DNA from: Candidatus Micrarchaeota archaeon
GTDB lineage: Archaea; Micrarchaeota; Micrarchaeia; Anstonellales; Bilamarchaeaceae
DNA: 64,000 nt
Direction of reading: 5' to 3'
NCBI GenBank assembly: GCA_043827025.1
Contig: JBDRPL010000005.1
Location: 35,569-99,568, forward strand
Below are positions 1-64,000 of the stretch, piece by piece; positions within the stretch are counted from its first letter, which is position 1, and each line of letters begins with the position of its first letter. Under the pieces are notes generated by a model, which was not told the origin of the DNA, made no database searches, and was given only the letters and a program-made list of their open reading frames with translations. Position numbers and translations under genes: made by a program.

Positions 1-22
1 ACCCGACTAATGCGCCTTAATG

Positions 23-151
23 TCACTTCCTTTTCTTCTTTAGTTCATTCATGGCCCTTTTTGCGGTTCCGCATATCCAGTATTTCTTGTCAAAATCTTC
101 CTTGCTGAGAATCATTGCCTTTGTCATTTCCTTTGGAGTTGGTTTTTTCAT
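23..151 (-). CDS. hypothetical small basic protein (42 aa), window edge
   Basis: ATG...TGA ORF read manually from the reverse strand (MKKPTPKEMTKAMILSKEDFDKKYWICGTAKRAMNELKKKRK); below the ORF-track size cutoff; no recognisable family. Confidence 0.2.
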   Translation of the reverse strand: MKKPTPKEMTKAMILSKEDFDKKYWICGTAKRAMNELKKKRK

Positions 152-266
152 GATTTTAAAACGCGGCAAACATATTTAATAACAGCCCAAGGGGGCGAGT
201 ATGGCTAATCAAGATTGCCCCCTTAGTCCGTTACCGCCCAAACCCCCTTATTATAAACGAGTCAAT

Positions 267-1079
267 TTATTTTTTCTTTTCTTCTATGTACTTCTTAACG
301 GTATTGCCAAAAGTAGTCCACCAATACGAATAGGTTAATCTTTCTACTCCATGTTCATCTTTTTTCATCGCAGTATTGAGTTTTAAAATTCCTAAATCTA
401 ATAGCCTATATATCGAATCTCTTTTTTCTATGGGAGGGGGCATGAAATTTTTTTGCTTACCATGAATTTGTATGAGATAAAGGCCTTCATCATCTATTGA
501 CTCCGCTGCAAACCTAACAATTTTTCCTTTGTAATGCTCTTGATTTTTTAATGCTTCTTTGAGTATTTTCTGAACAAACTCTTCGTCGAGTGGCTCCACA
601 AATTCATTATAATTTGGACTTTGTATATAAAGTGATTCTCTTTCTTCTGATTCGGATTTTGGCCTTATAATTACAATATCCCACGGGTCTCTAATTGCCC
701 TAGCTATTCCTAGTTCATGCATTACACTTAGATTAATATGCTTGGTTCTCGTGTCTTTGGAAATATCAAAAAAGAGCATTTTAGCATTAATAATGCGATT
801 AACTACTTTGTCATCAGTATCAATTGCTACTTTTTCAGTATTTGATAGTTCTGTTCCAGATTTAAATTCATTTTCTTGATTTTCATTTTTTAGTCTCTTA
901 GTCGTGTCTTCAATTATCTTGTATTTGTTATCTTTATTCTTATCAAATGGCATACATACAAATAATTCGCTTATCTGTTCACTTTCCCAAAATCTTTTAG
1001 CATTTGGACTTACGATCATCATATGAACACCTATAATCACATTTCCTATATTCAAAACATATTTAATTCTTAACAGCAA
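267..1079 (-). CDS. hypothetical protein; N-terminal region has a TIR / nucleoside 2-deoxyribosyltransferase-like signature
   Basis: 270 aa ORF; motifs ELFVCMPFDKNKDN (beta-strand then acidic loop) and NLSVMHELGIARAI (conserved Glu in helix) recall the TIR/NDT-like fold; C-terminal 150 aa unassigned; real start probably at the internal Met (MIVSPNAKRF...). Confidence 0.5.
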   Translation of the reverse strand: MLLRIKYVLNIGNVIIGVHMMIVSPNAKRFWESEQISELFVCMPFDKNKDNKYKIIEDTTKRLKNENQENEFKSGTELSNTEKVAIDTDDKVVNRIINAKMLFFDISKDTRTKHINLSVMHELGIARAIRDPWDIVIIRPKSESEERESLYIQSPNYNEFVEPLDEEFVQKILKEALKNQEHYKGKIVRFAAESIDDEGLYLIQIHGKQKNFMPPPIEKRDSIYRLLDLGILKLNTAMKKDEHGVERLTYSYWWTTFGNTVKKYIEEKKK

Positions 1080-1102
1080 TAAGTCATTGGGAGGCTATCA
1101 TC

Positions 1103-2341
1103 ATGGATGAGTTGAAAAAAACAGACCCTGCAGTCTACGACCTGGTTCAGAAGGAATTGGATTATGAAAGGAAGACCTTGAGATTGATTCCATCGGAGAA
1201 TTATGTCTCCAAGGCTGTTTTAGAAGCAACTGGCTCTATTTTTGCCAATAAATATGCAGAAGGCTACCCTAGAAAGAGATACTATGCTGGCCAGAAATAC
1301 GTTGATGAAGTTGAGGAATTAGCAATAGAAAGGGCAAAGAAGCTGTTTGGCGTTGATTATGTCAATGTGCAACCTAATTCCGGTTCGCCTGCAAACATGG
1401 CAGCCTATTTTGCCATGCTTGAACATGGAGATACTATGATGGGTTTGGAATTATCCCAAGGAGGCCATCTGACCCATGGCTCACCTGTCAATTTCTCAGG
1501 CAAAACCTACAAGGTCGTTTCATACAAGCTTGATAAAACAACAGAAAGGCTTGATTTTGATGAGATACGAAAACTTGCAGTAGAAAGCAAGCCAAAGGTG
1601 ATTGTCTGCGGTTTCACTGCTTATCCTTACCAAGTTGATTTTCAGAAATTCAGGGAAATCGCTGATGAAGTTGGTGCTTATTTGATGGCAGATATTTCGC
1701 ACATTGCAGGCTTGATTGTAGGTGGTGTTCATCCTTCGCCGGTTTCTTATGCGGATATCATTACATCCACAACTCACAAGACACTGAGAGGGCCAAGAGG
1801 AGCAATAATAATGACGAATAGCGAAGAACTTGCAAAGAAAGTGGACAAGGCAATCTTCCCTGGAATTCAGGGTGGCCCTCAAATCCATTCAATTGCCGCA
1901 AAAGCAGTCTGCTTCCACGAGGCTCTACAACCGTCTTTTAAGGAATATGCTCATCAGATAGTGAAAAATGCAAAGGCATTGGCTGAAGATCTGTCAAAGC
2001 TTGGCATTAGATTAGTTGGAGGCGGGACAGAAACTCATTTGATACTGTTTGACACCCTGTCTTCCAAGAAAATAACTGGAAAAGAAGCGCATGAAGCGTT
2101 GGAAGAGGCAGGAATCATCGTGAACAAGAATACAATTCCTTATGATACGCAAAAGCCATTTATAGGTTCAGGTGTTCGAATAGGAACACCATCAGTGACT
2201 ACAATGGGTATGAAGGAGCCTGAGATGAAGAAGGTGGCAGAGCTAATTGTTAAGGTTCTTGATCATCCTGCAGATGTTTCTGTGAAGGAACATGTAAGAA
2301 AGGAAGTGGAAGCTCTTTGCGCGAAGTTTCCGATTTACTGA
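1103..2341 (+). CDS. glyA: serine hydroxymethyltransferase
   Basis: 412 aa; canonical SHMT motifs LIPSENYVS, GYPRKRYYAG, TTHKTLRGPRGA (PLP-Lys region); GGAGG Shine-Dalgarno 9 nt upstream of ATG. Confidence 0.95.
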   Translation: MDELKKTDPAVYDLVQKELDYERKTLRLIPSENYVSKAVLEATGSIFANKYAEGYPRKRYYAGQKYVDEVEELAIERAKKLFGVDYVNVQPNSGSPANMAAYFAMLEHGDTMMGLELSQGGHLTHGSPVNFSGKTYKVVSYKLDKTTERLDFDEIRKLAVESKPKVIVCGFTAYPYQVDFQKFREIADEVGAYLMADISHIAGLIVGGVHPSPVSYADIITSTTHKTLRGPRGAIIMTNSEELAKKVDKAIFPGIQGGPQIHSIAAKAVCFHEALQPSFKEYAHQIVKNAKALAEDLSKLGIRLVGGGTETHLILFDTLSSKKITGKEAHEALEEAGIIVNKNTIPYDTQKPFIGSGVRIGTPSVTTMGMKEPEMKKVAELIVKVLDHPADVSVKEHVRKEVEALCAKFPIY

Positions 2342-2358
2342 TTTTTTTTACTTTTTTA

Positions 2359-3273
2359 TTACTTTATTTCCATTATCTCCTTTATCTCATCTTCTGTTTT
2401 CGACATGCAAACCCTTGATCTAAGTTTTGTCGCACCGGGTATTCCTCTGATGAAACAAAGTGCCTGTGCCTTTAGGTCTCCGACGCTTCGTTTAATCCCA
2501 AGCTCACGGACTGTTTTTAGATATTCATCAAATGCCTTCAATCTCATTTCCGGAGTAACCTCAAAATCCTTCTTTTGTTTGCACTGCTTGAAGATGAATG
2601 GGTTGCCTAATGCTGCACGGCCAATCATCACTGCATCGCAACCTGTTTCATCAAACATTCGTTTTGCACTCGAATAATCAACAACATCCCCATTCCCGAA
2701 AACAGGAATCGAAAGCGCATCTTTGATTTGCTTTATCATATTCCAATCAGCCTTTCCAGAATAAATTTGATCTAAGGTTCTTCCGTGAACTGCGAGTGCA
2801 GATGCTCCGCTTTTTTCAATCAGTTTCGCAATCTCAACAGCCTTGTCCTTTGTCTTTATTCCAAGTCTCATCTTCGCAGTTACTGGCTTTTTGATTGTTG
2901 AAACAATCTCGCCAATTATCTCATTGATTAGTTTTGGCTTGTCTAACAATGATGCCCCGCCGCCACCTCTCAATACTTTTGGAGCTGGACAACCCAGATT
3001 AATATCAATTACGTCCGCCTTTTTCTCTAGTATGTGGGAAGCCTTTGCCATTACGCTTGGCTTTGAGCCGAAAATCTGTATTCCGCAAGGCCTTTCCTCA
3101 TCTGAAATGAAAAGCATTTCCTGCGTCTTCTTATTTTCCCTTACAACTGCTTCAGCTGAAACGAATTCCGTTACAACATAATCAGCGCCGTATCTTCTGC
3201 ACATCCATCTAAATGCAGCATCAGTATGCGATGCCATTGGAGAAAGAATGTACTTGATTTTTGAGAAATCCAT
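2359..3273 (-). CDS. dus: tRNA-dihydrouridine synthase (Dus family, TIM-barrel flavoenzyme)
   Basis: 304 aa; Dus motifs IQIFGSKP, DINLGCPAPKV, KMRLG. Confidence 0.9.
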   Translation of the reverse strand: MDFSKIKYILSPMASHTDAAFRWMCRRYGADYVVTEFVSAEAVVRENKKTQEMLFISDEERPCGIQIFGSKPSVMAKASHILEKKADVIDINLGCPAPKVLRGGGGASLLDKPKLINEIIGEIVSTIKKPVTAKMRLGIKTKDKAVEIAKLIEKSGASALAVHGRTLDQIYSGKADWNMIKQIKDALSIPVFGNGDVVDYSSAKRMFDETGCDAVMIGRAALGNPFIFKQCKQKKDFEVTPEMRLKAFDEYLKTVRELGIKRSVGDLKAQALCFIRGIPGATKLRSRVCMSKTEDEIKEIMEIK

Positions 3274-3307
3274 CTTTTTACCTATAATTTTTATGAAGAT
3301 AAAATTT

Positions 3308-3516
3308 TGCGGCCATCGGGAATTGAACCCGATCTATCAGCTCTTACCTTTTAGGAAAAGGTAAGTCCAAAACCCGTTTGTTCAGGTTTTTTGTTTAGCC
3401 TTTTTTTCCTTTTTGATGAAACTTTTTAGGCATCCCGAAAAAGTTTCTTGGGAAGCTGAAGTCATACCGTTGTCCGTTTATAGATAAAGAATCTATAATC
3501 TGTAGACCATGGCCGC
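3308..3516 (-). tRNA. candidate tRNA-Gly(CCC) interrupted by two putative introns (about 30 nt after position 26 and about 107 nt in the anticodon loop)
   Basis: Reverse strand shows a perfect T-arm plus acceptor 3' strand (TCGGG-TTCAATT-CCCGA-TGGCCGC-A) at 3308-3335. The complementary acceptor 5' strand GCGGCCA lies about 200 nt upstream (3510-3516), followed by a TG-GTCT...AGAT D-arm resembling archaeal tRNA-Gly 5' ends. An internal segment TCAGC-TTCCCAA(G)...GCTGA gives an anticodon stem-loop with CCC. Exon boundaries were estimated by eye and the D-loop lacks GG. Confidence 0.45.
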
Positions 3517-3671
3517 ATATCATGTATATTCATCTTCTTGTTTTTCATTTGTTCGCTTGGGCCCCTTTGAGAGGCTATTCGTTCTATTTTACTTATAATG
3601 TACATAGAATTTTATATACTAATGTTGGGGAAAATAAGAAAAAGAATAAAAAGTTAGAGGTTGTTGCCAGG

Positions 3672-4532
3672 TCACTGTATTGCCAATTGATCTACGTTCT
3701 TGAACAAAGGCAATCCATTGTTCTGGATTGGAACGTAGATGACGCTCTTCTGGTCCTTTAGGTTCTGTATCCAATACCAGGTAAGGTAAGAATCAGTCAA
3801 AGAGTTTGCGATTATTGTTTGACTCTCTGAGATACCTCTTGCTTCTATGACCTTTCTTTCAGCTTCGCTCTGCTCTTTCTGAAGGACGAATTGCATCCTT
3901 TTAGCATCCTGCTCTGCAGTCAGCTTTGTTTCGATTGCAGTCTGTATCTGGTCAGGAAGTACAATATCCCTTATAAGCACATCTTCAATTACGATTCCTC
4001 TGTCTATGAGTTTCGCTTTTATGTTGCTTGTCAGGCTTGATTGTAACACCACTCTTTTATCAGTAGTATAAAGGTCCTCTGCATTATATGTTGCAACAAG
4101 ATCCCTTGCAGTTGCCCTTGCAACTGGTTTGATAAGCACATTTGCATAGTCAGTGCCTACACTTTTGTAAAGTGATGGTGCATCGTTAGATTCAACGTGG
4201 TATAATACACTTAGGTCAAGCTTGACTGTAAGACCTTCTGCTGTAATAACATCTAAGCCTATATCATCTCCGCCCCTGTGCATATTATAGCTCATTGTCC
4301 TTAGGTTGTAGTGAGTTACAGTTTGCCACGGCATCATCACGTAGAATCCTTCGCCCAATGTCTTAGCCTGGACACCTCCTGCGAACGGATCATAAATAAC
4401 ACCCATATTACCCGCCTCAATCACTACAAAAATATTTCCAAGTATGAGAAGCAGCACGAACAGCACAACCAATGCTACAAACATTCCGCCAATCAGTTTT
4501 CCGATATTATCAAATAGTCCAAAACCCATCAA
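3672..4532 (-). CDS. SPFH/band-7 (stomatin/prohibitin/HflKC-like) membrane protein
   Basis: 286 aa; N-terminal TM helix, SPFH core, C-terminal coiled-coil (QTAIETKLTAEQDAKRMQ...). Confidence 0.85.
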   Translation of the reverse strand: MMGFGLFDNIGKLIGGMFVALVVLFVLLLILGNIFVVIEAGNMGVIYDPFAGGVQAKTLGEGFYVMMPWQTVTHYNLRTMSYNMHRGGDDIGLDVITAEGLTVKLDLSVLYHVESNDAPSLYKSVGTDYANVLIKPVARATARDLVATYNAEDLYTTDKRVVLQSSLTSNIKAKLIDRGIVIEDVLIRDIVLPDQIQTAIETKLTAEQDAKRMQFVLQKEQSEAERKVIEARGISESQTIIANSLTDSYLTWYWIQNLKDQKSVIYVPIQNNGLPLFKNVDQLAIQ

Positions 4533-4691
4533 TCATCATCCTCTTTGAGCGATCCAAAAATCGCTGCTAGCTGACCAATCTTCTGAAAATATTGTTGGTT
4601 GGCTATAGTTGAAGTATCAAGGTAAAGGTATAAAAATATTCCTAGATGCCGTTGATGCTAAAAATAGTGTTAAAATAAAAAAAATTAATTA

Positions 4692-5144
4692 TTATTCAGC
4701 TTCGCCTGATTTCCTGAACAGTCTTACTGTTTTTGATTTAACTGAAACAGGGATTGGGACAGCTACTTCGATGAGCTCTACGGTTATCTCATCTTTTGCA
4801 TCGTCGATTTTGACTACCTTTGCCTTTTCCCCTTTGAAAGGCCCTGAAATCATCTCGACAATATCCTTTATTTCGATTGTCACAGCGGGTTTGCTTGCTG
4901 ATGTCACAAGACCTTTTATATCTTCTGAAGCCATTGTCTTTGGTAAAAGCCCTTTTATGTGTTTGACTTTCTGGACCAAGCGAACAACTGCGTTCTCTTC
5001 AGGAGATTCTATGAATAAGTATCCTTTCACGCTGTCAACATAAACTATTGAATGTATGTTGGGTTCCTGCTCCTTTGCCTTTTTTCTGAGTATCTCGACA
5101 ATTATTTTTTCTTGTCCTGATGTTACTCTTGCTGTGAATATCAT
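4692..5144 (-). CDS. spt5: transcription elongation factor Spt5 (archaeal NusG)
   Basis: 150 aa; NGN domain plus KOW motif ISGPFKGEKAKVVKID; sits immediately downstream of secE as in most archaea. Confidence 0.9.
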   Translation of the reverse strand: MIFTARVTSGQEKIIVEILRKKAKEQEPNIHSIVYVDSVKGYLFIESPEENAVVRLVQKVKHIKGLLPKTMASEDIKGLVTSASKPAVTIEIKDIVEMISGPFKGEKAKVVKIDDAKDEITVELIEVAVPIPVSVKSKTVRLFRKSGEAE

Positions 5145-5153
5145 ATTTATACC

Positions 5154-5318
5154 TCACCCTATGAATCCGAATATTACTGCAACCACTACGCCGACGAGAC
5201 CAATAACTATAACTCCTATGGAAGTCACCTTTGCAACCTTTGTGAATTCGTCATGAGTAGGCTTCCTTGAGATTATCAATATCCTCAAACATCTTTTTAC
5301 AAGTTCTGTCAAATTCAT
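5154..5318 (-). CDS. secE: protein translocase subunit SecE / Sec61-gamma
   Basis: Manually translated 54-aa ORF absent from the ORF track (<60 aa): MNLTELVKRCLRILIISRKPTHDEFTKVAKVTSIGVIVIGLVGVVVAVIFGFIG, an amphipathic N-terminus plus a single C-terminal TM helix; conserved position between ftsZ and spt5. Confidence 0.8.
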   Translation of the reverse strand: MNLTELVKRCLRILIISRKPTHDEFTKVAKVTSIGVIVIGLVGVVVAVIFGFIG

Positions 5319-5323
5319 ACGTA

Positions 5324-6454
5324 TTACCCTATTATATCAATATCAAGACCGTCCAGTTCCTGATCTACAGTCTTTGTTTCCTTCTTAGTAAATCTTACTC
5401 CCGCAAGAACTATTAATACTCGCATTGACGACTTTTTCATATTTTCTTCTATCCTTGAACCCCAAATTATATGGGCATTCGGATTTATTCTTCTTGAAGT
5501 CTCTGCTACGATATATTCAGCTTCCTTTAATGTCATATCCTCTCCGCCTACGACATTAACAAGAGCTTTGGTGCACGAGTCTATCTCTGCATCAAGCAAT
5601 GGCGAATTCAATGCAGTGTCAATTGCTATCCTGCACCTTTCATCCCCTTTTGCATCAAGCGAAGCTTCTCCTAAACCAATTACTGCAAATCCTCCGCTGG
5701 ACAGTATTGTCCTAAGATCTGCAAAATCCACGTTTACAAGTCCTGATTTGGTGACCAGTTCTGTAATTCCTTTGACTGCACCTGCAAGAACTTCATCACA
5801 GACTTTGAACGCAGTATTAAGCGGAAGGTCTGGGACAAGGTTCAGGAGTTTGTCATTTTTTATTACTATGAGTGTGTCAGTGAATTTCTTGAGTTTTTCA
5901 AGGCCGGTCATTGCATTTTCCATCCTTATTTTTCCTTCTGAAGTGAAGGGCAATGTTACTACTCCTACTGTCAATGCGCCTGCTGCCTTTGCCTGCTCTG
6001 CAATTATTGGTGCGCTTCCTGTTCCTGTGCCGCCACCTAACCCGCAGGTTATGAATACTAATGAACCATCGCTTATTACATTTTTTATTTCTGACAGGGC
6101 CTCCTTTGCAGCTTCTTCTCCGACTGTAGGGTTGCTTCCAGCGCCCTTTCCTCCACTAACCTTTTTTCCTAAAATGATCTTTTTGTTTGCCCTTACCTTT
6201 AACAGATGTCGAGCATCAGTATTCATTGCAATTAGTTTCACACCATCGATTCCCAATTCAAATAATCTGTCAAGCGTGTTGCTTCCGCTTCCCCCAGACC
6301 CAACGATATATATTTTCTGCTTGTTTTCTTCTATGAATTTCAGTATTTCATCGTTGCTGTCAGCCTCGTCAGTGATGTCTTTTATAAGCTCGCTGTTCGT
6401 GGCATCTGCAACCATGATTTTTTCCGGGGTTTGAGTCTGTGGGACTTCTGACAC
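5324..6454 (-). CDS. ftsZ: cell division GTPase FtsZ
   Basis: 376 aa; tubulin/FtsZ signature GGGTGTGSAPIIAE and IYIVGSGGSG. Confidence 0.95.
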   Translation of the reverse strand: MSEVPQTQTPEKIMVADATNSELIKDITDEADSNDEILKFIEENKQKIYIVGSGGSGSNTLDRLFELGIDGVKLIAMNTDARHLLKVRANKKIILGKKVSGGKGAGSNPTVGEEAAKEALSEIKNVISDGSLVFITCGLGGGTGTGSAPIIAEQAKAAGALTVGVVTLPFTSEGKIRMENAMTGLEKLKKFTDTLIVIKNDKLLNLVPDLPLNTAFKVCDEVLAGAVKGITELVTKSGLVNVDFADLRTILSSGGFAVIGLGEASLDAKGDERCRIAIDTALNSPLLDAEIDSCTKALVNVVGGEDMTLKEAEYIVAETSRRINPNAHIIWGSRIEENMKKSSMRVLIVLAGVRFTKKETKTVDQELDGLDIDIIG

Positions 6455-6576
6455 TTGTAATCACCTATAAAAATAGATGCTAGATACTTGAAGCAAAAGG
6501 TATTTATATGTACCTTTTCTTGCATTCAGAATTCAAAATTCAAGACCCGAAACTCGAGACAGGAAACAATAATTGA

Positions 6577-6650
6577 CGCCCCCACTGAGATTTGAACTCA
6601 GGTTCCAGGATCCGCAATCCAGTGTTCTGTCCAGGCTATACTATGGGGGC
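6577..6650 (-). tRNA. tRNA, probably Arg(GCG); anticodon assignment tentative
   Basis: Reverse strand GCCCCCA...CTGAG-TTCAAAT-CTCAG-TGGGGGC-G gives a perfect 7-bp acceptor stem and T-arm. The best anticodon stem-loop is CTGGA-TTGCGGA-TCCTG with one U-U mismatch. The D-stem is irregular by eye. Confidence 0.7.
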
Positions 6651-6812
6651 TTCAAAGGATTAAGATGTGACACAAATGTTTAAATATGTAATGTTATAAA
6701 TTAGAGTTCTCTTTATTCTCAGATAACAAGGTAATTCCAATTGCTTTGCCTTAGGTTCTCTGCGGTTTGGATGAGAATGGGTGAATCCTGAATGGGATTC
6801 AGTGAAGGTGAA

Positions 6813-6959
6813 ATGATGAAATTATGTAGCTCATGTAACAGAATGACTAAGAACTTTGCTGCGTTCCCCTCGCCAGTCGGCGAAGGCGAAATAGTCAGAT
6901 GCTATTACTGCAGGGAAAACAAGAACCCTTACAAATACGGAGAGTTCCAGGGTCCCTAG
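6813..6959 (+). CDS. small zinc-ribbon protein (C-x2-C...C-x2-C), 48 aa
   Basis: Manually found ORF MMKLCSSCNRMTKNFAAFPSPVGEGEIVRCYYCRENKNPYKYGEFQGP; it sits directly upstream of aEF-1beta, the conserved position of the small zinc-finger gene found next to EF-1beta in many archaea. Confidence 0.5.
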   Translation: MMKLCSSCNRMTKNFAAFPSPVGEGEIVRCYYCRENKNPYKYGEFQGP

Positions 6960-6967
6960 GTGAATGA

Positions 6968-7228
6968 ATGTCTGACGAATTCAACGTATCTTTGACGCTT
7001 AAGATCTATCTTGAGGATTATAGCAAGATGGACCATGTGAAAAAAAACATATCTGAGAAGTACAAGGTTTCCAAATTTTGGGAAGAGGATATTGGTTTTG
7101 GAATAAAAGCCCTCAAGGCTTCACTTCTTTTGAACGATGGCAAAGGCGGAGCTGATGCGGTCGAGGAGTATCTGATGTCGCTTGAAGGAGTCAGCCAAGT
7201 CCAAGTAGAAGATATGTCTAGAATATAG
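6968..7228 (+). CDS. ef1b: translation elongation factor aEF-1 beta
   Basis: 86 aa; matches the archaeal EF-1beta pattern (EEDIGFGIKALKASLLLNDGKGGADAVEEYL...VQVEDMSRI); ends in TAG. Confidence 0.85.
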   Translation: MSDEFNVSLTLKIYLEDYSKMDHVKKNISEKYKVSKFWEEDIGFGIKALKASLLLNDGKGGADAVEEYLMSLEGVSQVQVEDMSRI

Positions 7229-7237
7229 GGTGTATTT

Positions 7238-7915
7238 ATGGGATTACCAAAGAAAAGAGAGAAAAAGGAAACTAAGAAAGAAATTGTAAAAACGTCTAAA
7301 CACGGCGAGAAGAAAGTAGAGGGAGCAGTAGAATTTAGGGGTATCGTAAGAATCGCAGGAAGAGATATCCGAGGTCAAGTCCAGCTTAAAAGGGCTATCT
7401 ACAAGGTCGTAGGGATCGGTTCCACATTGGCGATTGCAGCACAAAGAGTTATAGAGCGTGAGTTGACCATACCTGGAGAAACGCAGGTTGGAAACCTTAG
7501 TGAAGATCAAGTTGCAAACGTAGATGAGATACTATTCCATCTTCATAAATACAATGTTCCAAGATTTTTATTGAATTCAAGAAGAGGTGTGACCAACGGG
7601 AAAGATGAACATTTCATCATGAGCGACCTTGACTTTGCATTCAAGCAAAGCATCGAAACTGAGAAGAAATTGTTTTCATGGAAGGGTTACAGGCATGCTT
7701 ATGGCCAAAGAGTAAGAGGCCAAAGAACAAGAAATACTGGCAGAAAAGGTATGGCATTGGGTGTTATGAGAAAATCAATCATTGCAGCCTCTGCATCTGC
7801 CAAGGCTAGTCCAAAAGGGTCTGCAGGAGCGCCTGCAGCAGCAAAAGCACCATCGGGAGCAGCAAAGGAAGTGCCAAAGGCAGCTGAAAAGAAGCCAGCC
7901 GAAGCAAAGAAATAA
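7238..7915 (+). CDS. rps13: 30S ribosomal protein S13 (uS13) with Lys-rich N-terminal and Ala/Lys-rich C-terminal extensions
   Basis: 225 aa; S13 core GIVRIAGRDIRGQVQLKRAIYKVVGIG...RGQRTRNTGRKG; about 60-aa tail AASASAKASPKGSAGAPAAAKAPSGAAKEVPKAAEKKPAEAKK. Confidence 0.95.
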   Translation: MGLPKKREKKETKKEIVKTSKHGEKKVEGAVEFRGIVRIAGRDIRGQVQLKRAIYKVVGIGSTLAIAAQRVIERELTIPGETQVGNLSEDQVANVDEILFHLHKYNVPRFLLNSRRGVTNGKDEHFIMSDLDFAFKQSIETEKKLFSWKGYRHAYGQRVRGQRTRNTGRKGMALGVMRKSIIAASASAKASPKGSAGAPAAAKAPSGAAKEVPKAAEKKPAEAKK

Positions 7916-7927
7916 AGAGGTAATTGA

Positions 7928-8527
7928 ATGGGAGATCCACCAAAACTAAGAAACAAATATTCTCGTCCAAAACGATTATGGGATGTTGACAGGCTTAAGG
8001 AAGAAAAGGGGCTTAAAAAAGAGTATGGCCTGAAGAACATGAGGGAGCTTTGGGTAGTTGGCGCCAAACTGAAGAAATACAGGCGTGAAGCCAGGCGATT
8101 GCTTTCTCTTCCGGAAGATGAAAGGGAAAGAGACAAGGCAATCATACTCAATAAGCTTGTAAGCATGGGCATTCTTAAGACAGAATCTACTGTTGAAGAT
8201 ATTCTTTCTTTAGGTGTCAAGGCGTTTTTAGAGAGAAGGCTTCAGACAATTGTTTACAAAAAAGGCCTTGCAAGAAGCATTGATCAGAGCAGGCAATTGA
8301 TAACTCATGGATTTGTTTCAGTGAATGGAGGGCGAGTTTCCATTCCGAGTTATTTCGTTGATTCTGGAGATGAGGCAGATATTTCTTATTCAAAGAAAAT
8401 AGATATTGAGCCTCCGAAGGCTGCAGAACCTGTAAAAGAAGCTGCTGCAACGAAGGTAGAGGGCGGAAAACCGAATGAAAATAGTCCTGCAACTCCACAG
8501 CCAAAGGCTGAGGAAGCAGCATCTTAG
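7928..8527 (+). CDS. rps4: 30S ribosomal protein S4 (uS4) with a Pro/Ala/Lys/Glu-rich C-terminal tail
   Basis: 199 aa; S4 N-terminal zinc-less motif SRPKRLWD, S4 RNA-binding domain [37 protein letters not shown]; ends in TAG. Confidence 0.95.
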
Positions 8528-8535
8528 GTGAAAAA

Positions 8536-9024
8536 ATGGCAGAAGAAGTAAAAGAAGTAGTAAAGGAAGTACAGAAGGAAGTTCCAAAAGACTCACCAAA
8601 AGAAGTAGTAAAGGAAGTGCCAAGAGAAGTAAAGAAGACCAAGAATAAAGTGGCATTGCTTCACGTTTTCTCTTCAAAGAACGATACTATCATAACTGCA
8701 ACAGATCTGAGCGGTGCAGAGACACTTGCTTGGGCAAGCGGTGGAATGATGGTCAAGTCCGACAGAGAAGAAGGAAGGCCGTATGCTGCAATGCAAGCTG
8801 CAATCAAAGTGGTTAATCTTATAAAAGATAAAGGCATAACCCATGTTCATATACGCATTCGTGCACCGGGTGGAAATGGGACAAAGACCCCTGGTCCAGG
8901 TGCTCAGGCAGTTGTAAGAACAGTTGCAAGAGCAGGCGTTCGTATTGGTACTATCGAAGAAGTCACTCCGCTTCCAACGGACTCGATGAAGAGAAAGGGT
9001 GGAAGAAGAGGCAGAAGAGTATAA
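8536..9024 (+). CDS. rps11: 30S ribosomal protein S11 (uS11) with a KEVVKEV-repeat N-terminal extension
   Basis: 162 aa; S11 core [31 protein letters not shown]...[11 protein letters not shown]. Confidence 0.95.
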
Positions 9025-9036
9025 GGTGTTGTATTC

Positions 9037-9618
9037 ATGAAAGTAGCCATTGAAAAAGAGCACGAGAACAGGCTGGAGTTTTCAGTTGAAGGGATTACTC
9101 CGACATTTGCAAATGCCATAAGGCGTTATGCAATTGCAAGGGTTCCAATAATTGCGATTGATCAAGTGACTTTCTATGAAAACAGCTCCTATGTCTTTGA
9201 TGAATATCTTGCGCATAGGGTTGGGCAGCTTCCTTTGAAGACGCCTGACAAATTGAGTGAAAATGCGGAAATAACCCTTTCGCTTGATGCAACAGGGCCG
9301 AAACTTGTCAGTTCAAAGGACTTGAAGAGTTCTGATTCTCAGATTGTTGTTGTGAAGGACAATGTCCCTATAATTTCTCTGAACGAAGGACAAAGGCTTC
9401 AGTTCGAGGGAAAGGCAATTGTCGGTCGCGGAAGGACCCATGCAAAGTTCCAATCAGGTATAGTTGCCTATGGGATTGATGAAAAAACAGGCAAGATATC
9501 TTTCAAAGTAGAAGGATTTTATCAGATGCCTATAAAGGAACTTGTGATTCGTGCATGCACTCAGCTTGAGGATGATTTGGTTGAAATGACAAAGTTTCTT
9601 AAGAAAAAGTCGAAATAG
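9037..9618 (+). CDS. rpoD: DNA-directed RNA polymerase subunit D (Rpo3)
   Basis: 193 aa; RpoD/Rpb3 dimerisation-domain motifs ANAIRRYAIARVPIIAIDQV and HRVGQLPLK; short form without an Fe-S domain, as in some euryarchaea. Confidence 0.9.
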   Translation: MKVAIEKEHENRLEFSVEGITPTFANAIRRYAIARVPIIAIDQVTFYENSSYVFDEYLAHRVGQLPLKTPDKLSENAEITLSLDATGPKLVSSKDLKSSDSQIVVVKDNVPIISLNEGQRLQFEGKAIVGRGRTHAKFQSGIVAYGIDEKTGKISFKVEGFYQMPIKELVIRACTQLEDDLVEMTKFLKKKSK

Positions 9619-9708
9619 ATTTTTATATTCTTTCATTCTAGTTATTTGTTTCTTTAATTAGGTATTGTAGACAGGTTATTTGTGCATGTTTTGCACATGT
9701 TTTTATTT

Positions 9709-9792
9709 GCAGGGGTGGCGGAGTGGTCAAACGTGCTAGGTTGAGGGCCTAGTGGCTTAGTGCCTACGAGAGTTCGAACCTCTTTCCCTGCA
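9709..9792 (+). tRNA. tRNA-Leu(GAG), class II with a long variable arm
   Basis: GCAGGGG acceptor 5' strand / TCCCTGC-A 3' strand; 3-bp D-stem; perfect anticodon stem CTAGG-TTGAGGG-CCTAG (anticodon GAG); variable-arm hairpin GGC-TTAGT-GCC; T-arm GAGAG-TTCGAAC-CTCTT. Confidence 0.8.
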
Positions 9793-9796
9793 TACT

Positions 9797-9945
9797 GATC
9801 TGGTCTGAGGACACTAACCTTTTAGGTTCTCAGATTAGATCTCAAATCATGGCAAGAACGTCGCAACGTTCTTGACTGCCATTGTCGCAAGCGACAATAG
9901 CATGCCCTGAGGAACTCAGATCGGATCTGAGGTCTGAAGCTACTT
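9797..9945. repeat. structured intergenic block with several perfect hairpins and a GATC...GGTCTG motif that recurs at 14094-14115
   Basis: Inverted repeat gatctggtctgag / ctcagattagatc (9797-9841); hairpins caagaacg-tcgcaa-cgttcttg (9853-9874) and attgtcgc-aa-gcgacaat (9881-9898); ctcagatcggatctgaggtctgaa (9915-9938). Confidence 0.35.
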
Positions 9946-10024
9946 AACATTACAATGCCAAATTTAGCAAAATGTAGATCATCTCGCCGAGTGCTGTTCT
10001 GAGGAGAGAAGCTTATAAAGACTG

Positions 10025-10354
10025 CTACTGGCTTAACCAAACTAATTTGTTATTAGAATCAATAGGAAATCTACTTTTTAACGTATGTAAAAGGGTTCTA
10101 CTATCCCCTTTCTTTAAACAAAACCATGCCCCCATCAAACGATGGTATTCTCTAAGGGTTATTTTCGAATCTCCAATTTTTGTTTTAAGTCGTTCAAATG
10201 CCATTTTTTCAAAATCAAATTTTCTATTCGTTTCTTCTACTATCTCGGGTTCAATTTCTTTCTTTACCTGCGGTTTATTTTGCTTTTTTTCTTCAACCCT
10301 AGCGAATAAATCGTCTAGTATGGCATTCCATCTTTCAAGTTTTTCTCGATCCAT
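10025..10354 (-). CDS. hypothetical protein (about 109 aa from the internal Met MDREKLERW...)
   Basis: The ORF-track ORF 10025..10489 overlaps the upstream gene by 125 nt; the start at 10354 removes the overlap; no recognisable domain. Confidence 0.4.
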   Translation of the reverse strand: MDREKLERWNAILDDLFARVEEKKQNKPQVKKEIEPEIVEETNRKFDFEKMAFERLKTKIGDSKITLREYHRLMGAWFCLKKGDSRTLLHTLKSRFPIDSNNKLVWLSQ

Positions 10355-10364
10355 ATTAAAAACC

Positions 10365-11708
10365 CTATAAATCAATCTTATTGCCTTTTTTCGGGTGTAA
10401 TGCTCGATCCTTAAATAGTTCAGCATGATGAGTATGTATAGGTAAAACTTTTTTTGGATCAATCTCTTCAATGAATCCAAATATCTCACTCATAGCCGCA
10501 TGCCCGGAAGCGTGCAATTGGTGATATGTAAGACCGAAGGTATCAGTCCAATTATGTAAAACGTCATCAGAAACCTGAGAAATCGGATCCTCTTCAAAAG
10601 GTTCACTCATCGAATGAATACAAATTCCTCCTTTTGGTTTTATATCAATTAATTCAGTGAGTTGGAAAAAATCAAGCTCAAGAATACAATTGTTACAATT
10701 CTCAGAAACATATTCTGAATCAACACACTTTGGTAACATTGGTTTCTCCCATGGCTTGTAAACTTTCATTTCTCTACCATAAATTTTGATATGCTTATCT
10801 GAATATGGATCTGGCAAACCTATTGGATCATCTTTCAAAGATAAAAGCAAATGTGCCATCTTCATTGAGATTATCAAATCTTTTCCAGTTTCTTTTGCTA
10901 TCGAGTAAAACGTTCTAAATCTATCAATGTCTTTTGGATATCTCATGGCTAATATCAAACCTTTTGATTCTTGAACTACTTTTTTGCTCTCACTTTGCAC
11001 AATTGATTCTGTATGATTTTTTCGTGTTTCCTTTGGAGCAACTCTTGTTCCTTCTATAATCAAAACTTCAGGATCAAATTCCGATGCTTTTTTCACAAAA
11101 TCCTCGGTCATATCGCATCGTGGGCCATGCTTTCTCAAATCCCCAGAATAAGCGATATTTCCTTCTGAAGTTTCGATAACAAATCCATAAGCTCCAGGTA
11201 CAGAGTGGTCAACATGAACTGGGCAGACTTTGAAATCCCCTATTGAGAAGTCTTTTCCTGTTCTGAAAGTGTTAGTTTTAGTTTCTTCTTTGAAGAATTT
11301 CTGATTTGTTGTTTCTTGAGTAGAACCTAAAATAAGCTCAGTTGCTTCACCCAAATAAAGAGGAATGTCTGGATGTAAGTATTGCAAATGGGCAACATGA
11401 TCAAAATGAGCATGTGAAAGTATCACGCCGTCAAATTCTGGTTCTGCATAAGCCAGATCTGTTTTTTCCAAGACGTCTTTGGAGTATAAACCTTTGAGTT
11501 TTGGAATAAGATTAAATGCAAAATAATCCCTAAGTCCAAATCTTGCTCTTGGTGCAAGATATGCTTCAGGTACAAAATAATCATCTAAGAGATTAAATGA
11601 CTGTCCAAAATCCAAAAATATTCTTGACTTTTTATCTTCTATAAGAAATTTATTTCCGCCAATTTCGTTTATTCCACCATATGCAGTTATTGATGTCATA
11701 TTGCTCAC
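10365..11708 (-). CDS. beta-CASP family metallo-beta-lactamase ribonuclease (aRNase J / aCPSF2-like)
   Basis: 447 aa; MBL motif 2 SHAHFDHVAHL; beta-CASP motifs B and C near the C-terminus (HASGHAAMSEI...PIHTHH); N-terminal GGINEIGGNKFLIE...LDFG. Confidence 0.85.
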   Translation of the reverse strand: MSNMTSITAYGGINEIGGNKFLIEDKKSRIFLDFGQSFNLLDDYFVPEAYLAPRARFGLRDYFAFNLIPKLKGLYSKDVLEKTDLAYAEPEFDGVILSHAHFDHVAHLQYLHPDIPLYLGEATELILGSTQETTNQKFFKEETKTNTFRTGKDFSIGDFKVCPVHVDHSVPGAYGFVIETSEGNIAYSGDLRKHGPRCDMTEDFVKKASEFDPEVLIIEGTRVAPKETRKNHTESIVQSESKKVVQESKGLILAMRYPKDIDRFRTFYSIAKETGKDLIISMKMAHLLLSLKDDPIGLPDPYSDKHIKIYGREMKVYKPWEKPMLPKCVDSEYVSENCNNCILELDFFQLTELIDIKPKGGICIHSMSEPFEEDPISQVSDDVLHNWTDTFGLTYHQLHASGHAAMSEIFGFIEEIDPKKVLPIHTHHAELFKDRALHPKKGNKIDL

Positions 11709-12955
11709 TCCGTTAAATCTCTTATAAGTTCATAAACAGCATATAATTCACTAATTGTTTTTCTTACAAATGAAATTGTTTCGTCCTCACTCATCTTTAT
11801 TAAAGTTGCACGGGGCATCTCTTTACATATCTTAATTTCTAGTCCGTGATGTTTTCTTTTTAGAAGTTTTTTGAGTTTTTTAAAAATAATCAAATAATCA
11901 TTTTGTTCAGAAAAATCTAAATTCAAAGATAAGACTTCACTATATGAAGTTGGCGCATTTTTCCTGTTTTTGTCGCGTTCTATAAATTGAATAATAATTT
12001 TGTAACTTTTAGAATGTGTAGAACCTCCCTTTAATTGGTTAAACACTCGTGAAAGAGAAACGCCAGATTTGCGTAATTGGTCTGATTCAAGACAATCTTT
12101 AACTAACCTACGGATTTTAGCCTTGTTATTTAAAACTACAAATACCTCTAAACAACTTGGTGTCAGACCAGTAGAAATATGAGCAAAATCTTGTTGTCGT
12201 TCATATTTTGTTAGAACTGCACCAACCCACTGGTTTTCCATATTTAGCTTCGATTGATAAGCCAATGGTTTGACCCACATACTGCCTTTTTTAGGCTTAG
12301 CTTTTTTCAAGATTCCCTCAACTTTACTTTTTACATTCCTAGCCATTTCTTGATCTTCGAAAAATCCAAAATCTTTACTATTAAAATTTAATGTTGCCAT
12401 ATTATTCACCTCGAGATATTCAAGAAATTCAGTTAATAGAAAATTCACCAAAAGCTTCTTTTCAAATTTTTGTTGCATCTCTTTCAAGAAGGAATATACT
12501 TCTGGCCATTGATGCTTATTTTCTTTCTTAACATTAAGCAACTTACAATGTCTTCTAAGTTGATCTTTGTTTACGTTAGAACTTGTTTTGACCTCTACGA
12601 GTATTGCGAAGTTATCGTTATTACTATAAATCCAAGCGTCTGGAATACTATCATTAAGTTTAATTTTTCCATTTTCTCTCTTTTCTTTAGAATATATTAG
12701 CAAAACTGCTCTTTGTTTTTTAGATCTAAGATCTTTAGCTAAATCTCGATTTTGGAGTTCATATTTAATATTACTTCCAGAAGGAACCACGCTGGTAAAT
12801 TTTTTTATAAACTTACGGGTAATCTCAGGTTCGTCACATTTTTCTAATAAATTTATAAGTGATTTCGTAGTATTATTCTCTATCTGATACTCGTCTTTCT
12901 GTGGGTCAGAACTTTGAGTGCCATAATAATAAAATAAATTCTTATGTGGATCCAC
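11705..12955 (-). CDS. hypothetical protein with an N-terminal PD-(D/E)xK (Hjc-like) nuclease-fold domain and an unassigned 280-aa C-terminal region
   Basis: 416 aa; GTG start overlapping the HAD stop; stop overlaps the beta-CASP start by 4 nt (ATGA). Motifs LINLLEK...IPDAWIYSNNDNFAILVEVKTS match the E...D...EVK restriction-endonuclease-like core; compare Hjc DLVA...YLCIEVK. Confidence 0.6.
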   Translation of the reverse strand: MDPHKNLFYYYGTQSSDPQKDEYQIENNTTKSLINLLEKCDEPEITRKFIKKFTSVVPSGSNIKYELQNRDLAKDLRSKKQRAVLLIYSKEKRENGKIKLNDSIPDAWIYSNNDNFAILVEVKTSSNVNKDQLRRHCKLLNVKKENKHQWPEVYSFLKEMQQKFEKKLLVNFLLTEFLEYLEVNNMATLNFNSKDFGFFEDQEMARNVKSKVEGILKKAKPKKGSMWVKPLAYQSKLNMENQWVGAVLTKYERQQDFAHISTGLTPSCLEVFVVLNNKAKIRRLVKDCLESDQLRKSGVSLSRVFNQLKGGSTHSKSYKIIIQFIERDKNRKNAPTSYSEVLSLNLDFSEQNDYLIIFKKLKKLLKRKHHGLEIKICKEMPRATLIKMSEDETISFVRKTISELYAVYELIRDLTE

Positions 12956-13623
12956 TAAATTACCCCCGTTAATTCCTCAAATTTTTCTATTTCATAATCC
13001 GCTTGAATATTATCCTTGAACATCTGTCCGTATTTTGCTAGGCAAGTTTGCATACCTACCGCTTTAGCACCTTTAATGTCCCGTGTGGGATTATCACCAA
13101 CAAATAAAACTGCATCGGGTAATACTCCTAGTTTTTTTAGTGCCAATGTGAAAGCAGAAGGATGCGGTTTGAATTTTTGAGTGTCTGAATGTGTAATTAT
13201 AAAATCAAATTCATTTTCCAATCCAGTAATAATAAGTCGTTGCCAAACTTTGTTTCGTGGGCCATCAGAAACTATGCCCAATTTTACGCCTTTTTCTCTT
13301 ATTTTTCTAAGAGTTGGCTTTACCATTGGATAAGGTCGCAGAACTTCTGATTTTCTTTGTAAATAAGCCAAAATTCCAGCCTGTTGAATCTTTTCAGCTA
13401 GATTTACTTCTAATTTATACTGCTTAACTACTTCATAGAAAGTCTTTTGATATTCTATTCCTTTCTCATCATAAACCGAGAATATTTTTCCATAAACTTT
13501 TATTTCCTCATCTGGAAGGCCCTGCTTAATCATGGCCTTAGCGGCAGCTTTAGCAGTTTCTTTCTTGAAAGTAAGGAAATCCAGAAGCGTATTGTCCAAA
13601 TCGAAAAGAACTGCCTTAAACAT
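12955..13623 (-). CDS. HAD-superfamily hydrolase (subfamily IA phosphatase)
   Basis: 222 aa; motif I FDLDNTLLD, motif III lysine, motif IV VGDNPTRDIKGAKAVGM. Confidence 0.85.
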   Translation of the reverse strand: MFKAVLFDLDNTLLDFLTFKKETAKAAAKAMIKQGLPDEEIKVYGKIFSVYDEKGIEYQKTFYEVVKQYKLEVNLAEKIQQAGILAYLQRKSEVLRPYPMVKPTLRKIREKGVKLGIVSDGPRNKVWQRLIITGLENEFDFIITHSDTQKFKPHPSAFTLALKKLGVLPDAVLFVGDNPTRDIKGAKAVGMQTCLAKYGQMFKDNIQADYEIEKFEELTGVI

Positions 13624-13814
13624 GAATCAACCTTTAGAAAGATCATCTAAGTACTTAGTAAGAAATTTACTTACTGCCTCCTTTTTCTCTTCAAGGGAAT
13701 ACTCCTTTTTCTTTGCATTTTTCATTAACACACCTTGTCTATGTTTTTTATAGACATATCTGTTTAAAAGGTTAATGAAATTAAATATTACCATGACAGA
13801 AACGGTGCTTATCT

Positions 13815-14078
13815 CTACCTTTTACTCAGCCATTTGGCCCAGCAGCGCATACAATATACTACCTTGGCCACTCGCCCGTGGCTCGAACCCTTAGCTAACC
13901 GTATCTTGGAAAACGAAACTATGTCCTTTTTGTTTTCAGGACATATTTCCGGCTCTTTATCCATCTTGTCCAGCGCAGTGGCCAGACGCCTCGGATAGTT
14001 ATACAAATCTATATCCGCCATACCAATCACTCCGGCAGATGATCTATTTTTTATTTCCTGCAAAATTTGATACCACAA
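13815..14078 (-). CDS. questionable small ORF (67-87 aa) inside a GC-rich hairpin-rich segment; could instead be an ncRNA
   Basis: ORF-track ORF with no family match; the region carries GC-rich stems (gccactcgcccgtggc, atgtcctttttgttttcaggacat) unusual for this AT-rich genome. Confidence 0.2.
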   Translation of the reverse strand: MWYQILQEIKNRSSAGVIGMADIDLYNYPRRLATALDKMDKEPEICPENKKDIVSFSKIRLAKGSSHGRVAKVVYCMRCWAKWLSKR

Positions 14079-14218
14079 TGATAATTGGTTTGTGATCTCA
14101 GATCAGGTCTGTGAATTCTTCCCCTTGCATAGTCATTTTCTCTCAGTGCACTATTTTGTCGAAACACTGAGACTGAATCTCAACTTTCTTCCCCTGCACC
14201 ACTTCTTTTTCATAGTCA

Positions 14219-15409
14219 TTAGAACATGCTTTTGATCTTCTTTAGCGCTTCAGCCAATTTGTCCACATCTTCTTCTGTGTTGTAGATATAGAAACTTGCC
14301 CTTGAGGTTGCTGCCAGGTTTAGTCTTGTATGCAAAGGCATTGCACAGTGATGGCCACTTCTTGTTGCGACGTTGTATTCGCTTAGCATCGCAGAAACAT
14401 CGTGCGCGTGGATTCTGTCAATTGTGAATGGGATTATCCCGCCTCGCTGGTTCGTATCTTTTGGACCGTAGATCTTCACCAAGTTATCCAGTTTCTCAAA
14501 CGCATATTTTGTAAGTTTTATCTCGTGTTCTCTGATTCGCTTCATTCCAATCTTTTTTAGATAATCAATTGCAGTTCCAAGCCCGATCATTTCCGCGATT
14601 ATTGGGGTTCCAGCCTCAAACTTCAGCGGAACCTCATTCCAAGTAGTTTCTTCAACCTTTACTGATTTTATCATGTCTCCGCCATAGAGGAAAGGGTCCA
14701 TTTCTTCAAGCAGTTTCTTTTTTGCATACAGTGCGCCTGAACCGAAAGGGGCAAGCATCTTATGGCCTGAAAACACGAAGAAGTCGCAATCTATTCCCTT
14801 GACGTCGATTGGAATATGCGGGATGCTTTGGACCCCATCAATCAATGTGACAGCGCCTTCTTTCCTTGCTATTTGGCACAACCTTTTAACATCATTTATT
14901 GTTCCAAGTACATTTGAGCAATGGGTCACTGCAAAGAATTTGGCCCCTTTTAGCTTGTCCAATTCGCTATCCTTCAGCGTTCCATTATCATTGATGTCAA
15001 TAACTTCGAATTTTGCTTTCTTCTTTTTTGCAAGCTGCTGCCAGGGGATGAAATTGGCATGGTGTTCCATGATTGTTGTAACTATCTTGTCCCCTTCCTT
15101 GACGTTCTTTTCGCCCCATGCGCGCATAACAAGGTTGGTTGATTCAGTCGCTCCTTTTGTATAGATTATCTCTTTTTCTTCCCTTGCGCCAATAAAGTCC
15201 TTTATTTTTTTCCTTACTGCGTCATATTCAACTGTCGCATTCTCACTTAGCTTATATGTTCCTCTATGAACATTTGCATTTTCTTCGCTATAAAACTTAT
15301 TTAGTCGGTCAATAACGCATTTAGGCTTCTGGCTGGTTGCAGTTGAATCAAGATAAACAAGCTTTGGATTGCTCTGGAATATTGGAAAATCCTTCTTTAA
15401 TTCGTCCAT
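14219..15409 (-). CDS. sufS: cysteine desulfurase / selenocysteine lyase (class V aminotransferase, SufS-like)
   Basis: 396 aa; PLP-Lys region SGHKMLAPFGSG; N-terminal YLDSTATSQKP...ANVHRG; C-terminal active-site Cys region TRSGHHCAMP. Confidence 0.9.
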   Translation of the reverse strand: MDELKKDFPIFQSNPKLVYLDSTATSQKPKCVIDRLNKFYSEENANVHRGTYKLSENATVEYDAVRKKIKDFIGAREEKEIIYTKGATESTNLVMRAWGEKNVKEGDKIVTTIMEHHANFIPWQQLAKKKKAKFEVIDINDNGTLKDSELDKLKGAKFFAVTHCSNVLGTINDVKRLCQIARKEGAVTLIDGVQSIPHIPIDVKGIDCDFFVFSGHKMLAPFGSGALYAKKKLLEEMDPFLYGGDMIKSVKVEETTWNEVPLKFEAGTPIIAEMIGLGTAIDYLKKIGMKRIREHEIKLTKYAFEKLDNLVKIYGPKDTNQRGGIIPFTIDRIHAHDVSAMLSEYNVATRSGHHCAMPLHTRLNLAATSRASFYIYNTEEDVDKLAEALKKIKSMF

Positions 15410-15474
15410 GGATGGATATTCGGGATAATAGAATTAAAATGCTTCGATTACTGGTTGGAAAGCAGATAAACTAA

Positions 15475-16179
15475 TCAAATCTTCCTCAAGACTGTCAATA
15501 ACACAGGCATGAGCTTGGCCTCAGCCTTTCTTAGATGCTCTGCAAGCGTTGAAGGGCTCAGATCGAGTTTTTCAGCCAGTTCTTCGATACTGACTTTTTT
15601 AGGAATCTCATAATATCCCCAGTCGCAGGCCTTTGAGAATACTTCTAACTGTTTATCAGTCAGGACCTCCTTTGCAGATGTCAGGTCGAAGAAGCCGCTG
15701 GTCTTGAACATTCCAAGGCTCTTGACTTCATTTTCAGCAAGGTATCTCTTCTTTCTCAGCCTGACGTCCCATCCTTGCTCCTTCCAGGCACTTATGAGGT
15801 TGCTAAGGTCCTTGTAATTCTTTGCCATGAGGATTTCCTTATCAACCCCATGCCGGGTTACGGGGCTTTCAAGAAGCGTCACATTTGACTCATTAAGGAT
15901 GCTAAGGGTGAGGGATGAGAACTTGAAGGTTACTTTAAGGACTGCGCTATCAGGTTTGAGTAAGATTATCTCCACTCTCTTGACAAGTTCGTGCTTCCTT
16001 ATGAATTCTATGTCTTTTCTTGGATTTGGGGAAGTTAATTCAACCAGATAATCAACATTATCCTTTCTCATCCCAACGATCTGCAATGCTTTCAATTGGG
16101 CATCGGGATTGTGTTCTGTCAAATCAACGAACCAGCACGGATGGCTTATGTCAACTTCAAAGAATATAAGATCGCTCAT
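15475..16179 (-). CDS. transcriptional regulator with a C-terminal HTH_10 (bacterio-opsin activator-type) domain
   Basis: 234 aa; C-terminal LTDKQLEVFSKACDWGYYEIPKKVSIEELAEKLDLSPSTLAEHLRKAEAKLM is the characteristic HTH_10 signature. Confidence 0.75.
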   Translation of the reverse strand: MSDLIFFEVDISHPCWFVDLTEHNPDAQLKALQIVGMRKDNVDYLVELTSPNPRKDIEFIRKHELVKRVEIILLKPDSAVLKVTFKFSSLTLSILNESNVTLLESPVTRHGVDKEILMAKNYKDLSNLISAWKEQGWDVRLRKKRYLAENEVKSLGMFKTSGFFDLTSAKEVLTDKQLEVFSKACDWGYYEIPKKVSIEELAEKLDLSPSTLAEHLRKAEAKLMPVLLTVLRKI

Positions 16180-16255
16180 TCTGCACCATCTAGATTTTCG
16201 TTGATGCTATTTTTATTACTTGCTTAGATGTATGAAAAATAGAAAAAAGAAGAGA

Positions 16256-16714
16256 TTATTGAACCACTCCGTTCAATGTTCCTGCTTCCGAGTAGGTAAA
16301 TCCACTTGAAACATCAGTGTAGCCTATATTCAGATCCACTTTGAAAGATGTTCCTTTTGTGAATGTGCCCAGGTCTCCAACAGTTAATGTGCCTGTGCTT
16401 TTTCCAACTCCTAGATTAGTCACTGCAGGGCTTGATTCTATTGAAACATTAGAGTAAGTTGCATTTATTGTGTCGATATTTATTGTTTTTCCGACTTGGT
16501 TCTGCAATTTTACTGTCAATGTGCCGTCTTCAACCAGTTTGAAACCAACCACCTGTATTTCAGTGAAGGCTGCTGCCTTGTTACCAACAAAACTGCCTGT
16601 ATCAAAAATTCCCAATGCAAACAAGGCTGCTGCCACCAGAATAATAAGCACTATTGCCCAGCCGTAGGTCATTAAGAAATCAATAGCTGCTTGCCCTTTC
16701 TTTTCATTCTTCAT
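16256..16714 (-). CDS. archaeal type IV pilin (class III signal peptide)
   Basis: 152 aa; KKGQAAIDFLMTYGWAIVLIILVAA is the PibD/FlaK-type cleavage context followed by a hydrophobic helix; Thr/Gly/Ser-rich beta-domain. Confidence 0.8.
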   Translation of the reverse strand: MKNEKKGQAAIDFLMTYGWAIVLIILVAAALFALGIFDTGSFVGNKAAAFTEIQVVGFKLVEDGTLTVKLQNQVGKTINIDTINATYSNVSIESSPAVTNLGVGKSTGTLTVGDLGTFTKGTSFKVDLNIGYTDVSSGFTYSEAGTLNGVVQ

Positions 16715-16784
16715 CTCTTCACCTCAAATGAATATTGAAAAACTTTCATATTTAATCTTTATAAAGCTTGTCTAGGAATCATTT

Positions 16785-18695
16785 TTGATGAAACGTGGGC
16801 AGTCTAGTTTAGAGAGCCTTATTATGATTGGCTTTGGGTTGATCATATCGGTGGCATTTTTTTCCATGGCATTCATTTTCATTACTGATTCAATTGCAGC
16901 GCAGCAGGGAAAGGATGCGGCCAATCGGATAGGTAGCGAGATAGATTACGTTTATTCTTCTGGCGTAGGGACAGTGAGATATGTTGATGTTACCTTTCCT
17001 GCAGGCACCCAAAGTGTTCTTGTAGGTGATCATAGAGTCGTTGTCACAGTTCAGCTCTCCAGCGGCACTTCCCAATATTTTGCCAGTACTGATGCCTCTC
17101 TCGTGGGAATGATAGATTCTGAACCTGGACTTGAAAGGGTAAGGATTGAATATCTTGATTCTGAAAAACTCCTAGTTGGCACAGCATCGCTGAGCATGAC
17201 TCCTAAAAGATTGGATTTCGCACTACAGTCAACTGGTTTGGCATCTTCACAAGTGAATGCCTCAAACGAAGGCGCATCTTTACTGAACGGAATCGTTTCA
17301 ACGGTTGACACTTCTATATCTGATATGGTTTCCTTATCAGGAGTTCCAGCATCACTTGCTTCTGGTGCCTCCTCGCTTTTCAATGTCTTGGTCAGTGTTC
17401 CTGGTGGAAAAACACTTGGAATATATTCTGGCTTGGTAACATTGACATCAGCAAGTGGAGAAACAGACAGTACTCTAGTCGTGGTAAATATCCTTGGACA
17501 GACGCCTACATCATGTTCTATTTTACCAAGCATTGCAAATGTTTCTCAGGGCTCATCGCAGGAATTTACCATCTCTTGTCTTGATGCTAACTCATCCAGC
17601 GTATCTTGCCCTGTTTTCACATGGACAACAAATGCTGGCCAAGTGATTCCTCCAACTTCATCGACTTCAACTACGCTCATAGTTACTCAAACATCTGGCA
17701 CATATGTTCTTGCATCTGCAGGTTTCATTTGTTCTGCAACCTTGGTTTTCAATGGCACCACTCTAGATACGCAAGGTCCAATTGCAACAATTCTTTCTCT
17801 AAGCCCAGCATCTCCACAAACAGGAAATTCCATAACTGTTAATGCAACTGGTGATGATACAACAACTGGCAACAACAATATCCAATCCTGCGAAGCAAAG
17901 ATGGATGTTGCAGGTGCATGGAATCTGATGACTGCAGTTGATGGTTCTTACAGTTCGCCGATCGAAAATGTCACCTACACATTCAATCCGCAATCTAAGG
18001 GTTCGCATACTATTTATGTAAGATGCACTGACAGCATAGGCAACCTAGGAAATGAAACTTCAATCGCATTCAATGTTACAAAGCCAATAAAGCCAATTTT
18101 GTTTATTCAGGATGCGGCAGGTGCAACTGCAACTGAAACTTATTGGAAGAGTTGGATAAGTGGCCACACTTCAGCACAAGGATATAATTGGTCCTACGAT
18201 GTCAGTAATGTGGCGGATGTGACTGGTGGAGTGACTGATCCAACTGGCTACAAGATTGTTGTGATGGCGGAATATCCGAATGGAAACGCCCTACTTAATA
18301 GCAATTTAACAAATTACAAAACAGGTGGAGGATATGTGGTGTTATTAGCAAATGCACTTCAAAGAGGCCCACAGAATCTTGGGCTTACAGGATCAACAGG
18401 GAATCAACAAAGCAGAAATGAGATGGAGATCATTACGGCCCATAATATAACCACTGGTTACACCGTAGGCATCCAGTACACGATTCAAAACTCAAATCAA
18501 AATATTTATTACAACAACAATCTGGTGACAAATATAGGCGCTATGGAAACAGGAAGTACCAGAACCATGCTTGGGGAAAATTCTAGGATTCTTACCTATG
18601 GACCAACAAGGCCAGATATATTCAATGCCGATGGGAACACCTTTGCAACAAGAGTGCTTGACTGGGCGCTTGCTCAATCAACAATAGCAGGTTGA
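16785..18695 (+). CDS. large pilin-like surface protein / adhesin with class III signal peptide
   Basis: 636 aa; N-terminal MMKRGQSSLESLIMIGFGLIISVAFF; long Ser/Thr-rich extracellular region. Confidence 0.7.
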   Translation: MMKRGQSSLESLIMIGFGLIISVAFFSMAFIFITDSIAAQQGKDAANRIGSEIDYVYSSGVGTVRYVDVTFPAGTQSVLVGDHRVVVTVQLSSGTSQYFASTDASLVGMIDSEPGLERVRIEYLDSEKLLVGTASLSMTPKRLDFALQSTGLASSQVNASNEGASLLNGIVSTVDTSISDMVSLSGVPASLASGASSLFNVLVSVPGGKTLGIYSGLVTLTSASGETDSTLVVVNILGQTPTSCSILPSIANVSQGSSQEFTISCLDANSSSVSCPVFTWTTNAGQVIPPTSSTSTTLIVTQTSGTYVLASAGFICSATLVFNGTTLDTQGPIATILSLSPASPQTGNSITVNATGDDTTTGNNNIQSCEAKMDVAGAWNLMTAVDGSYSSPIENVTYTFNPQSKGSHTIYVRCTDSIGNLGNETSIAFNVTKPIKPILFIQDAAGATATETYWKSWISGHTSAQGYNWSYDVSNVADVTGGVTDPTGYKIVVMAEYPNGNALLNSNLTNYKTGGGYVVLLANALQRGPQNLGLTGSTGNQQSRNEMEIITAHNITTGYTVGIQYTIQNSNQNIYYNNNLVTNIGAMETGSTRTMLGENSRILTYGPTRPDIFNADGNTFATRVLDWALAQSTIAG

Positions 18696-18699
18696 TTTC

Positions 18700-19104
18700 A
18701 TGAAAGGGCAGGCAAGTATGGAATTCCTTATCTTCGTATGCATTGGCATGTTCTTTCTTCTAATTTCAGTTGTTTTCTATGCGGACAGAATCTTCGAGGT
18801 TTCTGAATTCCAGATTGTTTCTGAGATGAGAGGGATTTGCAACACCCTTTCAAGTTCAGCAAGCATGGTCTACACTGGGAAGGATGGAACAAACATCTCA
18901 CTTTCCTTTCCAGAAGAGATATACGGAAAACCCTATTTTATCAGAGTCAACAGCATTGACAAGACAGTTGCAATTGCAAGGGACAATTCCACCATGGTCG
19001 CCTGTTCATTTTTCGTTAATGCCTCCAATGGCCTAAACAACACGTTCGAAGCATCAAAATCACCTGTTCTGCAGAACAGGAAAGGGGTGGTTGTGTTTGG
19101 CTAA
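18700..19104 (+). CDS. pilin-like protein (class III signal peptide)
   Basis: 134 aa; MKGQASMEFLIFVCIGMFFLLISVVF. Confidence 0.65.
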   Translation: MKGQASMEFLIFVCIGMFFLLISVVFYADRIFEVSEFQIVSEMRGICNTLSSSASMVYTGKDGTNISLSFPEEIYGKPYFIRVNSIDKTVAIARDNSTMVACSFFVNASNGLNNTFEASKSPVLQNRKGVVVFG

Positions 19105-19555
19105 TTCACTTGATTTCATGTTTTCCACATTCATCTTTCTGATAGTGTTCATGTATTTGATACTTCTTTATTCGAATTACGTTGACAAGTATAATATCGA
19201 AGAAGTAAAGAGGGCTTTGGAAAGCGAGGCTCTGTCAGCATCAGAAATACTTGTTAAGACCCAAGGTGTTCCATACAATTGGGAAAAAAATACGAGCCAG
19301 ATATATTCGATTGGTTTGGCAAACAGCGAAAACGTGCTTGATGGTGATAAAGTATCATTCATCTCCAGCCTAAATTATGATTTGTTGAAAAATTATACTG
19401 GTTTTAGCAGGGATTATTACCTAAGATTGAAAACAATTTCAGGAACAACTGTTTTTGAGAAAGGCAATTCAACTGGTGAACTCTCGGTTTCCATAATACG
19501 CACTGTGATATATAACAATTCGATTGCGCGTCTGACGGTGAGGCTCTATGGTTAA
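19091..19555 (+). CDS. membrane-anchored minor pilin-like / hypothetical protein of the pilus locus
   Basis: 154 aa ORF; likely start at the internal Met (MFSTFIFLIVFMYLILLYS); single N-terminal TM helix. Confidence 0.45.
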   Translation: MCLANSLDFMFSTFIFLIVFMYLILLYSNYVDKYNIEEVKRALESEALSASEILVKTQGVPYNWEKNTSQIYSIGLANSENVLDGDKVSFISSLNYDLLKNYTGFSRDYYLRLKTISGTTVFEKGNSTGELSVSIIRTVIYNNSIARLTVRLYG

Positions 19556-19940
19556 TTTCACTGTTGATGCGCTTTTCGCAGTTCTCATTGCCATAATCTT
19601 CCTTTTTGCAATAGGAGGGTTCATATCGGAAACAGACAAATTTCAGGATTCCTATGTCATCAACGATATCCTCATAGTCCTTGACAAGCAAAACACACTA
19701 TCGACATTTGATTCTGCGACAATCAACAACTCTCTTGACATTCTTTTAGATGCAAATTATAGGTTAGAGATCACAACTTATAATGCGACGTCATTTGCTT
19801 TGCTAAGAAACATGGCGATTGGGCAGAATCTTCCGCAGATCAATGACTATGAGATAATGACTGCTGACAGGTATTTTGTGCAGTCTGCAGGAAATCGGAT
19901 ACAGAACCTGTCAAAGGCGAGGTTGTACGCATGGCGCTGA
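19548..19940 (+). CDS. pilin-like protein
   Basis: 130 aa; N-terminal hydrophobic helix VDALFAVLIAIIFLFAIGGFI. Confidence 0.55.
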   Translation: MVNFTVDALFAVLIAIIFLFAIGGFISETDKFQDSYVINDILIVLDKQNTLSTFDSATINNSLDILLDANYRLEITTYNATSFALLRNMAIGQNLPQINDYEIMTADRYFVQSAGNRIQNLSKARLYAWR

Positions 19941-20725
19941 CTTCAAACAATGGAACAACGAATGCCAAGAAAGGCATATTTCTTGTAGTATCAGTGTTTG
20001 TGATGATGCTTGCCTTGTTTGCCATGTCATCTCTTTTGTACAACATACAAACTCAGAAGAAGAATGCGATGTCAGGCACGCTTTTGCTTTCGACAATGAA
20101 TGAAAAGGCTTCAAACCTTGGTTACATAGCAGGAAAAATCTATTCTTCATCAGGAAGGTCAGTAAGCAGGTTTGGGGATTATGTTCAGATAATACAGGAT
20201 GATAATCTTTCTTCCAACTTGGACTATAACCTTAACCTAATAGTTTCATTGACTAATTTTACAAATTCGTCCCTTTCAATATCTGACAAGCGAAGGGTTT
20301 ATTTCGGTGAACAGCAGGCTCAATTCATTTACTTTTCTGTTCCCAATACCACGATAAACGTAAATACCACTTATCTTCATATAGGTGTGCATATGTCCTG
20401 CACCAACCTTTCATCTTCCTGGTCTTCAAGAAGTTCAGGGAATAGAAATGTCTCAGTATATGTTGACTGCACGAATTCCGGATCCTACGTCAGTGTTTTG
20501 GATAGCATACAATCAGGCATTTTGAATGTCACTGATAGTGGAGAAACTGTAATTTCAATAGACGTGAATGACAGGGTGCAAATCATGAAATACAGAGGCG
20601 CATATTTAAATATGATAACGAAGATGAATGAAACATCTCCTGCAGGCTTAAACGGTTCGATATCCGTTTCAAGAGGCAGTGCAAACAAGAATTCGATATT
20701 ATGGATGGATGGCTATGTTGGTTAG
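19931..20725 (+). CDS. pilin-like protein (class III signal peptide)
   Basis: 264 aa; NAKKGIFLVVSVFVMMLALFAMSSLLY; N-glycosylation sequon-rich (many N-x-S/T). Confidence 0.6.
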   Translation: MALTSNNGTTNAKKGIFLVVSVFVMMLALFAMSSLLYNIQTQKKNAMSGTLLLSTMNEKASNLGYIAGKIYSSSGRSVSRFGDYVQIIQDDNLSSNLDYNLNLIVSLTNFTNSSLSISDKRRVYFGEQQAQFIYFSVPNTTINVNTTYLHIGVHMSCTNLSSSWSSRSSGNRNVSVYVDCTNSGSYVSVLDSIQSGILNVTDSGETVISIDVNDRVQIMKYRGAYLNMITKMNETSPAGLNGSISVSRGSANKNSILWMDGYVG

Positions 20726-21359
20726 TGAATTGATGAGGAAGGAGTTTATTTCCATAGATGCAAATCAGAGCCTGCTTTACATCATAAAATTGTTTGCGAA
20801 ACATGGTGTACATGAGGCTCCTGTCATAAACAATAAGCTTTTCCTTGGCCTTGTTTCGGATAGGGAGATATCTCGTGCAATTGTCAGCAGGCCGTGGTTC
20901 AAGAAACCCTTCATGAAATCACGCGATGATTTTGAGGGGCTAAAGGCAATCGATGTTGTCAATAAATCTCCCCTTAAACTCAAGCCTGATGACTCTGTGA
21001 TTAATGCCATACTTGACATGGGTTCAAAACACATTAACATAATCCCTGTTCTTGATAAAGGAGTGCTTGTAGGCATAATTACTGGAAAGGATATAATCCA
21101 GTATCTTTCCCTAGATATTGCTAAACAAACAATTTCCAAAACAGATGACTCTACTGTCAAGTCGCTCATAGATTCCTTTCTTTTGATAATAAGGAACTCA
21201 AAGAAGATAAATGCGCAGAAGGTTGCGAAGATGCTTAAGATACGGGTGGAAAAGGCTGAAGAGATTGCAAAAGCGCTTGAATCGCACCATCTTATAGCGA
21301 TTGAATATTCTCTTTCAGGAAACATGATTTTGAGGGATAAAAATGCTGGACAAATATAA
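20679..21359 (+). CDS. CBS-domain pair protein with a C-terminal winged-HTH
   Basis: 226 aa (probable start at the internal MAMLVSELMRKEF); two CBS motifs (GVHEAPVINNKLFLGLVSDREI and INIIPVLDKGVLVGIITGKDIIQYL); C-terminal KVAKMLKIRVEKAEEIAKALESHHLIAIE. Confidence 0.7.
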   Translation: MQTRIRYYGWMAMLVSELMRKEFISIDANQSLLYIIKLFAKHGVHEAPVINNKLFLGLVSDREISRAIVSRPWFKKPFMKSRDDFEGLKAIDVVNKSPLKLKPDDSVINAILDMGSKHINIIPVLDKGVLVGIITGKDIIQYLSLDIAKQTISKTDDSTVKSLIDSFLLIIRNSKKINAQKVAKMLKIRVEKAEEIAKALESHHLIAIEYSLSGNMILRDKNAGQI

Positions 21360-22812
21360 CATTCGTGAAAACCATACTACTTTGCAGGTGACCATAGACA
21401 AGGACGAAACATCATACACTGACGTTTATAAGTTGTCAATCCCAAAAATATCCGAAGCAACTCTTGCTTATGTAGACAGCATAAAAACAGACCTTTTGAA
21501 AGACATCACCATCTCAAAGACGGAGATACTTGATGAATCCAAAATGGATGTGCTTAAACAATATTTACATTCAGAAGCAACAAAAAGGCAGAAATCTTTC
21601 ATGCCTGATGCTGATGAGGACACATTATGCTACGTTTCTTGTACAATCGTTAGGGATATGCTTGGGCTTGGGGAGATCGAGTTTCTTCTTGCAGATGAAA
21701 ATCTTGAGGAAATATGCGTGAATGGGGCGCAATTCGCAATCTGGGTATATCATAAAAAGCATGGCTGGCTGAAAACGAATCTCAAACCAAAAAGCGAGAT
21801 GGAAATACGGAATTATTCAGCATCCATAGGCCGAAGGGTGGGCAGGCAAATAACGGTCCAGGACCCTCTTTTAGACGCCCATTTGATCACAGGCGACCGT
21901 GTCAATGCGACCCTCTCGCCAATATCTGCATTTGGAAACACAATCACCATAAGAAAGTTTGCAAGAAAACCCTGGACTGTTGTGGACCTTATCAAGAATG
22001 GAACACTTGATTTTGAATCAACCGCATTTCTGTGGATGTGTCTTCAGTATGAATTGAATCTCATAGTTTCAGGGGGAACAGGCTCAGGAAAAACCTCGTT
22101 TCTCAATTCTCTTTCATCATTTTTCCCTCCAAACCAAAGAACCATAAGCATAGAGCAGACAAGGGAGATAGTTCTTCCAAAATACCTGCAATGGGTGCCA
22201 TTGGTTATAAGGGAAGCCACGGGCGAAGGGAAAGGCCAGGTCGGCATGCTTGACCTTATGATAAATTCATTAAGAATGAGGCCTGACCGCATCATAGTCG
22301 GCGAAGTCAGGTCGAGCGATGAGGCCCAGGTGCTATTCGAAGCAATGCATACTGGCCATTCTGTTTACGCAACAATGCATGCAGAAACTGCCTATGAATC
22401 TCTCAGAAGGCTGACAAATAAGCCAATTGATATTCCTTCGGTTGTGCTTGGCTCATTGCATCTTATTGCAGTGATGTATCGCGACAGGCGCTCTGGAATA
22501 CGCCGTCTTTTTGAGGTTGTAGAATTGCTTCCAACTGAAAGGAAAGAGGACATGTCCATACGTTTCCTCTATAAATGGAGGCCGTTTAAGGACACTATCT
22601 CCACAAGTGAAAACAGTGTAAGGTGTTTTGATACGATAAAGACATTCACAAGGATGGATGAGGATGCTATCAAAAGAGATCTTGCTGAAAAAGAGCAGAT
22701 CCTAAGGTGGCTTGTAAAGAATGATGTTAATGATGTTGATAAATTCGGTGCGCAGATAGGCGAGTATTATTTCGATAAGGAAGCGTTCCTCAAGAAATTG
22801 AAAATTAAATAG
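21343..22812 (+). CDS. type IV pilus / archaellum-type secretion ATPase (PilB/FlaI/TadA, VirB11-like)
   Basis: 489 aa; Walker A SGGTGSGKTSFLNSL, Walker B DRIIVGEVRSSDE, His-box HTGHSVYATMHAET. Confidence 0.9.
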   Translation: MLDKYNIRENHTTLQVTIDKDETSYTDVYKLSIPKISEATLAYVDSIKTDLLKDITISKTEILDESKMDVLKQYLHSEATKRQKSFMPDADEDTLCYVSCTIVRDMLGLGEIEFLLADENLEEICVNGAQFAIWVYHKKHGWLKTNLKPKSEMEIRNYSASIGRRVGRQITVQDPLLDAHLITGDRVNATLSPISAFGNTITIRKFARKPWTVVDLIKNGTLDFESTAFLWMCLQYELNLIVSGGTGSGKTSFLNSLSSFFPPNQRTISIEQTREIVLPKYLQWVPLVIREATGEGKGQVGMLDLMINSLRMRPDRIIVGEVRSSDEAQVLFEAMHTGHSVYATMHAETAYESLRRLTNKPIDIPSVVLGSLHLIAVMYRDRRSGIRRLFEVVELLPTERKEDMSIRFLYKWRPFKDTISTSENSVRCFDTIKTFTRMDEDAIKRDLAEKEQILRWLVKNDVNDVDKFGAQIGEYYFDKEAFLKKLKIK

Positions 22813-22821
22813 TGTAGGGTT

Positions 22822-23706
22822 ATGCAAATGAGGGTTCCGTTTATATTGCCTGACAGGCTTTCAGACATTCTTTCAAGGCCATTTAGCATTCCAATGGCAT
22901 ATCTAGCAAAGCTTTTCCCTGAAACTTCAGGTGCGCTTGAGCTTTCTGAAATAAAAATGAAGGACGTGGAATATCTGAGAAAGGCGCTGATAAATGCGTT
23001 TTTCGTAGGAATCATCCTTGGTTTTTCATTCTATCTCTTTGCTTTCAGGATGAAAGTTTCAGATTCAATCCTATTTTTTGGCTCGATATTCTTTGGTGTT
23101 GCATTGTTTTTTGGATATTTCTTTTATCTTGTAATATTTCCTAACTGGCTGATTGTGAAAAGATCTCAGGAAATAGACGAATACCTTATATTTGCAATGA
23201 GGCACATTTCCGTGCAGGTGAGTGCAGGTGTTCCTGTTTTTGATGCCATTCAGTCAGCATCAACAGGTTATGGGGCAGTTTCCAAAGAATTTAGAAAAAT
23301 AGTTACAAATGTCAACGGGGGCCAGGATTTTGCTGATGCCATAGATGAGAGTGCAGAAAAATCCCCATCAACATATTACAGGAGGATAATGTGGCAACTT
23401 TCCAACTCAACCCGGTCAGGCTATGCTATAAAAGACATACTAAAGGAATTGGTTGATTTCCTAACTGATGACCAAAAAACAAGGCTCAAGAAATTCGGTT
23501 CTGAGTTGAATGTCATTTCCATATTTTATCTTTCAACTGCAATCATACTTCCAACATTGGGGTTGATATTCGTAATAATCGCCTCTTCTTTCGGAGTAGT
23601 GAGTCCAAATACTGCAGTACTTTCGATGTTTGTATTTCTTATAACTCTTTTCAATTTGATATTTCTAGGGTTGATAAAGTCCAAGAGGCCAAGGGGGATA
23701 ATGTAA
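22822..23706 (+). CDS. pilus assembly membrane platform protein, TadB/FlaJ-like (first half)
   Basis: 294 aa; polytopic, T2SS-F-like domain; abuts the next gene (shared base at 23706). Confidence 0.75.
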   Translation: MQMRVPFILPDRLSDILSRPFSIPMAYLAKLFPETSGALELSEIKMKDVEYLRKALINAFFVGIILGFSFYLFAFRMKVSDSILFFGSIFFGVALFFGYFFYLVIFPNWLIVKRSQEIDEYLIFAMRHISVQVSAGVPVFDAIQSASTGYGAVSKEFRKIVTNVNGGQDFADAIDESAEKSPSTYYRRIMWQLSNSTRSGYAIKDILKELVDFLTDDQKTRLKKFGSELNVISIFYLSTAIILPTLGLIFVIIASSFGVVSPNTAVLSMFVFLITLFNLIFLGLIKSKRPRGIM

Positions 23707-24638
23707 TGATTGTCGAAAACATAGGAACACTTTTGAAATATTGCGACATCGATATCAATGCAAGGAAGTTTCTTCTTTTTGTGATCTGGTTCCCATTAGG
23801 CATTTCCTTAGTATTCCCTATCATGTTTAATGCAGACCTCTTGCTTGGTTTCGTACTTTTCATAGTTTCATCAGTATTTATAGTGCTAACTATTTTTGCT
23901 TACCTGTATATGATAAAGAACAAAAGGGCAGAGCTTGTAGAGGCTAACCTTCCGGATTATCTTTTGCTTGTTGCCAATAACATAAGGAGCGGGATACCTC
24001 CTGAAAAGGCGCTCATGATCTCAGCTAAAAAAGAGTTTGGCGTATTAAGCAAGGAAGTTATGGGTGTGATGAAGCTTTCCTTTTCAGGTAAGTCCTTGGA
24101 AGAGATTCTTCCGGAGATAAGTGCAAGGATAGACTCTGAGGTTCTCAGAAATTCCATAAACCTGATTGTCGAAGGGATGCAATCTGGAGGAGAATTGCCT
24201 TCGCTTCTTGAAAGGACGTCCTATGACCTAAGGAGCTTTGAATCAGTGAGAAAAGACATAAAATCAGTCATAACTACCTATGAATTGTTTATTGCAGCTG
24301 CAGCTTCATTTGCAGCGCCTTTGTTGCTTGCAACATCCACTTACATCGTTCAGATAATGACCTCTTTAAAGTCAAGGATTCCGGAGGACATTGCAGCAGG
24401 TTCTATTCCAGTTTTCAAGCAAAGCGAGATTGCAATAACCTCGGATGACCTTCTTATATTTTCATTTGTCTCCATCTTCATCACTGCATTTTTTGCATCT
24501 CTTGCAATTGGCTTGATGTCAAAAGGAAAAATAGTTGAAGGTGTAAAGAGCATTCCAATGCTTGTGGCTTTGGGGTTAGCACTTTTTTTCATATTCAGGC
24601 TGCTTCTCCAGGGGATGCTTGGGAATCTTATTGTCTAG
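23706..24638 (+). CDS. pilus assembly membrane platform protein, TadC/FlaJ-like (second half)
   Basis: 310 aa; polytopic T2SS-F-like domain; together with the previous ORF corresponds to the two domains of single-chain archaeal FlaJ. Confidence 0.75.
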   Translation: MIVENIGTLLKYCDIDINARKFLLFVIWFPLGISLVFPIMFNADLLLGFVLFIVSSVFIVLTIFAYLYMIKNKRAELVEANLPDYLLLVANNIRSGIPPEKALMISAKKEFGVLSKEVMGVMKLSFSGKSLEEILPEISARIDSEVLRNSINLIVEGMQSGGELPSLLERTSYDLRSFESVRKDIKSVITTYELFIAAAASFAAPLLLATSTYIVQIMTSLKSRIPEDIAAGSIPVFKQSEIAITSDDLLIFSFVSIFITAFFASLAIGLMSKGKIVEGVKSIPMLVALGLALFFIFRLLLQGMLGNLIV

Positions 24639-24656
24639 TATTTGCTAGAATATTTT

Positions 24657-25187
24657 CTAGATTTTTATAACTTTATCACAGAGCTGGGATATTGTAGGAG
24701 TCATCTTTTCAATCTTTGGGTCGTTGATGCCTATTGCAATTGCTTTTATTCCAAGTATTTTTGATTTCTTCATTAGGTAATAAAAGAAACGCGTTGTTGT
24801 ATCCACTTCATTGTAAAGTGTAGTGCCATTTATCAAATCAAATATTATGAATTTGAATCTGCCAGTGTTCAGGTTTTTCGTCATCAATATAGATAGTTCT
24901 GTAAGTGATCCTGGGCTTTTTATCCTTGTAAGTCCTTCTGCGTCGTTTTTTCCAGTTGCAATTATTTGAACCTTGGATTTATCTATGCCCTGTTTTTTGA
25001 AATCCTCAAGTATCGAATTGAAATCTTTGTTAGTACTTACATATATTCCAGCCATCTTTTGCTTTGAAATCAGGTTTTTCAAGAGTTTTGATGAAAGATA
25101 GGCGTAATCTTCAGTATTGGTCAAAACAATGGCGCTGTTTATTTTTTTGATTACACCCAACTCGGAATATTGGTTCTTCATGTTCAC
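24657..25187 (-). CDS. hypothetical protein, KaiC/RecA-like fold without a Walker A motif (DUF835-like)
   Basis: 176 aa; IYVSTNKDFNSILEDFKKQGID and KFIIFDLINGTTLYN resemble KaiC/RadA strands but there is no GxxxxGK[ST]. Confidence 0.4.
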   Translation of the reverse strand: MNMKNQYSELGVIKKINSAIVLTNTEDYAYLSSKLLKNLISKQKMAGIYVSTNKDFNSILEDFKKQGIDKSKVQIIATGKNDAEGLTRIKSPGSLTELSILMTKNLNTGRFKFIIFDLINGTTLYNEVDTTTRFFYYLMKKSKILGIKAIAIGINDPKIEKMTPTISQLCDKVIKI

Positions 25188-25756
25188 TGCCTCTTCCTGC
25201 CATATTGCTCGTAAAACACCAATTCTTCCAAGGATTTCCTTTCCTTTTCTTTCTGATATGCTCCTTTTTTCTCATAACCAAGGCCAATGCCAAGTATCGC
25301 TTCCTTATCTTTTGGAACGTTCAGGAGCCTGTTCGTTTCATTAACCTTGAGCGAAAGGATGCAGTTGCCAATGCCAAGCGAAGTTGCCTCGAAACACATG
25401 CTTGTCAATGCTGCACCTGAATTAAGATACCTGTGCTTTGGAAAAATCCCCATTGCTTCTGCATGGGCAGCTGCCTTTTCCTTAGTATGGACTTCTTCGC
25501 TCAGTATGACAAGTATTACTTTGGGTATGGAATGGAAGAAACCATAGTAAACAGAATCCATTATTTTTTCGATTTTCTTTTTGTCTCTGACCACTATAAA
25601 ATACCAGGGTTGGCTGTTCAATGAACTTGGAGATAACCTGCCCGCCTCAAGAATCTTGGTTATGTCTGTTTCTTTGACATTCTAGTCTGTGAACTCATAG
25701 GTTGTCTTCCGTTCATTCGCCAGCTTGAGAAAATCGCATCTTTTGTTGAATAGCAT
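25184..25756 (-). pseudogene. nitroreductase-family gene interrupted by an in-frame TAG (amber) codon
   Basis: Manual reverse-strand translation gives MLFNKRCDFLKLANERKTTYEFTD-TAG-NVKETDITKILEAGRLSPSSLNSQPWYFIVVRDKK... The TAG lies at 25682-25684. The ORF track shows only the C-terminal 145 aa, started at an internal TTG. Confidence 0.6.
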
Positions 25757-25765
25757 GTTCTCGCC

Positions 25766-26566
25766 TCAGAATATCTCTGCATCAGGATAAACTTCAATGC
25801 CTTCCTTCTTGATCTCCATTGGCAGGAGCCTTAATGGATGTTCAGTGAAGTCTAATTTCCTTATCTGCAATGCCCTTACGTATATTGCCTGGTCTGATTT
25901 TGCTATCAGGTGAAGCATGAATACTCCGTTTGCAACAAATTCCTCGAATCCGCTTGCAGAGAATGCCCTTTCCCCTTCCTTTACATCTGAAATGGCAAGA
26001 GCAGTGCATCCTCTTTTTCGCATTATTGTTCTAAGCTGTGACAGTGCTTTCCTTACATCATAAGTGCTTTCAAAATATGCAGTTATGAAACTGAAGGGGT
26101 TTACAACAACTCTTTTAGCCCCCATCTTTTCCACTTCATCTTCTATTAATTCTTTGAGAACATCAAACCTATAAACCTCAGGCCTTAGGACAACTAATTT
26201 CTTCTCTTTTATAAGTTTTCTAAGGTCTGGCCAGTGCATTTCCATTGCTTCTATAACTTCGTCGACTTCTTCTTCTAAGCTAATGTATAATCCTGGTTCG
26301 CCATTCTGCGCGCCATAGTAAAGGAACTGCATGGCAAAGGTTGCCTTTCCGCTTCCAGAATAGCCTGAAAGGAGATTAAGCGTTCCTACAGGTATTCCGC
26401 CTTCAATTACAGAATCAAGGCCTTCAATGCCTGTTTTGCACCTTTCTTTTTTCTTAGGCTCCTTTTGTGTCTTTTCAATTTTTTCAGCAGTACCTTTTGG
26501 AACCTCAGCTTTCTGTTTCATCCTTGCTGCAAGCTCTTTTGTCTTGTTACGTTTCTTCGAAGGCAT
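25766..26566 (-). CDS. KaiC-like / RecA-superfamily ATPase with a Lys-rich N-terminal extension
   Basis: 266 aa; Walker A LSGYSGSGKATFAMQF; KaiC motif IEGLDSVIEGGIPVGT; Walker B VVLRPEV; N-terminal about 45 aa rich in K/E. Confidence 0.85.
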   Translation of the reverse strand: MPSKKRNKTKELAARMKQKAEVPKGTAEKIEKTQKEPKKKERCKTGIEGLDSVIEGGIPVGTLNLLSGYSGSGKATFAMQFLYYGAQNGEPGLYISLEEEVDEVIEAMEMHWPDLRKLIKEKKLVVLRPEVYRFDVLKELIEDEVEKMGAKRVVVNPFSFITAYFESTYDVRKALSQLRTIMRKRGCTALAISDVKEGERAFSASGFEEFVANGVFMLHLIAKSDQAIYVRALQIRKLDFTEHPLRLLPMEIKKEGIEVYPDAEIF

Positions 26567-26661
26567 GAATAAAGCACCAATCTAATATTTAAAAATCATA
26601 CTGTCTTCTGAAATCTGCTGTTTTTCATAAAACATTTAAACATTTCCTGTTCATTATACTT

Positions 26662-27813
26662 ATGAAAAGGAATGTCACAGTCAACTATTTTCCTAAACCT
26701 AATTTGGATATCGAATTCGTGGAACGAAAGGGCCTTGGTCATCCTGATTCTTTGACTGATGGAATAGTTGAGTTGATATCAAGGGAGCTTTGCAAGTATT
26801 ATCTTGATCATTTTGGAACAATACTTCACCACAATGTTGACAAGGCTCAGTTGATTGCAGGGAATGTGGTTCGCAAGAAATTCATCAAACCAATCAGGTT
26901 TGTTTTGGGAGGAAGGGCAACAGATTCCTTCAAGGGAAAGAAGATTCCTGTAAAAGAAATCGCAGAAAACTCTGTTGAGTTATATCTTTCTAAGATAGTG
27001 CCTCAACTGAAATCTAAAGACTATATTATTGATTGCTATATTGCTCCTGGTTCTGCAGACCTTAATGAGTTGTTTTTAAGAAAATCGAAGGTGCCACTGG
27101 CTAATGATACTTCTTTTGGGGTTGGCTATGCCCCCTATTCTGAGCTGGATGCTTTGGTCCTATCTGTTGAGAAATATTTAAATTCAGAGTATGCAGATAG
27201 ACATTCCTATATAGGGTCCGACATCAAAGTCATGGGATTCAGGGAAAACAACAGGATAGGTTTGACACTTTCAGTTGCTTTCATCTCAAAATTCGTTCCA
27301 TCCATTGACAGCTATTTAAAATACAAGGAAAAACTGGCTTCAGATGTTCTAAGGTATGCTGAAAAAACAATAAAAAAGAAGATCATGGTACAGATAAATA
27401 CTGCTGATGACCCTAAAAACAAGTCTGTTTATTTGACTTTATCCGGCACAAGTGCTGAAATGGGGGATGATGGAGAGGTTGGCAGAGGCAATCGGGTTAA
27501 TGGTTTAATTACACCTGGAAAGCCAATGAGTTTGGAGGCAGCTGCTGGTAAAAATCCAGTAACGCATGTTGGTAAGCTATATAACATACTGGCATTTGAA
27601 ACTGCCAAACAAATTTCAGAGGAATTGGATACCTATGCAGAAATCTATCTGCTTTCTTTTATCGGGACACCAATCAATGTTCCAAAAGCAGCATACCTAA
27701 AGATTTCAAGGAAAAATATAGAAAAGAAAGCCCAGTATATTCTCTCAAAGAATATCGAGGATATCCAGGATTTGACTTCAAAGCTAGTCTCTGGGAAATT
27801 AAGCATTTTCTAG
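26662..27813 (+). CDS. mat: S-adenosylmethionine synthetase, archaeal type
   Basis: 383 aa; N-terminal [41 protein letters not shown] matches the archaeal MAT signature region. Confidence 0.9.
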
Positions 27814-27933
27814 CTTTCTAGAGGCGCGTTCGAGTTCGCATCTTAGCTAATACATTTGCTAAGATGTATGCATCCTAGCTAATCAATTGACTAAAATGCA
27901 TATATTTTTAAAGCAAATAGACTTAATATACTC

Positions 27934-29160
27934 ATGGACGTAAACCAAGAAATACTGGAGCTTAGTGCAAGGGCAAAGGAAGAGGGAAAAGAATATCCAA
28001 AAAAAAGGTTTTTCCATGACAAGATAATGAGTTATCTGCCAGAGCGAATTTTCATTGCTTTGGTTGGTCCGCGAGGCGTTGGAAAAACAGTAACACTAAA
28101 ACAAATATTGTCTGAGACTGAGGCCGCACTTTATGTCTCTCTTGATACAACAAAACCTGAAAACGGAATATATGATTTTGCAAAAGAAGCTGAAGGAAGA
28201 GGCATAAAATTGTTACTTCTTGATGAGGTGCACAATTATCCGGGTTTTGATCGAGAACTTAAAAAAATATACGATGTTCTGAAAATCAATGTGATATTTA
28301 CTTCTTCAGCAGCACTTGCACTTCATGAGTTAACCTATGACCTCTCACGGCGCGTAAGGGTATTGCCAGCACCACCATTTTCCTTCAGAGAATTTGTATT
28401 TTTTGAAAAAGGAGATAAACCGCCAGCACTATCCTTTGACAATTTATTGGATGAGAATTATGCCAAGGAATATTATGGGAAAGTTATGCATGTGGAATAT
28501 TTATTTGAAAGATATTTGGAAGGTAGAAATTATCCATTTACATTGGACAAAACTGATCGATTGCCATTATTTTACAATATCCTTGAAACAATAATAAACA
28601 AAGACTTACTTCTCACTGGCAAAGTAACACTCGAAGAGGCAATAGAAGTCCGACGACTTATGACCTTCATCGGAAATTCACCTGTTGAAGATATGAATTA
28701 CACGACAATTGCGAAGAATCTTGGAATAACAAGATACAAAACAGAAAAATATCTTGATCTTCTTGAAAAGGCATTCGTTCTGAAAAGAGTGATTCCTGCA
28801 GGCACTAACGTTCTCAAAGAACCTAAAATACTTTTGGGCCTACCATATCGTCTCCTTTACAAAAATTTTCGTGATTGTGTTGGTGCACTGAGAGAAGATT
28901 TCTTTACTGATTCTATGAGATACCTAGGTTTTGAATTACATTACCTAAAATCCAATAGAGGAGAAAAAATGCCAGATTATGCTGTTAAAGATGTTGTTAT
29001 TGAGATTGGAGGAACCTCGAAAGGTATTTCACAGTTCAAAGGTTTTTCAACAAAAAGAAAAATCGTGTTGACTCATCCAGGAACCATTGATAAAATACAC
29101 AGACCTTTATTTTTTGCTGGTTTGGTTGACTCGTATGAAGCGAACACTACTGTTTTTTAG
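27934..29160 (+). CDS. AAA+ ATPase of the archaeal-ATPase / DUF4143 family
   Basis: 408 aa; Walker A LVGPRGVGKTV, Walker B LLLLDEVH; C-terminal DUF4143-like region. Confidence 0.8.
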   Translation: MDVNQEILELSARAKEEGKEYPKKRFFHDKIMSYLPERIFIALVGPRGVGKTVTLKQILSETEAALYVSLDTTKPENGIYDFAKEAEGRGIKLLLLDEVHNYPGFDRELKKIYDVLKINVIFTSSAALALHELTYDLSRRVRVLPAPPFSFREFVFFEKGDKPPALSFDNLLDENYAKEYYGKVMHVEYLFERYLEGRNYPFTLDKTDRLPLFYNILETIINKDLLLTGKVTLEEAIEVRRLMTFIGNSPVEDMNYTTIAKNLGITRYKTEKYLDLLEKAFVLKRVIPAGTNVLKEPKILLGLPYRLLYKNFRDCVGALREDFFTDSMRYLGFELHYLKSNRGEKMPDYAVKDVVIEIGGTSKGISQFKGFSTKRKIVLTHPGTIDKIHRPLFFAGLVDSYEANTTVF

Positions 29161-29200
29161 TCCAGTCATATATTTTTCTAGTTTTTAGCCACATTCCAGA

Positions 29201-29722
29201 TCAAATTAAAATATTGCAGGTAACTGCAGGCAATCTCCAAGGAACTGTAACTTCTTCTGGCGCCCTACCCTGCCTGAGTATCCTAAAATGTAATTCCGGC
29301 TCTCTTCCCTCATGCATTTTTCTGGCAAATTGTGAGAAAATCTCGCTATTGCTTCTCCATGGGACTATGACTGTTCCTGAGACTGCGCTTTCTATGAGTC
29401 GCATTGCTACAGTCCCATCGATTCCAGTTTCAGAAAAAAGAAGCCTTCCTATATTCCATGGAAGATTTGGAAAAACAGTTCCTGATAAGGAGTAATAACC
29501 GCGTACTCCTTCAAAACCGCCTGCGCCATAATGCGGTGGATTTGAAAGTACGTGCATCCCTGCAATTTCAGGAGGGATGAAACCGCCTGCGCCACTTAAA
29601 AAAGTAGCAGATGCTTCATAGTCCATCGGCAAAGTATCTAGGGTTAACCCGCCAACGACAAAATCTCTGTGTTCAGCATAAGTTACCTTTGGTCCGCTAC
29701 GTAATAACAGTTCTTCATCCAT
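29201..29722 (-). CDS. hypothetical protein with an NPPH motif (possible methyltransferase remnant); GC-elevated segment
   Basis: 173 aa; VLSNPPHYGAGG resembles amino-methyltransferase motif IV but there is no clear SAM motif I; local GC well above the flanks. Confidence 0.35.
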   Translation of the reverse strand: MDEELLLRSGPKVTYAEHRDFVVGGLTLDTLPMDYEASATFLSGAGGFIPPEIAGMHVLSNPPHYGAGGFEGVRGYYSLSGTVFPNLPWNIGRLLFSETGIDGTVAMRLIESAVSGTVIVPWRSNSEIFSQFARKMHEGREPELHFRILRQGRAPEEVTVPWRLPAVTCNILI

Positions 29723-29902
29723 GTAAACACCACGTAAAATTGCTGCATCTATTTTGCGGGCTCAATTTTTTAAATGCTTTATGAATTTTCTCTGTTATTT
29801 GTCGAATATTTAGTTTTGACCAATAAAAAACAATTATAAACTTTCATCCTGATATATACTCGAATAGATATTCGAACTTATTATTTAGGTAGGGTTGAGA
29901 TT

Positions 29903-30820
29903 ATGTTGAACAACGCAGACTGGACAAACAAACAAATTGTAATATTGGCTTTTGACCACAGAGGAAGCTTCACAAAGAACCTTTTTGGGATTTCAGGAAG
30001 AGGGCCAACTGCTGAAGAATCAAAGAAGGTGTCAGATTACAAGACAGTCATTTACGAAGGATTCAAGAAAGCCCTGACAAACGGAGTTTCTAAAGATGTT
30101 GCTGGCATTTTAGTAGACGAACAATTTGGAAAAGAGATTGTGCATGATGCAAAGAAAAACGGCTTCAGATTCGCCATGCCGGTTGAAAAATCAGGGCAGG
30201 ATGAATTTGACTTCGAGTATGGCCAGGATTACCAAAAGCACATAAAGGAATTTGACCCTACGTTTTGCAAGATTCTTGTAAGATTGAATCCGGAAGGTGA
30301 TAGGGCAGTCAATGAAAGGCAGATGAAGCGCCTTAGGGAACTTGGTGAATTCCTAAAATCCATCAATAAACCTTATTTATTCGAACTTTTAGTTCCTGCA
30401 ACTCCAGAACAGTTGCAAAGCGTTGGAAATGACAAGAAGAAATATGATTTTGAATTACGCCCAAAGCTCATGGCATGGGCAGTTGCAATGGTCCAGGCAG
30501 CTGGAATTGAGCCAGATATTTGGAAACTAGAGGGTGTTGACAGGGCAGAAGATGCAAAACGAATTGTCGGGCAAGTCCAGTCTGCTGGTAGAACGGCAGG
30601 TGTTGTTACCTTAGGAAGAGGAGAAGATGCAGAAAAAGTCACAGAATGGCTTAAAATCGGAGCAAAAATCAACGGAGTCATTGGATTTGCCATTGGAAGG
30701 ACAATCTTTTGGGATGCGCTTGCAGGCCTAAGGGATGGCAAATATGACAGGCAGAAAGCAATTGAGATAATCGCTGATAATTACCAAAGATTCGTCAAAC
30801 TCTGGGTAGGGACCCGATGA
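29903..30820 (+). CDS. TIM-barrel aldolase-like protein (DUF2090 / class I aldolase-type)
   Basis: 305 aa; N-terminal ILAFDHRGSF is characteristic of DUF2090-type aldolase-like proteins; adjacent to the glpX-type FBPase. Confidence 0.5.
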   Translation: MLNNADWTNKQIVILAFDHRGSFTKNLFGISGRGPTAEESKKVSDYKTVIYEGFKKALTNGVSKDVAGILVDEQFGKEIVHDAKKNGFRFAMPVEKSGQDEFDFEYGQDYQKHIKEFDPTFCKILVRLNPEGDRAVNERQMKRLRELGEFLKSINKPYLFELLVPATPEQLQSVGNDKKKYDFELRPKLMAWAVAMVQAAGIEPDIWKLEGVDRAEDAKRIVGQVQSAGRTAGVVTLGRGEDAEKVTEWLKIGAKINGVIGFAIGRTIFWDALAGLRDGKYDRQKAIEIIADNYQRFVKLWVGTR

Positions 30821-30843
30821 ATTGAGTTCATAATGGTGAACAA

Positions 30844-31788
30844 ATGCAGGATACGATCATTCAAAACAAAGATTTTCAGAATCAACTGCTTCGAGTAACT
30901 GAAAAGGCAGCAATCGCATGTTATGAATGGATTGGCAAGAAGAATGCGAAGTCTGCAGATCAGGCAGCTGTTGATGCAATGAGAAAGGAATTCAATTTTG
31001 TTGATATTGATGGCACAGTTGTTATTGGTGAAGGAGAAAGAGATGAGGCTCCGATGCTTTATATCGGAGAAAAAGTAGGCAATGGCAAAGGCCCTGAATG
31101 TGATATAGCAGTTGATCCGTTGGAAGGAACGAATCTTTGCGCCAATAACCTGCCAAATGCAGTTGCAGTGCTTGCCCTTGCCCCAAAAGGCACGCTGTTG
31201 CATGCACCTGATACTTATATGGATAAGATAGCAGTTGGCCCTAAGATCGGCAATGCAGTCTCACTTAAACGATCTGTCAAAGAAAATCTTGAAATCGTAT
31301 CTCAAAAGCTTGGAAAACCAATGAAAGATGTTAGAGTGATAATGCTTGAACGCGATCGCCATAAACAACTGGCAAAAGAGGTTATTGATGCAGGCGCTCA
31401 GATAAAATATATCTCTGATGGAGATGTTTTCGGTGCAGTTGCAACTCTTTGGGGTAAAGTAGACATTTTGCTTGGAATAGGTGCAGCTCCTGAAGGAGTG
31501 CTTGCAGCATCTGCCCTCAAACCGCTTGGTGGTTATATGGAAGGAATGCTCAAATTCAGGAATGAAGATGAAAGAAAGAGGGCAATCGCTTATGGCATGA
31601 AAGAGCCTGATAAACTACTGACAATCAATGATCTTGTGAAAACCAATGAATCGCTTTTTATGGCGAGCGGAGTCACTGACGGAGACTACCTAAATGGCGT
31701 TAAAATTGAAGGAAAAATAGGAAAAATAAATTCTGTCGTAATAGATAAATACGGACACAGAATTATAGAAGAGAGGTTGGATATATAG
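30844..31788 (+). CDS. glpX: fructose-1,6-bisphosphatase class II (GlpX)
   Basis: 314 aa; near-identical motif block VVIGEGERDEAPMLYIGEKVG...DIAVDPLEGT and GIGAAPEGVLAA versus GlpX. Confidence 0.9.
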   Translation: MQDTIIQNKDFQNQLLRVTEKAAIACYEWIGKKNAKSADQAAVDAMRKEFNFVDIDGTVVIGEGERDEAPMLYIGEKVGNGKGPECDIAVDPLEGTNLCANNLPNAVAVLALAPKGTLLHAPDTYMDKIAVGPKIGNAVSLKRSVKENLEIVSQKLGKPMKDVRVIMLERDRHKQLAKEVIDAGAQIKYISDGDVFGAVATLWGKVDILLGIGAAPEGVLAASALKPLGGYMEGMLKFRNEDERKRAIAYGMKEPDKLLTINDLVKTNESLFMASGVTDGDYLNGVKIEGKIGKINSVVIDKYGHRIIEERLDI

Positions 31789-31794
31789 AAAGAA

Positions 31795-32010
31795 TTAGTT
31801 CATCTTTTTCATTTTTTGAGAGCATACTCTTATCAATTTAGTTACTCTCTTTCTAGACAATTCATCCAAATCCCTTCCATTTAATTTGGTCAACTGAATA
31901 GATATTTCCTGAACTGCTGCCGGGCTGATTGAGCTGGTAAAGCAGTCTTCGTAATACTGGATATCATCTTCCAGTTTTCTTCTTAACATTCCTGCAGTCA
32001 TTCTTCTCAT
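31795..32010 (-). CDS. hypothetical small protein
   Basis: 71 aa ORF, convergent with glpX; no family recognised. Confidence 0.3.
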   Translation of the reverse strand: MRRMTAGMLRRKLEDDIQYYEDCFTSSISPAAVQEISIQLTKLNGRDLDELSRKRVTKLIRVCSQKMKKMN

Positions 32011-32165
32011 ACAACAAAACCTCTCAATAAGTTTTACAAAAATTCAGAACAATTAACTTAAACAAATATGTTAGATGTTCAAAATAGATGTATTATATAT
32101 ACAACGGAACTCCTTTAAATACCTTTGGTTTGTAGTTATGAATGGGAATTCACAGCAAATTTGCA

Positions 32166-32414
32166 TTATTTTAGGTTTTTCCTTAGTAAATCCAGAGCTT
32201 CCTTTACAGTCTTATTCTTTAGTTTAACTGCTTCTTTCATATGCTCCCCGCAAAACCACACTTCGTTCGAAGGCTGGTCAGTGAGGCCTGCCCTTTCCAA
32301 TCTTTTACGCTGTTTTTTATCTTCTTTGGTTTCCTTGAAACAGACAGTATCATACTTCAAATCAGGAAAGTCTTGTATTCCCCTTCCACATATTGCGCAT
32401 ATTGGAGGTTCCAT
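32166..32414 (-). CDS. small zinc-finger protein (C-x2-C...C-x2-H)
   Basis: 82 aa; ICAICGRG...FCGEH; Lys-rich. Confidence 0.4.
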   Translation of the reverse strand: MEPPICAICGRGIQDFPDLKYDTVCFKETKEDKKQRKRLERAGLTDQPSNEVWFCGEHMKEAVKLKNKTVKEALDLLRKNLK

Positions 32415-32490
32415 GCTTCTAATTGGTGTTTAAGATTTAAATGTTTTGTGTGTGTTACATATTTAAATACTTTGAAACACTCTTTAATCT

Positions 32491-33312
32491 ATGATTGCCG
32501 TAAATAACAGACCATCCATAATCTTTCTGCGTTCCAAAAAGCAGTCTGATTCATCTGTTCATTTCAGGGACAGGCTTTCGTATCCCACATACACTGCAAT
32601 ACATCGAACCCCGGAGGAATTCGAATTTCTACGTGGCAGAATCTCTAGCATTCCTGATGCAAGGATACGTGTGCTTCAGGTTGGAATCGGAGAGGATCTT
32701 GTAGGAGAAACTCTTAGTTTGTTGGATATGCTGCATAGGACTGGCAAAGAGTATGAAATTACCTGTCTGGATCCAAATACAAGAGTTGTTTTTGGCCATG
32801 CATCGCAAAATGAATTCGAATTGCATGCCGATACTTTGTTATCCTGCGGGTTTGATGCAACGAATGCAAGAAGAATTCTCGGGGAAATGCAGATAGTCAG
32901 AGATGTACATGAAATATCTGAGGAACCATTAGATGACGGATTTCATCGTCTTCAAATGGCAACATTTCGTTTTAATATTTTACCAGGAGTCCTTGATAGG
33001 CTTGCATATGTCGTAGGGGATATTTCAGAAGATCGATTACCTGGGGATATGCAAGGATTTCATGCAATAGTTTGTTTTCATACGCTTTATCATTTAGAAC
33101 ACGATCCTCGATTAATAATTGAAGCAGTGAAAAACATGGCTTCTTATTTGCTTAAAGGAGGTTGTCTTGCAATAGATAGTGCCAGGTTTAATGTTTATGG
33201 CCTGCTTACGTCTGAATTGGTTCAAGAAATCGGGTTGAAGCTTGTTTATGATTCAAATGTACATGCAAGGCACCCCTTGAAAGAGAATCCAAGGATATAT
33301 GAACGAATTTAA
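32491..33312 (+). CDS. class I SAM-dependent methyltransferase-like protein
   Basis: 273 aa; motif-I-like VLQVGIGEDLVGET, acidic strand ITCLDPN, IVCFHTLYHLEHD, LLKGGCLAID; GC-elevated. Confidence 0.55.
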   Translation: MIAVNNRPSIIFLRSKKQSDSSVHFRDRLSYPTYTAIHRTPEEFEFLRGRISSIPDARIRVLQVGIGEDLVGETLSLLDMLHRTGKEYEITCLDPNTRVVFGHASQNEFELHADTLLSCGFDATNARRILGEMQIVRDVHEISEEPLDDGFHRLQMATFRFNILPGVLDRLAYVVGDISEDRLPGDMQGFHAIVCFHTLYHLEHDPRLIIEAVKNMASYLLKGGCLAIDSARFNVYGLLTSELVQEIGLKLVYDSNVHARHPLKENPRIYERI

Positions 33313-33391
33313 TCTATCTATCCTATGGTTATTTTCCACGTATTTCTATTTTATAAACCCTTTCTAACACAATCTACAAACATATGATTGG

Positions 33392-34645
33392 TTGATATTT
33401 ATGACACAAAGAGCTTTGGTTATGCAGGGAGGAGGACCGACGAGAGTAATTAATTCGACTCTTGTAGGGGTAGCAAGGCAGGCAAGAGTAAGGGAACTTG
33501 AATTAATTGGAGTAAGAAGGGGAATTGAAGGGATTTTGGGTGATCGACCGAACATCATCCATTTTTCAGACATCAATGATGGTAGATTAGATCTCATTTC
33601 CAGAACACCAGGCGCAGCATTAGGCACCACACGGGTAAAACCAACTCAAAAAGATTGTGAAAAAATAGTAGATCTTTTGATTGAAAATAATATCAAATAT
33701 TTATTCTATATTGGCGGAAATGATACTGCACTTGCAGTTCAATTGATGGATACGTATGCCAAATCAAAAGGTGCAGACATAGTATTTACTCATGTCATCA
33801 AAACTATTGATAATGATGTTCCAGTGAATGATCATACGCCGGGATATGGCAGCGCTGCTAGATATGTCGCTTCTGTGGTAAGGGGTGCAGCACTTGATAA
33901 TCTTGCATTGCCAGGAATATATCTTGCAGTTACTATGGGCAGAAATGCAGGTTTCCTTACCGCGGCTTCTGCACTTGCAAGAAGCAAAAATATACCTGAA
34001 CTTGGACCACACATTATTTGTTTGCCTGAAAAAGAATTTGTTGAATCTGACTTTTTATCTCAAATTCATCAGACCTATTCCCGACTTGGAAGAGCAGTCA
34101 TAGTTGTTTCTGAAGGAATATGGATTATGAAGGACGGTCAAAAAGTAGAGCTTACTAAATTATTGAAAGAAGGGTCAAAAAATGGCAATGGAAATGGGGA
34201 AGATGGGTTTTATCATCCGCAACTTTCAGGAAGCGGCGCCCTTGCAGACCATCTTTCTGCCAGAATAACTGCTGAACTCAATATAAGACGGGTTCGGGGA
34301 GATACACTTGGATATGCACAAAGAAGTTTTCTTGAAGGTTATTCAGAAGTTGATTGGAATGAAGCTCTTATGATTGGCGTTGATGCTGTGAATTACGCAG
34401 TTGATGGTCACGTATCAGGGTCTGTTGCTTTGCTAGCGAACAGAGGAGTAATATATCGATCCCACACAACAACCTGTGGGTTATCAGAGGTTGCTGACAA
34501 AGTACGGGTTCTTCCAGAAGAATTCATTGCAACAAATGGGCATGACATAACTCCTGCATTTATCGAATATCTTACTCCGTTGATAGGGATACCTCTTCTT
34601 GAAGTTGACACGTTTCTTCAGGTCGATCGTAAACGAAGGCTATAA
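33392..34645 (+). CDS. pfk: phosphofructokinase-family protein (PfkA / PPi-PFK-like)
   Basis: 417 aa; GGGPTRVIN, variant GGDGS motif (GGNDT), catalytic MGR motif TMGRNAGFL. Confidence 0.7.
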   Translation: MIFMTQRALVMQGGGPTRVINSTLVGVARQARVRELELIGVRRGIEGILGDRPNIIHFSDINDGRLDLISRTPGAALGTTRVKPTQKDCEKIVDLLIENNIKYLFYIGGNDTALAVQLMDTYAKSKGADIVFTHVIKTIDNDVPVNDHTPGYGSAARYVASVVRGAALDNLALPGIYLAVTMGRNAGFLTAASALARSKNIPELGPHIICLPEKEFVESDFLSQIHQTYSRLGRAVIVVSEGIWIMKDGQKVELTKLLKEGSKNGNGNGEDGFYHPQLSGSGALADHLSARITAELNIRRVRGDTLGYAQRSFLEGYSEVDWNEALMIGVDAVNYAVDGHVSGSVALLANRGVIYRSHTTTCGLSEVADKVRVLPEEFIATNGHDITPAFIEYLTPLIGIPLLEVDTFLQVDRKRRL

Positions 34646-34691
34646 TCAAGAGATGAAGAACAAATATAAACATTAAGTTAGTATTTCTTTT

Positions 34692-34982
34692 ATGGAAATG
34701 CCATCTTTTTCGGAATCTTCTCCGTTTGAAATGATAAAAAAAATAAAGGTACCTCATTGTGCACGTGGACCGGCCAGTTGTGAAAAATGCGAGGAAATAA
34801 ACAAGAAACCTGCAAAATATAGTCTTGTCAAAGTGGCTTCTGATCCAAATGTTTGTAGGCCAATGACTTACTTTGGAACAGGAAAAACTAGTGTTTTAAT
34901 GCCCTATGAGGTAGTGAAGGTTTTCTCTTCGGAAAAGGAAGCAAAGGAGTATGCAAAAAAGAACAAGATAGAAATTCAATGA
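34692..34982 (+). CDS. small CxxC protein, paralog A
   Basis: 96 aa; HCARGPASCEKC plus C-terminal EKEAKEYAKKNK; related to the next ORF. Confidence 0.45.
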   Translation: MEMPSFSESSPFEMIKKIKVPHCARGPASCEKCEEINKKPAKYSLVKVASDPNVCRPMTYFGTGKTSVLMPYEVVKVFSSEKEAKEYAKKNKIEIQ

Positions 34983-34994
34983 GGGGAATATGTT

Positions 34995-35267
34995 ATGACA
35001 ATCGTTCGAGATGGAGTGCTACAATGCAAGTTCTGCAAGGGATATTTTGTAGGTTCTGTGAGTTTCTTTGTTCATATTGGCCCTGACGGCAAATCAGATA
35101 TGAACACTATGGCGCCCAAGATCTGTCCTTATTGTAAAAAGGAGCTGAAGTATGCAGATTGGGGTGAAAATATAATGTATAATCCAACGCTTCAGCCAAG
35201 ATATAATAAAATGAGTGAGAAGGAAGCTTACAAGAAAGTGAAGGAATCGCAGGATAAGGCCAAATGA
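34995..35267 (+). CDS. small CxxC zinc-ribbon protein, paralog B
   Basis: 90 aa; CKFCKG...CPYCKK; C-terminal EKEAYKKVKESQDK similar to paralog A. Confidence 0.45.
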   Translation: MTIVRDGVLQCKFCKGYFVGSVSFFVHIGPDGKSDMNTMAPKICPYCKKELKYADWGENIMYNPTLQPRYNKMSEKEAYKKVKESQDKAK

Positions 35268-35396
35268 CTTATTTTCTTGTCTTTGAAAGAGAATGTTAGA
35301 ATTTCTAATATTATTTTAGTAGCATTGAATTAAACGTTATTACATACGTAAAAAAACGTAACATTTAATATATTAAACATACAATAAGCTGCAGAT

Positions 35397-35594
35397 ATGC
35401 AAAAGCTTCTTTCAAGACCTGAGAAAAATATTATTATATTGCAAGAACTGCCTTTACTTGGTGTAGATGTTGCCAAGAAATTAAGAACTGCTTTTGAACG
35501 TTCTGAAAACAAAGGGTATTTTGAAATTCACACTGTTCCAGAGCCTGGAAAGGCTAAAAGTGATGAAGTGTTTACAAGTAGCGTGCCAAAATAA
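35397..35594 (+). CDS. hypothetical small protein
   Basis: 65 aa ORF abutting the next ORF; no family. Confidence 0.3.
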   Translation: MQKLLSRPEKNIIILQELPLLGVDVAKKLRTAFERSENKGYFEIHTVPEPGKAKSDEVFTSSVPK

Positions 35595-36070
35595 TGATAA
35601 TACAAAATTATTTTCCTGATCAGATCCCTTTCTATTTTAGTGATTTTGAAATATATACTGACCATTCTCCTTTTATCCTAATAACTGGAGAACCAGATGC
35701 GCCAATTCCAATTCCTAGTAACTGGGAACAAGTACTTTCTAGTTTAGCTGAGTTAGGGCTTAGAAAAATACATTTGTTTGGTTATGAAGCTCAAACAGTG
35801 CCTTTTGAAATGTGGGAAATATTTTATTCTAGGCGCTTAGATAATCCCCATCATAAAAGGATCTATGAAACAATGCACAAATTGTTTTTAGAAAAGCCTG
35901 AAGTCAAAGAAGAACCTGTTTTGATGATAGGTTGTGTTCTTGGTGCATATATTGAATTATTGGCAGCAAGAAAACAGTTTGGTTGTGATATTGTTCTTGA
36001 GCATGAGCTATTGAATCCAGGTTTTGATGAACAGAATGTTGCGATATGGGCCCAAATCCTAGCAAAATAA
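35594..36070 (+). CDS. hypothetical protein
   Basis: 158 aa ORF; no recognisable motif. Confidence 0.4.
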   Translation: MIIQNYFPDQIPFYFSDFEIYTDHSPFILITGEPDAPIPIPSNWEQVLSSLAELGLRKIHLFGYEAQTVPFEMWEIFYSRRLDNPHHKRIYETMHKLFLEKPEVKEEPVLMIGCVLGAYIELLAARKQFGCDIVLEHELLNPGFDEQNVAIWAQILAK

Positions 36071-36480
36071 CAATATATTGGAATTTCTAGAAGTTTATTG
36101 GAAAGAGATAATTTACCTATGTCCCCAATCGGTTTCACGTTGGTAATGGTATTGTTCTAAGTTTTAGCAATGCAAAAGCCTACCTAATTGATACGGAAAT
36201 ACTAAAGAATATTACACTGATTGACACAGTATTTCATCGCATTTCCAGAACAATTAATGCAGAAAAGATCGCGTCATTCTAACAGTAAACTACTTTCATT
36301 ATCAAGTACTGTTAGTGTAAACCAGACTTTATTGCACACAGCACAATTTTGTAGATCGGTTTACTAACACAGTATGAAGTGGCAAAACTGGAAAAGGTAA
36401 TCCTGGTTAAACGGATGAAAGGGTTGAAAAGAAGTGTTTTGAAGGAATTTTGGCATAACTGGCGTACTGCTACGGTGTTT
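36071..36480. repeat. 410-nt non-coding stretch with nested inverted repeats (ctaacagta...tactgttag; tgttagtgtaaacc...ggtttactaacaca)
   Basis: Read directly: 9-bp perfect inverted repeat at about 36283-36320, and a 14-15-nt imperfect inverted repeat around gtaaacc/ggtttac at about 36315-36375. This is the boundary of the GC-elevated island. Confidence 0.35.
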
Positions 36481-36483
36481 ATT

Positions 36484-37179
36484 TTATGGGGGTTTACTGA
36501 GGTGGTGTTTTTCAAAAGTTGGACAAAGGTTATCAAAAAGTTCAAACTCAAATCCTCGAATAATAGACACAAGTTTTGAATCAACTGAAAATCCAAGGAG
36601 TTCATAGTCATTTGTATCCCATCGGACATATACCTGATCATTTCTTTTAGAAGTCTTATGTTCGTACCTAGTACGTAAATTATTTACCTCTTTTATCCAA
36701 AGAGAATATTCTTTCAGTAGCCATTCACACAATTCGTGATCTCTTTTAATGATTAGATAATCTTCTTTAATTAAATCCATGTACTCTTTTCCACAATTCC
36801 CACATAAATTCCTTATTTTTGTAGAAACTTGCGTATTCAAAGAATTAAAGAATGAAGTCAGTTCAAAAGTTTGTAATGTTTTAGTTGTAGCTCCGTTCTG
36901 CTGAAGAATTATACGACATGTACAGTTTACAAGTCTTTTTGCACTAGTAATAAATGAGTCGCATTCAAAATCTAAAGGTGCAAGTTTAACCTTTGGCATT
37001 TTGCCTTTTAGAAGTGGATCTATTGATTCAAAAATTTCAGTACTTGTATAATATTTTCTCATATTGGAGAAATGATATCCACATTTTTCTTTTAAATAAA
37101 AATATTCAGAAATAAGGTCTTCTTTTTGTCCTACTTCATTCTCAAGTTTCTTCATTTTCATCCCATTTCCTTTCCTCAT
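36484..37179 (-). CDS. Cys-rich hypothetical protein
   Basis: 231 aa; C-x-C and C-x2-C clusters (NCTCRI, NLCGNCGKEY); no family recognised. Confidence 0.45.
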   Translation of the reverse strand: MRKGNGMKMKKLENEVGQKEDLISEYFYLKEKCGYHFSNMRKYYTSTEIFESIDPLLKGKMPKVKLAPLDFECDSFITSAKRLVNCTCRIILQQNGATTKTLQTFELTSFFNSLNTQVSTKIRNLCGNCGKEYMDLIKEDYLIIKRDHELCEWLLKEYSLWIKEVNNLRTRYEHKTSKRNDQVYVRWDTNDYELLGFSVDSKLVSIIRGFEFELFDNLCPTFEKHHLSKPP

Positions 37180-37233
37180 CCCATCTATTTATTCCTTTCT
37201 TTCCTAAATGTTATTAGTTTTTCTAAGTATGTC

Positions 37234-37611
37234 TTAGATAAGTTCAACATCAACCAAACCCTTGAAATCACGATCCTTTGTCCAAAGGATTAAACCATGA
37301 CACCTTGCAGATGTGTAAATTATGCAATCAATAAGGCTTATTTTTCCATTTTTTCTTCGTTCGTCAGCATATATCCTTCCGCTGGCTACGAATACGTCCT
37401 CGTCCAATTCAAGCATTACTGAAAGGGATCTAATAGTTTCAAGGTATTTCTCAGGAGATTCATTGTTCTTATGGCACCAGGCCGAAATCTCTGCAAGCGT
37501 AATCGGACAGGTATAAACGCCGACATTCTGATAAAGCAACTTCCTGATTTTATTACCTGTTTCCGTAGACGTAAGATACTCTATCCATGCAGACGTATCT
37601 AATAAAATCAT
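37234..37611 (-). CDS. vapC: PIN-domain toxin VapC
   Basis: 125 aa; MILLDTSAWIEYL acidic PIN motif; 1-nt overlap with the upstream antitoxin gene. Confidence 0.85.
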   Translation of the reverse strand: MILLDTSAWIEYLTSTETGNKIRKLLYQNVGVYTCPITLAEISAWCHKNNESPEKYLETIRSLSVMLELDEDVFVASGRIYADERRKNGKISLIDCIIYTSARCHGLILWTKDRDFKGLVDVELI

Positions 37612-37826
37612 CAGAATTCCCTTGTTTTCTTATCTCTCTCGAAAGGTTTTGTGAAATGTTTTGCCATTCCAAATCCAAGATCAATTTCCGCCATATCTCT
37701 ATGCTTAAGCAATACAACATCGATTTCGTCGCCGATTTTCAGGTTTTCCTGCTCTAGCCGTTCCTTTGGTATAAGTACACACGCCGAAGAACCAAGAGGC
37801 CTTATTTTAGATTTAAAGATGTCCAC
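37611..37826 (-). CDS. vapB: AbrB/SpoVT-type antitoxin VapB
   Basis: 71 aa; swapped-hairpin motif GSSACVLIPKERLEQENLKIGDEI. Confidence 0.8.
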   Translation of the reverse strand: MDIFKSKIRPLGSSACVLIPKERLEQENLKIGDEIDVVLLKHRDMAEIDLGFGMAKHFTKPFERDKKTREF

Positions 37827-37900
37827 ACAATCACCAATTATAATATATTATACGAAAGGTTTATAATTATAATTGATTATAATTTATCTGTCATTTTGTT

Positions 37901-38278
37901 TCATCTCTTTACCTCTTTCAATAGATCCTCATCAAAGCTAATCAATTCTGAGCCTGTCGTTCTTGCCAGATAAACTAATGACGCGTCAATAAAGCTCAGC
38001 TGATGCTTCTGTTTCTTGTAGATATCTATGATTTTACCAAAATCATCCTCTGAGACAAATATGATTCTAAAATTTTCAGCTTGTTGCACAGTTTCAAGGA
38101 ATGCTTTTGAAGCTTCCAATCCATTTTTATACAACAAAACCGTTGCTGTTTCCCCGATTACGTATTCTGAAAGCAGGAACTTCCTATCGACGTAATTCTT
38201 CATCATGGAAATTGCCTTCTCGTGATTGGAATCATCCTTATCGTAAAACGAAATTAAAAAAGAGCTGTCAAGGATCAT
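37901..38278 (-). CDS. vapC: PIN-domain toxin VapC (second copy)
   Basis: 125 aa; MILDSSFLISFYDKDD...; abuts the upstream small gene. Confidence 0.85.
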   Translation of the reverse strand: MILDSSFLISFYDKDDSNHEKAISMMKNYVDRKFLLSEYVIGETATVLLYKNGLEASKAFLETVQQAENFRIIFVSEDDFGKIIDIYKKQKHQLSFIDASLVYLARTTGSELISFDEDLLKEVKR

Positions 38279-38545
38279 CTAATCACGTTTCCCATAAAGG
38301 ATTTTGTCTATATTTTTACTCAAATCTTTCTCGCCAGATCTGAATGCAATCCTATCATAAGTATCAAAGAAGCTTTTGTACTTCTTCTTCGATTTCTGCT
38401 GATCCTTTTCCTTCAAATGCTCCTTGGCCAACCTAGCGATTTCATCCAAAGCTTCACCAGTATTCAGGTCGTGCAAATGTGCGTATTCATAAATGAATTC
38501 CTTTGTCTTCTCATCAACTTTTCGAACTGCGAATATGTCTGCCAT
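38279..38545 (-). CDS. putative antitoxin partner of VapC
   Basis: 88 aa; small acidic/basic protein immediately upstream of the PIN gene; fold not assigned. Confidence 0.6.
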   Translation of the reverse strand: MADIFAVRKVDEKTKEFIYEYAHLHDLNTGEALDEIARLAKEHLKEKDQQKSKKKYKSFFDTYDRIAFRSGEKDLSKNIDKILYGKRD

Positions 38546-38561
38546 CTAAACACCTGTATAA

Positions 38562-38605
38562 CATGTTAAACAAATAGTTTTTAAAGGTTATACTTGTTTA
38601 ACATG
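38562..38605. promoter_or_regulatory. 12-bp perfect inverted repeat (catgttaaacaa N20 ttgtttaacatg) in the promoter region of the second vapBC operon; probable autoregulatory operator
   Basis: Read directly from the sequence, about 20-60 nt upstream of the antitoxin start at 38545. Confidence 0.4.
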
Positions 38606-38683
38606 CGACCTAGAGCTTACTTTGATATTTACAATATACCTCAATTAGTAACACTTTTATTCATTTCCTAATATCATATAACT

Positions 38684-40009
38684 ATGCCTTTAGCTGAATT
38701 CACAGAAATATACAACTATCTTTTGAAATTCACCTCGCCACCTAGCAGTACAGTTGAGAGCGCACATAGAGGACTTGATTCCATTTCATCTATTCAAAAT
38801 AGTACTGATGCCCTAAAAGAAACTCCGTTTTCAGAGACATTAAGGCTAGCCAGAATCACTTTGGGCAGGTTTGAAGAAGCTGGAATAACCTACGAGCAAA
38901 CAGTAAATCAAGCGAGGAATTTGGCTGAAAAACTTGTTTCTGCATTACATTCTGTTCGTAATCTTCCGTGGAAAGGTTGGAGCCTTTCCAACGACCAAAT
39001 AGATTTTTTGTTTGATGTTGTCATGCCGGCCCAAAAAGCAGAGCGTGAGCTTAGGAATATGCTTTCTGGAAAAAGACTGGTCCATCCAGATATCATGGAA
39101 AATAAAGACACAATCAGCATCCTGGAGATTCATGTTACTGAGAGGTGTATGGTAGGCTGCCCCTTTTGTGGAAATGCCTCTAAACCTAATAATCCAGTCA
39201 TGGATATTCAGATGGTTCATGACCTTCTGCAAAGCCCACAGGTTTCTTTCGATGGGTCAAAGACTGTTTATATTGGGAGTGCAGAGGTTTTAGCATATCC
39301 TTATCCAAGAGAACTTGCTGAGTGCGCGATTTCAATGGTCAAGGATTATGGAATTTTTCTAGGTTTCAATATTTCAGGTTTATTGCCTCCAAATCGTCAT
39401 TTTGGCAAAACCTTCCTTGAAGGATTGGCTGAATTTGGTCCCTACGCCCAGGACGTAGTTGTCTTTCTGAGTATTAATCCTATGAATCCATATGCAGTAA
39501 AAGATAGTTCTGCATATATTGATTCTCTAGCTGATACTATTGGTTTACTCAAAGCTGCAAATGTCAGGCATTATTTGAATGCACGATATAGGGAGGAATC
39601 TGAACAAGATGCAGTTTTTCAGTTAATCAAAAGACTCGAGTCGCGATGCGGCCACAGTCTTGGAAAAGAGATTCGTCCGATAAACGCTATCGGAGATGGT
39701 GTGAACGTTATTGGCAATGTTTACACCGGACGCTGTGACATTTGGTTCAAAACTGATCCACAATTCGGAATTCGGCATAACGGCGAAGCAGTGGTAGGTT
39801 GTTGTGGCCTTGGAGCACGCGGATCCAGTTGCGGGAATGTTTACGAACATGATGCAACCCAGCTAAGGCAAAACCTATCAGTTATGCTAAGGAAGTTACG
39901 AGGAGCATATGAAAATGAGAGAATCAAAACCAGTTGTGAATTCCACAGGACTTGCGGAATCAACATTACTTCGCCTCGTTCTTCTAGACCAATTCTTCAG
40001 AGGCGTTGA
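38684..40009 (+). CDS. radical SAM enzyme with an N-terminal 150-aa extension and a C-terminal SPASM-like Cys cluster
   Basis: 441 aa; CxxxCxxC at HVTERCMVGCPFCGN; C-terminal cysteines GRCDIW...GCCGLGARGSSCGN...CEFHRTCG (seven Cys); GC clearly above the genome background. Confidence 0.75.
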   Translation: MPLAEFTEIYNYLLKFTSPPSSTVESAHRGLDSISSIQNSTDALKETPFSETLRLARITLGRFEEAGITYEQTVNQARNLAEKLVSALHSVRNLPWKGWSLSNDQIDFLFDVVMPAQKAERELRNMLSGKRLVHPDIMENKDTISILEIHVTERCMVGCPFCGNASKPNNPVMDIQMVHDLLQSPQVSFDGSKTVYIGSAEVLAYPYPRELAECAISMVKDYGIFLGFNISGLLPPNRHFGKTFLEGLAEFGPYAQDVVVFLSINPMNPYAVKDSSAYIDSLADTIGLLKAANVRHYLNARYREESEQDAVFQLIKRLESRCGHSLGKEIRPINAIGDGVNVIGNVYTGRCDIWFKTDPQFGIRHNGEAVVGCCGLGARGSSCGNVYEHDATQLRQNLSVMLRKLRGAYENERIKTSCEFHRTCGINITSPRSSRPILQRR

Positions 40010-40071
40010 TCCTTGAGTTAACCATAGAAAAACATATAAACTATATTATCTACATATTATAACTGATCATA

Positions 40072-40575
40072 ATGTCCCATAAAAAACAATTAACTGCTAG
40101 AAATATTTATCCACATACTTCAAGAGCATTAGTATTCATGCGCGGGGTGATATCATTTTCACTCAGTAATGAGGTTGCTTTAGAAGGCCTAAGGAGATTT
40201 GAGGGTAAAACAGGTTTCAAACTGCAACGAAATAACTATCTACGACAACTAAGAGATGGTGCTACTTTTTTTGATATTTGCCGGATTCTTCAAAGAGAGA
40301 AATTGTCTTCAGAAGCACAGATATATCTTACCAAAGAGCTTAAACAACTTTACGATCAGACGCTTAACTTTGCTTTAGCTAAAAGCTACGGAATATTTGC
40401 GCAATTGACTCCAGAAACGCTTCGACAACATTTTATGCATGACGTGCAAATTGCCTTTCAGGATCTAGAGCCTGTTCCCGCCCTTAAGAGAATGTGGTTG
40501 CAAGCAAAGGAATTGGAAGTAAAGCAATTGTGTGGACCTGCAAGAAGGAATATTGTAGATTTGATTCAGTTTTGA
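40072..40575 (+). CDS. hypothetical protein downstream of the radical SAM gene
   Basis: 167 aa; no recognisable motif; same strand, 62-nt gap. Confidence 0.4.
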   Translation: MSHKKQLTARNIYPHTSRALVFMRGVISFSLSNEVALEGLRRFEGKTGFKLQRNNYLRQLRDGATFFDICRILQREKLSSEAQIYLTKELKQLYDQTLNFALAKSYGIFAQLTPETLRQHFMHDVQIAFQDLEPVPALKRMWLQAKELEVKQLCGPARRNIVDLIQF

Positions 40576-40678
40576 CAAACCTACTTCCAAAAGATTCCTT
40601 CGTCACCTGCCGTTCAATTTTTCACATCCTTTTTAAACCCTCTTTTTCAATCCTAATCATCTAATTTAGGGTGGCAAA

Positions 40679-42595
40679 ATGAACATTACTCAAAAGATAA
40701 TAAAGGAGCACTTAGTCGAAGGAGAAATGGTTGCTGGGAAGGAAATCGGAATCAAGATAGACCAGACTCTAACCCAGGATGCGACGGGAACAATGGCATA
40801 CCTGGAATTTGAGGCATTGAATATTCCAAGAGCGAAAACCGAATTGTCAGTGAGTTACGTTGACCATAATATGCTTCAAACCGATTTCAAGAATCCGGAT
40901 GATCATTTATACTTACAGTCAATTGCTGCAAAATATGGCATTCTATTTTCAAGGCCTGGGAATGGCATATGCCATCAAGTCCATTTAGAGAGATTCGCAA
41001 GGCCTGGAAGAACATTGATTGGAAGTGATTCCCATACGCCTACTGCAGGAGGTATTGGTTCATTATCTATAGGTGCAGGAGGATTAGATGTTGCACTTGC
41101 AATGGGTGGAGATACCTTTTATTTGAATATGCCTAAAGTAGTTGGCGTAAAACTAACTGGAAAATTAGGTCCATGGACATCTGCAAAGGATGTGGTTCTG
41201 GAGTTATTGAAAAGAGTCACTGTAAAAGGAGGAAAGGGCAAGGTTTACGAGTATTTTGGCCCGGGAACAAAAACATTGTCTGTTGCAGAACGAGCTACAA
41301 TCACAAACATGGGAACAGAAACAGGGGCAACAAGCTCAATTTTCCCTTCTGATGAAATCACAAAAGAGTTCCTGAAATCCCAAAAAAGAGAAAATCAGTG
41401 GATAGAATTGAAGGCGGATTCAGAACAATATGATGAAATAATTGAAATCGATTTGTCTTCAATAGAGCCCTTGATTGCCAAACCACATTCACCAGGAGAG
41501 GTTGTGCCTGTGAAAAAGGTAGAGGGAACAAGAATAAGGCAGGTTATTGTGGGATCATGTACTAATTCATCCTACAAGGATTTGATGATTTTTGCAAAGG
41601 CAATGAAAGGAAAGACAGTTCATCCTGAGGTAAGCCTTTGTGTTTTACCAGGTTCGAGACAGGTCTATCAGGAAATTGCAAGAAATGGCGCATTGGCAGA
41701 CCTTATCAAAGCAGGTGCAAGAATATTGGAATCAGCCTGTGGCCCCTGCATAGGCATGGGACAAGCACCACCATCTGAGAGTGTCACAATAAGGACATTC
41801 AACAGGAATTTCGAAGGAAGATGCGGGACAAAAGATGCAAAGGCATATCTATGTTCTCCGGAAGTTGCAGCAGCATGTGCAATATATGGAGAAATTGCAG
41901 ACCCACGGAAATTAGGTGTATGCCCTGAAATAGAGCCTTCAGCAGGAATTGTTGATGATTCTATGATAATCCTGCCTACAAAGGACGGATCTTCAGTTAA
42001 AATAGTAAAAGGCCCGAACATAAAACCATTGCCTGAGATGAAACCCTTGGAGGACAATATTTCAAAAGAGGTTTTGTTGAAGGTCGGGGACAATATTACA
42101 ACAGACCATATAATGCCTGCGGGCGCACAGATATTGCCATTGCGCTCTAACATCCCGGCAATTTCTGAATTCGTTTACAATTCCGTTGACAAGGACTTCG
42201 TAAAAAGAGCAAAGGAAAAACAAGGAGGAATGATTATCGGCGGCGAAAACTATGGCCAGGGATCTTCAAGGGAACATGCTGCAATTGCTCCTTTATACTT
42301 AGGAATAAAGGCAAAGATAGTGAAATCCTATGCAAGGATACATCTTGCAAATTTAGTTAATTGGGGAATACTGCCTTTGGAATTTGCCGATCCGTCAGAT
42401 TATGACAAGATTGAACAGGGAGACAAATTGGAACTTATGGATATTAAGGAATCATTAAAGAATGGAAAGAACATAAAAGTAAAAAACACAACAAAATCAT
42501 TCGAGTTTGAGGCAAAATATAATTTATCTAAAAGAGACGTTGCAACACTTGTTGCTGGCGGTTCAATTAATTATGTAAAACAAAGACATGGATAA
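40679..42595 (+). CDS. acn: aconitate hydratase (short mitochondrial-type aconitase-family protein)
   Basis: 638 aa; GICHQVHLERFARPGRTLIGSDSHTPTAGGIGSLSIGAGGLDVA matches the aconitase Fe-S ligand region; Cys ligands in GSCTNSSY and ACGPCIGMGQ; swivel domain at the C-terminus. Confidence 0.9.
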   Translation: MNITQKIIKEHLVEGEMVAGKEIGIKIDQTLTQDATGTMAYLEFEALNIPRAKTELSVSYVDHNMLQTDFKNPDDHLYLQSIAAKYGILFSRPGNGICHQVHLERFARPGRTLIGSDSHTPTAGGIGSLSIGAGGLDVALAMGGDTFYLNMPKVVGVKLTGKLGPWTSAKDVVLELLKRVTVKGGKGKVYEYFGPGTKTLSVAERATITNMGTETGATSSIFPSDEITKEFLKSQKRENQWIELKADSEQYDEIIEIDLSSIEPLIAKPHSPGEVVPVKKVEGTRIRQVIVGSCTNSSYKDLMIFAKAMKGKTVHPEVSLCVLPGSRQVYQEIARNGALADLIKAGARILESACGPCIGMGQAPPSESVTIRTFNRNFEGRCGTKDAKAYLCSPEVAAACAIYGEIADPRKLGVCPEIEPSAGIVDDSMIILPTKDGSSVKIVKGPNIKPLPEMKPLEDNISKEVLLKVGDNITTDHIMPAGAQILPLRSNIPAISEFVYNSVDKDFVKRAKEKQGGMIIGGENYGQGSSREHAAIAPLYLGIKAKIVKSYARIHLANLVNWGILPLEFADPSDYDKIEQGDKLELMDIKESLKNGKNIKVKNTTKSFEFEAKYNLSKRDVATLVAGGSINYVKQRHG

Positions 42596-42601
42596 TACTA
42601 G

Positions 42602-43849
42602 GTGAAAAATATGGTGATAAGTGGAGAAAAAATAAAGATGGAGAATGGAAAACTAGTGGTACCCAACATACCTTATATCCCATACATCAAAGGGGACGGA
42701 GTTGGAGAAGACATCTGGCCAGTAGTCCAAAGAATCATTGATGCAGCAGTTGCAAAGGCATATGGAAACACTAACAGGGTGCCGAACAAAGCAATATTTT
42801 GGCTTGAAGCTCCTGCCGGAGATAAGGCATATAAAGAAACCGGCGAATATCTTCCCCAAAACACAGTAGATATGATAAGAGAATACCTAGTTGCAATAAA
42901 GGGTCCTTTAACTACTCCAGTTGGTGGGGGCCACAGATCATTGAATGTAACTATGCGCCAAGTGTTAGACCTATATTGTTGTGTCAGACCTGTCAAATGG
43001 TTCGAGGGGGTTCCAAATCCAATGAAAAATCCTGAGAAATTGAATGTGGTGATTTTCAGGGAAAATACAGAAGATGTATATGCGGGAATCGAATTCAAGG
43101 AAGGCAGCGATGAAGTAAAAAAAGTGATTGACCTGATGTCCAACATGGGCAAGAAGATAAGGCCAGATTCAGGCATCGGAATAAAACCGATTTCAATAAC
43201 TGGAACCAAAAGATTGGTGGAAGCTGCTATTGATTATGCAATAAAATATAGGAAAACTAGAGTGACTTTGATGCACAAGGGAAACATAATGAAATTTACA
43301 GAAGGCGCATTCAGGGAATGGGGTTATGCGGTTGCAAAGGAAAAGTTTCCTGATAAGGTCATAACAGAACAGGAAGTCACGGATAACCACGGAGGAAAAA
43401 TCCCTGAGGGAAAAATAATGATAAATGACAGAATTGCAGACTCAATGTTCCAGCAGGTTTTATTAAGGCCTGATGAATATGAGGTAATTGCCACAACCAA
43501 TCTGAATGGGGATTACATAAGCGATGCATGTGCTGCACAGGTTGGCGGTTTGGGAATTGCTCCTGGCGCAAACATCAATTATAAGACCGGACATGCATTG
43601 TTTGAAGCAACACATGGCACTGCACCAAAGCATGCAGGGCAGGACAAGGTGAATCCAGGCTCTTTGCTTCTTTCAGCAGTCATGATGCTTGATTATATGG
43701 GATGGGAAGAGGCTGCCAAAATGATTGAATCAGCATTTGAAAAGACAATCAACCAAAAGATCGTGACCTACGATTTTGCAAGGCAGATGGAAGGCGCAAC
43801 TGAAGTCAAATGTTCTGAATTTGGCGCGAAAATAATTGAAAATCTTTGA
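42602..43849 (+). CDS. icd: isocitrate dehydrogenase (NADP-type)
   Basis: 415 aa; signature [27 protein letters not shown]. Confidence 0.9.
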
Positions 43850-43881
43850 ATGGGAAACAATGAATAACGAGGGACAATCAC

Positions 43882-45114
43882 ATGGCAAGAAGAAAAATCC
43901 GCGAATACGATGGGCGAAGGCTTTTTGGCGAATACTTTGGAATTCCTAGCGAATCGATCCTAGTTGATTCTTCTACGGATATTGAAGGATTGGGCAAAAC
44001 TCACCCCTGGCTGAATTCAAAAAAACTGGTGGTGAAGCCAGATGTGTTGATGGGGAAAAAAGGCAAGCACAACCTCATTCTCCTAAATGCGGATTTTTCT
44101 GCTGCCAAAGGCTTCATAAAAGAGCACCTCAATAAAGAAATGAAAATCGGGAACATTTCAGGAGTTCTGACACACTTCATAATCCAGCCATTTGTCCCTC
44201 ATCAAAATGAATATTTCGTTTCCATCATGAGCGGAAGGGATGCTGACAAGATATACATCTCTGAAAAAGGAGGGGTTGACATTGAAGAGAACTGGGAAAC
44301 AGTCAAACACATAGATGTTCCTATTGCCGGCCCCTTTCCCAAAGAAGAATTGGCAAAATGCCTTTCTTCATTTGGAAATGAAAAAGATGCAACAACGAAA
44401 TTCATAGAAAAACTTTACCAGTTCTTTGCAGAATATGATTTTTCATACTTGGAGCTAAACCCGTTTTGTTTTGTGGATGGAAAGGCAATTCCATTGGGAT
44501 TTGTTGGAGAGGTGGATGATTGTGCAGAATATAAGGATTATAAGAGATGGGGCAATTTGGCATTTCCCCAGTCCTTTGGCAAGAAACTGACGAAAGAGGA
44601 AGAGTTCATAAAAGACCTGGATTCCAAGACAGGGGCTTCCCTGAAACTTACAATTTTGAATCCAAAGGGCAAGATATGGCCCATGGTCGCAGGAGGAGGC
44701 GCATCAGTTATCTATGCAGACACAATTGTAGATCTTGGATGCGGCAATGAGCTTGCCATATATGGGGAATATTCCGGGGACCCCAATGAAGAAGAAACCT
44801 ATCAGTATGCCAAGACTGTTTTGGACCTGATGACAAGGGAATCAAGAAAAGACGGCAAGGTTCTGCTGATAGGAGGCGGAGTTGCAAATTTCACAGATGT
44901 TGCAAAAACATTCAAAGGCATCATCCGAGCATTGAAGGAATATAAGGAAAAACTAAAGAAAAATAATGTCAAGATATACATCAGAAGGGGCGGACCAAAT
45001 TATGAGGTTGGCCTGGAACTTATGAGAAAACTAGGAGGGGAATTAGGAGTACCTATGGAGGTTTATGGCCCAGAAACCCACATGACAAAGATTGTCGCGT
45101 TAGCTTTGAAGTGA
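43882..45114 (+). CDS. aclB: ATP-citrate lyase, subunit B (ATP-grasp/N-terminal part of ACLY)
   Basis: 410 aa; long blocks colinear with the human ACLY N-terminus: HPWL...LVVKPD, EPFVPH, ASLKLTILNPKGKIWPMVAGGGASVIYADTIVDLG...NELA(I/N)YGEYSG, RRGGPNYEVGL. Confidence 0.9.
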   Translation: MARRKIREYDGRRLFGEYFGIPSESILVDSSTDIEGLGKTHPWLNSKKLVVKPDVLMGKKGKHNLILLNADFSAAKGFIKEHLNKEMKIGNISGVLTHFIIQPFVPHQNEYFVSIMSGRDADKIYISEKGGVDIEENWETVKHIDVPIAGPFPKEELAKCLSSFGNEKDATTKFIEKLYQFFAEYDFSYLELNPFCFVDGKAIPLGFVGEVDDCAEYKDYKRWGNLAFPQSFGKKLTKEEEFIKDLDSKTGASLKLTILNPKGKIWPMVAGGGASVIYADTIVDLGCGNELAIYGEYSGDPNEEETYQYAKTVLDLMTRESRKDGKVLLIGGGVANFTDVAKTFKGIIRALKEYKEKLKKNNVKIYIRRGGPNYEVGLELMRKLGGELGVPMEVYGPETHMTKIVALALK

Positions 45115-45118
45115 TACT

Positions 45119-46942
45119 ATGACCGATTTATTCACAAACAAAACACAGGCATTCATATACAATTTTAAGGCAAACCCTGTGCAGAGAATGCTTGATTTTG
45201 ATTACATCTGCAGAAGAAAAACCCCTAGCATTGCAGGGCTTATCAATCCAGGAGGATCAGGTTTTCACAAAGCATTTTTTGGTGCAACTGAAATCATGCT
45301 TCCCATATATTCAAGCATTGATGCTGCAACAAAAGCTCATCCAAATGCAGATGTGATGGTTAATTTTGCTTCGTTCAGGAGCGCCTACGCATCATCATTG
45401 GAAGCGCTTAACAATACTTCCATAAAGACCGTTGCCATCATAGCCGAGGGGATTCCTGAAAGACTGACAAAGGAATTGATTGCAATAGCAAACAAAAAGA
45501 AGAAATGGATAATCGGGCCTGCAACAGTTGGAGGATTGGCAGCAGGCAAATTCAGGATAGGGAATACTGCAGGCACCATTGACAACATAATCAAATGCAA
45601 GGCTTACAGACCCGGCTCAGTTGGCTTTGTTTCAAAATCAGGAGGTCTTTCCAATGAGATGTTCAATGTCATTGCAAGAACTACTGATGGAATTTATGAA
45701 GGAATTGCAATTGGCGGAGATGCATGCCCAGGCTCCAAATTAATAGACCATATCCTAAGGTATGAAAATAATCCTGCAATCAAAATGATTGTTGCTCTTG
45801 GAGAACTTGGAGGAAATGAGGAATATGAGATCGCCAATGCAGTGAAAGCGAAAAAAATAACCAAACCAATTGTCATGTGGGTTGCAGGAACCTGTGCAAA
45901 TGTTTTCCCAGGGGAAGTGCAGTTCGGCCACGCAGGCGCAAAAAGCGGTAAACAAGAAAATTCAGCAGCTGCCAAGAACAAGGCATTGAAAGAAGCTGGA
46001 GTCATCGTGCCAAATTCATACGAGGATTTTGACCAAAGGATAAAGGAAACGTTTGACAGGTTGAAGAAAGATGGCAAAATAAAGGAAATTGAAGAGCCCG
46101 AGGTTCCAAAATTACCTATGGACTATTTAGAAGCACTGAAAAAAGGAGTGATACGTAAACAAACCAATTTCATCTGCTCAATTTCAGACGATAGGGGGGA
46201 TGAGCCCTATTATGCAGGCATTCCAATGAGCAAAATGATTGAGGATGACTATTCTGTTGGCGAAATAATTTCCTTATTGTGGTTTAAGAAAAGATTGCCA
46301 AAATATGCCACGAAATTCATTGAAACTGTGATGATAATTGCAGCAGATCACGGGCCATGTGTATCAGGTGCCCACAATACAATAATTACTGCAAGGGCAG
46401 GGAAGGACCTGATATCCTCATTATGCTCTGGCTTATTGACAATCGGCCCAAGATTCGGAGGTGCAATTGATGATGCTGCAAGATATTTCAAGCATGCAGC
46501 TGATTCTGGAATGGCTCCTGATGAATTTGTCAGTGAAATGAAGAAAAAGGGCATTAATATCCCTGGAATTGGCCATAGGATAAAATCTGCAAAAAACCCT
46601 GACAAGAGGGTCGAAATACTAAAGGCGTATGCAAAGAAAAACTTCCCCCAGACAAAATACCTTGACTATGCTTTGTCAGTTGAAAAAGAGACGCTGAAAA
46701 AGGCAGACAACCTTATTTTAAATGTGGATGGCTGTATAGGCATTTTATTCGTGGATTTGATGGATGGTTGCGAGGCATTTTCAAAGGAAGAACTTAATTC
46801 AATTGTTGATATAGGCTACCTGAACGGTTTGTTCATCTTGGCAAGATCAATAGGGTTAATGGGCCATGTATTTGACCAAAAGAGGCTGAAACAGACACTC
46901 TACAGGCATCCATGGGATGATGTGTTGTTTATAGACCGTTAA
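45119..46942 (+). CDS. aclA: ATP-citrate lyase, subunit A (CoA-binding and citryl-CoA lyase part)
   Basis: 607 aa; colinear with the ACLY C-terminal half: QRMLDFDYICRR, catalytic-His region GHAGA, IAADHGPCVSGAHNTIITARAGKDLISSL, LYRHPWDDV. Confidence 0.9.
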   Translation: MTDLFTNKTQAFIYNFKANPVQRMLDFDYICRRKTPSIAGLINPGGSGFHKAFFGATEIMLPIYSSIDAATKAHPNADVMVNFASFRSAYASSLEALNNTSIKTVAIIAEGIPERLTKELIAIANKKKKWIIGPATVGGLAAGKFRIGNTAGTIDNIIKCKAYRPGSVGFVSKSGGLSNEMFNVIARTTDGIYEGIAIGGDACPGSKLIDHILRYENNPAIKMIVALGELGGNEEYEIANAVKAKKITKPIVMWVAGTCANVFPGEVQFGHAGAKSGKQENSAAAKNKALKEAGVIVPNSYEDFDQRIKETFDRLKKDGKIKEIEEPEVPKLPMDYLEALKKGVIRKQTNFICSISDDRGDEPYYAGIPMSKMIEDDYSVGEIISLLWFKKRLPKYATKFIETVMIIAADHGPCVSGAHNTIITARAGKDLISSLCSGLLTIGPRFGGAIDDAARYFKHAADSGMAPDEFVSEMKKKGINIPGIGHRIKSAKNPDKRVEILKAYAKKNFPQTKYLDYALSVEKETLKKADNLILNVDGCIGILFVDLMDGCEAFSKEELNSIVDIGYLNGLFILARSIGLMGHVFDQKRLKQTLYRHPWDDVLFIDR

Positions 46943-47390
46943 GCGCGAATATCCAATAATTAAGCACTGAGGCAAAGCTTACCCACAGCAGATAAGGGAT
47001 CATAAGATAGGTTGCTGTTTTGGAAACCCTGTAAAATGCCAACATTGTTGCCACAATAGAAAGCCACAGCGCGATAATGCAGATGAGCCCATAAATCGGA
47101 GACCTCAAACCAAAGAACAGGACAGACCATAGCAGATTAAGCCCAAGTTGAACGGAATACAATGAAATAGCAGTCTTATTTTTCTTTGCAATCCAAACCA
47201 GATAGAATGCAACCCCCATCAATATATATAGAAGCGTCCAAACAGGCCCAAAAAGCCAGGAAGGAGGATTAAACGATGGTTTTTCCAAAGTTGAATACCA
47301 AGTATTAACTGAAGAAATCGTGAAATAAGAACCTACAAAGCCCACCAGCAAAGGAATCAAAATTGCAATACCAAGCATTTTCCAGTTCAT
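46929..47390 (-). CDS. tspO: TspO/MBR tryptophan-rich sensory protein
   Basis: 153 aa; five TM helices; Trp-rich motifs (PSWLFGPVWTLLY). Confidence 0.85.
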   Translation of the reverse strand: MNWKMLGIAILIPLLVGFVGSYFTISSVNTWYSTLEKPSFNPPSWLFGPVWTLLYILMGVAFYLVWIAKKNKTAISLYSVQLGLNLLWSVLFFGLRSPIYGLICIIALWLSIVATMLAFYRVSKTATYLMIPYLLWVSFASVLNYWIFALNGL

Positions 47391-47701
47391 TATTCCTCTC
47401 CTGCAAGCGAACTCAATATTTCCTTTGCTTTTGATTTTGAACCTGGGTCTTGCGAATACACTATGAACAAATAAGCGCCTGAAACTCCTGATTCAAATAC
47501 CGGATAAATTGTTTTCTGAAGTAGTTTAATCTTTCCAAGTTCAGGAATTGCAAGATCCTGCCTTTCGAACCTATAAAGCTCGATATGAACTTTATCCATG
47601 ACATAAAATGTAGCCTCACGATAATTTTTTACCATCTTGTGCCCGCTTATATGTGCAGTTTTCAAGCCTTTTTTCGGCAACCTTGCTTCCATGTAATCCA
47701 T
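47390..47701 (-). CDS. hypothetical protein
   Basis: 103 aa; abuts tspO; no family. Confidence 0.4.
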   Translation of the reverse strand: MDYMEARLPKKGLKTAHISGHKMVKNYREATFYVMDKVHIELYRFERQDLAIPELGKIKLLQKTIYPVFESGVSGAYLFIVYSQDPGSKSKAKEILSSLAGEE

Positions 47702-48256
47702 TCATCCACCTTGTTTCTGGAGTTTTTTCTCCTTGTCCTTCACTTTCTTGCTTTTTTTCACAGAAGCCTTTTGATCTGAAACAGCTGTATTGGGCTCTTC
47801 GACAGTTGTTCGTATGTCCTTTACTTTTTCAGCTCCAAGCCTTGTCTTAAATTCATTGAGCATCTCCTGGCAAAGTCCTTTTTGATTAGTTTCAAGCTGT
47901 ATACGATAAACTGCATAGTCAGGAAGCGTACGGATGAATAGTGCATAGCCTGGCTTCAGAGTAATGTTGCCTTCTGTTCGTTCGGATTGCGAATAAATGG
48001 CAAAGACATCATATATTTGATAATATGCAAATTCATTGTAGGAAATCGATGGCCGAATTACAGCAAATTTAGTGTCATAGAATACATAATCCATCTTCCA
48101 CATAAAGAACAATGTGACTAAGAATGAAGTTATCAAAAGCATCAGAGAGCCCCTGCAGATGGACATCTTAAATAAAAACAAAGCAGCCAAAAAGAACAGA
48201 ATTGACAGTATCCCAATCAACAAGCGGTTTTTTGAGGTTGTGAATTTACGGATCAT
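47702..48256 (-). CDS. hypothetical membrane protein with a Lys-rich C-terminal tail
   Basis: 184 aa; two N-terminal TM helices; C-terminal KKSKKVKDKEKK. Confidence 0.4.
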   Translation of the reverse strand: MIRKFTTSKNRLLIGILSILFFLAALFLFKMSICRGSLMLLITSFLVTLFFMWKMDYVFYDTKFAVIRPSISYNEFAYYQIYDVFAIYSQSERTEGNITLKPGYALFIRTLPDYAVYRIQLETNQKGLCQEMLNEFKTRLGAEKVKDIRTTVEEPNTAVSDQKASVKKSKKVKDKEKKLQKQGG

Positions 48257-48318
48257 GCAATGTCATCTCACATGACCTATTTAATCTTTGCCTTGCAGTC
48301 ATATTCACTGGAAGTATT

Positions 48319-49149
48319 GTGTTTGAAGATGTAAATATAGGTTTAAAAGCATTACGAAACATAACTTTGTTCATGAAGACAACCACTAAACCAAAGGTTC
48401 AGAACCAGGTTGGCATTGCTAGAATAAGCAAGGACACTTCTCCTAAGGAAGCACAAAGATTGTTTGGGGCATTTAAAAAATTGACTGCTACTGCAGGCAA
48501 AATCGTCTGTCTCGAAACAGATTTGCCTTTCGGAAAGTCAGAACACAGGGAATGGCATGAGGCCGTAGAAGCTGGGGAAAGAACAGTCTTGCTTGCGCTT
48601 AAAGAAGGCAGTGCTGTAGGAACTTTCTCGATTGTTGAAGGTGCTTTACCAGTTTTATCAATCACAGACGGCATAATCTCAAGCACAGTCGATATGGTTG
48701 TTGCAGGTCTTGACCTCACAGCCGCTTTTATACTAGAGAATCAAAGAGGAAAAGGTGTTTGTAGGGCACTTGCAGAAGAAGTCAGAAAAACAGCAGTCGA
48801 ACAGGCAACAGGCACTAACAATGACGTTCATATGAGCATCTCGACAGGAGAAGAAGCATATGAGATAACAAATCCAATACTTGCAAGAATGCTTGGAAAA
48901 ACAAATGAAGAAATAGAAGGACTCGCAACTGTTGTTCTCTTCAGCATGTTCGCAGGAATGAAAGGAAAAACACTTACCTCTGATGAAATGAAAGGGATTG
49001 TTGATATTACCCAAAGAATTGGAATAAATCCAGATTCCGCAGCAATTAAGACAATACTTGACAGCTGGGTTTCAAAAGGAAATGCAAGATTCGTAGGCCA
49101 CTCAGTAGATGGTGCAGAGCCTGTTTGGGTTATGCATCCTTTGAGTTGA
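48319..49149 (+). CDS. GNAT-like acetyltransferase-domain protein
   Basis: 276 aa (start may be at the internal MKTTT); motif-A-like ENQRGKGVCRALAEEV. Confidence 0.5.
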   Translation: MFEDVNIGLKALRNITLFMKTTTKPKVQNQVGIARISKDTSPKEAQRLFGAFKKLTATAGKIVCLETDLPFGKSEHREWHEAVEAGERTVLLALKEGSAVGTFSIVEGALPVLSITDGIISSTVDMVVAGLDLTAAFILENQRGKGVCRALAEEVRKTAVEQATGTNNDVHMSISTGEEAYEITNPILARMLGKTNEEIEGLATVVLFSMFAGMKGKTLTSDEMKGIVDITQRIGINPDSAAIKTILDSWVSKGNARFVGHSVDGAEPVWVMHPLS

Positions 49150-49172
49150 AATTTTTCCATTTTAGATGAGCC

Positions 49173-49619
49173 CTAATGACTAATGCCATCAAGTTCAGTA
49201 AAACTAAAAACGCCTGTTTCTTCTTCGGACCCGATAGTACAGTTTTCTTTCTCCCTTATACATGTTAAACTAAAGGGGTGCTTGCCATCTAATGCATCTA
49301 CCTTGCAGTTATATTGCTTTTTATCTTTGGTTTCTTCTGCACTGCATGAACATCCAAAAACAGCGAAATCAGGATACCCTTTTTCCCTTGCAAGTTCTTT
49401 TGCCTTCAGAAGGCAATTCCGTTCCACTGAAGATTTCCCTATCTGTGACCACAGATCAACAGTCTGATTCATAGTCTTATTGATCTCTGTTTCATTAGCC
49501 AGAACATCCTGGTTTCTGGGAATAAGGAGATTGACAAATATTGTGACGAGTACAGAAATAGCAAGTACTAACGCTATGACCGCAAAGAACATCGTCATTG
49601 ATCTTTTTTTGGATAGCAT
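49173..49619 (-). CDS. membrane-anchored Cys-rich hypothetical protein
   Basis: 148 aa; N-terminal TM helix; six Cys in the ectodomain. Confidence 0.4.
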   Translation of the reverse strand: MLSKKRSMTMFFAVIALVLAISVLVTIFVNLLIPRNQDVLANETEINKTMNQTVDLWSQIGKSSVERNCLLKAKELAREKGYPDFAVFGCSCSAEETKDKKQYNCKVDALDGKHPFSLTCIREKENCTIGSEEETGVFSFTELDGISH

Positions 49620-49623
49620 AAAA

Positions 49624-49923
49624 TCATTTCTCTTTCTTCAGCCTTTCTATCTCTTTTCTTGCAGTGCCGCAAACCTTGCTCATTGGATCTGCCTTTAGGC
49701 AATTCTGGCAAATGAATATAGGTTCAATGTCTTTAACCATTTTCTCTGCACTGCCTATTGCCATATTCCCTAGACACTGGGCATTCCCCTTTAGAACTTC
49801 CTCGTGCATATTCCCAACATTCGAATCAGATTCAAAAAAGAGCATCATCTCCTTTCCACAGCAATTGCATTTTACCAAGTAAACATCTCGGCCATATGCT
49901 TTTTCTTTTTGCATGGAATTCAC
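49624..49923 (-). CDS. small zinc-finger protein
   Basis: 99 aa; CNCCGKE...CQNC...C. Confidence 0.4.
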   Translation of the reverse strand: MNSMQKEKAYGRDVYLVKCNCCGKEMMLFFESDSNVGNMHEEVLKGNAQCLGNMAIGSAEKMVKDIEPIFICQNCLKADPMSKVCGTARKEIERLKKEK

Positions 49924-50798
49924 TGAAAAACCCTATATGGAACAATAAGGCCGGGCATCCTTTTGAAAACAGGGTCTATGGCCACTGCCTCGTCTCCTTT
50001 ACATTCGATTGCAAACAAGACCAAATGAGAAGGATTTCCCTTTATATCTGTTGAGCCGCCTGTAATTGAAATAGCATATATCTTGTTTCCTTGAAAAGCC
50101 AAATCAAACGCCTTTCCCTCTCTTAAGGTATCGTTTGCCCATGCAGGGGGTTTGGATTTTTCATCCTGAGTGATTACTTTGACCAGTTGTTGCCAAGAAC
50201 GCTGAAGAGTTTGCATCAAAGCCTCGTTTTTATCCTTTGCTTTCAAAGCTTTGCTTATTTCCGATAGAAGCGTGAGTTTCATATATTGTTGGGGCGTATG
50301 CATATGCAGCTCCCCTTCTTTATCAAGATAAAGTTGGGCAACAGCTTCCTTTCCATTAATAACAAGAACTGTGTTCGTCCAACTATCGAATTTAACTTTT
50401 AAGGATCCTGATTCAATGAGCCCTGCCAAATCACCTTTACTACCCTCTTTCTGCGAAGCCAGCTTATTTACGATGAATCTGCAGGCATCGTCCCTGGAAA
50501 GAATCTCTTTGGCTAAATAATTCAATGAACCAAAGTATCTAACCTCCTCAGAACGTGCTCCGCCATATCTTGCCTCTGGATTATCAAAATAAACCCTTCC
50601 GTGTTGTATGATTCGTGAAACTGCATCTTTGAGATCCTCTTCCACACCTTGTTTTTGAATAAGTGCCATGGAATACATTGGGAATGAAACTTTAAGAATC
50701 TTATACTTTAACAGATAGTAATGGAACCTCAAGAATTTAAGGACTGGCTCTCGACTTACACGAATGCCGACCAGTGCTTGGAAGCATTCAGAAACCAA
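49920..50798 (-). CDS. hypothetical protein (probable start at the internal Met MYSMALIQ...)
   Basis: 292 aa ORF overlapping the start of the divergent gene; no family recognised. Confidence 0.4.
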   Translation of the reverse strand: MVSECFQALVGIRVSREPVLKFLRFHYYLLKYKILKVSFPMYSMALIQKQGVEEDLKDAVSRIIQHGRVYFDNPEARYGGARSEEVRYFGSLNYLAKEILSRDDACRFIVNKLASQKEGSKGDLAGLIESGSLKVKFDSWTNTVLVINGKEAVAQLYLDKEGELHMHTPQQYMKLTLLSEISKALKAKDKNEALMQTLQRSWQQLVKVITQDEKSKPPAWANDTLREGKAFDLAFQGNKIYAISITGGSTDIKGNPSHLVLFAIECKGDEAVAIDPVFKRMPGLIVPYRVFQ

Positions 50799-51596
50799 AA
50801 GGAGTTCTTTAGGGTAAACACCATCAAAATGGACGTAGATCGTTTTCAGTTAACAACAAAGATAAAGTGCAAGAAAAGCCCTTATTGCGCTGCAGGCTTT
50901 GAACTCGAAGAAACCAATTATGCAATTGGAAGGACATGGGAATATTTCCTGGGTTATATCTACCCCCAGAGCTTGAGCTCGATGCTTGTTTCGCCTGTTC
51001 TCGATCCAAAACCTGGTGAATGCATATTGGATGTTGCAGCATCCCCTGGATCCAAGTTCTCGCATATGGCAATGCTTATGCAGAATAAAGGCGTTTTGGT
51101 AGCGAATGACATCAAGAAAGATAAGATTTCTGCGATTTACTCAACAATTAATCGATTGAACATATTGAATTCAATTGTCACAGTCAGAGATGGAACACAA
51201 TTGGATTGGAAGGAAAGATTTGATAAGATTTTATTGGACGCACCGTGTACTGCGCTTGGAAGCGGAGAAAGCGCTCCAGAAAGATGGCAATTGGAGAATT
51301 CGCAGAAAATATCAGTACTCCAAAAAAAGATGCTCTTCAGCGCCTATGATGCGCTTAAGAAAGGCGGCGAGCTTGTTTATTCTACATGCACATACGCAAA
51401 AGAGGAGAATGAGGCAGTTGTTGCTAATCTTCTGGATAATGTTTCAACAGCAAAATTGGAATCAATTGAACTAGATATTCCACATGAATCAGGTTTGAGT
51501 GAATATGGAAACGAATTCAAAAAAGTTTACAGGATATACCCTCAGCACATAAACAGCGAGGGATTTTTCATAGCAAAGATAAAGAAGAGCGAGTGA
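50721..51596 (+). CDS. NOL1/NOP2/Sun-family RNA cytosine-C5 methyltransferase
   Basis: 291 aa; motifs DVAASPGSK, DAPCTALG, catalytic YSTCT. Confidence 0.85.
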   Translation: MEPQEFKDWLSTYTNADQCLEAFRNQKEFFRVNTIKMDVDRFQLTTKIKCKKSPYCAAGFELEETNYAIGRTWEYFLGYIYPQSLSSMLVSPVLDPKPGECILDVAASPGSKFSHMAMLMQNKGVLVANDIKKDKISAIYSTINRLNILNSIVTVRDGTQLDWKERFDKILLDAPCTALGSGESAPERWQLENSQKISVLQKKMLFSAYDALKKGGELVYSTCTYAKEENEAVVANLLDNVSTAKLESIELDIPHESGLSEYGNEFKKVYRIYPQHINSEGFFIAKIKKSE

Positions 51597-51606
51597 TGGT
51601 GGCAAT

Positions 51607-52035
51607 ATGGGCATAGGGCATAAGGAAAGGAATTTCGAAAAATACCTTGAGAAGCACTTCGAGATAAAGTTGCCTGAAGGGGTGGAGATCTTTTATGCAA
51701 AAGGCATTAGAATAGGCAATACAGATTTGATGAAGAGTCATCTTCATGGAGATTTAGGCTATGCTGCATGCGATTTTGGCTTCAATCCTACAAATTCAAT
51801 GATTCAAAACTTCGGCCATTTGGCAAGGAAAAATGTTATCAAAGTAGAGGAGAAAGATGCTAAAGAATTTGCTTCTGGAAAGGACATGATTAAAGAGCTT
51901 GGAACAAAAAGCAAGTTCGTCATTGTCAGATACGGATCACATATTATTGGTTTAGGGCATTATGATCCTAAGAGGAAAAGAATATTGAATAAGATGCCTG
52001 AGAAAAGAAGGAGAGATATTGTAAATTCAATTTGA
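51607..52035 (+). CDS. PUA-like RNA-binding domain protein (hypothetical)
   Basis: 142 aa; C-terminal FVIVRYGSHIIGLGHYDPKRKRI resembles PUA-type beta-barrels; operonic with the m5C methyltransferase. Confidence 0.4.
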   Translation: MGIGHKERNFEKYLEKHFEIKLPEGVEIFYAKGIRIGNTDLMKSHLHGDLGYAACDFGFNPTNSMIQNFGHLARKNVIKVEEKDAKEFASGKDMIKELGTKSKFVIVRYGSHIIGLGHYDPKRKRILNKMPEKRRRDIVNSI

Positions 52036-52044
52036 AAACTAAAA

Positions 52045-53007
52045 TTATGCGCCCATCTCTTTCTTCACCTTAAGCAATGCTCCAAGCCTCTTGTAAGTTA
52101 AAGGATGGGTGCTTATTATTTCAAATCCTCCATGTTTTTTCTCATTCTCTATTGCCTGCGCTATCTTTTCAGGATGGCCTGTCTTTATCAACTGAACGAT
52201 TTCTCCTGAAAAATTAGCCTCGTTTTTAGAGGGATTAGCAAAATAGAATGCCTTTATCATGCCTCCTGAATCAGAAGGTTTTGTTGCAGAGGTGTAGCTT
52301 ATCTTCGCAAGGGCATTTATCAGATAATCTGGTTTTCCAGTTGCCTTAGCAGCAAATTCATCTGCACAATATTCCCTGCTTCTTGAAAGCCAAAGCACGA
52401 GCAATTGGCCTATAAATTGAGATGCTAATGCTCCAAGCCATACTACCAAAAATCCTCCGCTTCTGTTATCCCTTCCTCCAAAAATAAGAACCCCATAATA
52501 TATCATTACAGGAATGACGCTTGCAAGAGTCATTATTATAACATCGCGATGCTTTATGTGTGCAATTTCATGGGCTAGAACACCTTCGATTTCCTCTTTG
52601 TTCAAGACATTCATCAACCCACTATAGATTGCAATACCAGCGCTCTTTTGAGTCCTCCCAAAAGCAAATGCATTTGCATTCGGACTATCAACAATGTAAA
52701 GCTTTGGCATTGGTATTTTGGCAACCACAATCAACCGCTCAACTATTTCATAAATCCCAGGAGCTTGTTCTCTTGGAAGATCCTTTGCCTTGGTAGACCA
52801 TTTGATTATTATTGGCCCAAGGTACCATTGAATAAAAACCATGAATAGCGAAAGGCCTATCCACACAGTGATACTTCCTGAACCAAATCCAGTGAAATAG
52901 ATTATTGCACCAATTATTACAGTTATAAATGTGAATAAGAGGACTGTAGTAAGAAAAATCCTCATATCCAGATTGAATAAACCTGAAGTTTTAATCTGTT
53001 CGACCAT
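52045..53007 (-). CDS. htpX: M48-family zinc metalloprotease HtpX
   Basis: 320 aa; HEIAHIKHRD (HExxH) plus downstream Glu; four TM helices. Confidence 0.9.
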   Translation of the reverse strand: MVEQIKTSGLFNLDMRIFLTTVLLFTFITVIIGAIIYFTGFGSGSITVWIGLSLFMVFIQWYLGPIIIKWSTKAKDLPREQAPGIYEIVERLIVVAKIPMPKLYIVDSPNANAFAFGRTQKSAGIAIYSGLMNVLNKEEIEGVLAHEIAHIKHRDVIIMTLASVIPVMIYYGVLIFGGRDNRSGGFLVVWLGALASQFIGQLLVLWLSRSREYCADEFAAKATGKPDYLINALAKISYTSATKPSDSGGMIKAFYFANPSKNEANFSGEIVQLIKTGHPEKIAQAIENEKKHGGFEIISTHPLTYKRLGALLKVKKEMGA

Positions 53008-53017
53008 AGAGATACCT

Positions 53018-54313
53018 TCATTTCGGCTTGAGATAGCCCCATTTCTCCAAGGCTTCTCTTAGTTCTACACACTTATTGGCCTTTTCTTTTAAGCTTTTGC
53101 TTTCCATTGTTGCTTCAATAGCCTGCATAGTTGCCTTTGCACCTGCACGTGTCCCTTTTGGATGGCCATGGATTCCCCCACTTACAAGCAACACAAACTC
53201 ATTTCCATAAATTTTCATGACATCTGGTACCAACCCTGGATGCAACCCGCCAGATGAAACTGGAAAGGCTGATTTTATGTGGCCCCAATCCTGTTCTAAT
53301 AGCATATTCTGGACAGGCTTTGTCTTTGCATCACGCAAAAGATCTGCAAGTGCTTCAACCTCGCCTTTTGCAGCAGTTAATTTGCCAACTTCTGTTCCTG
53401 AATGAATTTGGCTTACTCCGATCAATCGCATCATCTTTGCCAAGAACTGCATTGTCAATCCATGTTTTGGATTCCTGTCAAATGCAGCATGCATTGCACG
53501 ATGTGCATGAATAGCCAAACCAAGATCTGAACAATAATCCCGCATTGTTTGGACGCCAGCATATCCTGCAATTACAACATCAATCATGCAATAATTCCAG
53601 CCATTGTCTGCAAGCAGTTTTGCCCGCTTTTTCATTACTTCTGTCTCACTAGTTATGTTTATGAACGCGGATTTCACTTCTCCTGTTTCTTTTTCAGCCT
53701 TTTCCCTCATTTTTGTCATGAGATTAACGCGATCCTCGAACCTATTGAATTTCTGCGAAGTTAAATTCTCATCATCCTTTACGAAATCGAATCCTCCCAT
53801 CCAGGTTTCATAACCAATTTCTGCGTGTTCTTTTGCACTGAAACCAATCTTTGGCTTTGGCACTGCGCCTGTCAAAGGCCGCTTATAGACTTTCATCATT
53901 TTCCTAAGGCCATCTATCCCAAATTTAGGTCCTTTAAAATATTTTATATATTCTTTTGGCAAAGTCGCATCTATTAATCTAAGATTCTTCACAGCCTTCA
54001 TTCCGAAGATATTGCCTGCGATTCCGCTGAGAAGCTGGCAGGCGTTTCCTTCTTCCCAAAGGTCTAACGGATAGGATACCTTGAGGTAATTCCCATTGAT
54101 CTCGAATGCAGTTGCCTCTAAAGATTTCATTCTTGGGGGCAATCTCTGGAGAGTTGTCCATGTTCCTGTTGAACTCTCAGATGCGATTCTTCCTGCAACT
54201 TCCTTGAGGCCCATTCCCTTATCTGGCTCAAAATAAAACAAACAGATTATCTCGTCTTTAGACGGCTTGTATTTCAAATCCACAAATTCATCATACCAGT
54301 CGATCTTCGCCAT
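53018..54313 (-). CDS. rbcL: ribulose-1,5-bisphosphate carboxylase large subunit, form III (archaeal type)
   Basis: 431 aa; ESSTGTWTT, carbamylated-Lys motif GGFDFVKDDEN, IHAHRAMHAAFDR, SGGLHPG. Confidence 0.85.
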   Translation of the reverse strand: MAKIDWYDEFVDLKYKPSKDEIICLFYFEPDKGMGLKEVAGRIASESSTGTWTTLQRLPPRMKSLEATAFEINGNYLKVSYPLDLWEEGNACQLLSGIAGNIFGMKAVKNLRLIDATLPKEYIKYFKGPKFGIDGLRKMMKVYKRPLTGAVPKPKIGFSAKEHAEIGYETWMGGFDFVKDDENLTSQKFNRFEDRVNLMTKMREKAEKETGEVKSAFINITSETEVMKKRAKLLADNGWNYCMIDVVIAGYAGVQTMRDYCSDLGLAIHAHRAMHAAFDRNPKHGLTMQFLAKMMRLIGVSQIHSGTEVGKLTAAKGEVEALADLLRDAKTKPVQNMLLEQDWGHIKSAFPVSSGGLHPGLVPDVMKIYGNEFVLLVSGGIHGHPKGTRAGAKATMQAIEATMESKSLKEKANKCVELREALEKWGYLKPK

Positions 54314-54361
54314 AAGAAGTAAAAACAGACAAGGAATATAAAGATTTGCAATAGGGGCGAA

Positions 54362-55129
54362 TTAAATCTTGATTTTATTTAAATCGCAGTATTTTTTGAC
54401 AATTTCCAGTTCATTTTCATTCAATCTTTTGTTTCCCGCATAAAAGAAGGATTCATGGAAACCTGAAAAATCGTATAAAAAGATATCATAGCCTTCTTTT
54501 GATTTTTGACAAATAATCCTAAAAACAACATCCCCCTGATGATTCTGTTCAATGGATAAAAGATCGTTCTTCTTAGATGCTCGATAGGTGTACTTATCTG
54601 CGTATTTATTGTTGGGATCCTTGAATTCTTGAATAATTGGATCACCGTCAGCAGTTTCCTTATAATTCAGGGTTTCCGTGTCAAAGTTTTCTTTGATATA
54701 ATCTCCAAGCTCATTTATAGGAATGGACTGGTTGACCTTGATTTCAATGATTCCTTCCTTTTCATTCTTTTCAATAACCTTCTTGGGAATACATTCAACT
54801 ATGCGCGTCTTGGAATCAAGATACTCCTCTTCAGAAGATTCAGGATAAAAAAGCGCCCAGAACCTTTCAGGCAATCTTATGCGAAAAGGATTTTTTACTT
54901 TTATTCTGCAGGTAGCCCCTTGCATAGGAGAGTTTTCACTAAACTGTCCCTTCTTGTCCAACCAGATCATATTTGTAAATCCAGTCATTACTGCCCAGTA
55001 AGGTCGTTTGTATTCATCTAGGAACTTGCCCCTATTGCCTTCACAGCACCAGTTCAGGGTTTCAAAAGAGATCTCAGAGTCAACTATTTGTTTGTCAGCC
55101 ATTTTTGATCCAACTTCCTTTTTGTACAT
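54362..55129 (-). CDS. hypothetical protein
   Basis: 255 aa; no family recognised. Confidence 0.4.
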   Translation of the reverse strand: MYKKEVGSKMADKQIVDSEISFETLNWCCEGNRGKFLDEYKRPYWAVMTGFTNMIWLDKKGQFSENSPMQGATCRIKVKNPFRIRLPERFWALFYPESSEEEYLDSKTRIVECIPKKVIEKNEKEGIIEIKVNQSIPINELGDYIKENFDTETLNYKETADGDPIIQEFKDPNNKYADKYTYRASKKNDLLSIEQNHQGDVVFRIICQKSKEGYDIFLYDFSGFHESFFYAGNKRLNENELEIVKKYCDLNKIKI

Positions 55130-55134
55130 TCAGT

Positions 55135-55815
55135 TCAATCGATAACTTTCTTTTCCCTTAATATATTCAACTTTTGGCCATCATTGTTCCCTATGAGAAT
55201 GGATTGTATCCTTATGAAAACATCCTTTGCATTCATCCTAGAATTATTCTCGGGATTTTTAAGTGCAATATCAAGAAGCTGATCCACCCATTTACCAAAA
55301 TCCTTGCTTTTTGAAACCAGCTTGGATAATGAATAAGAAATCGAATTCCTTGTCGAGTTGTACTGTATTCCTGGCGTACACAGGTATTTTATTATCGAAT
55401 CTATCGCTTTTTCATCGCCAAGGTTACCAAGAGCCTGGCACGCTGCTGATTTTATATCTTCGTTCTCTCCACTATCCTCAACAAGCTTGATGAGTTGTGG
55501 CACAAGATGAGGCATGCTTATCAGAGGACTTAGCCTAAGAGAGATTACATACAGGGCGACCTTCCTATCTTCAAAGACCGTATTCGATTTATCTATTCTC
55601 TTGGCCAATTTATTTATCTGCTTAGAAAGATCATTGTTCTTTGAGATCATCTGCAATGCATTGGCAGAACGTTCGGTGATCTGCCAGTCCGAACCCTCAA
55701 GAAGCCCGAACAGGATTTCGATGGTGTTTTGGTCTCCTTTTGTCAACTCTTTGACCTCTGCTTCCGTACCATTCAAGAGTATTTCCTTTATCTTTTCCCC
55801 AGTGAATTTTACCAT
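55135..55815 (-). CDS. HEAT/PBS-lyase-type repeat protein
   Basis: 226 aa; repeated helical pairs with ...AA..ALG.LGDEKAIDSLIK... pattern. Confidence 0.6.
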   Translation of the reverse strand: MVKFTGEKIKEILLNGTEAEVKELTKGDQNTIEILFGLLEGSDWQITERSANALQMISKNNDLSKQINKLAKRIDKSNTVFEDRKVALYVISLRLSPLISMPHLVPQLIKLVEDSGENEDIKSAACQALGNLGDEKAIDSIIKYLCTPGIQYNSTRNSISYSLSKLVSKSKDFGKWVDQLLDIALKNPENNSRMNAKDVFIRIQSILIGNNDGQKLNILREKKVID

Positions 55816-55885
55816 AAGAATCTCCAGTGCTTATTCAAAGCCAATATTTATAAGAATTGCACGAGTTCTCTGAGCGGTGAAATAA

Positions 55886-56089
55886 ATGACAGTTGTAAAG
55901 GTAATTGAATTATTGGGGATTTCAGAAAAGAGCTTTGAAGATGCAATTGAAACAGCAATAAAAAAGGCAAACAAGTCACTAAAGCACATCCATGGTGCAG
56001 ACATCATAGGGCAAAAGGTAAAGGTGAATGACAAGGGAAAGATTGTTGAATATCGAGTAGATATGAAAGTGGCATTCAAGCTTGATTAG
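55886..56089 (+). CDS. dodecin (small flavin-binding protein)
   Basis: 67 aa; KVIELLGISEKSFEDAIETAIKKANKSLKHIHGADIIGQKVKVNDKGKIVEYRVDMKVAFKLD matches the dodecin family along its whole length. Confidence 0.8.
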   Translation: MTVVKVIELLGISEKSFEDAIETAIKKANKSLKHIHGADIIGQKVKVNDKGKIVEYRVDMKVAFKLD

Positions 56090-56597
56090 CCTTTCTTTTA
56101 AGCAAAATCTCTGTCAATTCCCTCATCATTTGTTCCTCAACATCCAAAAGCATGGCCATAAGCTTCTGATTAATTTTTGGAATGCTTATATTCATCACAA
56201 TATAACCATTTTTATATGCAAACGAAGGACGATGTTTGCCGTCGCTTTTCAAAAACTCAAAATTTACATTTAGATTCTCCCGAATTACATCTTGATCCAT
56301 TTTGTCCATAGGTCCAAAATTATGTAAAAAATAGGCATCGAAATTTGATATCAGTTCATATCTTTGGCCCGTCAAAGTAAGAGGATTTGCCTTGACATTG
56401 ATCAAAAATCCATTATGGAAAACAAGTATCAGCTTGCTCTTGTTCGGGTTGACATTAAATCTTTCGATCTTAGCCCCAATGTTCTTTAATATCAAAACAT
56501 CCTCGTCATTCTGCCCGCTTTTTACTACATGGAATGCAAAACTGGCAAGAAATATGAAAACCAGAAACAAGAACAAAGTTATGGCAAGCTCAATCAT
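56076..56597 (-). CDS. hypothetical membrane-anchored protein
   Basis: 173 aa; N-terminal TM helix. Confidence 0.4.
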   Translation of the reverse strand: MIELAITLFLFLVFIFLASFAFHVVKSGQNDEDVLILKNIGAKIERFNVNPNKSKLILVFHNGFLINVKANPLTLTGQRYELISNFDAYFLHNFGPMDKMDQDVIRENLNVNFEFLKSDGKHRPSFAYKNGYIVMNISIPKINQKLMAMLLDVEEQMMRELTEILLKRKANQA

Positions 56598-56601
56598 CTT
56601 T

Positions 56602-59600
56602 TCACTTATATTCTCTGAATTCCTCTATATTTAATTCTTTGTTTCTCAGCTGCTTCAGAGCATTTAGAAGCTGGATAGCTGTTTCCAGATTAGTTATGCA
56701 TGGAATGCCTTTTTCAATTGAAGCGCGCCTTATCTTGAATCCGTCGGTTGCGGATCGTCCACCGCGTCTTGGAGTGTTGATTATCAGATCGATCTTGCAT
56801 TCCGATATGATATCTATTATGTCTGGCTTCTGATCCCCTATTTTTGGAATGGAAGTTGCGAGTTTCAGGCTTTTTGCAGTTCCAGGTGTTGCATATATCA
56901 TATACCCAAGATCTTGTAACAGGGATTTCAGCTTCTGTGCATTCACCTTGTCCAAATCATTCAAACTTACTATACAATCGCCCCTTTCCTTTATTCGGAT
57001 TCCGGCTGCAAGCAATGCCTTGTAGTATGCGATTTCAAAAGAATGGCCAATACCCATGGTCTCTCCAGTTGATTTCATTTCCGGACCCAAGGTAATGTCT
57101 GCTCCGACGATTTTAAGAAAAGGGAAAACTATTGATTTGACTGCATAGCCTTTCTGCTTGTTTGCAGATTCCAAACTAAATTCAGACAAATGATGGCCAG
57201 CCATTACTTTAGTGGCGATTTTTGCCATTGGAATCCCAATTGCCTTGCTTAGGAATGGAACAGTACGAGATGCACGAGGATTGGCTTCAAGGCAATAAAT
57301 GATTCCATCCTTCACAACATATTGAACATTGATCATTCCGACTATTCCAAGAGCTTCTGCCATATCCTGAGTGTATTTAGTAATTGTTTTCTTGTCACTA
57401 TCGGTCAACCTAATTGACGGAACAACGATATTTGCATCTCCTGAATGAACTCCAGCAGGCTCAATGTGCTCCATTATCCCGCCAATGAATAATTGAGAGC
57501 CATCAAAAATTGCATCCACTTCACATTCAATTGCATTGTCAAGATATTTATCTATCAGAATAGGCTTCTTTTCGCTTATGTCAACAGCTTCTCGCATGTA
57601 TTTCTTCAATTCTTCGTCATCGTATACGATTGCCATAGCCCTTCCCGCAATCACATAACTTGGCCTTACTACAATGGGATAAGTTATCCGTTTAGCAAGT
57701 ACAAGCGCCTGCTCTTCCTTGAATGCAATCCCATGGTCTGGCTGTGGAATCTTCAGCTTTTTCATTAGTTGGCTGAATTTATCCCTGTCTTCTGCAACAT
57801 CAAGGCCCTTTGGGCTTGTCCCAATTACCTTGAAACCATGTTCTGTAAGTGAATCCACAAGATTAAGGCTGGTCTGGCCTCCGAATTGGACGATTACGCC
57901 ATCAGGTTTTTCAAGCTCACAGATATTAAGAACATCTTCTGCAGTAAGAGGCTCGAAATACAATCTATCAGATGAATCAAAATCTGTTGAAATGGTTTCT
58001 GGATTGTTGTTTATGACAATGCTTTCGATATCCATCTCCTTTAATGCAAAGGCTGCATGCGAACAGCAATAATCGAACTCTATGCCCTGACCGATTCTGA
58101 TTGGACCAGAACCAATGACAATTGCTTTTCGCTTTTTGCTGGGAATTACCTCATTCTCCTGCTCATAAGTTGAATAATAGTATGGAGTCACTGCTTCGAA
58201 TTCGCCTGCACAGCTGTCAACTATTTTATATGTTGGGATGATGCCGTGTTTGTGCCTAAGCGTTCGAACACCTTCCTCGTCCTTGCTGACAAGTTTGGCA
58301 ATTTGCTTGTCTGAAAATCCCAAACGTTTCGCTTTTCTCAGCAGATCTCCGCTAGCACCATTTTGCTTCAATTCGGATTCCATTTTGGCGATGTTCTCCA
58401 ATTTATAAAGAAACCACTTGGAGATATTTGTGATTTGATTTAATTTTTCAACACTCTCGCCTTTTCTAAGGAGTTCAAAGATGGCAAACAGCCGGATATC
58501 CGTTGCAGGATTCAGATGTTTATAAGGATCTTCAATCTTTGGAGGTTTTATGTCAAGGCTTCTCAACGCCTTTAACAAGGATTCTTCAAATGTCCTTCCA
58601 ATAGACATTGTTTCTCCCGTTGATTTCATTTGCGTTCCTATGGTTCGGTCAGACATCTCGAACTTGTCAAAAGGCCACCTTGGTATTTTTGTAACGATAT
58701 AATCAAGAGATGGCTCAAAGGCTGCATTTGTTCCTGTGATTGCATTTTTGATTTCATATAAATCATAGCCAAGTGCGATCTTTGTCGCGACTCTTGCAAT
58801 CGGATAGCCCGTTGCTTTTGACGCAAGCGCAGAAGACCTAGAAAGCCTGGGATTGATTTCAATTACTGCAAACTCCCCTGTCTTTTGATTGAACGAGAAT
58901 TGGACATTGCACGAACCTTTGATTCCGATTTCATCCACTATCCTTAATGCTGCATTTCTGAGCATCTGATGATCTTTATCATTTAATGTTTGGGAAGGTG
59001 CAACTACAATGCTTTCACCAGTGTGGATACCCATAGGATCGAAGTTTTCCATATTGCAGATGATGATCGAATTGCCTCTTGCATCTCTTACAACCTCATA
59101 TTCGAATTCTCCCCAACCTAAAACAGATTTTTCTACCAACGCCTCATGGTTTGCACTTAATCTAAAAGCAAGCTCAAGTATCCGCTTCAGGTCTGATTTG
59201 TTGTATGCAATTCCGCCCCCTGTTCCACCTAAGGTGAATGATGGTCGGATTATGAGCGGATAGCCTATCCTGTCAGCAAATTCAAGGGCCTCATCATAGT
59301 TCTTGATTGTTCTTCCAGGAAGGATTGGAACTCCTATCTTATCCATGGCTTCGTTGAATGACTCCCTGCCTTCTGCGCGTTGAATTGATTGTGCACCAGT
59401 CCCAAGGAATTCAACTCCGTATTTGGCAAGTATGCCTGCGCCATGAAGTTCCAATGACAAATTAAGAGCAGTCTGTCCACCTACTGTTGCAAGTATCCCT
59501 TCTGGTTTTTCCTTTGCAATTATCTTTTCAAGCACTTCAATAGTCAATGGCTCTATGTAAATGCGGTCAGCAGTTTCAGGATCTGTTTGGATGGTTGCAG

Positions 59601-59742
59601 GATTAGAGTTGACTAATACTACTATAATACCTTCTTCGCGCAATACCTTGCAGGCCTGTGTCCCAGAGTAATCAAATTCAGCACTTTGTCCGATGACAAT
59701 CGGCCCTGAACCTATTACAAGGACTTTTTTGGGTTTTTTCAT
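56602..59742 (-). CDS. carB: carbamoyl-phosphate synthase large subunit
   Basis: 1046 aa; duplicated ATP-grasp halves, MGS-like C-terminus; typical CarB N-terminus KKVLVIGSGPIVIGQSAEFDYSGTQA. Confidence 0.95.
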   Translation of the reverse strand: MKKPKKVLVIGSGPIVIGQSAEFDYSGTQACKVLREEGIIVVLVNSNPATIQTDPETADRIYIEPLTIEVLEKIIAKEKPEGILATVGGQTALNLSLELHGAGILAKYGVEFLGTGAQSIQRAEGRESFNEAMDKIGVPILPGRTIKNYDEALEFADRIGYPLIIRPSFTLGGTGGGIAYNKSDLKRILELAFRLSANHEALVEKSVLGWGEFEYEVVRDARGNSIIICNMENFDPMGIHTGESIVVAPSQTLNDKDHQMLRNAALRIVDEIGIKGSCNVQFSFNQKTGEFAVIEINPRLSRSSALASKATGYPIARVATKIALGYDLYEIKNAITGTNAAFEPSLDYIVTKIPRWPFDKFEMSDRTIGTQMKSTGETMSIGRTFEESLLKALRSLDIKPPKIEDPYKHLNPATDIRLFAIFELLRKGESVEKLNQITNISKWFLYKLENIAKMESELKQNGASGDLLRKAKRLGFSDKQIAKLVSKDEEGVRTLRHKHGIIPTYKIVDSCAGEFEAVTPYYYSTYEQENEVIPSKKRKAIVIGSGPIRIGQGIEFDYCCSHAAFALKEMDIESIVINNNPETISTDFDSSDRLYFEPLTAEDVLNICELEKPDGVIVQFGGQTSLNLVDSLTEHGFKVIGTSPKGLDVAEDRDKFSQLMKKLKIPQPDHGIAFKEEQALVLAKRITYPIVVRPSYVIAGRAMAIVYDDEELKKYMREAVDISEKKPILIDKYLDNAIECEVDAIFDGSQLFIGGIMEHIEPAGVHSGDANIVVPSIRLTDSDKKTITKYTQDMAEALGIVGMINVQYVVKDGIIYCLEANPRASRTVPFLSKAIGIPMAKIATKVMAGHHLSEFSLESANKQKGYAVKSIVFPFLKIVGADITLGPEMKSTGETMGIGHSFEIAYYKALLAAGIRIKERGDCIVSLNDLDKVNAQKLKSLLQDLGYMIYATPGTAKSLKLATSIPKIGDQKPDIIDIISECKIDLIINTPRRGGRSATDGFKIRRASIEKGIPCITNLETAIQLLNALKQLRNKELNIEEFREYK

Positions 59743-59752
59743 TTTTCATCAC

Positions 59753-60136
59753 TCAGATGATGATCTCATTCTCGCATTTCACACATTTTATCTTCTGGCC
59801 TTTTAGATCTGCAATTTTATCCCACACATCCCCAAAAAGAGCATATGTCACTTCTTTTTTTTCTTGCTTCTTCTCAAGACTGTAGCTTCCTGAGCAACCA
59901 ATGTCAAAAACAATCGGCGTACCGCATTTCAAGCACATCCTGCCTGTCAAATCGTTTTCAACGCATTTGCAAACCTCTGCCTTCTTCTTGCAGAAGACGC
60001 AGGTCTTGACAAGCTTGCCGTTCTTGCATTTCGAACAGGCCTTTGCCGAATCAGCGAAGTACTCATTGCATTTATCGCAGATATACCAAATTCTCCTTGT
60101 TGCCTCGTTTTGCAAAGCTTCTGTATTAATGTCCAT
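59753..60136 (-). CDS. multi-CxxC zinc-ribbon protein encoded between carA and carB (long paralog)
   Basis: 127 aa; five C-x2-C pairs; C-terminal EKKQEKKEVTYALFGDVWDKI...IKCVKCENEI is paralogous to the next ORF. Confidence 0.5.
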   Translation of the reverse strand: MDINTEALQNEATRRIWYICDKCNEYFADSAKACSKCKNGKLVKTCVFCKKKAEVCKCVENDLTGRMCLKCGTPIVFDIGCSGSYSLEKKQEKKEVTYALFGDVWDKIADLKGQKIKCVKCENEIII

Positions 60137-60138
60137 GT

Positions 60139-60369
60139 TTACACCATTTCTTTCCTAAGAATTGAAATAACATATTCAAAACCGCACTTTACACATCTAA
60201 GCGGATGAGTAGTTGGATCAACAAACCAGTCTACAGACCCCAACGGAATATAGTTTACTTCTTTTTTTGCGCATTTCTTTTCTAATTCTTTGTTTGGTTC
60301 AGAATTATCATCTACGAATATAGGTATTCCGCATTTTTTGCACTTAAATTCCTCAATCATTGCCACCAT
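60139..60369 (-). CDS. CxxC zinc-ribbon protein encoded between carA and carB (short paralog)
   Basis: 76 aa; CKKCG...CAKKEVNYIPLGSVDWF...LRCVKCGFEYV. Confidence 0.5.
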   Translation of the reverse strand: MVAMIEEFKCKKCGIPIFVDDNSEPNKELEKKCAKKEVNYIPLGSVDWFVDPTTHPLRCVKCGFEYVISILRKEMV

Positions 60370-60381
60370 ACCATAACACCA

Positions 60382-61506
60382 TTATTTTAACAGTTTAATG
60401 AACTCATCAAACAAATACTTAGAATCATGCGGTCCAGCTGTTGCTTCTGGATGATACTGAACCGAGAATATTTGTTTGTCTAAATGTTTCATACCTTCAT
60501 TGGTTTTGTCATTTAAATTCTGATGCGTTAATTCAAAACCTTTTGGAACTTCTTTGACTGCAAATCCATGATTTTGCGTTGTGATTACCACTTTCTTTCT
60601 AGTCAAGTCGATGACTGGTTGATTGCAACCTCTATGGCCAAACTTAAGTTTAAAAGTCTCAGAACCAAATGCATGGCCAATCAACTGATGGCCAAGACAG
60701 ATTGCCATGATAGGATAGTCCTTGTCAGCAAGATTACGAATCACTTTATGTGCATGAGTCAATATCTTTGGATCTCCTGGGCCATTTGAAAGCATGACAC
60801 CATCAGGTTCGTATTGCCGTATCTGTTCACTCGTATAAAATGAAGGGACTACAATAACTTTCAAGCCACGCGCCACAAGTTCATTTGCAATATTCCTCTT
60901 GTATCCATAATCAATCAGAACTACCTTTCCTTTTTTGTTTTCTCCAAACTCCAAAGGCTGTTTTGTTGTTACTTTTTCAACGAAATCAACTGATGAGTAA
61001 TCGAATTTGAGTTTCTTTTGAAGTGAACTGATGTCCAAGTCTCCATCATAGGTGGAAATTATGGCTGGGACGACTCCTTTTGACCGAATATGTCTAACTA
61101 GAAAACGAGTATCAATTCCAGTTATTCCAGGAACATCAAAATCCTTCAGGAACTGGTCAATTGATTGAAATGCATCTTTATGTTCGTACTTTTCGCAGAT
61201 TTCCCTTGTGCAAAGCCCTTCAACATGGATTTTATCGCTCTCAAAATCAGTTTTATTTATGCCGTAATTGCCAATCATCGGATAAGTGGAAATCAGTATC
61301 TGGCCGGCATAGCTTGGATCTGTCAGACTTTCCTGATAGCCAATCATAGAAGTATTAAAGACTAGTTCACCTATCCGCGTGGTCTTTGCACCAAACCCAT
61401 TTCCATGGATGATTGTGCCGTCTGCCAACAGTAACACTGATTTCATCATTAATACTCCAGTAAGCCGAGAACTATGTTCTCGATTGACGGAATTTAATTC
61501 CATCAA
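60382..61506 (-). CDS. carA: carbamoyl-phosphate synthase small subunit (glutamine amidotransferase)
   Basis: 374 aa (real start probably at the internal MKSVLLL); GATase triad region AICLGHQL and HPE. Confidence 0.9.
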   Translation of the reverse strand: MMELNSVNREHSSRLTGVLMMKSVLLLADGTIIHGNGFGAKTTRIGELVFNTSMIGYQESLTDPSYAGQILISTYPMIGNYGINKTDFESDKIHVEGLCTREICEKYEHKDAFQSIDQFLKDFDVPGITGIDTRFLVRHIRSKGVVPAIISTYDGDLDISSLQKKLKFDYSSVDFVEKVTTKQPLEFGENKKGKVVLIDYGYKRNIANELVARGLKVIVVPSFYTSEQIRQYEPDGVMLSNGPGDPKILTHAHKVIRNLADKDYPIMAICLGHQLIGHAFGSETFKLKFGHRGCNQPVIDLTRKKVVITTQNHGFAVKEVPKGFELTHQNLNDKTNEGMKHLDKQIFSVQYHPEATAGPHDSKYLFDEFIKLLK

Positions 61507-61572
61507 GAACTAGAACAATATCTCTCAACGAAAGTTTATATATTTAGCGCATGAATAAGATTTGGCGAGGCT

Positions 61573-62535
61573 ATGACATCCGAATTATCAAAACTTGTTG
61601 ACAAAGTTTTGCAGCTAAGTGAAAAAATAAAAAATGGGAAGGACGGGGTTGATTTCTGTGTCCCATCTAAGAATGAGCCTGGGTTTGAAAGTACTCCTCT
61701 TGAAACTGAGATTTATGAATTAATGGGGAAGGTAATTAAAAACCTGGAAAAAAATCCGAAGGATGTTGATTCCAAGATTGTTGAAAAACTTATGATCTGC
61801 ATGGAAAATTCCAGCAGGGCAAGAAAACAGGATAGGGGCGATGTGGGTTTTGGATATACGGATTTTGATTCTACACTTTACAGCATAATCTGGGATTTGA
61901 GATACAAGCTGAAAGATGCCCTTGACAAACTCAAGAACAAAACGGACATCCTAAGCAAGGTGGATAAAAGGCTTCTTGAGGCAAACAATGGAGAATATCT
62001 TGCGCTTTATGGCGTAAGCAGGGAACAAAGTAATGAGTTCAAGTTCAAATTTACAGTTGATAAACTCTTGAATCTAAGCAATGAAGCAAAAAAATCAGGA
62101 AAGAAGGGTATGGAAGGCCTGAAAGAAGAAATACGAGGGTGTCTGCACGAGGTATATATGACTATGGACATTGATATAATAGAAGACAAGTCATACCATT
62201 ACTCTGATTCCGGATACTCCCCTAGAACATACAACAGCGACGGCACGATACAGGATGGAAACATAATGAAATACTTTGATGAAAAACTGTTGAACAAGCT
62301 ATTGGAGAGTTTGATAAACTGCAAAGTGCTTTTCGTAAAAGGGGATTATGATCCAATAAAATCAAAAATAAAAGAAGTTGTTTATGCCTTGAAATACCTT
62401 TTGCTTGAGATGAAGAAGAATAAGATTTCACCATTGGAAAAGGCAGACCAGAAACTGTTCAAATCCAAGGAAAATGGCTTCAGGAAAACATTCTATGGAT
62501 ATTTTGCCGATGAAAAACCTGGCGAGTTTTGCTAA
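61573..62535 (+). CDS. hypothetical protein
   Basis: 320 aa; Lys/Glu-rich, no family recognised. Confidence 0.4.
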   Translation: MTSELSKLVDKVLQLSEKIKNGKDGVDFCVPSKNEPGFESTPLETEIYELMGKVIKNLEKNPKDVDSKIVEKLMICMENSSRARKQDRGDVGFGYTDFDSTLYSIIWDLRYKLKDALDKLKNKTDILSKVDKRLLEANNGEYLALYGVSREQSNEFKFKFTVDKLLNLSNEAKKSGKKGMEGLKEEIRGCLHEVYMTMDIDIIEDKSYHYSDSGYSPRTYNSDGTIQDGNIMKYFDEKLLNKLLESLINCKVLFVKGDYDPIKSKIKEVVYALKYLLLEMKKNKISPLEKADQKLFKSKENGFRKTFYGYFADEKPGEFC

Positions 62536-62574
62536 CAGGATTGCAAAATAAAAACATCACATTTAAAAACAGTT

Positions 62575-62829
62575 TTGCACATATTTCATAACATGGTTGC
62601 AGAACAAAAACAAAAAGGCGATTCAAAAATATCCGTCAATGATTCAAAGGCAAGGCAGGACCCAGAAAATTGTTTGACTCAGCCTGAACCACATCCAATT
62701 CAAAAGGTGCACAAGATAGATGAAACTAACTTAAGGATAGACAATCTTACACCTGCACTTGCATTCGGACTTCTTACTGTTGCAATGTTCGGTGCTGCAT
62801 ACCTATTCTCAAAAAACAATAAGAATTGA
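62575..62829 (+). CDS. hypothetical tail-anchored small membrane protein
   Basis: 84 aa; single C-terminal TM helix LTPALAFGLLTVAMFGAAYLF. Confidence 0.35.
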   Translation: MHIFHNMVAEQKQKGDSKISVNDSKARQDPENCLTQPEPHPIQKVHKIDETNLRIDNLTPALAFGLLTVAMFGAAYLFSKNNKN

Positions 62830-62875
62830 GCAAGAGTCAATACTATTTATTATCTTTTCTTTCTTAATCTTCTTT

Positions 62876-64000
62876 ATGAAACTTGAAGAGATCATCAGAA
62901 AACACACTCTGAAGAATGCTTTTGAATACGGCAAGGCCAATCTAGGCTCTGTAGTTGGAAAAGTAATCGGCGAGATGCCCAATGTCAAAAAAGATATGAA
63001 AAAAACGATAGAACTCATAAACAAGGCTGTTGTTGAAGTCAACAAGATGCAGAAGGATGCTGTTGAAAAAGAGCTTGAGAAATACCATTTTGAGAAAAAA
63101 GAGGAGAAAGAGAAGAAGATAATCGAAGCAAAGGAAAATGTGATTACCAGATTCCCCCCTGAACCTTCTGGTTATCCACATATAGGCCATGCAAAGGCAG
63201 CTTGGCTTGATTATACTGTTGCCGAAGAAAATGGCGGAAAGATGATTCTAAGGTTTGATGACACTAATCCGGAAAAAGAAACGCTAGAGTTTGTTGATGC
63301 AATAAAAGAAGGGCTGAAATGGCTTGGAGTAAAATGGAGCGAAGAATCATATACTTCTAACAATATGGAGAAGCTCTATTCCTTTGCTGAAAAACTCATA
63401 AAGGATGGGAAGGCATACGTTTGCACTGAAAAACAAGAAGAAATGTCAGAGATGCGGACTTCAAAAAAACCACTTAAAGACCGAGCAAACAAGCCGGAAG
63501 ACAACATGAAACTATGGAATGAAATGAAAAAGGGCAAGAGATATGTTCTCTTGTTCAAAGGCGATTTAAAATCCGAAAATACTGTGATGAGGGATCCCAC
63601 GCTTGCAAGGGTGATTGAGGGTAAACATTACAAACAAGGAGATAAATACAAGGTCTGGCCAAATTATGACTTGGCAGTAGTTGTAATGGATAATCTTGAA
63701 GGCATAACCCATTCCATGAGAACCAAGGAATATGAGTTAAGGGATGAATTGTATTTTGCATTGTGCGATGCCCTCGGATTCAAAAAACCAGAGCTTATAG
63801 GATTTTCAAGGCTTGAAATAAAAAATGCGCCGATAAGCAAAAGGCTACTCAAGCCTCTTGTCGAAGAAAAGAAAGTCATGGGATGGGATGACCCCAGATT
63901 GCCAACACTAAGCGGTCTTAAAAGACGAGGCATTCTGCCACATGCAATAAAAGATTTTGTACTTTCTTTTGGACTTTCAAAAGTCGAAAGCAATCCTGAT
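62876..64000 (+). CDS. gltX: glutamyl-tRNA synthetase, archaeal/eukaryal type (3'-truncated by the window edge)
   Basis: Manually read ORF not in the track (runs off the window); class I HIGH motif PEPSGYPHIGHAKAA; catalytic-domain blocks FDDTNPEKE and VMRDPT. Confidence 0.85.
   Translation, partial: MKLEEIIRKHTLKNAFEYGKANLGSVVGKVIGEMPNVKKDMKKTIELINKAVVEVNKMQKDAVEKELEKYHFEKKEEKEKKIIEAKENVITRFPPEPSGYPHIGHAKAAWLDYTVAEENGGKMILRFDDTNPEKETLEFVDAIKEGLKWLGVKWSEESYTSNNMEKLYSFAEKLIKDGKAYVCTEKQEEMSEMRTSKKPLKDRANKPEDNMKLWNEMKKGKRYVLLFKGDLKSENTVMRDPTLARVIEGKHYKQGDKYKVWPNYDLAVVVMDNLEGITHSMRTKEYELRDELYFALCDALGFKKPELIGFSRLEIKNAPISKRLLKPLVEEKKVMGWDDPRLPTLSGLKRRGILPHAIKDFVLSFGLSKVESNPD

What the first reader, a model, noticed from the sequence alone, without database searches (positions are those of the whole stretch)
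59753..60369. Two paralogous multi-CxxC zinc-ribbon genes inserted between carA and carB
carA and carB are almost always adjacent. Here two small Cys-rich ORFs (76 and 127 aa) that share C-terminal sequence blocks sit between them with 3-13 nt gaps, so they are co-transcribed with carbamoyl-phosphate synthetase. This is an unusual operon insertion. It may encode lineage-specific regulatory or assembly subunits, or an anti-sigma/zinc-finger-like regulator captured by the operon.
Basis: seen in the sequence. Interest (0 to 1): 0.55.

Follow-up and report, generated by a model that had tools for sequence, protein, structure and literature searches.

The report
Zinc-ribbon mini-genes inside the carAB operon
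Two small zinc-binding proteins encoded between the two subunits of carbamoyl-phosphate synthetase in a Micrarchaeota genome are real, conserved members of an undescribed, lineage-restricted protein family that keeps turning up inside the same biosynthetic operon in relatives, but what they do is still not known.

Summary
On the minus strand lie carA (60382-61503), a 76-aa ORF (60139-60369), a 127-aa ORF (59753-60136) and carB (56602-59742), separated by 12, 2 and 10 nt. The two small proteins share a 60-residue zinc-ribbon module (43% identity, E 1e-11).

I call this module domain B. It defines a small, un-annotated family found only in Micrarchaeota (Bilamarchaeaceae) sequences. No Pfam, NCBIfam, PDB or fold match is significant. 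The 127-aa protein adds a second Cys-rich module, domain A.

- In eight car- or transcarbamylase-linked lineages (carA 59-100% identical where a carA is present), at least one B gene sits after carA or directly before an OTCase-like transcarbamylase.
- All other genes inserted there have turned over.
- B genes also lie between ADH synthase and DHQ synthase II in shikimate operons.
- The 127-aa gene evolves under purifying selection as strong as carA (dN/dS 0.046 against 0.042).

My best reading, which is inferred, is that these are small protein-binding adaptor or assembly subunits for the flanking enzymes. A nucleic-acid-binding regulator or a pathway-independent hitchhiker remains plausible.

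"carA and carB are almost always adjacent" is overstated, and "anti-sigma" does not apply to archaea. Moderate interest.

The parts
60382..61503 (-). carA, the glutamine-hydrolysing carbamoyl-phosphate synthase small subunit and first gene of the unit. An alternative TTG start lies at 61506.
   Evidence: Pfam CPSase_sm_chain plus GATase. TIGR01368 scores 471 bits against a cut-off of 307.
61535..61545 (-). TATA-like box AAATATATAAA about 32 nt upstream of the carA ATG. It is the candidate single archaeal promoter of the unit.
   Evidence: It is the only match to TATA-like patterns on the minus strand between 55.8 and 61.6 kb. The sequence is shown. Its function is inferred, not shown.
60139..60369 (-). 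zr76, a 76-aa single-module zinc-ribbon protein (domain B: CKKCG ... KKEVNY ... CVKCG). It lacks the fifth 'GC' cysteine that most family members have.
   Evidence: ORF. It is 43% identical to the C-terminal half of zr127. The B-domain HMM scores 86 bits, E 2e-25. The AF2 model has pLDDT 72 and a zinc-ribbon topology with one inserted helix. A GGTG motif lies at 60377-60380, 7 nt before the ATG.
59753..60136 (-). zr127, a 127-aa two-module zinc-ribbon protein. Domain A (about 59948-60097) has eight Cys. Domain B (59756-59944) has four zinc-binding Cys plus one more.
   Evidence: ORF. The orthologue P0001 is 94% identical. dN/dS is 0.046. The AF2 model has pLDDT 75. A GGTG motif lies at 60142-60145, 5 nt before the ATG.
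56602..59742 (-). carB, the carbamoyl-phosphate synthase large subunit, full length with the MGS-like allosteric domain.
   Evidence: NF003671 scores 1512 bits against a cut-off of 599. Pfam domains are listed.
56076..56597 (-). orf173, an unknown protein with a hydrophobic N-terminus. It starts 4 nt after the carB stop and is probably the last gene of the unit.
   Evidence: ORF and gene call. No Pfam family matches. The first T6 tracts on this strand lie at 56326-56331 and 55960-55965.

Best explanation
WHAT IT IS (about 0.9 confident). zr76 and zr127 are expressed, selected protein-coding genes. They belong to an undescribed, modular family of zinc-ribbon mini-proteins restricted to Micrarchaeota of the Bilamarchaeaceae kind.
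- Module B is about 60 aa: CxxCG(I)P(I)...(G)C...EKxxKKE(I/V)NY...C(V)KCG(T)EF. It has one Zn site and one inserted Lys-rich helix.
- B occurs alone (zr76), in tandem fusions (BB, BBB), or fused to module A (zr127; eight more Cys, probably two more Zn sites) or to module C.
- Module C is itself often fused to HEAT repeats.
- These genes are embedded, with spacing typical of translational coupling, in the carbamoyl-phosphate operon. The ancestral layout was probably carA-[B]n-transcarbamylase-carB. The window's subclade lacks the transcarbamylase at this site.
- In some genomes they sit between ADH synthase and DHQ synthase II of the archaeal shikimate operon.

HOW IT MOST LIKELY WORKS (inferred, about 0.35-0.4). 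They are small protein-binding adaptor or assembly subunits, made in step with the flanking enzymes. They would stabilise or tether those enzymes: CarA/CarB and, where present, the transcarbamylase; ADH synthase and DHQ synthase II. Tandem and fused copies would give multivalency. This resembles the way the DUF35 zinc-ribbon protein scaffolds the archaeal thiolase/HMG-CoA synthase complex, or the way the PyrI zinc domain clamps ATCase catalytic trimers. Both operon contexts pass on labile intermediates (carbamoyl phosphate; aspartate semialdehyde and ADH), where tethering would pay.

Shown: gene reality, family, synteny, selection. Inferred: zinc binding, co-transcription, any physical contact with the enzymes.
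For: Gene reality:
- dN/dS is 0.046 for zr127, against 0.042 for carA, in the window versus L001 comparison.
- The four zinc-binding Cys and the K/Y of the KKExNY motif are invariant across 13 domain-B sequences.
- SD-like GGTG motifs precede both genes.
- GC content matches the flanks.

Family and restriction:
- The exhaustive profile search found 15 hits. The word-indexed profile search found 13, and every source name among them is Micrarchaeota or Bilamarchaeaceae.

Conserved linkage to the car operon while neighbouring genes turn over:
- L001: carA-AB-C.HEAT.
- L061: carA-B-TCase.
- L064: carA-DUF3800-BB-B-TCase-C.
- L065: carA-B-C.HEAT-carB.
- L066: BB-B-TCase.
- L068-71: carA-BB-TCase-carB.
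- L077/78: carA-CB-B-TCase-carB.
- The domain map comes from the HMM scan, and the carA identities of 59-92%.

Other points:
- Start/stop overlaps of 4-14 nt with the downstream TCase fit coupled translation.
- A second context also lies at an enzyme-enzyme junction: DeoC-type ADH synthase, then B(-B), then DHQS.
- Fusions to HEAT-repeat partners, and Ank or HEAT neighbours, point to protein-protein scaffolding.
- Only one TATA-like box lies upstream of carA, and there is no strong T tract inside the unit.
Against: - No interaction, expression or zinc data exist.
- AF2 confidence is only moderate, pLDDT 72-75.
- A B gene in a car operon (L078) is about 88% identical at the DNA level to one in a shikimate operon (L073), and the similarity stops at the ORF ends. 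That is hard to square with a partner-specific adaptor. It hints at a generic function or at cassette-like movement.
- One relative with 76% identical carA (L004) has no B in its car operon, and L001 lacks zr76, so neither gene is indispensable there.
- B proteins are mildly basic (pI 8.6-9.5), which also fits nucleic-acid binding.
- A BBB protein sits among unannotated, possibly mobile genes.
Confidence: 0.4

Rival explanations
1. Operon-embedded regulator. The B (and A) zinc ribbons bind DNA or the operon's own mRNA and tune transcription or translation of the biosynthetic operons that carry them. This would resemble small archaeal zinc-finger regulators such as Brz, or operon-encoded regulators such as PyrR and LysM.
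For: - The helix is Lys-rich (EKKxKKKE) and pI is 8.6-9.5 in most members.
- Zinc ribbons are frequent in archaeal transcription and translation factors, and the weak Pfam and PDB similarities are to TFIIB, TFIIS, RPB, eS27 and eL40-type ribbons.
- The same protein in two operons is easier to explain for a factor that recognises a shared nucleic-acid feature.
Against: - zr76 itself is neutral (pI 6.55).
- There is no effector-binding domain to sense pyrimidines, arginine or aromatic amino acids.
- Copy number and fusion state vary freely (B, BB, BBB, AB, CB), which is unusual for a site-specific regulator.
- Fusion partners are HEAT scaffolds rather than HTH or RHH domains.
- No similarity passes any family threshold.
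Confidence: 0.22
2. Pathway-independent hitchhikers. B-type genes are small general-purpose or even semi-selfish zinc-ribbon cassettes that duplicate and settle at gene junctions of well-expressed operons. There they get transcription and coupled translation for free, and their function has nothing to do with carbamoyl phosphate.
For: - An ORF-bounded copy about 88% identical at the DNA level occurs in car and shikimate operons. L076 and L078 come from the same metagenome.
- Presence and absence are polymorphic even between close relatives: zr76 is absent from L001, and no B is present in the L004 car operon.
- Tandem duplication and fusion are rampant.
- BBB occurs in an unannotated region with weak DnaD-like and HicB-like hits.
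- Several unrelated small CxxC ORFs occur elsewhere in the window.
Against: - Only two operon types were seen among about 11 independent contexts, and eight of them involve carA or the transcarbamylase. Random settling should scatter more widely.
- Retention next to carA or the TCase persists down to 59% carA identity while every other insert was replaced.
- Purifying selection is as strong as on carA.
- No repeats or mobility genes flank the copies.
Confidence: 0.28
3. Spurious ORFs or decaying remnants. The Cys-rich reading frames are chance ORFs or pseudogenised fragments in an expanded carA-carB spacer.
For: Word-indexed searches with each single protein found only one near-identical hit apiece. 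No curated family matches.
Against: - dN/dS is 0.046, with 33.5 synonymous against 10.5 non-synonymous differences.
- Distant homologues at 33-47% identity keep all zinc ligands.
- SD-like motifs are correctly spaced.
- The AF2 models fold into zinc ribbons.
Confidence: 0.02

Closest known systems
DUF35 (zinc ribbon plus OB fold) scaffold of the archaeal acetoacetyl-CoA thiolase/HMG-CoA synthase complex. The founding work is known to me from memory (Voegeli et al. 2018). A tripartite HMGS/ACAT/DUF35 complex is also described in PMC12960953.
   Same: A small Cys4 zinc-ribbon protein encoded in an operon with two consecutive enzymes of one pathway. It acts (there) as a non-catalytic subunit that holds them together. 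Weak, non-significant Foldseek hits go to DUF35 ribbons (6ok1_B, 3irb_B).
   Different: There is no OB-fold domain and no significant sequence or fold similarity. The partner enzymes are different. Physical association is not shown here. B modules multiply and fuse, which DUF35 does not.
PyrI, the regulatory chain of aspartate transcarbamoylase: its C-terminal zinc domain (Pfam PF02748)
   Same: A Cys4 zinc domain of about 50-70 residues that binds a transcarbamylase catalytic subunit and is encoded next to it. In relatives, B genes overlap the start of a transcarbamylase gene.
   Different: - PF02748 was not among the family matches listed by the Pfam scans.
- Cys spacing is CxxC...(44-46)...CxxC, not Cx4C...(23)...CxxC.
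- The neighbouring transcarbamylase scores as OTCase-like, not ATCase.
- The window has no transcarbamylase in the operon at all.
- B also sits in shikimate operons.
LysW/ArgW amino-group carrier protein
   Different: There is no conserved acidic C-terminal tail ending in Glu. No LysX/ArgX-type ligase or other Lys/Arg carrier-pathway genes lie nearby. B proteins are basic rather than acidic. The scores are far below significance.
Haloarchaeal one-domain zinc-finger mu-proteins with CPxCG motifs (Brz, PMC2253796; Haloferax set, PMC6562870)
   Same: Archaeal proteins under 70-80 aa built around two CxxCG knuckles. They are often next to the genes they affect and mostly have unknown mechanisms.
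   Different: No detectable sequence relationship. The knuckles are CKKCG and CVKCG, without the Pro. The phylum is different. Embedding between enzyme genes, modular A/B/C fusions and tandem arrays are not described for those proteins.

Membership tests
Glutamine-dependent carbamoyl-phosphate synthetase operon (carA/carB) | The small subunit has CPSase_sm_chain plus class-I GATase domains. The large subunit has duplicated ATP-grasp halves plus an MGS-like domain. Both score above curated cut-offs. | tested here: met
   TIGR01368 scores 471 bits (cut-off 307) and NF003671 scores 1512 bits (cut-off 599).
LysW/ArgW amino-group carrier protein | A conserved acidic C-terminal extension ending in Glu (EDWGE-type), to which the substrate is ligated. 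| tested here: not met
   C-termini are variable and non-acidic...EYVISILRKEMV...ENEIII...TEFEV...TEFKI...KIHDRK.
LysW/ArgW amino-group carrier protein | Encoded with a LysX/ArgX RimK-type ligase and LysZ/Y/J/K-type enzymes. | tested here: not met
   Neighbours are carA, carB, an OTCase-like TCase, HEAT/Ank proteins or shikimate enzymes.
LysW/ArgW amino-group carrier protein | The globular zinc-ribbon domain matches Pfam PF21344 or the LysW fold. | tested here: inconclusive
PyrI (ATCase regulatory chain) zinc domain | A match to the PyrI_C model (PF02748) and Cx4C...CxxC ligand spacing. | tested here: not met
   PF02748 did not appear in the Pfam scan of zr76 and zr127 at E<=1, nor among the 25 most-matched families of the 14-member scan. 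Both knuckles are CxxC, 44-46 residues apart.
PyrI (ATCase regulatory chain) zinc domain | Encoded next to pyrB (the ATCase catalytic chain). | tested here: not met
   No transcarbamylase was found in the window (tblastn). In relatives the adjacent enzyme scores best as OTCase (270-277 bits) rather than ATCase (166-169 bits), and falls below both cut-offs.
DUF35 scaffold proteins | A zinc ribbon followed by an OB-fold domain (DUF35_N plus OB_aCoA_assoc). | tested here: not met
   No such Pfam hits. The AF2 models show only ribbon strands and short helices. Foldseek hits to DUF35 chains have E 0.8-1.0.
DUF35 scaffold proteins | Forms a stable complex with the enzymes encoded beside it. | not testable with these tools
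   This needs co-purification or multimer modelling. Only the analogous gene arrangement is seen here.
Archaeal small zinc-finger mu-proteins (CPxCG type) | At most about 70-80 aa, with one domain built on two C(P)xCG knuckles. | tested here: met
   zr76 is 76 aa with CKKCG and CVKCG. Family members of 62-69 aa have the same knuckles. This is a descriptive class, not a homology family.
   The sequences have no HxxxCxxC motif. The organism is an archaeon (source names; taxonomy), and archaea have no sigma factors (established knowledge).

The most novel reading that the evidence does not exclude
Modules A, B and C, together with their HEAT and Ank partners, form a previously unknown metabolon-building kit of Micrarchaeota. 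It would consist of multivalent zinc-ribbon connectors, encoded at the junctions between consecutive enzyme genes. They would physically couple CarA/CarB/transcarbamylase, and ADH synthase/DHQ synthase II, to channel labile intermediates. The connectors would be copied as ORF-sized cassettes from one operon to another.
Probability: 0.2. Interest if true: 0.75.

Novelty: new variant of a known kind. Interest (0 to 1): 0.5.

Why it matters
If the adaptor reading is right, these mini-proteins would be a compact, genetically portable way of assembling enzyme complexes in genome-reduced DPANN archaea. They would add a non-catalytic subunit to one of the best-studied enzymes of central nitrogen metabolism.

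Even without a mechanism, the result has three uses:
- It defines three new small-protein modules (A, B, C) that current databases leave blank.
- It gives a clear synteny signature for finding them.
- It provides a case where a small ORF between two subunits of a textbook enzyme is demonstrably under strong selection.

It also corrects the premise. Separation of carA and carB is common in some lineages, so the insertion as such is not the remarkable part. The recurrent identity of what is inserted is.

Tried and rejected
1. Spurious ORFs: rejected by dN/dS and conserved ligands.
2. Recent tandem duplication of one gene: rejected. zr76 is 38% identical to the B module of zr127 but 40-44% identical to B-only genes of other lineages.
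3. Foreign island: rejected. GC is 0.35-0.43, like the flanks, and there are no viral fold or PHROG signals for the proteins themselves.
4. PyrI zinc domain, LysW and DUF35 membership: defining features are not met.
5. Anti-sigma factor: not applicable to archaea.
6. Sequence search of solved structures: best E 0.24, meaningless.
7. P0003 (2162 aa, 25 'stretches') and P0012 from the exhaustive search are repeat or low-complexity artefacts, not relatives.
8. The metagenome scan with the broad B alignment failed for lack of a conserved stretch.
9. The afdb50 fold library was unavailable.
10. Cluster look-up gave no organism names for the stand-alone A-module proteins, so their genomic context remains unknown apart from a 719-nt contig.
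11. A search for further A or B copies in the 64-kb window found none.
Full report
**1. The observation**

The ORF list and the raw sequence show four genes in a row on the minus strand:
- carA, 60382-61506 from a TTG. The public gene call starts at the ATG at 61503.
- A 76-aa ORF, 60139-60369, here called zr76.
- A 127-aa ORF, 59753-60136, here called zr127.
- carB, 56602-59742.

The gaps are 12, 2 and 10 nt. A fifth ORF, orf173 (56076-56597), follows carB after 4 nt.

carA and carB are unambiguous. TIGR01368 scores 471 bits against a cut-off of 307, and NF003671 scores 1512 bits against 599. The two small proteins are paralogous over one module: 43% identity over 60 residues, E 1e-11.

**2. 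The organism**

A protein identical to zr76 is named by NCBI 'hypothetical protein [Candidatus Micrarchaeota archaeon]'. The nearest carA in the species-representative genome set is a Bilamarchaeaceae MAG at 76% identity. That family belongs to Micrarchaeia, order Anstonellales.

**3. Are they real genes?**

An orthologue of zr127 (P0001) occurs on two metagenome contigs, with 94% amino-acid and about 88% DNA identity. Nei-Gojobori counting gives 33.5 synonymous and 10.5 non-synonymous differences. That is dN/dS 0.046, against 0.042 for carA in the same pair of sequences. The gene is therefore under purifying selection as strong as its enzyme neighbour.

Both small genes have a GGTG core 5-7 nt before the ATG. 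This is the centre of the archaeal Shine-Dalgarno consensus GGAGGTGA, a point I take from established knowledge, since the 16S rRNA of this organism was not available. GC content matches the flanks.

On this strand the only TATA-like element between 55.8 and 61.6 kb is AAATATATAAA at 61545-61535, about 32 nt upstream of carA. No run of six or more T occurs until inside orf173. Co-transcription of carA-zr76-zr127-carB(-orf173) is therefore the natural inference, but no transcript data were available.

**4. What family?**

Neither protein matches any Pfam or NCBIfam model above threshold. The only hits are sub-threshold matches to generic zinc-ribbon models.

An exhaustive HMM search of 1.84 billion representatives, using a profile of the two proteins, found 15 hits at E <= 1e-3. 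Two of them, P0003 and P0012, are repeat artefacts. The others fall into two groups:
- Proteins of 62-69 aa that align with zr76 and with residues 63-127 of zr127. I call this module B.
- Proteins of 73-79 aa that align with residues 14-73 of zr127. I call this module A.

A profile search of the 5.8-billion-protein collection added more B members. Every source name among them is Micrarchaeota or Bilamarchaeaceae.

Module B has four invariant Cys in two CxxC knuckles. Most members (not zr76) have a fifth Cys in a 'GC' motif. It also carries a conserved KKE(I/V)NY motif. B occurs singly, as BB (P0007, P0016), as BBB (P0005) and as AB (zr127).

Context reading turned up a third module, C (CxIC...CPxCxTYY...HRF). 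It occurs fused to B, fused to HEAT repeats, or alone.

**5. Structure**

AlphaFold2 with the small family alignments gives moderate models: zr76 at pLDDT 72 and zr127 at pLDDT 75. Module B is a zinc ribbon with one inserted Lys-rich helix. Module A is a second Cys-rich unit.

The structure and sequence comparisons all came back non-significant:
- Foldseek against PDB and against viral models gives nothing better than E 0.16.
- A profile search of PDB sequences has a best E of 0.24.

The fold is a generic zinc ribbon, and no specific relative is known.

**6. Genomic context in relatives: the key result**

The domain map comes from the HMM scan, and carA identities.

| Locus | carA identity to window | Arrangement |
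|---|---|---|
| Window | 100% | carA-B-AB-carB-orf173 |
| L001 | 92% | carA-AB-C.HEAT (contig ends) |
| L004 | 76% | carA-287-aa unrelated ORF-carB |
| L065 | 66% | carA-B-C.HEAT-carB |
| L068-71 | 61% | carA-BB-TCase-carB |
| L077/78 | 59% | carA-CB-B-TCase-carB |
| L061 | 59% | carA-B-TCase |
| L064 | 59% | carA-DUF3800-BB-B-TCase-C-Ank |
| L066 | no carA on contig | BB-B-TCase-HEAT-like |

'TCase' is a transcarbamylase that scores best as OTCase but falls below the curated cut-offs: 270-277 bits against 306. It has HPLP where OTCases have HCLP, and it lacks the SMG loop.

In seven of the eight relatives at least one B module stays in the operon, while everything else inserted there (A, C, HEAT, DUF3800, the 287-aa ORF) differs from lineage to lineage. 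The B gene often overlaps the start of the TCase gene by 4-14 nt. The likely ancestral order is carA-[B]n-TCase-carB. The window's subclade has no TCase at this site, and none was found in the 64 kb.

**7. A second context**

In other Bilamarchaeaceae contigs, one or two B genes (P0009; P0017 plus P0018) sit between a DeoC-family gene and DHQS. By operon content these are the archaeal ADH synthase and DHQ synthase II. The surrounding operon is a long aspartate-kinase-to-chorismate shikimate operon. One of those contigs (L075) comes from the same MAG as L004, whose car operon has no B.

The B gene of the L078 car operon is about 88% identical in DNA to the shikimate-operon gene P0017, and the similarity stops at the ORF boundaries. 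L078 and a P0017/P0018 contig (L076) come from the same metagenome.

A BBB protein lies among unannotated ORFs with weak DnaD-like and HicB-like similarities.

The family is therefore not a dedicated CPSase subunit in the strict sense, and its genes move or are copied between operon junctions.

**8. History of the pair in the window**

zr76 is 38% identical to the B module of zr127, but 40-44% identical to B-only genes in other lineages. The two are old paralogues, not a fresh tandem duplicate.

zr76 is absent from L001, where carA is followed after 19 nt by zr127. Similar ATGGTGT or GGGTGT ribosome-site sequences precede both genes. They would allow loss or gain by short-repeat recombination. 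This last point is my inference.

**9. Control for the premise**

Among the 57 carA loci returned by the genome scan, Firmicutes-type loci have carB about 20 nt after carA. About 30 Bacteroidales loci have 3.2-3.7 kb between them, filled in the one locus inspected by three genes on the other strand. Every Micrarchaeota locus has 0.6-1.9 kb inserted. Separation of carA and carB as such is not rare. What is notable is the recurrent identity of the insert.

**10. Mechanism**

Shown: the genes are real and selected. The family is lineage-restricted. The genes are embedded at enzyme-enzyme gene junctions in two biosynthetic operons, with copy-number and fusion variation.

Inferred: zinc binding (one site in zr76, three in zr127), co-transcription, and function.

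I rank the readings as follows.

(a) Non-catalytic adaptor or assembly subunits for the flanking enzymes, about 0.4.
- For: junction position with coupled translation; multivalent repeats; fusion to HEAT scaffolds; both contexts involve labile intermediates; retention in the car operon across deep divergence.
- Against: near-identical copies in two operons; dispensability in L004 and L001; no structural or interaction evidence.

(b) Pathway-independent hitchhiker cassettes, about 0.28.
- For: ORF-bounded copies; polymorphism between relatives; the BBB protein in a possibly mobile region.
- Against: only two operon types were seen, with strong retention and strong selection.

(c) Nucleic-acid-binding regulator, about 0.22.
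- For: the basic helix, and the frequent role of zinc ribbons in archaeal information processing.
- Against: no sensor domain; free variation of copy number; zr76 is neutral.

(d) Spurious ORFs, about 0.02.

**11. Comparison with known systems**

By working principle, the closest analogues are the DUF35 scaffold of the archaeal thiolase/HMG-CoA synthase complex and the PyrI zinc domain of ATCase. By genomic habit (a small zinc ribbon inside amino-acid operons), the closest is LysW. By description, the closest are the haloarchaeal CPxCG mu-proteins (PMC2253796, PMC6562870).

Membership in each homology family was tested, and defining features were not met:
- No OB fold, so not DUF35.
- PF02748 was not among the Pfam family matches listed, and the Cys spacing is wrong, so not PyrI.
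- No acidic C-terminal tail or LysX neighbour, so not LysW.

**12. Verdict**

It is a new, modular, lineage-specific zinc-ribbon family with a conserved operon signature. Its function is unproven, the premise of exceptional carA/carB adjacency is overstated, and the family is not CPSase-specific. I rate the novelty as a new variant of a known kind (small archaeal zinc-ribbon accessory proteins). Interest is 0.5.

Noticed in passing
L078 5190-6063; L068 7381-8262; L064 4140-4976; L066 460-1341: The transcarbamylase that sits between carA and carB in relatives is atypical. It scores best as OTCase (270-277 bits) but below the curated cut-off of 306, and well above ATCase (166-169 bits). It has HPLP where OTCases have HCLP, and it lacks the SMG ornithine loop. 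Its second substrate is therefore uncertain.
   Followed up: partly
L001 1551-2327; L065 4671-5960; L064 5002-5274; L078 4549-4986: There is a third undescribed Cys module, C (DCxICxDxPD ... CPxCxTYY ... HRF). It recurs in the same operons: fused to HEAT repeats, fused to module B, or alone. It is not present in the window.
   Followed up: partly
L078 5001-5189 versus L073 6733-6924: A B-module gene in a car operon and one in a shikimate operon are about 88% identical in DNA. The similarity ends at the ORF boundaries, which suggests recent copying of an ORF-sized cassette between operons. L078 and L076, which carries the shikimate version, come from the same metagenome.
   Followed up: partly
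window 40679-46942: Aconitase, isocitrate dehydrogenase and both ATP-citrate-lyase-type genes (citrate-binding/ATP-grasp, and CoA-ligase/citrate-synthase) lie in a row. That is an unexpected amount of citrate-cycle machinery for a DPANN-type archaeon.
   Followed up: no
window 53018-54313 and 54362-55815: A RuBisCO large-chain gene (presumably form III) lies downstream of a HEAT-repeat protein (226 aa) and an unknown 255-aa protein. All three are on the same strand as the car unit.
   Followed up: no
window 56076-56597: orf173 starts 4 nt after the carB stop. It has a hydrophobic N-terminus and no family match, and it appears to belong to the same transcription unit.
   Followed up: partly
window 6792-6959 (+), 34995-35267 (+), 49624-49923 (-): Three further small ORFs carry two CxxC motifs and do not overlap large ORFs. 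They are unrelated to modules A and B by HMM. Small zinc-ribbon genes appear to be common in this genome.
   Followed up: no
L014 7056-10536, and about 30 other Bacteroidales loci (L015-L059): In Bacteroidales, carA and carB are separated by about 3.3 kb. In the locus inspected, the gap holds three genes on the opposite strand, so the two subunits are not co-transcribed there.
   Followed up: partly
L005-L060 (genome scan with window carA): Apart from one Bilamarchaeaceae MAG (76%), all confirmed carA relatives returned were bacterial (42-47% identity). The scan is pattern-based, so this does not by itself show a bacterial origin of the gene.
   Followed up: no
window 8541-8631 and 27838-27898: A 12/24-nt periodic repeat lies inside the ORF at 8536-9024. 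A 32-nt unit repeated 1.9 times lies in the spacer between the SAM synthetase gene and an AAA_14/DUF4143 gene.
   Followed up: no
L067 3558-7147: The triple-B protein P0005 lies among ORFs with no Pfam hits. Two neighbours give weak PHROG matches, one DnaD-like helicase loader and one HicB-like, so this may be a mobile or viral region.
   Followed up: partly
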